This document shows, one piece after another, positions 1-64,000 of a DNA stretch of 64,000 nt. Each line of letters begins with the position of its first letter. Position 1 is the stretch's first letter. The notes beneath the pieces are model-generated. The model did no database searches. It was not told the origin of the DNA and saw nothing but the letters and a program-made list of their open reading frames with translations. The translations under genes and the position numbers were made by a program. Origin of the DNA: Blasia pusilla (lineage: Eukaryota); NCBI GenBank assembly GCA_050084515.1, contig CM114271.1, positions 8,990,001 through 9,054,000 of the forward strand, given 5' to 3'.

Positions 1-131
1 AGAAAAGTGCAAAATAAATCACACAAAAAGTTTCCTCTCTTCAACCCAACGGAAACTCTCTTACAAAAAAGTATCTCTTTGGGTTGAAGGTAGTTTCCTC
101 TCTCCTCTCTTCCTCTCCTCTTACCACACCT
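1..131 (-). mobile_element. Left terminus of ParB-MTase/SWIM DNA element, copy A (continues off-window)
   Basis: Reverse complement of the left ends at 1520-1690 and 18511-18670 (AGGTGTGGTAAGAGGAGAGG...). Abuts a Gypsy RT fragment at 132. Confidence 0.85.
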
Positions 132-1290
132 CTCGTTGAAACACCTCCTCTAGATGTCGCTCATGCTCCTCAACCGTGGCGCTAAAGACTACAATGTCAT
201 AAATATAATATCTAGCAAAATCCAAACATGCCAAGATCTGATCCATGACTCTTTCAAACTTAGCAAGGGCATTCTTTAACCCAAATGGTAAGAACCACCT
301 CACGTGGCACCAAGTTGGTCCACCAAAGTTGCGGGCGATGTGCTCGTGAACCTACACTCGCCGTATCCAACAACACTTTGGGGCCAATTCATGCGTGCAT
401 CTAATGTGCACTCATCACCATGCGGGACCTCGAATTGGCCAAAATTGGCTGATTCTCTAGAGTGTATGCAAGAGAACAAGATTGATGCTCCTATAAATAT
501 CGCAAGATCCGCATCATCTCCCAAAAAAATTTGGACCAAGAGTCAACTAACCCGCTACCTTATCCAACACTCGATTGGCCCTAACACAACCAACCATAAA
601 TGACCAAGTCTATGGTCCCTACCCGATTCAAGTCCTACGCACCCAACAATGAAATATCCCTTGGTAGGAAACTCTAGTATCCCTGGACAGCAGACGCAGA
701 CAACAAGTCGGATAACCCGAGGTGTAACTACACCACATGGTGAAGTGAAGCGCGCCTTGCAACATCATCAATCTCCACATATAGGTACCGTTGCACGCAT
801 ACTCCAGCCTACAAAATAGTAGCTAAACTAGTGCTAATCCCACCAAAGAGATCTAGCACGAAAATACCCTCCTCTAGAATGCACCACACAATCGGGATGG
901 TGTCCAAAGGGGTCATAGTAGCACTGCTGGCTACCTCGAGTTCCTCTGACCCATCACGCTCTAATGCAAAGCTCTCGCTCCATGCGGTCTACACATGCAG
1001 ACTGTAGTATTGCTCTTGTCTGGTCTTGTTGGCATGCCTCCACAAGTGAAATTCTTTGGCATGCTTGTGATGACCTCCAAGAGGAATGAACACTTTCTGC
1101 TCCACTTGTGTTGGAGCAGAGCGCATTTTCATGAATGTTGAATCCCTGCAACAACCCCAATGTGAGAAGGGAACAAAAATAACTCAGAAGTAAAAGAAAT
1201 AAGCTACCTGTCAGAACCAGACGAGTTGCAAGGGCGAGGCATCCCATGAACGACTCTGCGACCTGTGAGTTCCTGACGTGTTGCAACACC
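132..1290 (-). mobile_element. Decayed, internally deleted fragment of a DNMT-carrying Ty3/Gypsy element
   Basis: Minus strand 132-303 encodes RT (LPFGLKNA...YIYDIVVFS), homologous to 44450-44610. 301-910 is homologous to the DNMT at 42633-43240. Upstream boundary is approximate. Confidence 0.8.
301..910 (-). pseudogene. C5 cytosine DNA methyltransferase domain (retrotransposon-borne), with stops
   Basis: Hand translation: VLDLFGGISTSLA (motif I), YVEID, DLVIYGWLC*G (motif IV remnant), LENQP (motif VI), AHRP.LWWTN (motif VIII). Confidence 0.85.
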
Positions 1291-1305
1291 CAGGAACCAC
1301 CTAGT

Positions 1306-1510
1306 GCAACCCATCAGATTTTGAGGGATTGCAAGTAAATTTGGCAATGCGACTTGCAACCCGTCCTTTTCGACTGGTTGAACACTCAAGAAACCTGTCA
1401 ACCTCTCGGATTCCGATGGGTTGCAAGTAAATTTGGCCATGCGACTTGCAACCCGTCGGTTTCCGACTGGTTGCACACTCAGGCAACCCATCGATTAGCG
1501 ACGGGTTGAA
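1306..1510. repeat. Cluster of 27-bp GCAACCCGTCGG...CCGACGGGTTGC palindromes (relic of another element copy)
   Basis: About five degenerate palindromes, e.g. gcaacccgtcggtttccgactggttgc near 1448. Confidence 0.8.
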
Positions 1511-1519
1511 CACTTCTCA

Positions 1520-2816
1520 AGGTGCGGTAAGGGGAGAGGAAGAGAGGAAGAGAGGAGAAAGGAGAGAGGAAACTACCTTTAACCGAAAGAGATACTTTTT
1601 TTTAAGAGAGTTTTCTGCAATTTGAAGAGAGTTTCCGTTGGGTTGAAGAGAGGAAAATTGTTGTGTGAATTTTTTTGCACTTTTCTGCTCAATTCTTAAG
1701 CACTTCCACAAAAGTCTTTTTCCTCTTCCACATTTTGGCAACCCCTCTGAGTCCGACGAGTTGCAAATTGCACAAAATTTAGAAAACTGAAAAATCAGTG
1801 GAATCATAAGTGTGGAACCAATCACTTTTTCCATCCAAGGTCTGGAAAAAATCTATCATTTTCCCTAGGCTGAATAGAGTTCAAGATCAAAGTGAAGGTT
1901 TTGGAAAAATGAAATTACAATCTAAAACCTTATTTTGCATCCTCAAAGTGGTTTGTTTAGAATATTTCACACTTCTTTGAGGGACAAATTGGTTGGTGGA
2001 TTCCTACTCCTACCTCCGACTCTCTTAAAACTAAAAGCGACACAGAGTACATGTGCTTACAAGGGAAATATCTTTTGCCACTTGTCTCTCTTTGGACAAA
2101 CTCATCACATGAACATGTGGGAAAGCAACAGATGTGCACCACATACATCCCTGTGACACTCGAATTTACAATGTTGTTCTTGACCCAATACATCCTTCCT
2201 ATTCCATTGCCACTCTGGACATCATTCGTGGCGATGATCTCCATTTTTGCCTCCCGAGCTGATGCAATTTGCTTTGCCCTCTCCACCGTTGGCCTACACA
2301 TTCTCTTTCTCTTCATCCCATTTCTAGACTGAAACAGAAATAGTGGATTGAGATCATCCACCTTCTCCGGATACATGTTGACATCAATCTTGGGTTGAAT
2401 ACGAAATGCAAAGGTCTCTGTAATGCAAACATGCTGTGAACTTCCTCCATCTACGAGTCTAAAACCAACACTTGTAAGATTGTCCACTTTGTCTTGAGTG
2501 CAATTCATACGTGCGGCGATGGGCCAAATCGTGGGGGTATTCCCTGGAGCTCCAATGGCAGCCGGATAAGACTTATGAAAAGCGCAAGATTCATTTGGGT
2601 AGAAGAAGTACTTCAATTGATCCCTGGTCCTCGTGAAACGATCAAAGGTTTTGAGTCCCCAAAATCCAGGAAATGGTCGTCCAGTCCTTGTACAATTTTT
2701 TTTAGGAAAGTACCGCATGCTCTCCTAATGCCATCAGATCCTGGACTCCAAGTGGGTCCACGTTTTGGGTTGCTCCGAGATATATGCCACCGTTTGAGGT
2801 TGCAATCCTCCTCAAT
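1520..2816 (+). mobile_element. DNA element copy B: left end plus 3' part of SWIM gene, cut by copy C
   Basis: Colinear with 18511-19803. Breaks at 2816/2817 where a right terminus (GGGGGCAGGTATTCTG) begins. Confidence 0.9.
1957..2816 (-). pseudogene. C-terminal part of SWIM zinc-finger (Mutator-like) protein
   Basis: YVVHICCFPTCSCDEF...PCKHMY (CxC-xn-CxH). Frameshifted and 5'-truncated by an insertion. Confidence 0.8.
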
Positions 2817-5800
2817 GGGGGCAGGTATTCTGGCAAGAGAGAGTAAAAGAGGAGAGGAAGAGAGGAAGAGAGGAGAGTCTCTCTTAAAAAACAAGGGCCA
2901 AATCTGCCTCCTCTCTTCAAAACTTTATGACATATTTTGAAATTTTGTTTGCTTTCAAATTCAGGAAATCTTTAGAAGAGAGTAGGTAGTGGTCCACATT
3001 TGGCCCTAAAAAAACCTCCTTTTTCCTGGGGGCAAAAAAAAAGTAGACATCATAAGACCACCACAAACATTTTTCCATCACTCTCCATGTGAGCCTAATT
3101 TTCTTAACATTACCTGTCTCGGTCTACAAAAAGCAGTGCCCATGGGTATTTTTGTTGGAGGACCACCCGGATGCCAACCTCTCTTTTGGCACGGATTGTT
3201 GCCTGCATCATGGCCTCCCCTGAATTGCCCCATAACCAACTTTCTGTTGGTTATGAATGGTGTCTGCTCAAGACCAACTTTGTGAAATGTGAACACATGA
3301 GAGGATAATTGAACCAAAATATAGTTAGTATGCTGGAGTAAAGAGGAACTGATGTCCCTTCATTCAGATCCTAAAGCTGAGAAACCGAGAAGCTGCACCC
3401 CTCCCAACCCGTAAGAAAGCTCACCATAAGAAAGGAAAGATTTTTAGAAGTGATTTTTTTCCACCTTGCACCCACGACAATCTAACAGGTTGGGAATCCG
3501 AAATGGCAATCCGACAAGTAGTAGGAATCCTGCACATCTTAGACAAGAAAAGAAGCCTACAACTGGTTTGACGAATCTAGGGGAACGAGCCAAAAGTTAA
3601 GAATCCCGCCACAATGCGTCAGAAGTTGGTCTCACAGGGAAAGAGTCTGATCACTCAAGTAGTCAACCTGTCCTAATCCGACAGCTTGCCTGAAAATGGT
3701 TAAAAAGTTGCAGTGGGCAAAAAGCAAAAAGTTGCATCCCGTCGGAATCATACGGGTTGCAAAATTGTAATTCTGAGTAGCTAAAAGAACACAATCCACA
3801 AGTCCAACAAAAATTTCCAGCAAACTTTTACAAACACCATTATGGGTTGAAAAAATCTTGTCCTGTATTACCTCCGAAGGAACCTCGGAAATGTACATTT
3901 GACCTAGTCTATGATTTCTTTAGCCTCGTCATCTACAAATTTAATCCTAACTCTCCTCGGTAACAGTACAAAAGGAATGTCCTGGGATACAAGTGGCTCC
4001 TTTGGCCGATTGTAGACGGGGATCGAAAATGTTGGCGAATTCGAGAGCCTTGGCCCCCCCCTAGGTACCCCATAACGGTCCCATGTAACCTGATTTGAGT
4101 CCCACCGCCTTCCTCGGCAGTATACCTTGTACGCTCTGCAATGTGACACCCATCCAGTATCAATATGTGCTCCGTCCTTGGTAATGCCATTATGGCAATC
4201 GCACAGGTAGTAGGAATCCAACACGTCTCAGAGAAGAAAAGAAGCCTACGCCTACCTTTACGAGTTGAGGGGAAGGTGCCAAGGGAAGAAGCCCACCAGA
4301 CTGCCTCTTAAGTTGGACCAACAGGGAAAGAGTCCGATCAGGAAATCTGTCGGAATCCGATAGGTTGCCTAGAAGTGGTAAAAAGGTGTTGTCGTCAAAA
4401 AGTGAAAAGTTGCAAGCAGGAGAAATCCGACGGTTTGCAAAATAGAAGTCTGCGGAGTACATAGACGATCACATTCGAAAAGACATAAAAAATGTTCAGC
4501 AAACTTTTACAAGCACCACCATCGTTCGAAAAAATCATCTCCTTTATATCATCCGAAAAAAGCCCGGAACTGTACATTTGATCTATTCTATGAAATCTTT
4601 TGCCTCATCATCAAATAACTCCCTACTCCAAACGTTGCAGTCAAGCTGGGTCCTTGAGTTCTTTGAACTCACTCGTCATCATCCGAGAGCTCTTGCAAAA
4701 TTACTTTCGGCCTTGCCCTCCCGATTTTCGGAATCGTTGGAAGTGACGATGGAGTCACTACCAATGGTGGGTTTGGAATCGGAGCTCTCGGCTTTGGTGG
4801 AGAGTTGTACGCCCCAACGAGCCTTTTGAATTCTGCCTTTGCCTCCTTGCAAAGGTCAAACAGTTCCTCCCTTCCCTCGAGGCAGAGAATGTTCCTGTCA
4901 CTCTGCCAGGCGCCTTTGATACTTGCCCCTGAAAGTCCCACTAAGTCGAACACCAAGTCACCCGGCCTTGAGCAGAGCTCGATGAGCGTTTGCATCAGGG
5001 TTGGCAATTTTTTCCTTCCTCCCAGAAGTGGGGTACTGTCTTGCATGTAAATTCCTGGGGGGGAATTGTACAAACTATCTAAGCTGTACCCATCTGAGCA
5101 TGGATCCACAGGATCCTCGATCTTGAACACTTGGAAATTGTGCTCGGGCCGAACGAAGCAGTACACGTAGGAGTGGTCCATCTGTAAAGAAGCACGTTTG
5201 AAACAATGTCAGCAACTTGGCATAATGTGCAACACGTCACCAAAGAAGTCGGCTTGACCCTAGAGAACTTTTTCAATTACTAACTTTGGATCAACCCGTC
5301 CGGCTCTCCGTTGTTTTTCTCCGTGAGCAACCTGTCGCCTTCCGACGGGTTGCTGGCCTAGAGCAACCCATGCTCGGGTGAGAGCAACCCATCGCTTTCC
5401 GACGGGTTGCAGCTTTCCGGAAACACAGGGAAAAACCAAAAGTAAGTGCAACCCGTCGGGTTCCAACGGGTTGCAGGTACACCACGGTTTCCCCTGTGTT
5501 TCTGGGAAAGATGCAACCCGTAAAAAATGGACGGGTTGCTCTCAGCCAAGCATGGGCTGGTCTAAGCCAGCAACCCGTTGCCTTCCAACGGGTTGCTCAC
5601 GGACAAAAAAAAAACGGAGATATACTATTTGAATTTGAAAATATATTTGAGATTATACTACAGGAATTGAGCCTTACCCGAATCTGACTCGTCGCGGATC
5701 GGAGTGGGTACTCGTTTTTTATGATCCACGATTGCGCCGTCCTCCACTTTAGCGACCTCTTGACGCACTGGAGGTTGAAGAGCTCGTCCGCGCTCCCTCC

Positions 5801-6579
5801 AATCAACACCAAGAATCAGCCCCTGTCACTCAGATAGGCATTTGCAAAGGAGAACAATAGCGCGATTTGGTCATAAGAGAGCGGCACATTCCACTCAGGT
5901 ACCCCGTCCGACGGATTCTCGCCCCACAGTCGCAACCCCCAGGGCAGATCAACGATCAAGAGATCCACCGCAACCTTTTCGACCACTCCATTCACCGTCC
6001 AGGCAGCGTGCCCGTTTCATTGGACCTTCAATCCCAGCGTTGTCAATTTATCAATGGCTGGTGTCGACGCTTGAGAATTGAAGCTTTTCAGCTCATCCAG
6101 TAAAGGAGTGAACTGAAGTAGGATGCTTGTCCGGGTCGTTCTTTGTCTATGTCTTCCCAAGGATGATGGACTGTATTCTCCTTGTGACAACCCTGGCACC
6201 TCTCGCTTCCGCTTCTCCTGAGTCTGCGGACGGCTTGTCGGGGTCTCTATGACCTCAGACTCTGGTGGGGTTTTTTTTGCCGAGGACCTGGTCTGACCCT
6301 CTCTCCCCGCTCGCCCGGACGATTCCGCCTCTGGCCTTGAATCTTCAGCCTCTCTTTGGGAAGACTCGGCCTCGGAATTTTTCCCTCCCCTCGCCTTGCC
6401 TTTGAGACCCGCTGTGGATTTGTCTTTGGCTGTGCGGACCTTGGAAGCCAACTTAGCTGTCTCGTGGGCTTGCTCTTCCGCATCTCCTCTGAAGAAGTCT
6501 TCAGGCTGCACAAAATTGGGGATGTCGTCTTGTCTTGAGGCCACTGCATCATGAAGCACTCGTAAATCCTTATCGGTGA
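2817..6579 (-). mobile_element. DNA element copy C: right end to middle of ParB-MTase gene, inverted
   Basis: Reverse complement of about 24697-28480, including the intact right terminus. Confidence 0.9.
4669..6579 (-). pseudogene. ParB-MTase gene, 3' half (part of exon 3 at 5678-6579, intron 5182-5677, exon 4 at 4669-5181)
   Basis: Matches copy D exons. GT-AG intron filled with palindromes. MTase-like LIELCSRPGDLVFDL. Confidence 0.85.
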
Positions 6580-6582
6580 CTT

Positions 6583-9500
6583 GGATCGCCGATGAAAAGA
6601 GAGAAAAGAAGCGTCTGGACGCGTCGGTGAGGAGAGCAGAATTGGCTAAAGCGAGGAGGGAAAAAATGATAGCCATTGATGAGAGTCCTACCCGTCCAAC
6701 CGGAAGTGTTGAGATGCGGGAAATGTCCCCGATGAAGTCCGGGGCACAATCAACATAGCGGAAACACCAGAAGTTCAAATCACGGACGATGAGGTCATGA
6801 GGACCGCCAGCATGGAGATGGTGGACATTGCCGAAGAAGCAGGAGAGCGGTCATTATCGTCTCCAAGCCCGGCGGAAGAGATCGACCTCTATCGGATTGA
6901 CGAGTTCCCAGTGGACTTGCCAGCTGCTGTCTCAAACAAGTTGGCTGGTCAAGAAACCGACCCAATCTCCGAGCGGGTAAGAGAGGATCTGGGTTTTTTG
7001 AATTATGTGAATTGCAATTCATTGGGAATTCAATGTAGCTTATTGATCTTGTCCCGGTTTTGACAGGTGGTAAAGCACATGGCACTGATGGAGGGCCACA
7101 ACGCCCCAAGGATTCCACTCTGCCGATTGCGGACAATGGAATACGTCCGCAAAATTCAGTCCAATGAGGATATCGCGAAGCTAAAACAATCGGCGGCGAC
7201 AGCATCCTACGTCGACAGCTTCCCTCCCTTCTATGTTTAGCCTTACGATGAGCATGGAACCCAAGCCCTGGTTATGGGGGAGGACTTGGATAAGCTTGAC
7301 ACATTCTGGAGGATGAGAGACCAAGATTTCAGAAGGCAAGTAGAGGGCATGGAATTCAGGTGGATGAGGAATCTGCATTTCTTCATCTGGGATGGAAATC
7401 ACAGGTTCATGGCGTGGACAAAGTTTGCAGAGGAGCGGCCCAACTCCTTGGAGGCACATTTTTGCGTGAAGGCACTGGTCCTTCATCCATACCCTCATCA
7501 CATGGCGACGGTGGAGATGGCCATGCATGCCATGAACACGTAAGTATCTTCTTGCTGTAAACCGTCAGACCCCGAAAAGTTGTTTGGGTTGCCATTGTTG
7601 TTGGGATGCTTTTGGCCAAACGCAACTCGTCAGACTCCAACGAGTTGCTCGATTGATGAATGGGTTAAGATGTTTTTTGCCGAAAGCAACTCGTTGGACT
7701 CTGACGAGTTGCTCGAATGACGGCAGAAGTTAGGATGTTTTTGGCCTAAAGCAACCCGTCGGAGTCCGACAGGTTGCTTGACTCGAAGCTGTTTGGAGGT
7801 TTTTTTAAATGTTTTTGGCCAAAAGCAACTCGTCGGAGTCCGACGGGTTGCATTCGGAAGTTGGAAGCTACCTTTTTCGCGTCAAATTGCAACTTTCCAT
7901 TCAATTGCGCAACCTATTGGACTCCGACGGGTTGCTATGTTCACGTTTGATACGGACTATCTGACAACCCGTCAGAGTCTGACGGATTGAAACCAGGCAT
8001 TCACAAATGTGAATGCAATCCGTCGGACTGCGACGGGTTGCATCATTTAGCTCGTTGCTAGAATCCGACCTTGAGCTGTGACGACCCGTCGGAGTCCAAC
8101 GGTTTGCAGGAACCCTTGTAACTTACAAATTTTCTGACGGGTTGAGTTTGGATGTGCAGGATTGTATCGGAGGGGAATGTCACCCACCACAGGATCCTGG
8201 ACTGCGATCGGGTGAAGAAGGTACTTACGACGCACCCGGCAGAGTACAAGGGGTTCTTGGGCGATGCCCTGGTAAATCAGATGCTTGCAAAGGGTGCACA
8301 GATAAAAAAGAAGACTTGGGCAAATAAGTTTATTTCCCAAGATGCGCCAGAACAATCCTTTCTTTGGTCAAAGATACAGAGCCCCTTGAAGAAGAGCGCC
8401 GCACTAGAGCTGGAGCGGAGGGAGAAAGTATCTGGGTCTGAGCGCACGAAATTCATCCAAGCTGTAGTATCTGCACCCACAAAATACACGGCGAGCAAGA
8501 TGCAGCGCTACATCAGCATTCTCAACCCCGAACTTGGTCCGGAGTTTTACAAGGAGTTGAAGGCGATTATCAAGCGCCAGCGGAAAAGGGATGAAGATCC
8601 GCAAGGTCGGATTGGGGAGAAAGTGTCCCTGGATCACGTGCATCGGTTTGCGTTGTCTGGAATAAGAAATTTTAGGAGGATCCCACTGATGAAAATCAGT
8701 CTCGAGGGCACAGAGGTCCAGAAGAGGGCGGCACACCATCCTCCACGTCTGTCTGATCCAGTGATCTCCCACAGGCTCCGCGAATGGTCGTTCTGGGACG
8801 CGTTGCGGGTTATCGGGAAGTCCGTGCTGGAGGGTCTCCAAGCGGAGCTCAAAAGATTAGAGCCCATTCCGGATGAAGCAAACCTAGAAAGTTCTGTAGA
8901 TTTGGAGGTTTGGCTCGACGACATCCGAGACAAGCCAATCAAAAACCGAGGATTCAAGACAATGTTCAAGGTTTGCGTCCTCCCTTAGGCAGACCTTGAC
9001 GAAGAAATCGAGGGGAACAAACGGGATCAAGCAAAGAAGAAGCGAGATCTTCAAGAGCAGGCGGCCAATTCAGTTTGTGTAAAATTTGCCCAACGGATGG
9101 TCTTCAGGTACCTCGTCCATTGTAAGAATGCAGGTTCTTGGGGAAAAATACCGGCAGCCTCGAAATTGTGGGCTTCGCCGCCTGATGGAGAGACATTCTC
9201 CATGTACGACATGGAGATGGCTCAACACATGTCCGATTGGGAGGTGGAGAAATGCCCGATTTGGCTTGACTTCAACGACCCTGAAGACATCACCGAGAAA
9301 GATTTACGAGTGCTTCATGATACAGTGGCCTCAGGACGGGACGACATCCCCAATTTTGTGCAGCCTGAAGACTTCTTTGAAGGAGATGCGGAAGCCCTCG
9401 AGACAGATGAGTTGGCTTCAAAGGTCCGCACAGCCAAAGACAAATCCACAGCGGGTCTTAAAGGCAAGGCGAGGGGAGGGAAGAATTCTGAGGCCGAGTC

Positions 9501-10913
9501 TTCCCAAAGAGAGGCTGAAGATTCAAGGCCAGAGGCGGAATCGTCCGGGCGAGCGGGGAGAGAGGGTCAGACCAGGTCCTCGGGAGAAGCGGAAGCAAGA
9601 TGTGCCAGGGTCGTCCCAAGGAGAATACATTCCATCATCCTTGGGAAGACACAAAGAAACAACGACCCGGACAAGCATCCTCCTTCAGTTCACGAATTTA
9701 ATGGATGAGCTGAAAAGCTTCAGTTCTCAAGCGTCGACACCTGCCATCGATAAATTGACAACGTTGGGACGGAAGCTCCAACGCGGGCACGCTCCCTGGA
9801 CGGTGAATGGAGTGGTCAAAGAGGTTGCGGTGGATCTGTTGATCTCTGATCTGCCCTCGGGGTTGCGATTGTGGGACGAGAATCTGTCGGACGGGGTACC
9901 TGATTGGAATGTTCCTCTCTCTTATGACCAAATCGCGCTATTGTTCTCCTTTGCAGACGCCTATCTGAGTGACAGGGGCTGCTTCTTAGTGTTGACTGGA
10001 GGGAGCGAGGATGAGCTTTTCAACCTCCGGTGCATCAAGAGGTCGCTAAAGTGGAGGATGGCGCAATCGTGGATCATGAAAAATGAGTACCCACTATGAT
10101 CCGCGACGAGTCATATTCGGGTAAGGCTCAATTCCTGTAGTATATTCTCAAATATATATTCAAATTCAAGTAAGGCTCAATTCCTGTAATTTCAGATAGT
10201 ATATCTCCGTTGTTTTTGTCCGCGAGCAGCTCATCGCCTTGCGACGGGTTGGTCATGGACAAAACAACCCGTCGGACTCCGACAGTTTGCTCCAAAGTTA
10301 GTAATTGAAAAAAGTTCTCTAGGGTCAAGCGGAGTTCTTTGGTGACGTGTTGCACATTATGCCAAGTTGTTGACATTCTTTCCAACATGCTTCTTTACAG
10401 ATGGACCACTCCTACGTTTACTGCTTCGTTCGGCCCGAGCACAACTTCCAGGTGTTCAAGATCCAGGATCCTGTGGATCCATGCTCAGATGGGTACAGCT
10501 TAGATAGTTTGTACAATTCCCCCCCGGGAATATACATGCAAGACGGTACCCCACTTCTGGGAGGAAGGGAAAAGTCGCCAGCCCTGATGCAAACGCTCAT
10601 CGAGCTCTGCTCAAGGCCGGGTGACTTGGTGTTCGACTTAGTGGGACTTTCACGGGCGAGTATCAAAGGCGCCAGGCAGAGTAGCAGGAACATTCTCTGC
10701 CTCGAGGGAAGGGAGGAACTGTTTGACCTTTGCAAGGAGGCAAAGGCAGAATACGAAAGGCTCGTTGGGGCGTACAACTCTCCACCGAAGCCGAGAGCTC
10801 CGGTTCCAGACCCACCATTGGTAGTGACACCATCGTCACTTCCAACAATTCCGAAAATCGGGAGGGCAAGGCCGAAAGTAATATTGCAAGAGCTCTCGGA
10901 CGATGACGAGTGA
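6583..10913 (+). pseudogene. ParB/Srx-like + amino-DNA-methyltransferase-like gene (best-preserved copy): exons <6583-6976, 7067-7539, 8160-10120, 10401-10913
   Basis: Three GT..AG introns with consistent phase. Exon 2: RIPLCRL...FPPFYV...FFIWDGNHRFMAW...MHAMN. Exons 3/4: VDLLISDLPSG...YLSDRGCFLV...EKSPALMQTLIELCSRPGDLVFDLVGLS..S. A few stops and frameshifts. Confidence 0.8.
7620..8143. repeat. Palindrome array in intron 2 (copy D)
   Basis: Multiple copies, e.g. 7751 gcaacccgtcggagtccgacaggttgc, with irregular spacers. Confidence 0.9.
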
Positions 10914-13282
10914 GTTCAAAGAACTCAACGACCCAGCTTGACTGCAGCGTTTGGAGTAGGGAGTTATTTGATGATGAGGCAAAAGATTTCATAGAATAGA
11001 TCAAATGTATAGTTCCAAGCTTTTTTTGGATGTAATAGAGGAGAAGATTTTTTCGAACGATGGTGGTGCTTGTAAAAGTTTGTTGAACATTTTTTATGTC
11101 TTTTTGAATGTGATTTTCTATGTACTCCGCGGACTTCTATTTTGCAACCCGTCGGATTTCTCCTGCTTGCAACTTCTCACTCTTTGACCACAACACCTTT
11201 TTACCACTTCCAGGCAACTTGTCGGATTCCGATAGGTTTCCTGATCGGACTCTTTCCCTGTTGGTCCAACTTAAGAGACAGTCTGACGGGCTTCTTCACT
11301 TTGGCACCTTCCCCTCAACTCGTAAAAGCAGGCGTAGGCTTCTTTTCTTCTCTCAGACGTGTTGGATTCCTACTACCTGTGCGATTGCCATCATGGTATT
11401 ACCAAGGACGGAGCACATATTGATACTGGATGGGTGTCACATTGAAGAGCATACAAGGTATACTGCCGAGGAAGGCGGTGGGACTCAAATGAGGTTACAT
11501 GGGACCGTTATGGTGTACCTAGGGGGGGGCCAAGGCTCTCGAATTTGCCAACATTTTTGATCCCCGTCTACAATCGGCCAGAGGAGCCACTTGTATCCCA
11601 GGACATCATTCCTTTTGTAGTGGAACCTAGGAGATCTAGGAGTAAATTTGTAGATGACGAGGCTGAAGAAATCATAGACTAGGTCAAATGTACATTTTCG
11701 AGGTTCCTTCGGAGGTAATAAAGGACGAGATTTTTTCAACTGATAATGGTGTTTGTAAAAGTTTGTCGGAAATTTTTTTTTGACTTGTGCATTGTGTTCT
11801 TTTAGCTACTCGGAATTACAATTTTGCAACCCGTATGATTCCGAAGGGTTGCAACTTTGAGCTTTTTGTCCACTGCAACTTTTTAACCATTTCGCAAGGC
11901 AAGTCCGGATTCGGACAAAGTTGGCTACTTGAGTGATCGGACTCTTTCCCTGTGAGACCAACTTCTGACGCATTGTTGCGGGCTTCTTAACTTTTGGCTC
12001 GTTCCCCTACATTCGTCAAACCAATTGTAGGCTTCTTTTCTTTTCTAAGATGTGCAGGATTCCTACTACATGTCGGATTGCCATTTCGGATGTCAGAAAG
12101 GGTGTTATGAGGCAATTCAGGGAAGGCCATGATGCAGGCAACAATCCTTGCAAAAAGAGAGGTTGGCATCGTACCGATGCGCATCCGGGTGGTCCTCCAA
12201 CAAAACTACCGATGGGCACTGCTTATTGTAGACTAAGACAAACAATGTTAAGAAACTTAGGCTCACATGGAGAGTGATGGAAAAATGTTTGTAGTGGTCT
12301 TATGATGTCTACTTTTTTTTCGCCCCCTGGAAAAAGGAGGTTTCTTTAGGGCCAAATGTGGACCACTACCTACTCTCTTCTAAAGATTTCATGAATTTGA
12401 AAGCAAACAAAATTTTCAAATATGTCAAAAAGTTTTGAAGAGAGGAGGGGGATTTGGATTTGGAGGGGACCGTGCAAGCTGTCGGACTCCGACTGGGTGC
12501 ACGGGGACCTTGAATGGATTTCCTACGGCGAGTGAACCGTGCAACCCGTCAAAGTCCGACGGGTTGCACGAGGACCTTGCCTCGATTTCCCATGTCGAGG
12601 GAATCATGCAAAGCACTGTAAAGGCCGACGTCGGCTAGCAGGGGGGGTGAGAGCAGGCTAGCAGGGCGGCCTATTGCTGGCCTAGCGGGCTAAGGTTTGG
12701 GGGCACGGCTGGCGCGGGCTCATCCGTGGGCTTGTGGGCGAAGGACAAGCCTATTACAAGCCTTGCGGGCTAGTGGCAGGCCTAGAGGGAGGGCGGCCAT
12801 GCAAACAAGCCTATTGCATGCTAAGTGCGGGCCTCGTAGACTAAGGGTTGGCAGGCAAGCAGGCCTATCGCGGGCTCGGTGCAAGCCTGGGTCGGGCTTG
12901 GTGGCTAAGGGCGGGCTGATCCTGGCCGTGGCGGGCTAAGGGTAGGCCTATCGTGAGCTTGGCATGCTACTGGCTGGTTGATGGCGGGTTGGCAAGCGGG
13001 CCTATCATAGGCCGAGCGGGCTAAATGCAGGCCTAACTTGGTAAGGACACGTCTAAAAAGTGGTAGGCAGGCTCAAGTAGAGTCCTGATGTAGGCTTCAA
13101 CGCAGTCTGCATATGGGGTAGGGTGCTTGAAGGGTAGAGGGGTTGGAGAAAAAGTAAAAGATTAAGATAGGGTAGTTGTATTAAAGAATATGTTAGTTAC
13201 AAATGAGAGTAATTAAAGAAGTGGGGATAGTATTGGTCCAACGGTTCCCAAAAACCAAGTGTCAACTCAACGGCTCAAAAAT

Positions 13283-13335
13283 TATATACAAGGCACAGAT
13301 TTTGCTCATTTCCCTTTTTCATTCCGCGATTTCAG
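13283..13335 (+). promoter_or_regulatory. Putative TATA/core promoter of ParB-MTase gene (copy E)
   Basis: tatatacaaggcacagattttgctcatttcc aligns with tataaatagggcagaaatcgctcatttcc at 22122, while the flanks diverge. Confidence 0.55.
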
Positions 13336-14789
13336 TTGGAGCTCTTCGTCCTCCTACATGTCCTCCCGACAGTTGAGATCCCCGCATCTGCTAAGCACGA
13401 CAATTACTCAAAGCCCCTTTGGTGGAAGATAACAATGCTCCAAGTAACGACGCTGTGAGAGTTGGGTTTAGGTAGTTGATAGACCCTTCGAGAGTTGGGC
13501 AATTGAGTCGATCGAGTTTCAATATCATTTCAGGGGTGCACATGTGCGGATCACATTGAAGAGGAAGAAAACACAAGCAATGAAGGTTGGGAACATCACC
13601 TCCAAGTCCATCAAGACTCCTGCGTCGCCATCTCCTGGCCCTCGCTCAGCGGCAGAAATTAGGCAACAAGAGATAGAGGACCGGGAGAGGGAGGCAGAAA
13701 TGCACAGGAAAGAGGTTGTGGCAAAGCTTGCAAGGAAAAATGTGGGGGCCGAGGCATCAAAGGCCTTGAAGAAATGAGTCGTGGACAAGAAGCGAGAGAA
13801 GAAGTGCCTCGACGCATCCATCATGAGAGCAGAATTGGCGAAAGCGTGGAGGGAAAAGGCTATCGCCGAGGAAGGAAGCCCCGCCCATCCTATGGACAAT
13901 GTTGAGACGGAGGATGTGTCCCCGATGAGGTTTGGGGACACGATGAACTCAAAATTGGCAGAGGAAATGGCAAAAGTTCAGGAGACGGACGAGGAGGTCA
14001 CGAGGACAGCAAGTGTGGAGACGGTGCATATCTTTGAAGAATCAAGAGAAGAGTCGTGATCGTCCTTGAGCCTGATGGAAGAAATAGACCTCTTCCGCAT
14101 CAATGAATTTCCTATGGATTTGCCACTTGCTGTCCAAGAGCAGCTAGTCGGCCTCGACAAAGACCCCATTTTTTAGAGGGTAAGTAGACATAGGCATATC
14201 TGAAATCGCATTCTCAATTCCTTTCTTAATCAGAAAATCTGAAAAAGTAGCTTATTAACATTCTCGGCATTGTTGCAGGTTGTAAAGCAAATGGCATTGG
14301 TGGATGGTCACAAGTCCCCTAGAATTCCACTTTTTCGACTGCGGACAATGGAGTACGTCCGTGTAATTTAGTCGGACGAGGACATCGCAAATGTGAAACA
14401 ACGGATTGCGACAACATCTTACGTTGACAACTTCCCTCCGTTCTATGTTCAGCCTTACGATGAACATGGAACGGAGGCTCTAGTGACGGAAGAAGACCTT
14501 GAGGCTTTGGACACATTCTGAAGGATCAAAGACCGGGAATTGAGAAGAGCTATTGAAGGAATGCAATACAGCTGAATGCGCAACCTCTATTTCTTCATCT
14601 GGGATGGAAACCAAAAGTACATGGCATGGTCACAATGTGTTGAGGAGCGCCCGAATTCATTTGAGATGCATTTCTACGTGAGGGCACCCGTCCTCCATCC
14701 ATTTCCGCATCACATGGCAACGGTGGAGATGGCAATGCATTCCATGAATACGGAAGTTGATCTTTCTTTCTCAAAATTTTTTCCTTGCT

Positions 14790-15692
14790 TCAACCCGTCA
14801 GAGTCCGACAGGTTGTAGAAATTTTCAGATTGTAGATTGGCATGAATCATAGGAGTCGATAGACGGAATCCTTTTTGACCTTCCACGGATAATTTGGGAT
14901 AAAGTCCAGCAACCCGTCGGACTCCAACGGGTTGAAACTATGTCTTCCATCAGATTTTGCTTGACCAACCTATAGCCTGTCGGACTCTGACGGGTTCCAA
15001 ATGAAAAATTGGTAGCCAATTTTCTGGATTAAACCTGGCTACTGCAACCCGTCCAACCTCGACAGGTTGCAAAATGACTGAGATTTCTGGATGAAACTTT
15101 TGTTCAGCAACTAGTCATACTCCAATGGGTTGCACAATGGTCTTATTTATAAGTCATCGGAAGCCTAAAAGCAACCCGTTGGACTCCGACGGGTTGAAAA
15201 AGGTGAAATAATCACAAGGTAGGAGGCACTTTTGAGGAAAATTCAACCCATCAGAGTCCGACGCGTTGCAACCAAATTTATTTTTCATCATTTGGTTCCA
15301 AATTAGCGTTAAATGTATGCTTCTAGGGTCTCCCTGCAACCCGTTAGAGTCCGACGGGTTGCGACCAAATTTATTTTTTATCATTTGGTTCCAAAGTAGC
15401 GTTAAATTAATGCTCTAGGGTCTCCCTGCAATCTGTCAGACTCCAACGGGTTGCATCACTTCATGTCGATGGACATCCATGTGCTACCCATCCGATCCCA
15501 ATGGGTTGCACTTTGTTGCCATTTTCCGACAGTGGTGCAACCCGTCAAAGTCCGACGGGTTGCAAAAACTACATTGGGCCTCTAAGAGATTGCAACTCGA
15601 AGAGATTTTCGCAACCAATCAGAGTCCGATGGGTTGCGCATCGTTGCAATCTGTCAAGAGTGGTGCAACCCATCGGAGTCTGACGGGTTGCA
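14790..15692. repeat. Palindrome array in intron 2 (copy E)
   Basis: More than ten degenerate copies, e.g. gcaacccgttagagtccgacgggttgc near 15336. Confidence 0.9.
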
Positions 15693-17787
15693 GGGGATCA
15701 TTATTCTAACCTTGTGTTTGCTTTTGCACGATTGTATTTGAGGGGATCGTCACCCACCATGGGATTCAGGAATGTGATAGAGTCAAAAGGTGCTAACAAC
15801 GCACCCGTTGTAGTACAAGGGATTCCTCGGTGAGGACCTAGTTGATGAGATGCTCATGACGGGCGCTCAAATTAAGAAGAAGACTTGGGCGAGTACCTTC
15901 ATCTCCCAAGATGCAGCGGTGACGATTCTATGCTGATCCAAGATCAAGGCAACCAAAAAAAGTGCCACATTGGAACTAGAGCGAAGGGAAAATGTCTCAG
16001 CGTCGGAGCAGGCTAAACTCATTCATTCAGGCTGCCGTGTCTCCACCTACAAAGTACACTGCGAGCAAGATGCAGCGGTACATTGCAATCCTCAACCCTG
16101 AACTTGGCCTGGAGTTCTACAAGGAGCTGAAGGAAATAATCAAGCGCCAGCAGAAGAAGGACAAAGACCCACATGGTCGAATCGGAGAGAAGGTCTCTCA
16201 GGATCGCGCGCACAAGTTTGCGCTTTTCGGGATATCCGAGTTTAGGCGGATCCGATTGATGAAAATCAGTCTTGAGGGCACTGAGACGCAAAAGCAAGCA
16301 GCATACCACCCTTTGGGAGTATCAGACCCTGTGATTTCCCATTGCCTTAGAGAATGTTCCTTGTGGGACGTGTTGCGACTTCTCAGGAAGTCGATGATCG
16401 TGGGTCTACAAGCGGAGCTGAAAAAGATTGAGCCAATTCCAGACGAGGCTAACTTAGAGGCTGCAAAAGATTTTGAACTTTGTCTTGATGACATCAGGTA
16501 TAAGCCGAAAAAAAACCCATGCTCACGAACAATGTTCAAGAATCACATCCTCCCTCATGCTAATATGGAAATAGACGCGAAAAAGTATGGTTTTGCAAAG
16601 AAGAAGCGAGATCTTCAAGAGCAAGAGGTCGAGTCATCCGGCCAAAGAGCTGCCCATCGGATGGTCTAGACGTACCTCATCTATTGTGTGAATCCAGGTA
16701 CTTGACGCAAATATCCTGTAGCATGCAAATTGTGGGCTTTTCCTCCTGATGGAGAGGGATTCTCCATGTATGACATGGACATGGGGCAGGACATGTCCGA
16801 GTGGGAGGTCTTGAATTGTCCAATCTGGTTGGACTTCAATGACCCAGAGGACATGATAGACAAAAACTTGCGCATGGTGTATGACGTAGTCGTCGGTGGT
16901 AGGGACGACATCCCAAAATTTGTGAAGAGTGACAAATTTTTCAAAGGAGATGCGGAGGAGCAAGCCATCGAGACAATTGAGTTGGTGTCCAAGGTAGTCA
17001 CCGCCAAGGACAAATCCGCACCGGGATTGAAGCCAAAGGCAAAGGGGTAAAGGAATTCTGAGGCAGAGTCTTCAAGGCAAGAGGGGCAAGAGGGGCAGAC
17101 AAGGTCCTCGTCAAAGAAAATGCATGTGGAGTCTGACGTAATTGAGACTCCAACAAGCCGATAGCAAACTCGCGAGAAGCGAAAGCGGGAGGCGCTAGGA
17201 TTGTCCGAGGGAGGAGATAAGGATGTGAAATACACTCCATCATCCTTGGGCAGGCATAGGAAAACAACAAGCAAGATAACTTTCCTTCTACACCAGAGTT
17301 ATCTTGTCGATGAATTGCATAATTTTGAGTACTCAAGAGTCGACAGCTGCCATCGAGAAGTTGACCGTGCTAGGGCGTAAACTTCTCCGCAATGGGCATA
17401 TCCCATAGACAATCCATGGGTTTGCTGAGGAGGTGGCGATGGACCTCCTCATTGGAGATTTGCCCTCTGGATTTTGTTTGTGGGATGAAAATTCGTATGA
17501 CACTCTCCCAAACTGGAATATCCCACTTTCCTATGACCGTATCGCTCTTATGTTTTCTTTCGCGGATGCATATCTCAGCGACAGGGGGTGTTTCTTGGTG
17601 CTTACTAGAGGGAGAAAATACAAGCTCTTCAACCTTCAGTGGATGAAGAGGTTGCTCAAGTGGCGGACAACGCAATTTTGGGTGATAAAAAAAGTACCGA
17701 CTGAGATCAACTACAAATCAAGTCCGGGTATGTTCCCACTTCTTGGTTTCATTTTTTTTTCCATATTTTAGACAATAGGTTCGGACA

Positions 17788-18190
17788 TGCAACCCGTCGG
17801 ATTGTGACGGGTTGCATGTCAGTAGAGACAGAAAGTGACAGATAACTGGATTAGCAACCCTTCGGATTCTGATGGGTTGCATGTCTGTGGAGACAAACAA
17901 TGGCAGATAACTGGATTTGCAACCCGTCGCAAGTAGAATTTTCCCTTTGCTGATAAGCAACCCATCAGAAAGCGACGGGTTGCTTCCATGTTAGGCACAA
18001 TTTTACTTGCAACCCGTTGGTTTGTGACGAGTTGCAAGCAAGTTTCTGTTTTAGTTGTAGAGCAACCCATCAAACTTTGACAGGTTGCTCTTTTGTCTAG
18101 GCAAATGAGCAACCCATCGGGTTTTGACGTGTTGCTGATTGTGTCACTATCTATAGAGCAAACCATCCATTCTCGACAGACTGCATGATT
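17788..18190. repeat. Palindrome array in intron 3 (copy E)
   Basis: gcaacccgtcggattgtgacgggttgc and variants. Confidence 0.85.
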
Positions 18191-18939
18191 CTTCCACCTT
18201 TTGTTTATGCCAACAATTTTTTGCACTTGTCTTGTTCACAGATGGAGCACTCATATGTTGACCACTTTGTGAGACCGGAGCACAACTTCAAGGTGTTCCA
18301 GATCCCGGATTGAGTGGATCCATGCTCCCATGGGTACACATTAGATAGTCTTTACAATTCCCCCCAGGGAATTTTCATGCAAGAAGGGATCCCCTTACTT
18401 GGAAGAAGGACGAACTCACTTGCCCTTATGCAACTGCTCATGGAGCTTTGCTCAAGGCCGGGTGACTTGGTCTTTGACTTGGTAGGCCTATTAGGGGCGA
18501 GTATGAGAGGAGGAGCGGTAAGAGGAGAGGAAGAGAGGAAGAGAGGAGAGAGGAGAGAGGAAGAGAGGAGAGAGGAAACTAGGGTCAACGGAAATAGATA
18601 CTCTTTTTGAAGAGAGTTTCCGTTGGGTTGAAGAGAGGAAAATTTTTGTTTGAATTTTTTTGCACTTTTTTGTTCATATATTAAGTAGTCCCACAGTTTT
18701 TTTTTCCTCTTCCATATTTTGGCAACCCCTCTGAGTCCGACGAGTTGCAAATTGCACAAAATTTAGAAAACTGAAAAATCAGTGGAATCATAAGTGTGGA
18801 ACCAATCACTTTTTCCATCCAAGATCTCGAAATAATCTATCATTTGCCCGAGGCTGAATAGAGTTCAAGCTCGAAGTGAAGGTTGAGAAAAAAAAAAAAA
18901 GTACAATCTAAAACCTCCTTTGCATCCTCAAAGTGGTTT

Positions 18940-21233
18940 GTTTAAAATACTTCAAACGTCTTTGAGGGACAGAATTGGTTGGTGGATTCCTACTCCTACC
19001 TCCGACTCTCTTAAAACTACTAGCAACACATAGTACATGTGCTTACAAGGGAAATACCTTTTGCCACTTGTCTCTCTTTGGACAAAGTTATCACATGAAC
19101 ATGTGGGAAAGCAACAGATGTGCACCACATACACCCCTGTGACACTTGAATTTACAGTGTTGTTCCTGACCCAATACATCCTTCCTATTCCATTGCCACT
19201 CAAGACATCTTTTGTGGAAATGATCTCCATTTTTGCCTCCTGAGCTACTGCAATTCACTTTGCTCTCTCCACCGGTGGCCTGCACATTCTATTTCTCTTC
19301 ACCCCATTTCTAGACTCAAACAGAAATAATGGATTGAGATCATCCACCTTCTCCGGGTACATGTTGACATCAATCTTGGGTTGAATACAAAATGCGAAGG
19401 TCTCTGTAATGCGAACATGCTCCAAACTTCCCCCGTCTACGAGTCTGAAACCGGCACTTGTAAGATTGTCCACTTCGTCTTGAGTGCAGTTCGCGCCTGC
19501 GGCGATGGGCCAAATCGTGGGGGTATTCCCGGGAGCTCCAATGGCATCCGGACAAGACTTCCGGAAAGCGCAAGATTCATTTGGGCAGAAGAAGTACTTC
19601 AATTGATCCCCGGTCCTCATGAAACGATCAAAGGTTTTGAGTCCCCAAAACCCAGGCAGAGGTCGTCCAGTCCTTGTACAGTTCTTATTTAGGAAAGTGC
19701 CGCATGCTCTCCTAATGCCATCAGATCCTGCCCTACATGTGGGTCCACGTCCTGGGTTGCTCTGAGATATATGCCACCGTTTTAGGTTGCAATCCACCTC
19801 CATTACCGGAATCCCATATTGTTGAACCACCCCAGAGACTGGATGTTGCAAACTTCCAGCAACGGAGGGCTTTTGAAATAAAACATTCACTGATTTTGGA
19901 GAAGTAACTCCATCACGGATTTGGGACAGGTCTGGGGTCCCCGAATACCTGGGCGGTGTAATTTCCTCATCCAAATCAATCACCGGATTCGTTCCTCGAT
20001 CTTTGCCTCTTCACCTGGCTGAAGTCAAGATACTTATCTGGTCTCCACGAGTCTCGTTCGGACAGCTCTACCACCATCTGTATGGGACGTCTTGAAACCC
20101 GCCCACGAATATCCCCACCTATGTGTACGTCTTGCTCGAGTGGAGTTCCAGCTACGCACCGGTTGAAGGCTTTGACATACAATTTTTCATCACCAGATCT
20201 CACATCCGCCCTGACATAGAGCTCATAGATCGACGGCCCTTTTCCTTTTGTTATGCCTTTTGTGAGAAAGATATGGGATGCTGCAGAAATATGTATGCAG
20301 GACACGCTCCAACGCAGAAGGGCGATGCCTGACAATGAGGACATCGATGGCCTCCCAGCGGTATGGTGGCACCGACCTCGTATGGAGTTTCTGCATTCTT
20401 GGGAGGGAATTGCAACGTATTGACTCGCCCGTTGCGCTCTAGATACGGGCATGCTGGACTTCTACACTCCAAGGCTCCCACGCATTGGCGGCGGGAGACA
20501 ATCCAAGGACCATCTGGAATTGAAGCACCTGGTCCGTTGAAGCCTGCACACCATCGATGACAATCGATTTTTCGTCCATACCCTTCAGCGCCCTCCATCC
20601 TTCTTTTGAGCAGAGCAAAGCAAGTGGAGGCAACTCAAAAATGCAATTACCATCGATGCGTGGCGGAAACTCATCGACAAGAATGTGCTTGAACATTTTC
20701 AAGGGCAGAGACGAAAGCAAACTATTGCCTGATACTCGCAAGAGGAACGAGTAGGCGGACAGAGGGCCCGATTGGTGTCCGACAGATCCACTGAGGTTGA
20801 TAACATCTGGAATCTCTTCAGGAAAAACAACATTGTTACGAGCGTGCGAAGTTGGAGTCAAAGCCGGATCTGCAGAGCTTGGAGTTGCAAATGTAGATCT
20901 CGGAGCACTAGGAAATTCTAGATCGTCTACTTGGGAAACATACGAATTCAGGGGCAGGCCGTAAACTCTGTATTGACCATTTGGTAGAGGTAGGAGATTC
21001 CATACTTTACGGTCTGAGGTCACTAGCTGGACCGTCTCACCTATTATGTCTTCCGTACCGTCCATCCTAACATCTTTGGATACAAAGATGGTTCCAATTT
21101 GGAGAAGAAAACGAACAAACAGAAAATTTTCATCCATTGCTATAAAAGACTCACGAGCTTGGGGTCGAATGATTTCCGATTGAGGAAGGGCCGCCAGATG
21201 ACTGCCACAAGTGAGCTTAACATAATTATCCAT
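18940..21233 (-). pseudogene. GCM-like Zn finger + C-terminal SWIM protein; probable Mutator-like transposase derivative
   Basis: Joined ORFs 20439-21233, 20251-20598, 19976-20452, 19255-19983 and 18952-19230. RRQCVGALECRSPAC...RCPHC...C resembles the GCM domain. SWIM CSCDNF...CKH. No DDE core seen. Confidence 0.7.
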
Positions 21234-21429
21234 TCCAAGAAGATTCCAACGGGGAGAGCGAGAATCGAATGAGAATGAGAATATTTAATTTATAGTGAAT
21301 AGGAAACAGATACTCCTGACATATTTTTACTGACAAGATGAATTCGGTGGGTGACATTGTCTGACACAATGGATCCAATTCTGTAACACATTCAATTGTG
21401 TTGCAATATGTTACCGGATTTGGGAAGCA

Positions 21430-22032
21430 GAGGGTTGCGCATCACACTTGGAACCCGTCGGAGTCCTGGTAACTCAAAAATTACCCGAAGCTAACCGAAG
21501 CCTGCAACCCGTCGGCATCGGACGGGTTGCACGCGCTAAACACATTGTCGAAGCGAGCAACCCGTCGCTCTCCGACGAGTTGCTTGGATACCGCTCCTTC
21601 TTGCCCGAAGATGCCGGAGGCGTGTAAACCGTCTGATCCCGACGAGTTCCGCGGGTGCCTCGCCTTTTAGCCCAAAGACGGCGAGGCGTGCAACCCGTCG
21701 CCCTCCAACGGGTTGCGCAAGGTCCTCGCCTTGTGGTGCAGCCAGCCAGACTCCGACGACTTGCACGGGAAGCCCTCGTTCTTAACCCTTGATGAGGGAA
21801 GCGTGCAACCCAAAGGTCTCCGACGGATTGCCCAAGATACGTCCCGTTCCCGTCCCAAACACGGCGGAGGCGCGCAACATGTCGGTCTCCGACGGGTTGC
21901 GCGGGTACCTCGCGTTCTTTTCCGAAGACGACGGAGGTGCTCAACCCGTCGGTCTCCGACGGGTTGCTCGTGCACGTGGCGACGTACCCAAGATGGCGGA
22001 GCCGCGCAACCTGTTGGACTCCGACGGGTTGC
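21430..22032. repeat. Palindrome array between the divergent genes (copy F)
   Basis: About ten copies, e.g. 21942 caacccgtcggtctccgacgggttg. Confidence 0.9.
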
Positions 22033-22120
22033 CATTTTTCACGTCTGGACTTCCGTAACATCCGGCACGTCGCCGTCGAAAGGACGACAGGACCCAACGG
22101 TCAGCCCAACGGCTAGAAAA

Positions 22121-22175
22121 GTATAAATAGGGCAGAAATCGCTCATTTCCGGTTTCTCATTTCGCGATCTTCATT
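22121..22175 (+). promoter_or_regulatory. Putative TATA box/core promoter of ParB-MTase gene (copy F)
   Basis: TATAAATA at 22122, directly downstream of the palindrome array. Conserved with 13283. Confidence 0.6.
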
Positions 22176-23640
22176 CCTCACTCTCCCGCGCAGCTGCTGA
22201 TCAGATACGAAGGGGCATTTCACACGGCGACACATCGCGAGTCGATAGGAGGGAACGAGAGCGAGACCGTTTGACGCAACGACAGCAAGACGGTTCGACC
22301 GAGCGATCACGGGACGATTCGAGCTACCCATCAAGGCGATTCGAGCTCCCATCTCGACATCAGCAAGGCGATTGATCAAGGGATTCGTCGTGGACATAGG
22401 TGGAGGCATTTCCGGAAAAAACGACGAGGAAAATCACAAGCCAACAAGTCTGGGAGCTTCACTCCGAAGTCCATTAGGACTCCTGCGTCAGCTTCTCCTG
22501 GGCCTCGTTCGGCGAATGAAATCAGGCAGCAGGAAATCGAGGAGCGGGAAAGGGAAGCGGAGATGCACAACCAAGTGCTTCTTGCGAGACATGTTCAAGA
22601 GGTGCTAGATAAATAGAACGCAGAGGCTGAGACGTCGCAGGCCTTGAAGAAAAGGATCGCCGACGAAAAGAGAGAAAAGAAGCGTTTGGACGCGTCGGTG
22701 AGGAGGGCAGAATTGGCTAAAGCGAGGAGGGAAAAAGCGATAGCCATTGACGATAGCCCAACCCGTCCAACCGCAACCATCCCCCGGACTTCGTGGGGGA
22801 AATGTCCCCCATGAAGTCCGGGGACACAATCAACATAGTGGAAACGCCAGAAGTTGAAATTGATGACGATGAGGTCAGGAGGACCGCCAGCGTGGAGATG
22901 GTGGACATGGCCGAAGAAGCCGCAGAGCGGTCATTCTTCACTCCAAGCCCAGCGGAGGACATCGACCTCTATCGGATCGACGAGTTCCCTGTCGATTTGC
23001 CAGGTTTTGTCTCAGACAAGTTAGCTGGTCAAGAAACCGACCCCATTTTCGAGCGGGTAAGAGAGGTTCTGGGTTTTTTGAATTATGTGAATTGCAATTC
23101 ATTGGGATTTCAGTGTAGCTTATTCCTCTTGTCCCGGTTCTGACAGATGGTAAAGCTGATGGCACTCATGGAGGGCCACAACGCCCCGAGGATTCCACTC
23201 TGCCGATTGCGGACAATGGAATACGTCTGCGAAATTCAGTCCGACGAGGACATCGCGAAGCTAAAACAATCGGCGGCGACAGCATCCTACGTCGACAACT
23301 TTCCTCCCTTCTATGTTCAGCCTTACGACGAGCATGGAACCCAAGCTCTATTTACCGAGGAGGACTTGGAAAAGCTCGACACATTCTGGAGGATGCGAGA
23401 CCAGGATTTCAAAAGGCAAGTTGAGGGCACGGAATTCAGCTGGATGAGGAATCTGCATTTCTTCATCTGGGATGGAAATCACAGGTTCATGGCGTGGACC
23501 AAATTTGCGGAGGAGCAGCCCAATTCATAGGAGGCACATTTCTGCGTGAAGGCAGTGGTCCTTCACCCATACCCTCATCACATGGCGACGGTGGAGATGG
23601 CAATGCATGCCATGAACACGTGAGTATCTTTAACACTTCC

Positions 23641-24040
23641 GCAACTCGTCAGACTCCGACGAGTTGCTCGATTGATGGATGGGTTAGGTTTGTTTCTACC
23701 GAAAGCAACTCGTCGGACTCCGACGGGTTGCTCGACTGCACGCTTTTTCGGATGTTTTTTTAAGATTGCAACTCGTCGGACTCCGACGACTTGTTTGATT
23801 GACCATAGATTTAACTAGTTTTTGGCCCAAAGCAAACCGTCGGAGTCCGACGGGCTGCTCGATAGGCCGCCTTGTGAGGATGTTTTTTGAAGAATGCAAC
23901 TCGTCGGACTCCGACGAGTTGTTCGAGTGATTGCAGGTTTAGAAGGTTTTTTCCCCAAAGCAACCCGTCGGACTCCAATGGGTTGCTTGCCTCGAAACTA
24001 TTTTTGGCCGAAATCAACCCGTCGGACTTCGACGGGTTGC
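23641..24040. repeat. Palindrome array in intron 2 (copy F)
   Basis: gcaactcgtcggactccgacgagttg and variants. Confidence 0.9.
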
Positions 24041-25710
24041 TTTGGGGAAAAAACCTTCTAAACCTGCAGTCACTCGAGTTTAGGAGGATACGACTGATGA
24101 AAATCAGTCTCGAGGGCTTAGAGGCCCAGAAGAGGGCGGCACACCATCCTCCGGGTGTGTCCGATCCAGTGATCTTGCATTGGCTACGCGAATGGTCATT
24201 CTGGGACGCGCTATGGTAATCGGGAAGTCCGTCGGCCGGACGGCCGCAAGCGGAGCTCGTAAGATTAGAGCCCATTTCCGGAAGCAAACCTTGAAAGTTC
24301 CGAGATTTCGAGGTTTGGCTCGACGACATCCGGGACAAGCCAACCAAAAACCCAGGATTCAAGACCATGTTCAAGGTTTGCGTCCTCCCTCAGGCAGAGC
24401 TTGACGAAGAAGTAGAGGGGAACAAACGGGATCAAGCGAAGAAGAAGCAAGATCTACAGGAGCAGAGGGCCGATTCTGTTTGACTAAAAGCTTCCCAACG
24501 GATGGTCTTCAGGTACCTTGTCCAGTGTAAGAACGCAGGTACGTGCGGAAAATTACCGGTAGCCTTGAAATTGTGGGATTCGCCGCCGGATGCAAAGACA
24601 TTCTCCATGTACGACGTGGAGATGGGGCAGCACATGTCTGATTGGGAGGTGGAGAATTGCCCCATTTGGCTCGACTTCAACGACCCTGAAGACATCACGG
24701 ATAAGGACTTACGAGTGCTTCATGATGCAATGGCCTCAGGACAAGACGACACCCCCAATTTTGTCCAGCCTGAAGCTTCTTCGGAGGAGATACAGAAGAG
24801 CAGGCCCACGAGACAGCTGAGTTGGATTCCAAGGTCCACACAGCCAAAGACAAATCCACAGCGGGTCTCAAAGGCAAGGCAAGGGGAGGGAAAAATTTAG
24901 AGGCCGAGTCTTCCCAAAGAGAGGCTGAAGATTCAAGGCCAGAGGCGGAATCGTCCGGACGAGCGAGGAGAGAGGGTTGGACCAGGTCCTCGGCAAAAAA
25001 AACGCCACCAGAATCTGAGGTCATAGAAACCCCGACAAGCCGTCCCCAGGCTAGGGAGAAGCGGAAGCGAGAGGTGCCCGGGTTGTCCCAAGGAGAATAC
25101 AGCCCATCATCCTTGGGAAGACACAGACAAACAACGACCCGGACAACGACCCGGACAACGACCCGGACCCGGAGCGTCCTCCTTCAGTTCACTCCTTTAC
25201 TGGATGAGCTGAAGAGCTTCAGTTCTCAAGCGTCAACAGCAGCCATCGAGAAATTGACAACGCTGGGACGGAAGCTCCAACAAAATGGGCATGCTGCCTA
25301 GACGGTGAATGGAGTGGTCGAAGAGGTTGCAGTGGATCTCTTGATTGCCGATATGCCCTCGGGGTTGCGACTTTGGGGCGAGAATCCGTCGGATGAGGTA
25401 CCCGAGTGGAATGTGCCGCTCTCTTATGACCAGATTGCACTTTTGTTCTCCTTTGCAGACGCCTATCTGAGTGACATGGGCTACTTCTTGGTGTTGACTC
25501 GGAGGGAGCGAGGACGAGCTCTTCAACCCTCCAAGCGTCAAGAGGTCGCTAAAGTGGAGGACGGCACAACTGTCGTGGATCATCGAAATGAGTACCCACT
25601 CCGATCCGCGACGTCAGTCGATTCGGTAAGGCTCAATTCTGTACTATAATTTCAATTATATTTTAATGATGTGTATAATGAGAGTCAATCTGGGTTTTTT
25701 TTGTCCGTGA

Positions 25711-26082
25711 GCAACCCGTCGGAAGGCGACGGGTTGCAGGCTTAGAGCAGCCCATGCTTGGCTGAGAGCAACCCGTCGGTTTTCGACGGGTTGTATCTTT
25801 CCCACATACAGGGAAAACCGCGGTGTACGTGCAACCCGACGGGTTGCAGATGCTTTTGGTTTTTCCCAGTTGATTTTGATTTTTGGATGCAACCCGTCTG
25901 ATAGCCACGGGTTGATCTCAGGCGAGCATGGGCTGCTCTAGGCCAGAAACCCGTCGCCTTCCGACGGGTTGCTCACGGACAAAAACAACGGAGCCCGACG
26001 GGTTGTTTTGTCCCTGACCAACCTGTCGGAAGGCGACGGGTTGGTCCGGGAGAAAACAACCCATCGGACTTCGACAGGTTGA
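25711..26082. repeat. Palindrome array in intron 3 (copy F; homologue at 5290-5600)
   Basis: gcaacccgtcggaaggcgacgggttgc and variants. Confidence 0.9.
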
Positions 26083-29000
26083 TCCAAAGTCAGTTATTGA
26101 AAATGTTCTCAAGGCGACTTCTTTAGTTTCTGACATTGTTTCCAACGTCTTCGATTCTAGATGGACCACTACTACGCCTCATCGCTTCGTTCGCCCGAGC
26201 ACAATTTCTAGGTGTTCAAGATCCAGGATCCTGTGGATCCATGCTCAGATGGGTATAGCTTAGATAGTTTGTACAATTCCCCCCCGGGAATTTACATGCA
26301 AGACAGTACCCCCCTTCTGGGAGGAAGGGAAAAGTCGCCAGCCTTCATGGAAACGCTCATCGAGCTCTGCTCAAGGCCGGGTGACTTGGTGTTCGACTTA
26401 GTGGGACTTTCAGGGGCAAGTATCAAAGGCGCCTGGCAGAGTGGCAGGAACATTCTCTCGCCTTGAGGGAAGGCAGAACTGCTTGACCTTTACAAGGAGG
26501 CAAAGGCGAATCACGAAAGGCTCGTTGGGGGCATAACTCTCCACGGGGCCGAAAAGCTCGGTTCCGAGCCACCCTTGGTAGTGACTCCATCGTCACTTCC
26601 AACGATTCCCAAAATCGGAGGGCAAGGCTGAAAGTGATTTTGCAAGAGCTCTTGACGATGACGAGTGAGTTCAAAGAACTCAACGACCAACCTTTGATCG
26701 GCACATTTGGAGTAGGGAGTTTTTGATAATGAGGCAAAAGATTTCATAGAATAGATCAAATGTCTGATTCAAGCTTTTTTCGGATGATATAAAGCGAGTA
26801 AGATTTTTTCGATCGATGGTGGTGCTTATAAATGTTTTCTGATCATTTTTTGTCTTTTCGAATGTGATCGTCTATGTACTCCACGGACTTCTATTTTGCA
26901 ACCCGTCGGATTTCTCTTGCTTGCAACTTTCACTTTATGACCATCGCAACCCGCCGGATTTCTCCTCCTTGCAACTTTTGCTTTTTGACCATCGCACCCT
27001 TTTTACCACCTCCAGGCAACTCCGTCTGATTCCGACAGTTGCCCGATCGGACCCTTTCCTGTTGGTCCAACTTAAGAGGCGATCTGGCGGGCTTCTTCCC
27101 TTGGCACCTTCCCTCAACTCGTAAAGGCGCGAGGCTTCTTTTCTTCTCTCGACGCATTGATTCCTTCTACCTGTGCGGTTGCCATAATGGTATTACCGGG
27201 GACGGAGCAGATATTGATACTAGATGGGTGTCACATTGCAGAGCGTGCAAGGTATACTGCCGAGGAAGGTGGTGGGACTCGAGATAGGTTACATGGGACC
27301 GTTATGGTGTACCTAGGGGGGGGCCAAGGCTCTCGACCCGCCAACATTTTCGATCCCCGTCTACAATCGGCCGAGGAGCCACTTGAATCCCGGGACATTC
27401 CTTTGGTATGCATCACCGAGGAGAGTTAGGAGTAAATTTGTAGATGACGAGGCTAAAGAAATCATAGACTAGGTGAAATGTACATTTTCGAGGTTCCTTC
27501 GGAGGTAATAAAGACGAGATTTTTTCAACCCATAATGGTGTTTGTAAAAGTTTGTTGGAATATGTTTTTGGACTTGTGGATTGTGTTCTTTTAGCTACTC
27601 GTAATTACACCGCAACCCGTATGATTCCGACTTTTTGCTTTTTGCCCACTGCAACTTTTTAACCATTTCCAGGCAACCTGTCGGATTCCGAGAGGTTGAC
27701 TGCTTGAGTGATCGGACTCTATCCCGGTGAGACCAACTTCTGGCGCATTATGGCGGGCTTCTTGAATTTTGGCTCGTTCCCCTTCATTCGTCCAACCAGT
27801 TGTAGGCTTCTTTTCTTGTCTAAGATGTGCAGGATTCCTACTACCTGTCGGATTGCCATTTCGGATTCCCAACCCGTTAGATCGTCGTGGGTGCAGGGTA
27901 GAAGAAAATCACTTCTAAAAATCTTTCCTCTTTTATGGTGAGCTTTCTTATGGGTTGGGAGGGGTGGAGCTTCTCGGTTTCTCAGCCTTAGGATCTGATT
28001 TGTTCACATTTCAGAAAGTTGGTCTTGAGCAGACACCATTCATAACCGACAAAAAGTTGGTTATGGGGCAATTTAGGGGAGGCCATGATGCAGGCAACAA
28101 TCCCTGCAAAAAGAGAGGTACCCATCCGGGTGGTCCTCCAACAAAAATACCAAGGGCACTGCTTTTTGTTGACCGAGACAGGGAATGTTAAGAAACTTAG
28201 GCTCACATGGAGAGTGATGGAAAAATGTTTAGGGTGGTCTTATGATGTCTCCTTTTTTCTCGCCCCCACGAAAGAGGAGGTTTTTTTAGGGCCAAATATG
28301 GACCACTAAATACTCTCTTCTAAAGATTTCCTGAATTTTAAAGCAAACAAAAATTTCAAATATGTCAAAAAGTTTTGAAGAGAGGAGGCGGATTTGGCCT
28401 TTTTTTTTTTAAAGAGAGACTCTCCTCTCTTCCTCTCTTCCTCTCCTCTCTTACTCTCTCCTGACAGAATACCAGCCCCCGTATGAGAGGGGCATGGCAG
28501 AGTCGGAGGAACATTCTCTGCCTTGAGGGAAGGCCTGAACTTTTTGACCTTTGCAAAGAGGCAAAGGCAGATTACGAGAGGCTGGTGGGAGTACACAGCT
28601 CGCCTCCAAAGCCAAGTGCTCCAGCTGCAGAGCCTCCATTGGTAGTCACACCATCATCACTTCCTGCAATTTTGAACATTGAGAGGGCAAGACGGATGGT
28701 AATTCTGGAAGAGCTCTTGGACGATGACGAGTGAGTTGAAATATTTCTCGAGTTCAATCGATTGAAGCCTTTTGGAGTTGGGATTTAGGGGTTTCAAGCG
28801 ACGGAGCACATATTGATATTGGATGGGTGTCACCTTGTAGAGCATACAAGATTTATTTCCATGGAAGGCATTGGGACTCAAATCATCACACATGGGACCA
28901 AGATGGTGTACCTAGGGGGGAGCTAAGGCTCTCGAACTCCCCTACATTCTCAATCCCCATCTACAATCGGCTAGAGAAGCCACTTGTATCCCAAGACATT

Positions 29001-29231
29001 CCTTTTGTATAGGAACCTAGGAAAGTTAGGAGTAAATTTTTAAATGATGAGGCTGAAGAAATCATAGACAATTTGAAATGTAAATTTCGGAGTTTCCCTC
29101 AAATGTAATAAAAGACTTTTTGTTTTTCTACACCGATGGTTTCTGAAGAGTTTCAGAATTGTTGTGCTTCTATGTTTGGTTGAGCTCGTCCTTGATTGTG
29201 TCTTGATGTCTGTACTGGATGGTCTTTATTT

Positions 29232-30452
29232 TGCAACCCGTTAAATTCCAACAGGTTGCAAACCAAAGACAAAGTTTGCAACTTGTCGGATTCCGACAGG
29301 TTGCAAACCAAAGACCGGGTTTGCAACTTTTCGAATTCCAACAAGTTGTAAGAGTTAATATTGTTTCTTCTCTTCTTATTTCTCCCCTCTAGGACTTTTT
29401 TGTAATTTTTTTCTGATTGACTTGAATAGTCTATGATTTTGTTTCTCCTTTGCTGTGGTAATCTCTAGTGGACATCTTTTTTTCATCTTCCAACCCGTTG
29501 GCCGACAGGTTGCAAGCCAAAAATGGAACTTGGATGACTCAAGATGTATGCATAAATTCTCGTGTCTTGCGATATTTGCAAACCAAGTTGACCAAGTTAC
29601 AACCGAGACTCTCTTGCAACCTTATTTTTAACCCCATTTTGTGTCATCCAATCAGGCAAGTTGTCGGATTCTGATAGGTTGCATGTGAGGATGATTGGCT
29701 TCTTAGCGTTTCATTCTCTTTATTTTCTATTCTTCATGTATCTCTTATGCATTTTTCACTTTTAACGTCCTCCAATCGGTCGGATTCCGAAAAGTTGGCT
29801 GCTTGAGCATTTTCTTTTCATGTTTGTCCATCCTTTTAGGCATTCTGGAAGGCTTCTTCACTTTTGCCCCGTTCCCCCATTATCTTCAAACCATTATTCT
29901 CTAACACGTTATTTCTGAGACCTGTCAGATTCCTACAACTTGCCGGATTTTGACATGTTGCATGACTCAGGTTGATTGGCTTCTAATCCAACAAGTTGCA
30001 TGAATCAGGTTGATTTCCTTCTAATCGTTTCATTTGTTGGGTTTTCTATTCTTTATTTGGCTCTTTTGCATTTTCCACTTTTGACGTCCTCTTGTCCACT
30101 CCTGAAATCTGCCACAATACTAGCCCACCTCTTCCATGCATGCCTACTCGTTGGTGACTCTAGGAACATCTTCTAGATTGATGCCATGTCTTGCAACAAG
30201 TCTGATTCTAACAGGTTGTACAAGTTCAAACCTCGTAACAACTTTGATTTAGTTATTTTATCTTGCAACCTGTTGGATTGCGACAAGTTGGAAGATAAAG
30301 ACAAAAATGATATTACTTGCAAGTTGTCGAATTGCGACACGTTGCAAACATTGTTAATGATTTCATTTTCGTTCAGAACATGGACTTATGTCTCTAAAGT
30401 GTTCCTCATATTGTCATATCTTGCAACCTGTCGGATTCTAATGGGTTGCAAC
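29232..30452. repeat. Decayed palindromes in right arm of copy E
   Basis: ttgcaacttgtcggattccgacaggttgcaa and variants. Confidence 0.75.
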
Positions 30453-31136
30453 GCAGAATGGAACCACTCGTCAAGATCCTTCTTCAAATGGATATGAAGT
30501 TTCCACAACTTTGGAAGATGACATGCAAGCTGGGATGAATCCTAATCTTGTTTCCTCTTGCTCCCCCATTTTCTTCAAACCATACTTTTGGAAAATCTGA
30601 TTTTTTTAGAGGTTGCAAGCTTCTCTCATGAGATTCCCTTGCAAATATGAATTCTTAACTCTGTCATTTTTCACAATTTATACCACAATTTTCAATTCAC
30701 TCTTTGCAACTTCCAACCGCCTCCTTCTCGTTTCCTTCATTGTATTGGCTTCCTTCACAAGTCTGTCATGACTGGTTGTTAGATTTTCTCAAAGTTTTGG
30801 GGATGAGGGTGGGAGTCTTGGATAAAGAGCCCACTGTAGCGTATTTTCAAATACGAGGATGCAACTGGTGTTTATTAGTAAATCCTTGTTCTGCAAATAG
30901 TTTTGTACCCTTAAAATTGTCTCCAGATGATTATGTAATTATAATATACCCTGTGGCTGGCTTACCATTTTGTTGGCTCATAGTCCAAATTCAGAACAAA
31001 GTTGGAAAAATGGGGTTAGTTTTGGCCCCAATCTGGTCCACTTGTTACTCTCTTGTGAGTTTTTTTGCATTTGAAAGAGAGAAAAATATAAAGAAATGTC
31101 ATGAAGTTTTGAAGAGAGGAGGCAGATTTGGCCTTG

Positions 31137-32973
31137 GCAACGTTTTTCCAATCGAATTGGACTCTTACCTCGGGAGAGCTTCTCGGGGAAGTTTGATCTT
31201 CTGCTGCGGCCGCCAAATTCAAGAAACAGGGGTTCCAGTATCGAGGCCAACCAAAAAATTGGACTCCGGATGATTGGAGGGCAACGTATATGCTTCCTGC
31301 TGCTCTTGAGTATGAATATGACACCGACTTGTTGGTGAAGCAGGAAGATCTGCTGGCGTTGGGATATGTGACGTCGGATCGCTTAGGAAGGAATGGCTAT
31401 AAAGCTACATCCTTGTCCCCACTCTTGTTCGGACAATTCTGCAAGCACTTGATGGCCTTGTTCTTGATGGCCTTTTTTTATCGAAGTGCATCATCCTTCC
31501 TGTTCTACCCTACTCGTTCTTACTACTTGACTAATAAGTTTGTCAAGATGTGCTATGTGTTGTGGAATCAACATTTGGAACCCGAAGCACTAGGTGTAGA
31601 CTTTGCATCCTTCTTGGAAGGAAAAGTGCGCGGGATGATCAAAGCACTTCATCCGAGTACAAAGCCTTTCTTATCGCCTTTCTTAATCCATTTTTATATT
31701 CATAAGCAGGAACAGACAGCGGATGAGGCACTGCATTGGGTGCAATTGACTCTAGTGCGCATGCCAAAGATGGATGACACTTTTGCTTCAGGTAGCCGCA
31801 AAGTCACGCGGACTCACAAAGCAAGTCGGAGGTGACAACAACCTTGTTCTTCTTCGGGGAAAGACAAAGATCGACCCAAGGTACCAAGACTGAAGCGCGG
31901 AAGGGTAAACTTTGAGATGCCTTCGGACACAGACCCTCCACCACTAGAAGATCCAGTTAAGACACCAAGCAGTCACGACGCCTCCCACACTCTTTGTCAC
32001 ATGTCGAGGACTTCAACTTCATCTTCTGTGGTTTTTGAATCTGGCCATACCAATCATGAACCACCTATAGAAGATATTACGCATGGGCGATGAGGCAAGA
32101 GCGGAACAATATATCTAGGTGATCAGTGACCTTGATAGCAACACACAGTCTTTGTTAGAAAACAAAGCGGAGTGAAGCGTGCTATAGCAACAGCTCGAGC
32201 TTTGCAATCAAGAGTTTGATGACACTAAGGCAACACTTTGTAAAGCTCAAACCGAGCTGGTACGAGGGTAGTATAAATCCTCGAATGCATGCCAATGGGA
32301 AAGTTTGGTAATCAATAAAGAGTTTGGGGCGGATCAGTTGGTTGCGCAAGTCACGCAAGCTTTGCAGTTGATTCGGTAGTATCAACAACAAGTGGCTCTT
32401 CTACAAATAGAATTCAAGAAAGTAGCAGGGCATAACGCTCACATGTCCAAATTACTACAAGATCAGAAAGAAACCAACACCGACTTGGTTGCACAATGGT
32501 CGGAAGCCACACTGAGGATCTCCATCTTGAAAGCAGAACAAAAGCTTCTAAACAAAGTGCAGTTGGACCCCGAAGATGTTAAAGAGATCGTGGAGGAGGC
32601 CGGGAAGAACTTTGAACAAGAGATGATCAAAGAAATAGCATATGTCAACAAACACTAGAAACGCCAATTTGATAACCACGCGAAGCCACTTCTAGAAGCA
32701 TCACCAACCATTACGGTCGCACTTGAAGAACTTCCTCCATTTACACCCTCGGATGCCTTAGTCTAGAACAAAGTGCTTGGAACTTTTTTGGTCGTTGTTA
32801 AGTGGCAAGAGAAAATGAGGAATCACACGCCCAACATCATCAACAAACCTTCGACTATTCATGGTCGTTTTCCCCTTGTCCATGAGTTTGAAGGATTAGA
32901 AGATACATTTATGGACTTAGATGTAGAACAATGAAGTGCTTGGCAGGGCGGCTCACATTTGAGGGAGGGGGTA
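31137..32973 (+). mobile_element. 3' internal region of an Athila-like Ty3 element, ending in a PPT
   Basis: Purine tract GAGGGAGGGGG at 32961-32971 just before the LTR. Contains a broken accessory ORF (31290-31835, then coiled-coil-like 32392-32658). Confidence 0.6.
31290..31835 (+). pseudogene. Fragment of retrotransposon accessory ORF, function unknown
   Basis: 181-aa ORF ending in FLSPFLIHFY, located upstream of the PPT. Reading continues in broken frames to about 32930. Confidence 0.45.
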
Positions 32974-34409
32974 TGTGATACCCACAATTTTTTAAATTTT
33001 CAGATTAATAAATTTTTTATTCAACATGAGTATGGATCTCTTCAAGGATGAAGACTATTTGAAGTAAAGTTTGTATATACAAGACTGTCTTGAATATTAT
33101 TTTTGCATATTGGATATTATAAGGAGTATTGGAGTGGATCACGAAGTTCCTCGGATAAGGCGGAGAGGTGGAACATCAAGGATTTGCCTTGGAGGAGGGG
33201 GAAATGAGGTAACGAAGTCTAAAGACCAAGAGAGAAGCTCGAAAAAGACAACGAAGCACAAATAAAGAACCTGTTACTGAAGTATTTTGCTCTTCAATGA
33301 AGCTACAAGATGAGATACAAAGTACTTAGAGAGAAGACGAAGACTAAGGCACTTCACACATCAACGAAGAGCTTCGTCTGAAGACGAAGAAGAAGAAGCA
33401 GAAGTACTTCGCTCTTTAACAAAGCACTTGAAGCAGTAGTGCTTCGCGGAAGAACGAAGAGGGAAGAACAAAGCACTTGGAACAAGCGCGAAGAATGCAG
33501 CGCTTTGTCTTTGGAAGAAGAGAGAGAACTTCGTCCTTGAAGGAAGAAGAAGAGGTCCCGACTTGGCATTGAAGAAAAGACTCGTCGTGATTTCAAGCGG
33601 CACACTATGAGAGTAGTTAGACTAAGAAGAGGCGTGACTTTTTGGTGCAGATAGGAAGGTAGGACAGTTAAGACCAGCGGATTCGTATGGATCACAGTAA
33701 GAGTCAAGAGAATTGTAGATTTAAGTAGTTAAGAGATCCCAATAGGTGCTTACTTAGCAAGAAGCACTTCAGATCATTGGTACTGATGTTGTTTGGAAGG
33801 ATATTTAAGAATCGTCAACGTAGGGATCAACATCATTCTCTTACAAAGTCCTTATGCTGTAGGAATGGTCTGAGGAAGGGAGTAGTATACTCTTGTGCTT
33901 GTATACACTTTGCAGCTTTGTTATTCTTGATGGAATAGTAAAGAACCTATTTCTTCATTCTAATGTGCGATGCATATGTTTGAGAATTCTTATTGGCTCT
34001 AAAGAGTGAGGAGTGAATTGGGAGAACAACTTTCACCCATAGAATAATCAACTTTGAGATGTGAGAAATCTCTTTGACTGAGAGTAGCATGCCAAGACGA
34101 ATTGAATTCTGAAAGTAGAAGAAGCCATCTTCTTGTTGAGATCTCTATGAGGTTCTTTGGTGTTGAGTGAAGATTTTCATGAGCGTGAATTCAATTCCAC
34201 TAGTGATAATCGAGGAAAAAAATCGTGGTACTAATGGAGAGAAGAATATAATGATAACTGATTGAATCCGAATTGTATACACTTAACTACAACTATTGCA
34301 AGATAAACACCAATTTAAACTCTCTTTTCAAATAATCGTGATCCTCTTGGGGATCAAACTCATTAAATTACCCTAAAAAGATCAATTCTTATAATTCTTG
34401 TACATTACA
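32974..34409 (+). repeat. LTR of Athila-like family (TGTGATACCC...TACATTACA)
   Basis: Homologous to 36339-37566, 48025-48484 and 63208-63486. PPT upstream, PBS downstream. Confidence 0.88.
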
Positions 34410-34425
34410 TATAACCACAAATTCT

Positions 34426-34442
34426 TGGCGCCGCTGCTAGGG
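34426..34442 (+). promoter_or_regulatory. tRNA-Asp-type primer-binding site, followed by a decayed leader/gag start (to ~35110)
   Basis: TGGCGCCGCTGCTAGGG resembles the Athila PBS TGGCGCCGTTGCCGGGGA. Downstream sequence is homologous to 63520-63850. Confidence 0.75.
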
Positions 34443-35111
34443 ATCATAAGATTAGATGAAAAGGAAAAGGCTGATGGATAACCCTCGCCCGGAGGGAGAA
34501 GCCTTGCCACTATGAGACCCAACCACCTAGGTCTCATAGATGAGCATCTCCTATCCCTAGCTATCCCCCTTACATAGTGCATAAAAGAAGATAGCGATCT
34601 TCTTGCAAAATTAGTATTAGAAAAGATAGAAAAATTAATTAGTCTTTTCAAAGAACCCATCGCCAAACGGTGCTTCGTCCATGAACATCAGTTGTACCTG
34701 GTGATGACCCCGTACTTCTATTTATGGGAGAAAAACCTGGCAGGTAGATTGAGTGCACATCCACACACCCGTAGAAATTAAGAAAATCCAACTTTCTCTC
34801 TATGGAGCAATATCCCGTAGCAATCTATATCACGAATCCCAAGGGATACTCATGGAAGATTGTTGGCCATCAACTAGAGATAAGTGAGTTGAATGACGCA
34901 ACAAGCAACAAGAAGATCATCCGTCTTGGAAACTGCTAGGTTTATCCCCCAATCTTCATCCTCGTACAAAGCCGAAGATCAAGAAGAAGGATAGGAGTGC
35001 GTTCCCCTGAACGTCTCATGTCACTTCCCTGTCGGACAACAAGTCAACCTGGAATCGTGTAATATAGAACTCAAGGAAAAATATACTCTTTCTATCGCAA
35101 AGTACTAAGTT

Positions 35112-36323
35112 TGTTCCCAAGAGACCACTGTTTCCTGAGTCAAGAGAGGTTTTATAAAGAATATCAAGAATAAACTCCTTCTTTACTAAAATGTTTCACT
35201 GACTCCAATAACTAAATCTTCACTGAGACAAAAGAACAAAATGATTTTATTTCCTCTTGGAAAAGAATCTTCTCAAGTGCCCACGAAGACTCTTGCGAAT
35301 CTTGAATAACAAAGCTCCGCGAAGACCTCAAAGAGACCTCAAGAATGGCGACTCACCCCACTTTCAGAACTAAATCTATCATGGCAGGTTACTCATTGTC
35401 TAACTGCTTTCCTACGCTTCTTCTTGATTATCTTCTAGAATTTTGAAACTACAAGACTCAACTCTCATCTCTACTACAGCCCAATAGGATCCACATTCAA
35501 TTCCGCACCTCATAAAGAATGAGAGAAGACTCTTTTCTACATCAAAGAGTGGAAAGAACTAGAAAAGTATTAAAACCTTCAGAAAGTAAAAGACTCTTCA
35601 GCTTGGAGCATCCCTCAACAAAACTTCCTACACACTCACCAAGATTATTGGGAAACTCAAGATACACAGAACAGTATTGAGGAATTCAATACACAAGGGA
35701 ATGATCCCTTCTTCTACTAATTTGCTCTTTAAATAGTCTTTTACAATCCCTGATTGCTTTTCCTATTCTAATCTAGATTTCTAACTACTAATCCTAACCT
35801 ACTCTATTCAGATTCTCCAACCCTTCATCTTCTTAAGTCGGTTGGTTACCTCGGAGATTTATTTTTTCTCCCTTTAAACGGCTACGCCGCTCCATTTCCG
35901 GCTTCCTTTAAACCGCTATGACATTCCATTTTCGACTTTTGAAACTGCCGCGAAGGTTTAGTCTTCACAGTCTTTGTTGTCTTTCTCTTCACGATCCTAT
36001 CTTCGCAGTCCTATCTTCGCACGAAGACTCCTTTGGGACTTTGGCTGCAAAGAAGTTCTTTACAGGTGGTTTTCGTTTAACATGCTTTAGAGCCGTTTTC
36101 ACTCCTCCAAGACACTTCCCTGATCTTCCAATCTCCTTGCCTTCTCAATGGAGTTTCACTAACTAGCCTTATCAAGTACTCTTCCAACTATTTCTCTTCC
36201 TCTATTCATATTTAAAATCTTCTATGAAATCTTTAATCTTCAGTCTTCCTTCCTAAAGACTTACACCTATTTATGTACAAAAACATAAAAAATACTAAAT
36301 TCTCACAAGAGTGGATTATTACA
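35112..36323. repeat. Putative LTR of a further Ty3 element (TGTT...TACA)
   Basis: TG...CA-bounded AT-rich segment upstream of the gag at 37668. Single copy in the window, so boundaries and orientation are unverified. Confidence 0.4.
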
Positions 36324-36338
36324 AATCCCTTTGGGGAC

Positions 36339-37566
36339 TGTGATACCCACAATTTTGTAATCTTGAAGAATATATCTTTTTATTCAACAAAGACTCTGGT
36401 ATATTATGATTATGATTATGATTATTTATTATTATGAAGAAGAATAAGTGAATCACGAAGCTCCTGGGACAAGGTAGAGAGATGGAAGATCAAGGATTTG
36501 CCTTAGAGGAGAGGAAAATGCAATAACAAAGTCCTAAGAAGCTTAACGAAGCTTAACGAAGCCTAACGAAGATGTATGAAGCTCTGTCTATGAAGTGCTT
36601 CGCTACATAACGAAGCATCACAAAGAAAAGAAGAACAAAGTACTTCGCTCTTTAACGAAGCGCGAAGCACGAAGTACGAAGCACATGAGATAAGAACGAA
36701 GCATGGAGTACTTCGTCCTCCTAAAGTCCAACGAAACGAAGCTAAGAAGGACTGTGATTTCAAGAGACACATGTTAAAACAGTTAGACTAGAAAAGGGCG
36801 CGACCCTTTGTATCAAATTGGTAGTTAGGACAGTTTTGTACCGCGGATTCACAGGGATCATAGGAAAAGCTAAGAGAACCATAGATCTAGGTAGTTAGAA
36901 ATAGTGAAGAGACACTAGCTTCATCAAGAACGTTTTGAATCTTTAAATCACTTCCACTCCAGCGAATATTTAAGAAGCAAGGCATAAGCCATAATCATCA
37001 TTCTCTTACAAAGTCCTTATGTTGTAGGAATGGTCCGAGCAAGAGAGTAGTACCCTCTCAAGCTTGTATACACTTTGAAGCTTTCTCGTTCTTGATGGAG
37101 TAGTAAAGCAATCATTCATTCATTCTGATGTGCGATGCTTATGTCTGAGTATTCTTTTTGGGTCTGCAGAATGAGGAGTGAATCAGGAGAACCTTTCTCA
37201 TCAATGAAATAATCAACATGAGTTGTAGGAAATCTTTTTGACAGAGAGTAACCTGCCGAGACGGATTGAGTTCCGAAAGTAGGAGAAGCCAGCTTTTATG
37301 TTGAGATCTCTGTGAGGTTTCTTGATGTCGAGAGGAAAATCTACCTGAACATGCTGTCAATTCTACTAGAGAGAATCGAGAAAAGATCCTTTGGTACTAA
37401 GAAAGATCAGAAGATATTGATAAGACATTGAATATAACTGACACACCTTTAAATACAACTATTACAACAAAATTGTAATTCCAAACTCTCTTTTCATCAA
37501 ACAATGATCCTCTTGGGGATCGAACTTATTAAAACGACTATAAACTAGAAACACTTGTACATTACA
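36339..37566 (+). mobile_element. Solo LTR, Athila-like family, 5-bp TSD GGGAC
   Basis: TSD at 36334-36338 and 37567-37571. TG...CA ends. Confidence 0.92.
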
Positions 37567-38345
37567 GGGACTCAGGGGACGAGGAGTCTACCAGACCAAC
37601 CAGACCTGAACCCATATCTCCCCCTTCCCGAAGATCCAGTCTGAGGCCTAGTAGCCGAATTTCCCCCATGGCCAATGCTAGGAAGACGCTGCTACGGTAT
37701 CCCACTTTTACGGGAGGACAAAGGGACGATGTTTATAATGTTGTGCTTGAGTTTTCCCATGTGGCTAAGGCCAATGGGGAGGGCTTGGAGGAAGATTTGT
37801 TATGGGTATTCTCGCGCCTTGTAAAGAAGCAAGCAAGCCAGTGGTACGAGGGCCTTAGAGGTGAAGTCACCAAAACATGGAAGAGGGTATTGGAGGCCTT
37901 CTTTCATGAGTTCTGGGACTTGGAGTTTAAGGATAGGCTTCTGACAAAGCTTCGTGATCTAAGACGTAAGAAGAAGGATTGTCATGACCATACGGATTAT
38001 GTCGTAGAGTATAGTGCTGGTAGAGGCCATTCCTTATGTAGGACCGTAGTGGCTTGGTAGAGATGCGGTTCCATACATAGGGTTGGGGGTTACTCACTTG
38101 GGGGTGACTTTCCCAGTAGGGCCTGCTCTTAGGTTGGAGGATATAAGGTGGCTTGCCCTCAAAGAACAGTCAGTTCTTTGAGTTGAGCCTGTTGCGTTGA
38201 GAGTTAGCCTTGGTAGTGAGTAGAGCTCTTGGCTATGGTGTTTCCCGCAAGCTTCGACCTAGATTCTCCCATTGTGGAGTGGGTTTGGCTCGATTGTATT
38301 TGATTGTAAACGTGTTTTATGACAGTAGGTCTTTCACGGATTTCA

Positions 38346-38356
38346 CTCAAAGAACT
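38346..38356 (+). promoter_or_regulatory. Self-priming (Tf1-type) primer-binding site
   Basis: CTCAAAGAACT is the exact reverse complement of AGTTCTTTGAG (38172-38182), which lies 30 bp after TATAA at 38142. Confidence 0.75.
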
Positions 38357-40029
38357 CGATGAGATCGATGGTAGCCGATTGTAGATCAGTAGGATCTGAT
38401 TAGGGCTGATTGTGTACTCAGCCGTGGATGTTCGTGGCTTGTGGCCTATGTTGGAGGTGTGAATCTGGTGCGCAGTTGGTTTGGAAAGAAGCGCCTTGAT
38501 GAGAGCTTTCCAACGCGCTGTAGATCGCCAGATTTCCTCAAGGGAGTTGGAAGTTATCAAGCATTGAAGATTCTGGTCGTGTTCTACGGTTTTCTGATGT
38601 GGAGAGCTTGGAGTGCGGAAGCTGTGTTGAAGTTCATCCAGATCGGGTGAGAGGTTCCTATTGCTACTCGTATTGTGATCTCCTGTGAATCTATCTGCTC
38701 GAGTGTGTGGAGCGTTGCGGATTTCTACATGCATGAAACTTGGTGGAAGCGCTGTCGGATTTGCGATTCTGGAGGTGTATGGACAGCAAGTTTGTTTGAT
38801 TTTAGCTCGAGTCTGAGCTCGGTTGTAGCTGATTTTTGTGGAGAGATAGCTATGGTGGTCAATTGAATTCTGATTGAAATAGATTTGATTTGGTCGTCAC
38901 AGATTTGTGAAGTAATTTCTGATCGAAATTTTGCGGACTAGCTCAAGGTCCGGCTATGGTGACAAATGGATCGGAGGGGTGGTTGGTTGGTGACTCGTTC
39001 ATTTTTGAGACGCCTATCCCGTTGGGGCCGCCCTGGTTGGACCTCTCTCCATAGCGAAGCATGGCGAAGCGTGGCGAACGGGGCGATAGGGGCATGTCTC
39101 GGCGTTTTGAGGCTTCGAGGCAACTCGTGGTAGCTCGGGGCGAGTGGGCGTGAGAGGCGGAGTAAGGAGCAAGGAGCAAGCAAGCAAGCTTGCTTGCTTG
39201 GGCGTGAGGCAATTTTGCAGGATTTGGGATTTGAGTTTTGCATAAGCTGGTCATCCATCTTTGGGCTATTCTGCCTGGAGGACGCTTAACTACCGAGTTC
39301 TTAACTATGCCAGTGTACAGACTGTTGTAGCTCATTTGGTGCTGTTCGGAGATGTGTTAGGCGCTTTATGCATCTCAGGTTTTTGGTTGATGTACCTCTA
39401 GCGCATAGTACGGTGTAGCCTCTCCATGCAGTGATATTTTCAGGTCTTTCTTGGCGTTCGACTAGCACGTCATCGACCCTTGGCGGAGTAGCTATTTGCG
39501 TTAGAATTGTGTGGTGGGTTTTGTGGATTGAGAGCACCACGTTTGGTGGATTGTGTTACCTTGATTTCCATTTGCGATTGGAGGGTTGTCGTTGGATTTC
39601 TGTGTTTGGATCCCCTCCATTGTGCTTTTGCTTGCGCGCCCATTGTTGGGGTTGACGTTGATTTCGAGTAGTGTTACTACTTGTGTGTGCTACCGGGTAG
39701 TGAGGTGGAGGGATGACGAGTAGATTGTGGGAGACTTCTTGTGGTGATGACAAGTTAGGTTGCCTACACCCATAGCTAGTAGATCTAGAATAGTATAGCG
39801 ACATCGGCGTCACTTGGTAATTTGGTGGTGGTGCGGCATCGGCGTTGGTCATCACGAGTGTTGGGTGGTCTGGTTGGGGACCGTGGTGCGGGTGGTGGTG
39901 GTTTCACACGGAGTGGATTTAGGTATCGGCTACCTTTTCCACTTCCGACGGTTGATGAAGAGGAGGACGAGGGTGTTCCAAACACCGAGTCTTCTACGTT
40001 GTTATCGAGTGTTGCGGCTCCATTGATTT

Positions 40030-41400
40030 GGGACATGGACGGTGGATATGGGGCCATGAAGGGCCCACGACGATACTCGGGTGCAAAGTGGGTACCATTG
40101 AGTTGGAGGACTTCATGCAGGAGTTTGATACGTGGTGTGATATGCAGATGTTATGAACGCCACGTTGTTTACACCCTTCTTGGCTTGGAAGGGGTTGTTT
40201 CAAAGACTTGGAAGGACCACCCATGGATGATTACCATGAGTTTAGGAAGGACCATGTTTCTTTGAGATTGAGGCATGGAGACAATATTGGTCTCCATGCT
40301 ATGTGTCTATCACCCATGGTGGTATTGGTAGTAGTGCTCCTACTATGCCGGCCCCCCGACCCTGAGTGGTGCAGTGAGCCGGAGTGGGGGTACCGGTGGA
40401 GGTACTAGTGGGGGTACTAGTGGAGGTACTAGTGCCCCACCATCGTTTAGCTTGGTTGCAGAGTTCTTCAAGAGGTTGAAGAAGAACTATCAAGGAGTGA
40501 AGACGGAGAAGTTGAGGAATCTTCAGGACTTTGAGCGAAAAGACGGTGAGAGTCTTCGTGAGGCATACACGCGTATCGGACGCTTGATTTCGATTACCAG
40601 GGTGTGACCGAGGATCGGAGTCGATTTTGGTATGGGATCTTGGACAGAGATTTGCGCCGTAGGGTGCGTGATGCTACTCTTATGAGTGATGATTCACCCA
40701 CATTGACCCATGTGTTTGCTCTATCTGAGAAGATTGAGCTTAACATGGTGAAGGAGAGAGTGGTGACATCCGCATTCAGAGAGGGATACAACTACTACTT
40801 CTTGTGTTCAGCCGCCCACCTCACGATCTCTCGTAGTAGTGGTGGTGGTAGTAGTAGTGGGAGTCATGGGGGATACACGCGACCTCAGTCAAGTCCTAGA
40901 GGGACATTTGTGCAGAGACCATTGCCTTCATTTGCTGCCCAAAGAAGGGCGATCATGTTGGACATGTGGAGGTGATCATGTTAGGAAGTTTTGTCCCCAA
41001 GAGGATGGGAGACGGACTTTGGAGGATGGGCCTCGATCGGCCCCAACTCGGTGTGATCATTGCGGGAGACTAGGTCATCCTCGAGAGCGTTGCTTTGATC
41101 TTCATCCGAGTTGAGATCGGGCCGTGGCCGTGGTGGAGTAGCTCAGAGGCCGAGGTGGTAGAGGTGGTAGAGGTGGACCGGTGGTTGGAGAGCCTACGGT
41201 GGCTACCCCTACCACTATGGTCGCCGAGATTGAGCGATTGGAGCGAGTTGGCTACTATGGTGGTATCCAAAGATAGATCGGGTTCGGGAGCGAGGGCTTC
41301 CACCTCTTATGGAGGGGATGATCTCTCTTATATGGCGAGTGCAAAGACAAAGGTTGAGGCATCATTTGCGATTATGAGAGGAGCCACTCGGCGTCGAGCC
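40030..41400 (+). pseudogene. gag: gag with two zinc knuckles (frameshifted)
   Basis: FERKDGESLREAYTR. CWTCGGDHVRKFC and CDHCGRLGHPRERC. Limits are approximate. Confidence 0.8.
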
Positions 41401-42632
41401 ACGTGGTGCTCTTGTGGAGTTGGACCCACAGAGAGGGGTGAGGTGAAGGCGTGCTAGGCTTCCCGATCATTCTTGTTGTGCGAGGTGCTTAGGACTCCAT
41501 CCATGGTTCCCACGCGGCCTATTGAGCCGCAGTGGGGAATGAGGCATCTACATCGCGTGTAGTAGACACGGATGCAAACATCCAATGCAAGATTGCGGAT
41601 GGCAACTTCGGTGTTGGGATCCCCATTGTTTTCGCCACGGAGCGATGGCTTTAGGAGTTGACTTAGCTCTGTATTTCAGATTAGCGAGCCACGCGTTGTG
41701 TGAACGTGGGGTGTTTCGCTACACGTGTTGAGGTGGATGAGGGTGTTGCGGTGGAGTGACCCTCTATGTCGGGAGTAGCATTGAGTACCGGTGCTACTTG
41801 GCAAAGAAAGCGGCGAAGATGGATGCATTACCGCCCGGCCAGCCATTGATCGTGAGAGGCTTACACTGGTGTATGTATGTTGGACACCGGAGTGGGATCT
41901 TCCGATTGGTGAGTCCTACAGACAGTGTATAGACAGATAGAGTCTTGTTAGACTATGGTGCCCAACCTTTGATGTTGGGAAAGGCGACATGTATTGGTTT
42001 GGGTATTCGGAGGTCGAGCTTGAGCCTTGCCCATTCCAGATTCAAACATCACTTGGAGGAGCCAATGATAGGTCTCAATTCATGACACGGGAGAAGTTTT
42101 TGACAGTTGAGACCAGATCATGCGATTGATAGCTCCCGGTTGGGAGTATCGCATGTAGTCACATCAGCCGAAGTCGTATGATGTACTAGTTGGAGGAGCG
42201 ATATTGTACCCGATGGGTTTTCAGATGGATTACGGATCGAGACAACGTCTTATAGACGAGGTTGGCAGTCCGGGGATGGACGTATGAGCCAAGTTCTGTG
42301 AGATTTATTTCTAGGGCTCGACCGAGGAGGGTCTTCCCCAACAAAGTGTTAGCATCTGTGGGTGGTTTTAGTGGAGTAGTCACTTGGCCAGGAGACTTTT
42401 TGGAGGGTAATGTTTCGCTATGGATTCTCTGCGCATGAGGAGGAAGAGGAGGTCCCTATTTTTGCAGCAAAGTGGCATCCTCATCGTTGGATGTGCCACT
42501 TTGGAGTTCAGCGGTGCACTACGGCAGAGGCGATCGCCTAGTGCAGAGGAGGCTTGGTGTGAGGTGTTATACCTCACGAGGAAGAGGAGGCCCACGGCGG
42601 ACTCCTACTTCTGGCCCGATTAGGTTATCCCT

Positions 42633-43600
42633 TTGGATACTACACCCATTGTATGGCAGTATCCGCCGGAGGGCATTTGTGTGTTAGATCTCTTTGGTGG
42701 GATTAGCACTGGTTTGGCTGCAGTGTTGCAGGCCGGTATTCCTATGCGGAGATACGTGTATGTGGAGCGAGATGAGACGGACCAGAGAGTCTCATCCCGA
42801 CATATTGGTCAGTTGATGCGGAGATATCCTGAGTTGTTTCCGCCATCAGCTATTCAGTGGGTACCGGCGTGTTTTTTACCATCACACATTGCATTGTTGG
42901 GGCGCCACGACCTTGAGAGAATTGGTCTGTGGATTTGGTGATTGCTGGATGGCCATGTCAGGGTCATACACGTGCTGGTCGTGGTGAGGGATTACATGAC
43001 CCTAGGTCTCGATTGTTTTGGGAGATGTTACGGGTGTTACGACATCTTCAGGTTCATCAGGCACGTGCTCTAGCTTACATTCTGGAGAATGTTCCATTGT
43101 TGGGTTACACTCGGACCCGGATGATGGCGAGTGTTCATGAGGTGCGCTCTTGGATTGGACCAGCGGTGTTGTTGGATGCGATGCGAGTTGGCTCGCGTGC
43201 ACATCGCCCACGCTTGTGGTGGACAAACTTGTTGCCTAGGAGGTTCTCGTCGAGCATATGATGCAAAGGCGGGATCCTCGCTTACAAAGTGGATAGTATC
43301 TTGGATACTGGGCGACTTTCCCAAGTGGTGAGGGTTATTGATCGGTCACCCATGGCAGTGGTGAACGGTGTGGGCCAACCTAGGATGGCACTACCCACAT
43401 TTGTGAGTTTTCCGCGTCACATGCCTACGAGGAAGGTGGTCGGGGCTTGTATGGGATTCTCATGTGCGGCGATTGGTGGAGCCTAACGATGATGAGAGAG
43501 AGGGTGCGATGGGATTTACTATGGGCGTGGCGGTTGCTTCTATTTCGAGGCTTCACGACGTCATGTGTTGGGTCAGGCCATGGACCTGAATTGTTTGACT
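42633..43600 (+). pseudogene. C5 cytosine DNA methyltransferase domain inside pol, between protease and RT
   Basis: VLDLFGGIS (I), YVERD (II), DLVIAGWPCQG (IV), ILENV (VI), AHRPRLWWTN (VIII), GQAMDLNCL (X). Frameshifts. Protease-like VLLDYGAQP at about 41940. Confidence 0.92.
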
Positions 43601-43899
43601 TGGATTTTGAGTCTTGGTATGGGCAGCGTCGACTTCGGACTATGTCGTGGGTCTTCCACCCCTTGTAATGAGCTCGATGGCTACCAGGGGACAAAGAGAG
43701 GCATCGGTTGGGGGCAAGGAGAGTAGTATTTTGCATCCTTGGAGTAAATGGGATGTAATGGTTGGGCATGTGGAGTTGGTTGCTCATCTTTGGTGGAGGA
43801 GTTATTTGCTCGGATGATGGTGTAGCTAAGGGTGTATCATCTTGTGAGGGGTTGCGTGAGCGACCAATGGCATCGTCCTCTCCCTCTAGTATGCCAGTG

Positions 43900-45340
43900 G
43901 AGGAGACTTGGAAGCCATTACTTGGGCCCAAGCTTACGGGAGGTGAGAAACGACGCTTGACCCAGTTTCTACGTGCTTATAGGAGTTGTTTTGCCTTTAG
44001 CATGAAGGAGTTGGGTTCTCTGGTTGGACCCGGTATACGGATTGATTTGGCTAGTGATACGCCAATCTTCCGTCGTCCCTACCGATATAGTGATATGGAG
44101 AGGGACCTGATTGAGTAGGGCGTTGGACCTTTTGGAGGTGGATTAGTGGAGTTGTCGCATGGAGAGTATGCATCGCCCTTTGTCATGCTGCTAAAAGGAT
44201 ATGCATGGCAACCACACGGATAGGCGGATGTGTGGAGATTACCGTCCTATCAATCGGCAAACCAAGGCCGATAGGTATGCCATGCCTACACTGAGAGATC
44301 TTTGATGTGGTGGGACAGCAAAGATTTTTAGTACTTTGGATCTTCGGCAGGATACCATCAATTGCCGATTTGGGAGAGTGACAAGGCCAAGACAAACATT
44401 TTGGGGTGTCAACTCTCATGGCAAGGATTGTTTGTACGGTGGAAATTCTTACCCTTTGGGTTGAAGAATGCACTGCCGAGTTTCAAAGAGTGATGGGCAG
44501 GATCCTAGCAGGGGTTGGATTTTGTTCGGTGTTACATTGATGATATCTTGGTGTTCAGTAACACGGTGGAGGAGCATCAGATACATTTGCAGATGGTGTT
44601 TGAGCGGTTGAAAGCTCATGGTCTACGTTTGCATCCAAGAAAGTGTAAGTTCTTCCATGAGGATGTTGAGTACTTGGGTCATGTGATCTATCCAGGTGGT
44701 TTGGGAGTTCAGCAAGCAAAGGTGGAGGCTATTGCACTTATTCCACGTCCGATAGATGTGAGTAGAGTTCAAGCATTCATGGGATTGGCGAACTACTATC
44801 GGAGGTATGTGAAGGGATTTAGTGCTCTGGCAAATCCTTTGAACCAATTGCTGAAATCAGATCAAGAGTGGCACTGGGGAGATGATCAGGAGGGAGCTTT
44901 TGTGGAGCTTAAGGCCCATTGGTGGCGGCGCCTATCTTGAGGAGACCTATCGAGGGCGCCCATTTCGATTACACCGATTGGAGTAGGTTGGGACTTGGAG
45001 CGGTGTTGACACAACATGATGATGAGCACATGGAGTTTGTGGTGGCCTATGCAAGTCGTTCGAATAATGCAATGAGTCACTGTAGTTCATATGAGGGAGA
45101 GTGCTTGGCAAGTAGTGTGGTGTGGCACACTTTAGGTGTTACTTGTTTGGCACAGATTTACCCTTGTTCGATCACCGGCCGCTCAAGTGGTTGATGGAGT
45201 CGGACAAGCTTACAGGGGAAGCTTGCACGGTGGGCTCTTATCTTACAGAGTATGACTTCCGGGTGGTACATAGACCTGGAGTTGCCAACCTTGATCTTGA
45301 TGGGTTGAGTAGGAACCCATGTACTAGCCAAGAGGATACA
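43900..45340 (+). pseudogene. pol: Reverse transcriptase and RNase H
   Basis: RMCGDYR, LPFGLKNA, YIDDILVFS, YLGH, TDWS..GLGAVL, DH.PLKWL. Confidence 0.92.
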
Positions 45341-45536
45341 AGCGGGGCTAGATGGCATGGCGAGGTTGATGAGGAGATGCCGCCAGGTTGGCATGCATCC
45401 GCCTTTTATGTTGGTTAGGTGGACTCTAGTATGGAGGACCACATGATATCTTACTCTAGTCGAGGGTAGATGGCCACCTTGAGATCCTAAGGTTGGAGAT
45501 GGTGGTACGGATCAGCGTGATATTCATGATGATGCG

Positions 45537-46963
45537 TTGGTGTTGGAGTTCCTACGGACCAGTAGGGTGCCAGGCATAGTGAGTGCCAAGGAGCGAGACC
45601 GTGTTCTTCAACGTGCTAAGAGGTATCGATTGGAGGGAACACATATTCTCCGCATGTGGGAGGATGGTAGAGTACGAGTAGTGCCACATTTGGCTCAGAG
45701 AGAGCGCATTGTGCGACATGCCCATGAGGAGTTGGGACATTTTGGGGTAAAGCGTACGTATAGCTTACTCCTTGGCCAGTATTGGTGGCGTGGCATGCAT
45801 ACTCAGTGCAGTGATTGGTGTCACGTTGTATGGTTTGTGACCGGGTGAGGGCATCATTTAATGCCCCTACACCACAATTACACCCCTTGCCTATTATGGG
45901 GTTGGGTTACCGTTGGAGTGTGGACTTTGCGGGACCGTTACCATTGACTGTACGATATCATCGATATGTGTTGGTGATGGTGGAGCACTTCTCCAAGTGG
46001 ATTGAGTTGGTGGCATTATCGGACAAGGCAAGTGAGGGAACGGCGTATGCGTTTCTGGATAGAGTGCTTAGTCATTTTGGTGCACCACCGGTGAAGTCTT
46101 GACCGACCGCAGGCAGTGAGTTTTAGGGTGAGTTTCAGGTCTTGTGTGACAAGGCGTTGATTGATCATCGGACCACGTCTCGAGATCATCCAAAGGCGGA
46201 TGGTTTGGCTGAGCGTGTGGTTCAGACGGTGAAGAGGGCATTGCGCAAGTATGGCCTACAGAAGGGGCATCTTGGAGACTGGGATATCCAGTTGCCATGG
46301 TTAGCCATGGGATATAGGTTCAGTCGCCAAGCATACTTGGCTTCCTTCTCACCTTATTTTCTGTTATACGGCCGAGATCTAGACTTGCCAGCAGCAATTC
46401 GTCGGGAGTCTAGTGAGGTGGTGGACCTTGATGACCCAGAGATGTGGATGAGGGTGTGTTCTCAACGAGCGGAGCTCTTTCGGAGAGTTATGCCAACAGC
46501 CTTTGAGAATCTTGCCATTGCTCAACACAGGGATACGTTGCGGTATGCAACCATTCGGGGTGGAGGTTATCGACCATCGATTCGTAGGTTCCATGTGGGG
46601 GACTATGTCTATTTGCAGCAGATTGCCCCGACAACGTTGGATGTGACGGCAGGCCGCACTATTTTACGAGTGCGTGAGGTGTTAGCTTCTGGAGTTCTCA
46701 TGTTGGAGGGTCGTGATGGAGTTGTTTGGAAGGACCATGTGCGTAATTGTGCGCCATGTCATCTTCCAAATGTGGATGGTACTGTTGACCCAAGCTTAGC
46801 CATGATACGTGCTAGCTTGAGGTGCATGTTGTGTGGGTCTGCTGGTAACGCAGCCCGTATGTTGGTGTGTGATCGGTGTTCTAGGGGTTGGCACATGATG
46901 TGTTTGACTCCACGTTTGGATGTTGTTCCTACTGGAAGGTGGGTTTGTCCTCGATGTACTTAG
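45537..46963 (+). pseudogene. pol: DDE integrase with C-terminal PHD finger
   Basis: HEELGH...CMVC, WSVDFAGPLP, DGLAER. PHD CMLC...CDRC...HMMC...WVCPRC (C4HC3) at about 46823-46960. Confidence 0.92.
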
Positions 46964-48024
46964 GAGAGGTAGATGACTTGATCTTTGCATGATATGGATT
47001 ACAGATGTGCGACTAACGATGGAGCAACCTAGCACCCGGCCTTCTGATTCGGGCACCCAAGAAGGTGTATAGCATGTAGTAGATGTATAGGGCTACCGGG
47101 AGTTAGAGGACCTAACCGATTAGATTAGGGGGCGAGTTGTGGTACACTTGCGTTTGTGGATACTCTCGTCTATGTTATGTATGTATGTGAGTATGGTATG
47201 TCAGTGATGTATGTTGTATGACGATGGGGATTCGCACGACAGCTGTCATGACCATACGGATTATGTCGTAGAGTATAGTGCTGGTAGAGGCCATTCCTTA
47301 TGTAGGACCGTAGTGGCTTGGTAGAGATGCGGTTCCATACATAGGGTTGGGGTTACTCACTTGGGGTGACTTTCCCAGAGGGCCCGCTCTTAGGTTGGAG
47401 GATATAAGGTGGCTTGCCCTCAAAGAGCGATCATTCTTTGAGTTGAGCACTATGCGTTGGGAGTTAGCCTTGGTAGTGAGTAGAGCTCTTGGCTATGGTG
47501 TTTCCCGCAAGCTTCGACCTAGATTCTCCCATCGTGGAGTGGATTTGGCTCGATTGTATGTGATTGTAAACGTGTTTTATGATAGTAGGTCTTTCACGGA
47601 TTTCAGTTGTGGTACACTTGCGTTTGTGGATACTCTCGTCTATGTTATGTATGTATGTGAGTATGGTATGTCAGCGATGTATGTTGTATGACGATGGGGA
47701 TTCGCACGACAGGATACTATTAGGGAATACATCCAAAGATTTTGAAGCCTACTTAATAAACTAGAACACATCACCACTTCTCAGTTGGTAGATTGGTTTG
47801 TGTCTGGACTATCCAAGGAAATGGACCAATATTGCCGCCGGGGCCAACGACAATCGCTGGAAGCGGTCATTGCATCCGCGGAAGCATACGAAGCCTCCAA
47901 GAAATCTCACAAGACGCGAGGACAACGTCTCCAACGGCGAGGCGCTTTGCATACTATATCTTTGTCTGAAGACGAAGCATCCTCTACGGACACCGAAGCT
48001 TCTACTAACGATACCTCTCAAAAA

Positions 48025-48484
48025 TTTCTTCATTCTGATGTGCAATGCATATGTCAGAGAATTCTTATTGGGTCTGCAGAGTGAGGAGTGGATTGGGAGA
48101 GCAACTTTCACCAATAGAATAATCAACTTTGAGATGTGAGAAATCTATTTGACAGAGAGTAGCCTGCCAAGATGAATTGAATTCCGAAAGTAGGAGAAGC
48201 CTTCTTCTTGTTGAGATCTCTGTGAGGTTCTTTGGTGTTGAGTGAAGATCTTCCTGAGCGTGAATTCAATTCCACTAGAGAGAATGGAGGAAAGAAATCT
48301 TAGTACTTATGGAGAGAAGAATATAATGATAAATGATTGAATCCGAATTGTATACACTTAACTACATCTGTTGCAAGATAAACACCAATTTAAACTCTCT
48401 TTTCAGATAATCGTGATCCTCTTGGGGATTGAACTCATTAAATTACCCTAAAAGAATCAATTCTTATAATTCTTGTACATTACA
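48025..48484 (+). repeat. 3' part of an Athila-like LTR
   Basis: Near-identical to 33950-34409. Ends TACATTACA. Confidence 0.85.
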
Positions 48485-50731
48485 TGTGGCATAAGAGAAT
48501 TGGACATATGAATCTTCAAAGATTACAGAGTCTTTCATCATCTAATCTACTGATAGGACTTCCTAAATTAGCGAGTCCTGCTATATTAGAGGTATGTCGT
48601 ACCTGCCAATTTGGAAAACAAGCTAGATTTCCTTTCCCAAAGCAAGGTAGAAGAATATCTTAGATATTGGAGTTGATTCACAGTGATGTGTGTGGACAAC
48701 ATCACAACATAGCCTAAGTGATTGTGTGTACTTTGTTTGATTTATTGATGACTTTTCTAGGTATGTATGGGTATACTTTCTGAAAGCCAAGTCAAAGGCA
48801 TTCTCAATGTTTCAAACATTCAAAATTCTAGTAGAGAAGCAGACTCGATAACACATTCTGAAATTGCGTTATGATGGAGAAGGAGAGAATCTTTCAACAA
48901 AGTTTGATGACTACTTACGTTAGAATGGCATCCAACGTCAAGTGAATTATCGTTACACTCAACAACAAAATGGAGTGGCTGAGAGGAAGATTCGACATAA
49001 TGCTGAGGCGATACGAGCTATGATGAATGAGAAGAACATGCTTAAGGTGTCGCGCCCCTACTCTTCTTGAACGTCAATCTTTGGTGTTGCGGAAGTGTAC
49101 GTTCAGTAGGTCACGATCTCATGGCCGATCTACACCCAAACACGCACTCTTGTTAGTCGGGTCTGGGCCAACCAGCGTTCCAACCCATCGAGTTCTCAAC
49201 TCGGCGTCTCATCAAGCTCAACCTTCCTTAGTTCCTAGTTTCCAAAACACGGCAAGTCCTTCAAGACTTGGAACAGACTTCCTGGTTAGTCCAGGGATCT
49301 GAAACGGCACCCGCGCGCCTAGCGATCGCAACTATTCAACAGTCCTCGTGTGAGTTCGAAACCGAGACCCAAGTAATTGAGTCGCGGGGTGAAATCCAAG
49401 AGGGATGTCTAAAATTGCCTCAATAGACTTGGTGCAGGTTTTCCAACCCAACTCCCAAACTCGCGTTCCGTTCCATGCCCTTGAGCCGCCCCGCGGCGCC
49501 CAAAGTGGGGTTCGGGTTCCAAGCACTCTCGAAGACCTTCCCCCTTACTAGTACTTCAGGGGTTCTCCAATAACCCCCCCCTTGGAAAAGGAGGGTCGGG
49601 CCCTTCATTGTGGCCCTCAACCCGACTCTATTTACAGTCGTTTCTGGGTTGTTTCTCAGCCGCTGCTAAAGCGTTTGCAAAGCTCTTTAGTGCGTTTGAA
49701 CCGGCTTTCCATAAGATTTCTAACGCACCCTTATTTAATCCAACCGCATATTGGCACTAAAAGTTATGGCCATAAATATAGTCGGAAACTCTCAAACGCT
49801 AGTGGCGTTCCAAATCCGGATTCTTCCTTTTGGCAACCCACTTTCTAGACTCGACTTCTTTCAAGTCTCAATCCGTGTTTGGTCCAGGTTTCTCGGTCGC
49901 GACCACAACATCTGAAACGTGACGCCTCACTCACGTCTCGTCTCTTGTCTTCTCTTTGAGACTACTCCAACGCGCAAATCATCTTAGCGTGAGCCCGCTA
50001 ATATTCCGATGTTCCGCTTGGCACTCGTTTGGTCATGAGGGTCGCGACACTCACCCCTCTTTAGAGGTTGATGCCCTCATCAATGCAAACCTTTGTTATG
50101 TCAAGTCTCTTGTAGCCTACCCCTTGACATTGAATCTGGTGGCTAACCCGCAATTCCTCTTAGTCTATAGTTGCCGCTTTGCCCCACTTAGAATTATTAG
50201 CCTCTCCTCTTTGATAAGCCTGGACAGGTTCCAAAGAACTAACCTATCAAATAAGCTAACTAAGTGTGCAACCTTAGACTCTTCTGGCTCACTCTTGTAA
50301 ACATCACACCTGTTTACCTGGTCTACAAATCGTACTACTATTGGGTCGCTCTCATATTCGAATTAGGCGCGTCACTAAGTTTACTTATGTGGCCACAAGT
50401 AAGATCACCCCAAGCCCCAAGACAGACTTCATCTGCCCCGCCGACGCTAGGGCGAGCCCGAGTGTAATCCAACACAAAGTCCTGTTCTAGGTGCTTATCC
50501 ACATACGAGCTCTCACCTCAAATACTCCTTGTCTGTCCTCTTGACGTACATCCTAAGCCTATGATGAACGACTCATAGCCATGCACTACCACATACAAAT
50601 TGCAATCAACTCTGGCATCGAATCTCCAAATCCATACACTCCTTTATTGCAACACTGGCATATTCTAGTTACAACGGCCTTCGGCCCAAGATTCCACTGG
50701 TTACAAGTTATGTCTCTAGCTTCTCCTCGTA

Positions 50732-53700
50732 CTAACGTATGTGCTTCGCTTGTTTTCCCTTGAAGTCTCGCAACAACTCTTGCGCGTGTTCCAAATCCGC
50801 CTCCGCAATCCAAGTCGCCTCCTTCACATGGTAGCCCTTCCATTTTACCAAGTATTCATACTTGTTGGCCCGACGCCTTGAACGTAAGATGGTCTCCACC
50901 TCAAACTCCGGCTCTTCAATTATGATAACCGGGTGCGGTCTCACCAATTGTCTCCGCGCGAAACGTCCATTATCTTGAAGATATTTCTTCAACAATGACA
51001 CATGAAAGGTCGGGTGAATCTTGAACTCGTCCGGCAACCTCAACGTGTACACATCCTCAAACGGGTTTGCCACAATCACATACGGTCCAGCATACTTGGC
51101 AGGCAGCTTCGCAGACAACTCTTTCGCAAGAGTGAGGTTCTTCACACTCAACCACACTTGCTCTCCAACTTGGAATCGTACTTGGCGCCAACTCTTGTTA
51201 GCATGCTTAACGTACCTCATTTGAGCCTTTGCAAGACTTTGCCTCACTCGCTCTTCCCGTTCTCGCATCTCCACCAACAAACCTTGTGTCGTCGCTTGTC
51301 GTGTTCGTGCCAATGTAGTACCCTTCGGAAGGGCTAGGTCAAGAGCCCCTTCTGGCTCTCGTCCATTTTCCAGGAGAAACTGAGATTCTCCAGTTGCAGA
51401 ATGCTTGGTCGAGTTGTAGCAGTACTCCGCCATGCTCAGCCACTTGACCCTATCTCGTTGATCAGCACTGACATAATTCCCTAAGTACTGATTCACCATA
51501 GAGTTGACCTTTTCAGTCTGTCCATCCGTCTGTGGGTGGAAAGCCGTACTGAAACTCACCTTGGTCTTAAACCTTCTGAACAAGTGCTTCCAAAAAGCAC
51601 TCGTAAACTTCGGATCCCGATCTGAAATAATGCTCCTCGGCAAACCGTGAGCACGCCACCAGCTATCAAGAAACAATTGCGACGTCGTATAAGCCGTTGC
51701 GGAATCCACCGTCGGCACGAATCTTGCCAACTTGCTAAACCGATCAACAATCACAAGTATAACGTTGTATCCCTCAGATTCCAAAAGACTCGTGATGAAA
51801 TCCATACTCACACTTTGCAAGGGTCCTTCTGGGATCAGCAAGGGATGCAACAAGCCCTGTTTCTTATCATAAGAGACTCCATTCGCTTGGCAGATCACAC
51901 AGGTCTTCACATATTGAGCAACATCCTCTTTCATGTTGGGCCAAAAGAACCGTTTCGACAGAACAGTTAGCGTAGATTTCTCTCCTTTATATCCTGCCAA
52001 GGGTCCGTCGTGACATTCCGCTAACACTTTGGTTTGCATCCTGCCTTGCCCTACATAGATCCTACTGTGTTTGAACCTTAGTAAAGCGTGCCTCAAACTT
52101 ATGTTGGCCACCTTCTCACCCTGCTTCAACTTCCTCAGGTATTCCCCTGCATGAGCATCCTTCATATATCCTTCACGAATCCTTCTTTCTAGGTCTGTTT
52201 CTTTAGGGAACATTGCTCTCAAGACTTGTGTCGTGGATGGCATGTGTTCCTCCTTGCGACTCAACGCAGCTGGAATCACATTATCTTTACCTGGCTTGTG
52301 AATCAACTCAACATCCATCAACGCCAAGGTATCATGCCATCGCAGTTGTTTCAGTGTCACTCGATCTTGGGTCTCAAAATACTTGAGTGATATATTATCG
52401 GTGAATATTCGAGTCCTGTGGAGCCCTAGATAATGCCGCCACTTCCTCAAGCAATGTACCACCGCGAACAACTCTTTCTCGTGAGTAGGCCATCTCCTTT
52501 CAGTATCGCTAAGCTTCTTGCTCTCGTATGCCACCGGTCTCCCTTCTTGCACCAACATTCCTGCAACCACGAAATCACTAGCATCGGTATGCACTTCGAA
52601 CGGTTTGTCAAACTCCGGCAGCTTCAACACTGGTTCCTGCGATAGAATTTGCTTCACTCGGCTGAATGCCTCATTAACTTCCTGGGTCCAAGTTGTGTTG
52701 GCAAACTTTTCTGTCCAATCCGTGAGAGGTCTCACAATTCCCGAAAAGTTTTTCACATAAGTGCGATAGAACTGCACCGCACCTATGAACCTCCTCATCC
52801 CCTTTACAATGGATGGGGTTCTCACTCGGAAATCGCTTTTACCTTCTCCTTGTCTGGACTGATGCCATCTGCACTGACCATGTGACCCAAGAATTTGATC
52901 TTGCTCAAACCAAATTCACTCTTCTCTACATTTGCATACAGCTGATTCGCCCTTAGCTCTCACATTTCGAACGTGCTCCTCTAGTGACTTCGAATAGATA
53001 AGTATGTCGTCAATATAGATGATAACATACTCATCCACTTCCTTGTGAAAAATGAAGTTCATCAATGTGGTGAACGTCGGAGGCGCGTTACATAGACCAA
53101 AAGGCATCACTACAAACTCAAAGGACCCGTATCTCGTCCTGCACGCAGTCTTCTCCACATCTGCTTCGGCAATCCGAATCTGGTAATATCCTGACTTCAA
53201 GTCAATCCTACTGAAATATCTCGCGCCTGCCGCCTATCGAAGAGATAATCTATCCTTGGTAGAAGATAATTGTTCTGAACCGTCACTTTATTCAGCCCAC
53301 GGTAATCAACACACAACCTGATCTTTCCATCCTTCTTCTTTACAAAAAGAACAGGTGCTCCATAAAGTGACTTGCTAGTCCTAATGTAACCTTTTTCCAA
53401 GAGCTCACTTAACTGCTTTTTCAACTCAAGAAGTTCCTCCTGATTCAACCTATATGGTGCTTTTGAAGGCGGTTGGGAACCGGGTACGATCTTTATCTTA
53501 TGATCAACGGCTCCATGTGGCGGAAATACAGTCGGAAGCTCATTTGTCAAGACATCCTCAAACTCCTTGACCACTTCCTGGAGTGGTTTTGGGATTCCCC
53601 TTGAATCAGCGTCCTGATCTCTGCGTATTCTACTTGTAGCCTCCTCCACTTGTCTCATCAAGCAGAGAAATCCATCCTCCAACTCGGTCATGCTCCTCCT

Positions 53701-54159
53701 TGTAATCGAGTTCACTAACTCCTTTTTCGCCGGAACCTCACGCACCAACCGCACCTGTAACCGTTTTCCCTTTAGCAAGACTCTCAACCTCAAGGGTCTA
53801 TGTCTTAACTCCACCTCATACGCATCTAGGAATGTATTCCCCAAGACTCCGTCAATGCCATCCATTTCGCACACAGTGAAATTCTCCTTCAACTCGAATA
53901 CCCCGCATCCTACTATCAAACCCAAGACCAAATCAGAAGTCCGACGAGACTTGCCTCCTGCAAATCCTACCCGAATGGGCTCATCCGCCTTAGAGGTAGA
54001 CAACCCCAGTTCCTTCACGATTCTTGGGCTTAGGAAGGAGTGCGAAGCACCTGTATCCACGAGCAACAACACATCGCGATCAGCAATCTTGGATCTTAGG
54101 TACACCAAATTGTGCGTCCTCTTGGTGACCTGAAGGGACGTCTCGAGATTTCCCGCCAA
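50732..54159 (-). pseudogene. pol: pol: PR-RT-RH-INT-chromodomain (frameshifted)
   Basis: LVDTGAS, YIDDILIYS, TDASD, SMDFI, SDRD, QTE, FEVETIL...YLVKWKGY...TW. Confidence 0.95.
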
Positions 54160-54165
54160 TAGATG

Positions 54166-55249
54166 CTAAGCAGCCAACGCAATCATACTCCCATTACTAA
54201 CCTTCGGTTTCAAACACACTTTCACCAGGTGCCCCGGTTTGCCACAGTTGTAGCATATGACCTTGCCGTTCCCTGACTTCGAGTGCTGTCCTCCTTTCGG
54301 CTTCGCATGGAGTTCCACTCGTTTTTTCTTTCGGGCGACGACTCTCTGGATCGTCTTTGGCCCCCCCTCGCACTCTTTTGAATGCCTCCTTATTTTTTGA
54401 CTTCTTCGAAAAACCTTTTGGCTCAAAGGGTTTCTGGGTTTGGACCTCATCATCCCCAATCCGCTCCGCCAGCTTCAGAAGATCCGCGCAAGTATCTGGA
54501 AACGTTGGCATTCGGTAAAGGGCCTTTTCATCGCTCGGCTTGAGTCCACTTATGAAGATAGCCTTCTTCGCGTGCTCATCCATCTTTGGAATCGAAGTCA
54601 GTTTCGCACTAAACTCCCTCACATACGCGCTTAAGGAACCACTCTGCCGCATCCGCACGCATTCCACCGTGTCGCGCAACCCTTGGTACTCCGGAGTGAA
54701 TCGATCCCCAATCAACACCTTGAACTCCTCCCAACTCAGAGGTGACTCGCCACCCAGATATTCCTCTTGTTGAGTTGTCCACCATTGTAGCGCATGATCC
54801 TTCAGGAAAGTGACGGCTACCGTCACCTTGTCCTGCTCAGCAACCCTCTGCGCCCCGAAGTACAGTTCTAGTTCCGTAAGGAAATCCTTCACTTTCATGG
54901 CGCCCCACCCCGATGAATGGCGTGGCGAGTTTGTCTTCTTGAGCTTTTTGCCCGCACCCGGAGTTCGGGTGGCCTCTAACTCTGCAATCCGCTTGCTTTG
55001 CTGGGACATCTGCTCCACCAACAGCTTCAACAAGTCCAACGTCTGGCTCGACTCGGTCCGTTCCCCTGAGTTTGGGCCCGATGGCTCCGCGGAAGGATTC
55101 GCCTCTGGAACGTCCTCACGACTGGTGTTCAGCTCTTTGAGGGTCTCCGTCTCCTCCGTAGCTTCAAGGTCCGACATTGGTTCCTCTCTTGGTTCACGTC
55201 GCTTGATTCGACGCTTCTTGGGTTGTTCTCCCTCGATCGCCATTTTCAA
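54166..55249 (-). pseudogene. gag: gag with CCHC knuckle (frameshifted)
   Basis: ALQWW...WEEFK...QSGSLSAYVREF. CYNCGKPGHLVKVC lies in a second frame. Confidence 0.9.
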
Positions 55250-55459
55250 GCCAACTCACTCAGATCTCCTCCTCATTTCTTGCGTCCCTCCTCGAGCGTC
55301 TAAGTCTAGCCGCTACCTTGAGTTTTCCCAAGCGTCCAGTTGATCCCACGACCCCAAGTTCTCGCTCACCAAGGATAAGCTTTGATACCACTTGTCGCGC
55401 CCCTACTCTCCTTGAACGTCAATCTTTGGTGTTGCGGAAGCGTGCGTTCAGTAGGTCAC

Positions 55460-56461
55460 TGTCGCGCCCCTACTCTCCTTGAACGTCAATCTTTAGTGTT
55501 GCGAAAGCGTGCGTTCAGTAGGTCACAAACTCATCGCCGATCTGCACCCAAACACGCACTCTCGTTAGTCGGGTTTGGCCAACCGGCGTTCCAATCCACC
55601 GAGTCCTCAACTCGGCGTCTCATCAAGCTCAAACTTCCTTAGTTCCTAGCTTCCAACACATGGCAAGTCCTTCAAGACTTGGAACAGACTTTCTGATTAG
55701 TCCAAGGATCTGAAACGGCACTTGCGCGCCTATCGATCCCAACTGTTCAACGGACCTCGGGTGAGTTCCGAACCGAGACCCAAGTAATTGAGTCACGGGG
55801 TGGAATCCAAGAGGGATGTCTAAAATCGCCTCACTGGACTTGGTGCAGGTTTTCCAACCCAACCCCCAAACTCGCGTTCCGTTCCATGCCCTTGAGCCGC
55901 CCCGCGGCGCCCAAAGTGAGGTTTGGGTTCCAAGCACTCTCGGAGACCTTCCCCCTTACTAGTACTTCTGGGGTTCTCCAATAACCCCTCCCCTTTGGGA
56001 AAAGAGGGTCGGGCCCTTCATTGTGGCCCTCAACCCGACTTCACTTATAGTCGTTTTTGGGTCGTATCTCGGCCGTTGCTTATGCGTTTGCAGCGATCTT
56101 TCGTGCATTTGAACCAACTTTCCATAGGCTTTCCAACGCACTCTTATTTGCTCCAAACGCATCTTGGAGCTAAAAGTTATGGCCATAAATACAGTCGAAA
56201 ACTCTCAAACGCTAGTGGCGTTCCACATCCGAATCTTTCCTTTGGCAACCCACTTCCTAGACTCGACTTCTTTCAAGTCTCATTTCGCGTTTGGTCGAGG
56301 TTTCTCAGTCGCGACCATAACACCTGAAACGCGACTCCTCGCTCGCATCTCGTCTCTCGTCTCCTCTTTGAGACAACTCCAACGTGCAAACCATCTTAGT
56401 GTGAGCCCGCTAATATTCCGATGTTCCGCTTGGCACTTGTTTGGTCATGAGGGTCGGGACA
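55460..56461 (-). mobile_element. Solo LTR inserted within the 5' LTR of its own family, TSD GTCAC
   Basis: TSD at 55455-55459 and 56462-56466. Confidence 0.92.
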
Positions 56462-57565
56462 GTCACGATCTCATGGCCGATCTGCACCCAAACACGCACT
56501 CTTGTTAGTCGGGTCTGGGCCAACCAGCGTTCCAACCCATCGAGTTCTCAACTCGGCGTCTCATCAAGCTCAACCTTCCTTAGTTCCTAGTTTCCAAAAC
56601 ACGGCAAGTCCTTCAAGACTTGGAACAGACTTCCTGGTTAGTCCAGGGATCTGAAACGGCACCCGCGCGCCTAGCGATCGCAACTATTCAACGGTCCTCG
56701 TGTGAGTTCGAAACCGAGACCCAAGTAATTGAGTCGCGGGGTGAAATCCAAGAGGGATGTCTAAAATTGCCTCAATAGACTTGGTGCAGGTTTTCCAACC
56801 CAACTCCCAAACTCGCGTTCCGTTCCATGCCCTTGAGCCGCCCCGCGGTGCCCAAAGTGGGGTTCGGGTTCCAAGCACTCTCGAAGACCTTCCCCCTTAC
56901 TAGTACTTCAGGGGTTCTCCAATAACCCCCCCCCTTGGAAAAGGAGGGTCGGGCCCTTCATTGTGGCCCTCAACCCGACTCTATTTACAGTCGTTTCTGG
57001 GTTGTTTCTCAGCCGCTGCTCAAGCGTTTGCAAAGCTCTTTAGTGCGTTTGAACCGGCTTTCCATAAGATTTCTAACGCACCCTTATTTAATCCAACCGC
57101 ATATTGGCGCTAAAAGTTATGGCCATAAATATAGTCGGAAACTCTCAAACGCTAGTGGCGTTCCAAATCCGGATTCTTCCTTTTGGCAACCCACTTTCTA
57201 GACTCGACTTCTTTCAAGTCTCAATCCGCGTTTGGTCAGGTTTCTCGGTCGCGACCACAACATCTGAAATGTGATGCCTCGCTCACGTCTCGTCTCTTGT
57301 CTCCTATTTGAGACTACTCCAATGCGCAAACCATCTTAGCGTGAGCCCGCTAATGTTCTGACGTTCCGCTTGGCACTCGTTTGGTCATGAGGGTCCCGAC
57401 ATAAAGTGTATTGTGCAGAGGTTGTAGCATGTGCAGTCTTCTTAATCAACCAAACTCCAACAGGAGCACGAATTCATGATAAGATTCCATTTGAAGTCTT
57501 CAAAAGAAGTATATTTGATTTTTCCTTCCTAAAAGTATTTGGTTTTATTTATTAAGCTCATGTTT

Positions 57566-58490
57566 AGTCGCGACCCTCATGACCAAACGAGTGCCAAAGC
57601 GGAACATCGGAACATTAGCGGGCTCACGCTAAGATGGTTGCGACTAAGAATCCTGGACCAAACGCGGAACAAGACTTGAAAGGAGTTGAGTCTAGGAAGT
57701 GGGTTGCCAAAAGAAGAACTCGGATTTGGAACGCCACTAGCGTTTGAGAGTTTCCGACTGTATTTATGGCCATAACTTTCAGCGCTGAGATGCGTTTGGA
57801 TTAAACAAGAGTGCGTTGGAAGGCTTATGGAAAGCCAGTTCAAACGCACTAAAGATCTTTGCAAACGCATAAGCATTGACTGAGAAACAACCCGGGAACG
57901 ACTATAAGTAGAGTCAGGTTAAGGGCCACAATGACGGGCACGACCCTTCTTTTCCAAATGGGGGTGTTATTGGAGAACCCCAGAAGTACTTGTAAGGGGG
58001 AAGGTCTCCGAGAGTGCTTGGAACTCGAACCCCACTTTGGGCGCCACGGGGCGGCTCAAGGGCATGGAACAGATCGAGAGTTTGGGATTGGGTTGGAAAA
58101 CCTGAACCAAGTCTACGGAGACAATTTTAGACATCCCTCTTGGATTTCATCCCGTGACTCAATTACTTGGGTCTCGGTTTGGAACTTGCAGGAGGTCCGT
58201 TGAACAGTTGGGATCGCTAGGCGCGCAAGTGTCGTTTTAGGTTCCTAGACTAATCAGGAAGTCTGTTCCAAGTCTTGAAGGACTTGCCATGTTTTGGAAA
58301 CTAGGATTAAGGAAGGTTGAGCTTGATCAGACGCCGAGTTGAGAACTCGGTGGGTTGGAACGCTGGTTGGCCCAGACCCGACTAACGAGAGTGCGTGTTT
58401 GGGTGCAGATCGGCGATGAGATCGTGTCCTACTGAACGTACGCTTCCGCAACACTAAAGATTGACGTTCAAGGAGAGTAGGGGCACGACA
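57566..58490 (+). mobile_element. Solo LTR of the chromovirus family, opposite orientation
   Basis: Reverse complement of 49048-50049 with an internal deletion. Imperfect TSD TGTTT/TGTTC. Confidence 0.88.
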
Positions 58491-60895
58491 TGTTCCTTCT
58501 AAAAGACGTAAAAAATTAGACCCTAAATCTAAAAGATGTATATTCATTGGCTATGTTGATGGAACTAAGGGATATAAGTGCTAAATTTTATCCTCTATGA
58601 TTAGTCATGATGTTGTCTTTGATGAGCTAAACTCATGGTTTGCTTCATCTTAGCCTATTCCACCTCTAATCTCGTCTGTTGAGGGGGAGAATATGATTGT
58701 AAATCAACTGACATTGCCTTAAATTCCCCAAGTACTAGTGCAGGATTAAGAGAGGTCCTAGATTTGTGAGTTAAATGTGTGAGTCCATGGACGGGAAGAG
58801 TACGTATTAAGTCTCTTGACACTAGTCAGAGCTCGAGTCAGGTGTCATAGGCTTCTACCTCTTAACAATAACTTCGTAGATCAAGTAGAGTCACACATCA
58901 TGTTCGTAGATTTATAAATTAATGAAGGTTTTCTTGCAACACATGATGCATATATGATGACTATCCTTCAAGAATATGAGCCTAATTATTTTGAAGAAGT
59001 TACAAGTAAAGTCGAATGGATTGAAGCTATGGAAGAAGAGCTTATTGCATTAAGACATCAACAAACATGCGAGCTGGTTGAAATACCTTCTAATAAGGAA
59101 ACTATTGGTTGCAAATGGGTTTACAAAATCAAATGCAATCAAGATGATATAGTAAAGAGATACAAAGAAAAATTGGTGGCTAAGGGCTATGCACAACAAT
59201 ATGACATTGATTATAAGGAAATATTTAGCCTTGTTGCAAAGATGGCAACTCCGAGAACAGTGGTTGCAGTTGCTATAAGAAAGAAGCGGAGATTACATCA
59301 CATGGACGTCAAGAATGCCTTCTTGAATGGAGATCTATATGAGGAGGTATATATGACTCAACCACCTATAAGCCAATCACTACACCATTGGCTTACAATC
59401 ACCTGGATATGAGCATCTCGGGTTTCGTGTATGTAGGTGTAAGAAAGCTCTATACGGGCTCAAACAAGCTCTTAGAGTTTGGTATGGCAAGATTACATAC
59501 GTTCTACAAGAGTTGGGTTTTAGGGTATGTGATTTTGACTCATCATTATATGTCTTGAGAGGACAATATCATACGGTTATGATTGTGTTATATGATGACG
59601 ACCTCTTGATTTATGGGAGTATTGAGGATATGGTACAATAAGTCAAGCTAAAATTATAGGCATAATTTGATATGAAAGACTTGGGAGAAGTCAAGTACTT
59701 CCTTGGTGTTAAGTTTATCAAGGTTGGAGAGAGCATGTGGTTACTACAACGACAACATGCTCTTCACATGCTTTCAAAATATGGTATGATGGCTTGTAAG
59801 CCAATCACTACACCATTGGACCAGAGTGTGAAGCTAAGAGTGGATGAGAGAGAGTTGCTTGCAGATTCTAATATGTACAAGCATATGGTTGGAAGTTTGA
59901 TCTATCTGACTATAATCAAGCCATATTTGAGCTATGAAGTTGGCCTAGTGATCCAATTTATGCAAGCATCTTGAAAACCTCACCTTGATGTTGTGAGGAG
60001 GATTATGCGGTATGTGAAATTCTCTATTGAATTCAGGCTTCAATTTGAACCTTCTCCGAGTTTACAATTACACGGATTCACAAATGCTGATTGGGCACGA
60101 AGCGTGTCTGATTGACACTCCACATCTGGTTATTCATTTACTTTGCGAAGCGCAGTTATAAGTTAGGCTTCAAAGAACCAACCTACACTTGCTTTATCCT
60201 CAACAGAGGTTGAATAGAGAGGAGCAACGAATGCAGCATGTAAGGCGGTGTGGCTTCATCGATTACTTATTAAGATTGATGTCAATAACTTAGGACCTAG
60301 TGTAATATAAGCAGATAATATTAGTAGCATCAAGCTTGCTAATAACCCTGTGTTTCATGCTCGTAGAAAGCATGTTGAGGTGCACTATCATTTTATAAGA
60401 GAGAAAGTGCTTGCAAGAGAAATTGATCTTGTGTATATAGGCAGAGATCGGAAAATTTTTGACATCTTCACAAAGGAATTATCTAAAGATAAGTTTGAGA
60501 TATTTAGAAATGATTTAGGCATTAGAGATATCGATATGAGCTTCAGGGGGAGTATTGAAGATTGAATTAAAGTCAAGCTCATGAGACACCTGAACTACTA
60601 CATTTGGTACTCACACAAAGTAGGGAAGCTTAATCTTGGTTAGTCAATTAAGTGCGATTATCTTAACTAGGATAACTTAATCACAATTAGTCTAACTTGA
60701 GATTATGGTCAAGATTAGGGTTAGGGTTGCTTGTACATACCCTATATAATTGAGAAGGGGACCAGCCTCCACTCCTTCTCTCATTGCAAAATTTTATTGT
60801 CAATGGTGGTGTGTAAGTGTGAGAGCCATTTTCCACCAATTATGCTTCTTTAGCAGTTTTCTACAGCTAAGCCTCCATCGTGGTGTGTGAGTGTG

Positions 60896-63207
60896 AACGC
60901 CGAGGCCGAGATGTCCAAGGGGATGGAGAAAAGGATTGTGGATGAGAATAAAGAGAAGAAGCCCTAAGATGTTGCTATTAGGAGGACTGAATTGGCAAAA
61001 GAGCGGAGGGAGAAGGCTATCGTCGTGGTAGAAGATAGTCCCACACGTCCTACAGATAGTGTTGAAATGAAGGACGTCTCCCCTTTGAAGTCTGGCGAAA
61101 CTATGAACTTGAGAACTCATGAAGATTTTATGGAGATCAATGAGGAGGCGATGAGGACAGTAAGTGTAGAGATGGTGGACATATGTGAAGAAGCAGGAGA
61201 AGAGTCGTCGTCTTCCTTAAGTCTAGTGGAAGAAATTGACCTCTTCCGCACGGATGAGTATCCAATGGAGTTGCCTCCTGCTGTCCCAAAGCATTTGGCT
61301 GGCCTCAAAACTGATCCAATTTTTGAGAGGGCAAGAAATCTTTGGCATTTCTTACGGAGCTTTCGAGTTCCTGGTTTAGCAGGAAATTGCAGTTCATTGA
61401 CATTCTTCAATTTTTTGCCGATTATAAAGCAGATGGCAGTGGTGGATGGCCACAAGTCCCCTAGAATTCCATTTTTTGAATTTGGACAATGGAATACCTG
61501 CGTGAAATTCAGTCAGACGAAGACATTGCAAAGTTGAAGCAGTCGGCTGCAATAGCTTCTTACGTCGATAACTTCCCTCCGTTCTATTTTCAGCCTTATG
61601 ATGAACATGGAACGCAATCTCTTGTGACTGAAGAAGACATGGAGAACCTAGATACTTTCTAGAGAATGAGGGACACGGAGTTCAGAAGAGCGGTTGAAGG
61701 AACACAATTCAATTGGATGCAGAATGTGTATTTTTTCATTTGGGATGGGAACTACAAGTTTATGGCATGGTCGCAGTTTACAGAGGAGGGCCCAAATTCA
61801 TGGGAGGCGCATTTTTGCTTGAGGGAAAATTTCCTCCATCCCTTTCCTCATCATATAGCCACGGTGGAGATGGCTATGCACTCCATGAACATGTAAGTAT
61901 TTCCCATTCTCCCTCAATTTTGTGTGCTTGCTCCAACCCGTCGGATTTTGATGGGTTGCTCTAATGTGCAAAAGAAAGAATGTCTAGAACTATACGAGAT
62001 GATAGCGGCAACCCGTCAAAGTCCAACAAGTGGAATTAAGGTCTTCTTTGACTTCTTCGCTCGACTATTTTGCAACCCATCGAAGTACGACGGGTTGCGA
62101 GGTGAAAAAAAGTTCTAGTAAGGTTTCAGGATGAAACGAGTGTTCTCCAGCCCATTGGAGTCCAACGGTTTGCAGAATGGTCTAGGGAAGAAGTCATGGA
62201 AGCCCTAAATGCAACACGTCGTACTCCGACGGGTTGCAGAACATTAAAGAATGACTAGGTAGCAGGGACATTTTTTATGGAATGCAACCCGTCGGAGGCC
62301 AACGGGTTGCAAGCAACTATTTTTATGCTACTTACTAGGAATCTGGTCGTGTGAATTGCGTTGTTGGGGCCTGCTTGCAACCCATCAAACTCTGACGGGT
62401 TGCATCACTTAAGGCCCATGGCATCAATATGCAACCTGTCGGACTCCAACGGGTTGCACATGGTACACAGTGATCCTATCGCAACGTCAATCTCCAGGAG
62501 ATTTTTGCAACCTGGCGGAGTACGACGGGTTGCATTGAGTCTCAGACATGGTTTTTTCTTTCATCTTGTATGGAACTTGTCAAAAACTGACGGGTTGGAG
62601 GATTGCAGGAGATTAGAATTCTCACTTTGGGTTGACGATTGCAGGATTGTCTCGGAGGGGAAAAAGACCAATCACTGGATCCAAGAATGCGACAAAGTGA
62701 AGAAAGTGCTTACAATGCACTCGTCACAGTACAAAGGGTTCCTAGGAGAGGACTTAGTGGATGAGATGCTCATCAAGGGAGCAGAGATTAAAAAAGAAAA
62801 AGACTTGGTCGAGTACATACATATGCTAAGATGTGGTTGTCACCATTCTCTACTGGAAAAAAATCCAGGAAGTGAAGAAATGCGCCACACCAGAGCAGGA
62901 GCCGAGAGAAGACATTTCAGCATTGGAGCGAGCCAAGTTCATACATGCAACTGTGTCAGCAGCCACAAAGTACACTGCAAGCAAGATGCAAAGTTACATC
63001 ACTTTCCTCAACCCAGAACTTGGCAAGGACTTCTACAAGGAGTTGAAGGCGATTCTTAAATGCCAACAGAAGAGGGACGAAGATCCACAAGGTCGAATCG
63101 AAGAGAAAGTTTCACAGGATCACGTCCACAAGTTTGCGCTATTTGGGATTTCCAAATTCCGGCGGATCATGCTGATGGAAATCACTCTCAAAGGGACAGA
63201 GGCACAT
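60896..63207 (+). pseudogene. ParB-MTase gene fragment, copy M (third subfamily), with palindrome-filled intron 61893-62644
   Basis: EEIDLFRTDEYP, FFIWDGNYKFMAW, KYTASKMQ. Same intron positions as the other copies. Confidence 0.85.
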
Positions 63208-64000
63208 AAGCCAACCTTATTGTTGAGATCTCTGTGAGGTTCCTAGATGTCGAGAGAACAATTTGCCTGAGTGTGCTTTAAATTCCACTAGAGAGAATTG
63301 AAGAAGAAAACATGGGTACTAAGAAGGATCGGAAGATATTACTGGAATACTACATTTGAATTACATAATCAACCACACTACTTTACAACATAATAATCAC
63401 TTTATCCTCTCTTTTCATCCAACAATGATCCTCTTGGGGATCGAACTCTACAAATGACTGTAAATTAGAAACACTTGTACATTACATATAATGAAACACT
63501 TTTTGGGGCCGCTGCCGGGGATCATATCCTTGGCTGAGAAGGGAGAGAGACCCATGGGGAATCAGGGAGCGGGGAAAGAAGCTTCGCCCCTAGAAGACCC
63601 AACAATCTAGTTCTTACTGAAGACCATCTGCTAGCTCTAGCGATGGATGCTTGAAGACAACAATAGATTTGCTGCATTGGTGCTAGAGAAAATAGACCAA
63701 CTAATTAGAATTTGTCAAAGAACCAATCGCCGAACGGTGCTTCGCCCATGAACGATAGTTGTACTTGGTGAAAACCCGGTACTTCTGTTTATGGGAGGAA
63801 AACTTGGCAGGAAGATTAGGAGCACGAGGCACACTCCTATAGATGTAGAAAGAAGAAGTAGTTAACCTCCCTCCATGGACCCTTACCGTGTTGCCACCGT
63901 GCGGGTGAACGCAAGTTGCCAAATCCCACAAGAGACTTATGGAAGGCTCCTGGCCCTCTTCGCGAGAGCAGCGAGCCAATCGGCGCAATAAGCAGCAGGA
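63208..64000 (+). mobile_element. Athila-like element: partial LTR (to 63486), PBS 63504-63521, leader/gag start
   Basis: Homologous to 37287-37566 and 34426-34780. PBS TGGGGCCGCTGCCGGGGA. Confidence 0.8.

Follow-up and report, generated by a model that had tools for sequence, protein, structure and literature searches.

We found that a decayed LTR retrotransposon in the window, the whole stretch of 64,000 nucleotides analysed here, carries its repeats in a permuted order, and that this order recurs in its relatives. The element reads GGAT, A1, primer-binding site (PBS), gag/DNMT/RT/RNase H/DDE integrase/PHD, polypurine tract (PPT), B1-GC-A2-GT-B2 and GGAT (Table 1). The PBS and the PPT set its reverse-transcription-defined LTR as B-GC-A. 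The integrated copy begins inside this LTR, at A, finishes with an extra B, and has its target-site duplication (TSD) around these internal sites; the usual Ty3/gypsy terminal plan, two complete LTRs with the TSD outside them, is not met. Layout, ends, duplications and priming sites were observed both in the window element and in relatives. As their best explanation we favour, as probable though far from certain, a cycle in which the cDNA ends are joined and the integrase re-opens the molecule at the palindrome of the PBS-proximal LTR. Integration of a rotated, end-joined copy is contrary to the accepted route for such elements.

The initial annotation had described this A…B-A-B layout, and every coordinate it gave held when repeats, junctions and TSD were checked to the base. 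A1 and A2 differ in 16 of 366 aligned columns, and B1 and B2 in 1 of 104. Its reading of the LTR as B-GC-A also stood, with the PPT preceding B1 and a PBS following A1, the latter now refined to a self-primer site. The TG…CA it noted at the reverse-transcription-defined ends is present in the window but is not conserved, as B begins ATACATG in family 2. We could confirm its further points that the CA-GT-TG joint has the form found in 2-LTR circles, that the integrated ends TGTCATG and CACGACA meet inside the LTR as GACA-GC-TGTC, and that the 4-bp TSD is clean. The window copy is dead, with many stops and frameshifts. A host ORF with a weak Retrotrans_gag match extends to the left TSD and, on the other side, the summed read depth drops about 700-fold immediately to the right of 47751 in the best-matching read set.

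Table 1 Features of the window element, in window positions
Feature	Position	Strand	Remarks
TSD, left copy GGAT	37976-37979	+	Identical four bases at 47712-47715
A1, 5′ repeat	37980-38345	+	Begins TGTCATG (integrase end); contains 3′ part of U3, TATA box, R and U5
TATA box GGATATAAGG	38139-38148	+	Position conserved in relatives
Predicted RNA 5′ end/self-primer AGTTCTTTGAGT	38172-38183	+	12 nt complementary to 38345-38356
Self-priming PBS ACTCAAAGAACT	38345-38356	+	Directly after U5
gag CCHC zinc knuckle	41052-41093	+	Pattern C-X2-C-X4-H-X4-C, frame 38346
C5 cytosine DNA methylase fragment (PF00145)	42917-43261	+	Pfam
Reverse transcriptase and RNase H, with frameshifts and stops	44347-45251	+	RVT_1 62.5 bits; RT_RNaseH 28.9 bits; RT_RNaseH_2 30.8 bits
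DDE integrase, H2C2 zinc domain and rve core	45693-46192	+	Integrase_H2C2 42.6-47.1 bits; rve 32.6 bits
PHD finger, C-terminal in integrase ORF	46823-46957	+	Pfam
PPT AGGGGGCGA	47127-47135	+	Precedes B1
B1, 5′ part of U3	47138-47241	+	Terminates CACGACA
Palindrome GACA-GC-TGTC	47238-47247	+	Two integrase end sequences abutting; 2-nt spacer 47242-47243
A2, second A copy	47244-47605	+	Repeat comparison with A1
Joint CA-GT-TG, U5 end to U3 start	47604-47609	+	2-LTR-circle-type junction
B2, terminal B copy	47608-47711	+	Terminates CACGACA (integrase end)
TSD, right copy GGAT	47712-47715	+	Matches left copy 37976-37979

The element is a decayed LTR retrotransposon of the Ty3/gypsy type. It belongs to a green-lineage clade in which a PHD finger closes the integrase ORF and a DNA methylase is carried by many members. 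Translated with X at stops, its interior contains RVT_1, RT_RNaseH, Integrase_H2C2, rve, PHD and C5 DNA methylase. The Ty3/gypsy pol order RT–RNase H–integrase is present, the integrase is of the DDE (rve) type, gag contains a zinc knuckle, and intact relatives have the identical pol domain order. The rve score of the window lies exactly at the Pfam cut-off; the domain is clear in the relatives. A chromodomain was not met at the integrase C-terminus of the window element, where the PHD finger stands instead.

A tRNA primer site at 38345-38356 was ruled out: ACTCAAAGAACT is instead complementary to AGTTCTTTGAGT, which lies some 30 nt past the TATA box. In the window and its relatives this complementarity spans 12-14 nt. 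The MFE fold and the centroid fold alike pair the two window sequences, and the z values of the folds pairing PBS and self-primer were -1.1 and -4.2. The pairing sequences vary by family (CTCAAAGAAC/GTTCTTTGAG in family 1, TTCGAAGAAC/GTTCTTCGAA in L021 and AATTCTAGAAAAAC/GTTTTTCTAGAATT in family 2), and PBS and predicted RNA 5′ end covary between families (window, L021, family 2). Thus, the boundaries of the reverse-transcription-defined LTR are independently supported. The Tf1-type self-priming arrangement is met, with the qualification that the transcript start is a prediction without RNA-end data. At the other boundary, a G-run PPT adjoins B in all relatives examined.

We then compared the ends of relatives sampled as 80 metagenome loci encoding them. 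The A…B-A-B layout occurs in at least three families among these relatives, with integrase identities of 86-50%. Across two families, all 14 distinct 5′ ends join the flank directly to A-PBS and begin TGTCATG, and none of the 14 has B beside the 5′ A. Distinct B-A-B 3′ ends numbered 21, six in family 1 (window, L007, L010, L015, L021=L025 and L023) and 15 in family 2; B-A-B was also found in L031=L032. All 3′ ends of the relatives terminate in CACGACA or a transition variant thereof. Another 26 distinct 3′ ends, about half of the total, pass from PPT-B into the flank without A2-B2. We cannot tell whether these arose by B1-B2 deletion, by assembly collapse, or as direct products of linear cDNA or a 1-LTR circle. 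No canonical LTR pair was seen among the 14 distinct 5′ ends, the 21 B-A-B and the 26 PPT-B 3′ ends; ordinary paired LTRs in other copies had been named beforehand as the observation that would refute the permuted reading, which is therefore not refuted. A caveat is that metagenome contigs of repeats may be graph chimeras. L015 and L016, for example, are ≥98.5% identical over 2.7 kb up to a point inside B, beyond which they differ.

The duplications lie at the same internal ends. Seven of 11 complete copies have a perfect 4-bp TSD at the TGTCATG/CACGACA ends (window GGAT, L002 ACTA, L005 TACA, L035 ATGT, L049 CCAA, L073 AAAG and L076 TTTT). In L004 and L047 three of the four bases match, and two of the 11 complete copies, L034 and L053, have no TSD. 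The TTTT of L076 sits in a T-run. Together with the 5′ and 3′ ends, these duplications show, as had been proposed earlier, that the attachment sites lie inside the reverse-transcription-defined LTR and that the order is permuted. A canonical chromovirus in the same window carries TGTC…GACA at its true LTR ends, adjoining its PPT, and thereby shows what such end sequences normally are.

The two internal junctions behave differently. The B-to-A junction is GACA-NN-TGTC with a 2-nt spacer in all relatives examined, including all 17 family-2 rows (13 distinct) and all six family-1 copies; the spacer variants GC, AC, AT and AA are related by transitions. Additional families (L018, L027 and L060) have the same palindrome downstream of the PPT. 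In contrast, the A-to-B joint differs among copies in length and sequence, with 1-5 nt derived from the PBS or PPT. Family 2 has a joint x between U5 …TTC and ATACAT. Ten of the 13 distinct joints carry as x a prefix of the PBS (A, AA, AAT, AATT or AATTC), and the remaining three carry AAG, AT and AATA. Family-1 copies have A+GTTGTGG at this joint in the window, L021 and L010, GA (the final PPT bases) in L015, and a 21-nt insert ending in the PPT-like CGAG in L007. The palindrome is thus inherited, whereas the joint is variable. The criterion for a junction like that of 2-LTR circles, a U5 end joined to a U3 start with variable bases from the PBS or PPT between them, was fulfilled. That the joint differs among copies and carries such bases strengthens the inference of a circle as substrate.

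Our model suggests the following cycle. Transcription would start in A1, some 30 nt past the TATA box, and is expected to end in A2, a poly(A) site being assumed there in the absence of RNA-end data. The 5′ end of the RNA would itself prime the minus strand at the PBS right after A, as in Tf1, and the PPT before B would prime the plus strand, so that reverse transcription would give a linear cDNA with a B-GC-A LTR at each end. These ends would not be used by the integrase, whose two end sequences, …CACGACA and TGTCATG…, stand back to back inside U3 as GACA-GC-TGTC. The U5 end and U3 start of the cDNA would instead be joined, in a 2-LTR circle or by an equivalent end-to-end jump, leaving the variable A-to-B joint. 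The integrase might then cleave both strands after CA in the palindrome of the PBS-proximal LTR, generating two processed ends with 2-nt GC overhangs, and insert the re-opened molecule with a 4-bp stagger. The predicted product, A–PBS–genes–PPT–B-GC-A-x-B with a 4-bp duplication, could again be transcribed into normal genomic RNA. The joined (circular) intermediate, the integrase cleavage and the choice of palindrome are inferred; neither a circle nor joined cDNA has been observed. In the portions of PMC1905944 and PMC1180852 available to us, retroviral integrases are reported to cleave palindromic LTR-LTR junctions.

One observation speaks against a symmetric circle. A 2-LTR circle would contain two identical palindromes, and cleavage at the second of them should yield A-x-B-GC-A–PBS…B, a form represented in 0 of the 14 distinct 5′ ends. 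A simple symmetric circle is consequently insufficient without an added bias or rapid loss of the other form. The missing permutation is one reason to consider that reverse transcriptase adds the terminal B without a closed circle: the plus-strand 3′ end, once the right LTR is complete and a few primer bases have been copied, would jump to the left end of the cDNA and copy B and beyond, and the integrase would trim each side back to the first TGTCATG or CACGACA site inside it. A jump by one 3′ end alone would account for the single permutation. The joints also fit, being variable on the U5/PBS side (0-5 PBS-derived bases) and nearly always exact on the B side (ATACAT in 13 of 14 family-2 joints, GTTGTGG in family 1). 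However, there is no direct evidence for such a jump, the PPT-derived joint bases of L015, L034 and L007 fit end-joining of two finished ends equally well, and deep internal cleavage by the integrase would still be required. We regard this route as unlikely, though not negligible.

The abundant short 3′ ends raise another possibility, namely that A…B without terminal repeats is the normal product, made by cutting the internal sites of linear cDNA or a 1-LTR circle, and that A…B-A-B is a minority by-product. The 26 distinct PPT-B 3′ ends are consistent with this; among these copies, L002, L005 and L049 have both ends and perfect duplications, as does L076 with the TTTT mentioned above. But the RNA of an A…B copy, lacking the 3′ R, would be unable to complete the first strand transfer, and a family of such copies alone could not persist. 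Moreover, B-A-B is conserved over three families whose integrases differ by up to about 50%, and A…B forms are also expected from B1-B2 deletion or assembly collapse. We consider this explanation improbable.

Split direct repeats might also be made by a tyrosine recombinase or another DIRS/Ngaro-like pathway, since A1…B1-A2-B2 is the layout described for DIRS-order elements in a figure legend of PMC5890265. This is hardly tenable here: no Pfam match to a tyrosine recombinase was found in the window element in three frames on either strand (six in all), in the Pfam lists of the 120 relatives listed, or in the relatives P0018, P0073 and P0106, and TG…CA ends with 4-bp duplications mark a DDE integrase. 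The pairing of tyrosine-recombinase-like split repeats with a DDE integrase, pointed out in the initial annotation, is accordingly upheld. Finally, a single accident or artefact (a rearranged ordinary element, a nested solo LTR or a misassembled window) can be practically discounted, even though the copy is old and broken and the window junction has no read confirmation, because the layout recurs in independent copies of other assemblies in at least three families (21 distinct copies), the target duplication is clean, and a true nested solo LTR within the same window looks quite different.

Returning to end-joined cDNA re-opened at the inherited U3 palindrome, the wider claim that it is the obligatory route throughout a clade of LTR retrotransposons with a DDE integrase, ranging from green algae to liverworts, seems to us evenly balanced. 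If it were true, the split-direct-repeat layout of tyrosine-recombinase elements would have arisen convergently with a DDE enzyme. Retroviral circles have been held to be mostly dead ends; under the same clade-wide route, that form would be the normal integration substrate. Independently of this, the elements are a natural, sequence-defined case in which integrase ends differ from reverse-transcription ends, which makes joined or circular cDNA directly testable as an integration substrate in a plant lineage. There are also consequences for annotation. Tools based on LTR pairs would take A1 and A2 as the LTRs, set the 3′ end one B too early, and find neither a PPT beside the 'LTR' nor a TSD, so that such elements would be missed or misdated. 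The variable A-to-B joint is a scar of each insertion and could separate sister insertions.

DIRS, Ngaro and PAT elements are not known to make a target duplication. They resemble the window element in their split direct repeats A1…B1-A2-B2, with an internal B1-to-A2 junction formed by two joined element ends, but they use a tyrosine recombinase, whereas the window element combines a DDE integrase with TG…CA ends and duplications of 4 bp.

The A…B-A-B layout has appeared in print before: de Mendoza et al. 2018 (PMC5890265), in the legend to Fig. 4c, give KnitGypsy-Dnmt3 of Klebsormidium nitens DIRS-like repeats A-coding-B-A-B and Gypsy domains; its Gypsy-type pol, C5 DNA methylase and repeat order are all met by the window element. 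The hosts differ, being K. nitens there and liverwort-like here: the best named match of the window integrase-PHD ORF is from Marchantia polymorpha (86% identity), and K. nitens proteins, not shown to be KnitGypsy-Dnmt3, are among the named matches at 54-55% identity. Section 9 and the legends of that paper give no duplications, end sequences, palindrome, priming sites or mechanism, although its supplements may hold more. The cycle inferred here is testable and offers an explanation for a layout noted there in passing and left without a mechanism; it also connects that layout, by way of another enzyme, with the DIRS/Ngaro repeat pattern.

Other systems share single traits. Tf1/sushi elements and plant Tcn1, as far as described in the parts of Neumann et al. 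2019 (PMC6317226) available to us, have a PBS complementary to their own RNA 5′ end and the Ty3/gypsy domain order, but their LTRs are ordinary, not permuted as in the window element, and they carry a chromodomain instead of its PHD finger. Retroviral 2-LTR circles (same portions of PMC1905944 and PMC1180852) likewise have the U5 end linked to the U3 start with variable bases that derive from the primer, and they contain a palindrome composed of two integrase end sequences. In retroviruses that palindrome is the circle junction itself, whereas in the window element it is inherited inside U3 and the circle-type junction lies inside the integrated element. Gypsy-7a_cRei/REM1 of Chlamydomonas (Craig et al. 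2022, PMC9940879, seen in part) has a Gypsy polyprotein with a PHD finger, and the Fig. 6A legend of that paper speaks of 'LTR subparts' and of a left LTR without the last 8 bp of the right LTR.

A repeat search and self-BLAST of the window reproduced exactly the layout described in the initial annotation, in which two repeats are split over the element as A…B-A-B (copies A1, B1, A2 and B2). The spacer between B1 and A2 is GC, while that between A2 and B2 is GT. The element starts with TGTCATG and ends with CACGACA, and these two ends abut internally as the palindrome GACA-GC-TGTC. A1 and A2 differ in 16 of 366 aligned columns, 6 of them gap columns, whereas a single mismatch in 104 positions separates B1 from B2. 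All four copies are expected to have been identical when inserted, and the imbalance is unexplained; it may reflect gene conversion or chance.

Features of the split-repeat element and its surroundings (window coordinates)
Feature	Position	Remark
GGAT, outer flanks	37976-37979; 47712-47715	
A1	37980-38345	
A2	47244-47605	
B1	47138-47241	
B2	47608-47711	
GACA-GC-TGTC	47238-47247	
PPT AGGGGGCGA	47127-47135	G-rich, just ahead of B1
PBS ACTCAAAGAACT	38345-38356	directly after A1
Pairing partner AGTTCTTTGAGT	38172-38183	about 30 nt past TATA box GGATATAAGG
12-nt units (AGTGGGGGTACT-like)	40383-40430	gag region
CCHC knuckle	41052-41093	
C5 DNA methylase fragment	42917-43261	
RVT_1, RT_RNaseH, Integrase_H2C2		Pfam domains, read through stops
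rve		32.6 bits, exactly the Pfam cut-off
PHD finger		C-terminal
Second relative	1-1200	minus strand, truncated by window edge
DNA methylase stretch of second relative	306-911	51-55% protein identity
Host repeat with gag-like ORF	37533-37979; 47716 onward	weak Retrotrans_gag, 17.3 bits
Recurring units of host repeat	33949-34367; 37109-37533; 48019-48442	
Canonical chromovirus	49048-57401	minus strand
Solo LTR of chromovirus family	55460-56461	89% identical
Further chromovirus LTR copy	57635-58490	inverted

The interior of the element is riddled with stops and frameshifts, and its domains were therefore called on the sequence read through, with stops as X. The minus strand of the element yielded no domains, and the domain search found no tyrosine recombinase in any frame. 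In the gag region, three and a half 12-nt units encode a Gly-rich stretch. The DNA methylase lies upstream of the reverse transcriptase (RT) both here and in P0018, a relative's protein, and between RNase H and integrase in two others, P0073 and P0106, a difference that suggests either two independent capture events in this clade or relocation of the methylase. In the second relative, at the window edge, the methylase stretch is followed by the start of the RT. The element is inserted in the gag-like ORF of another decayed repeat, units of which recur three times around the insertion. Strand asymmetry is strong across the whole element (38001-48000; GC skew +0.22 to +0.29, T > A on the coding strand), and its cause is unexplained; at 50-56 kb the skew is reversed, as fits the minus-strand chromovirus there.

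The priming sites define the LTR. Immediately downstream of A1 there is no tRNA-type primer site. Instead, ACTCAAAGAACT is the reverse complement of AGTTCTTTGAGT, within A1. This layout is that of Tf1-type self-priming (PMC6317226). In the predicted leader fold both sites are paired in the MFE and centroid structures, with an overall z-score of only -1.1; for family 2, a more distant group of relatives, the z-score is -4.2. The pairing covaries between copies and families: most copies of family 1, to which the window element belongs, pair CTCAAAGAAC with GTTCTTTGAG, locus L021 pairs TTCGAAGAAC with GTTCTTCGAA, and family 2 pairs AATTCTAGAAAAAC with GTTTTTCTAGAATT, here too some 33 nt downstream of a TATA box. 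Consequently, with the PPT preceding B1, the end of A is also the end of U5, the start of B is the start of U3, and the RT-defined LTR is B-GC-A, which bears out the earlier assignment. From sequence alone, the transcript is predicted to begin near 38172 in A, and the poly(A) site is predicted to fall within A, ahead of the A-to-B joint.

The initial annotation allowed that ordinary paired LTRs in other copies would reduce this structure to a single accident. The best named protein matches of the integrase-PHD ORF are from Marchantia polymorpha (86%), Calypogeia, Klebsormidium, Haematococcus and Pleodorina, and reads from four runs, matched at 85% likeness, show great abundance of the family, with the summed depth falling just right of 47751. 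We searched metagenome contigs with an alignment of this ORF and 14 homologues; 596 stretches matched, 433 were confirmed as relatives, and the best 80 of the 433 were kept, forming 69 groups after near-identical contigs were merged. Among these 80, family 1, defined by nucleotide similarity to the window PPT, B and A, comprises 24 loci, and family 2, with about 50% identity in the integrase piece, comprises 41. In family 1, the order PPT-B-xx-A-x-B is found in L007, L010, L015, L021 (=L025; with B2 truncated at 56 nt) and L023 (whose sequence runs out within A2), and L014 is a deleted form that keeps the A-to-B joint. Ten distinct family-1 loci carry PPT-B followed by unrelated flank (L002=L016, L004, L005, L006, L009, L011, L012, L020, L024 and L079). 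Family 2 has B-A-B in 15 distinct loci, B-A followed by a cut or altered sequence in 3, and PPT-B followed by flank in 16 distinct loci. B-A-B is likewise present in a third family (L031=L032, 62% identity).

Fourteen distinct 5' ends could be read, seven from family 1 (the window, L002=L003, L004, L005, L017, L021=L025 and L023) and seven from family 2 (L034, L035, L047, L049, L053, L073 and L076). At all 14, flank passes directly into TGTCATG…A–PBS, and at none does B precede A or lie between A and the PBS. No copy among the best 80 of 433 relatives carries B-GC-A at both element ends. With B-A-B in at least three families, the A…B-A-B arrangement is real and clade-wide. Two sets of contigs deserve mention. 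L015 and L016 (=L002) have 2.7 kb in common at an identity of at least 98.5% and diverge inside B, where one goes on as B-A-B and flank and the other as B and another flank; this pair represents either sister copies, one of each form, or an assembly-graph walk in one of the contigs, so contigs of relatives can be ambiguous. L018 (8545-9040; a distant relative, 66% identity) reads PPT-B-GT-A, then its own self-priming PBS and interior with no second B. It could be a tandem pair with one common LTR, or the assembly may have passed from A2 into the sequence that continues A1, and it was set aside.

Every 3' end in the relatives examined stops at …CACGACA or a transition variant thereof, and the element ends form an 8-of-9 inverted repeat (TGTCATGAC / GTCACGACA). 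Both ends were available in 11 copies, the window included. The target duplication noted at TGTCATG/CACGACA recurred in other copies: identical 4-bp flanks were observed in 7 of the 11 (GGAT, ACTA, TACA, ATGT, CCAA, AAAG and TTTT, the last weak because it sits in a T-run), flanks matching at 3 of 4 bases in two (L004, L047), and no match in the remaining two (L034, L053). The canonical chromovirus in the window has TGTCGCG…CGCGACA at its true LTR ends, next to the PPT; thus, TGTC…GACA is the motif that cDNA ends normally present to an integrase of this type.

The two internal junctions differ in constancy. The B-to-A spacer is always 2 nt in the copies examined: in family 1 the window, L010 and L023 have GC, L007 has AT, and L015 and L021 have AC, and in family 2 it is GC, AC, AT or AA in all 17 instances (13 distinct), the variants differing from GC by transitions. 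The same palindrome occurs in further families, represented by L018 (GT), L027 (CG) and L060 (CCCGACA-GC-TGTCGGG). This junction lies within U3, so the RNA carries it. In contrast, the A-to-B junction is inconstant. In family 2, U5 ends in …TTC, the PBS is AATTCTAG… and B starts with ATACAT; the bases between TTC and ATACAT are A, AA, AAT, AATT or AATTC in 10 of 13 distinct joints and AAG, AT or AATA in the other three, and one further copy (L045=L047) has the start of B deleted. In family 1, A is joined to GTTGTGG in the window and L021, and likewise in L010 with two transitions; at the joint, L015 has GA, the final two bases of the PPT, and L007 has a 21-nt insert with PPT-like CGAG at its end. 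Junctions of retroviral 2-LTR circles are joined cDNA ends with variable retention of primer-derived bases, and by this analogy the A-to-B joints have the look of joined cDNA ends. Because RNA transcribed from A1 through to A2 would lack this joint, the joint must be formed afresh in every cycle.

The simplest account, we hypothesize, is the following. Ordinary self-primed reverse transcription would yield linear cDNA with B-GC-A at either end, and the U5 end of this cDNA would be joined to the U3 start. Integrase would then cut after CA, on both strands, at the palindrome of the PBS-proximal LTR; the two ends, now 3'-processed, would carry complementary overhangs of 2 nt, and this would account for the loss of GC. 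Insertion with a 4-bp stagger would follow, and the integrated A…B-GC-A-x-B would again give complete genomic RNA. For foamy virus and HIV-1, integrase is reported to cleave LTR-LTR junctions that are palindromic (PMC1180852, PMC1905944).

The integration of a permuted 2-LTR circle through attachment sites inside the LTR, as first proposed, remains the best available reading. However, a closed circle has two equal palindromes, and a cut at the other one predicts A-x-B-GC-A–PBS…PPT-B, seen at 0 of the 14 5' ends. The alternatives are a directional process and loss of that form. Directionality would be expected if no closed circle existed and the 3' end of the plus strand jumped from the U5 end to the U3 start, with integrase trimming afterwards. 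Loss is also possible, since with only one B between its two long A copies that form would be prone to deletion to A…B. Such deletions, or deletions between B1 and B2, may explain the 26 3' ends of the A…B type, which may also have come from linear cDNA or a 1-LTR circle or be collapsed assemblies. The idea that the LTR is really A-B and its 5' copy truncated was ruled out by the absence of B-like sequence after A1 and by the PBS and PPT positions.

The domains of the clade match those of Ty3/gypsy, but the canonical LTR definition does not apply to it; it has split direct repeats in common with DIRS/Ngaro/PAT elements, but not their recombinase, and it has target duplications, which they are not known to make. 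TOC1 may also have the A…B-A-B arrangement. In the available parts of Craig et al. 2022 (PMC9940879), TOC1 is described only as a non-autonomous DIRS element, and 'LTR subparts' are mentioned in the PHD-finger element Gypsy-7a_cRei. The layout itself is already in print for KnitGypsy-Dnmt3, in the legend of Fig. 4c of de Mendoza et al. (PMC5890265), whose section text, supplements aside, gives no mechanism, ends or duplications. Literature searches on split direct repeats with integrase in LTR retrotransposons returned, by title, only tyrosine-recombinase elements or general reviews; those on retrotransposon, PHD finger, integrase and Marchantia found nothing, and those on Chlamyvir nothing relevant in the parts of the sources available. 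A further search yielded PMC5890265 alone as relevant, and no description of the mechanism emerged from any of these searches. The element is a liverwort-like newcomer to a kind noted once in print; the attachment sites inside the LTR, inherited palindrome, joint remade in each cycle, self-priming and 4-bp duplications are apparently new and testable.

The neighbouring chromovirus encodes gag, protease, RT, RNase H, integrase, SH3_Tf2-1 and a chromodomain, and its outer duplication matches at 4 of 5 bases (TAAGG/TAAAG). The 49-57 kb element was considered as a second permuted case and ruled out: its three LTR copies reflect an ordinary solo LTR nested in the 5' LTR, with the 5-bp duplication GTCAC.
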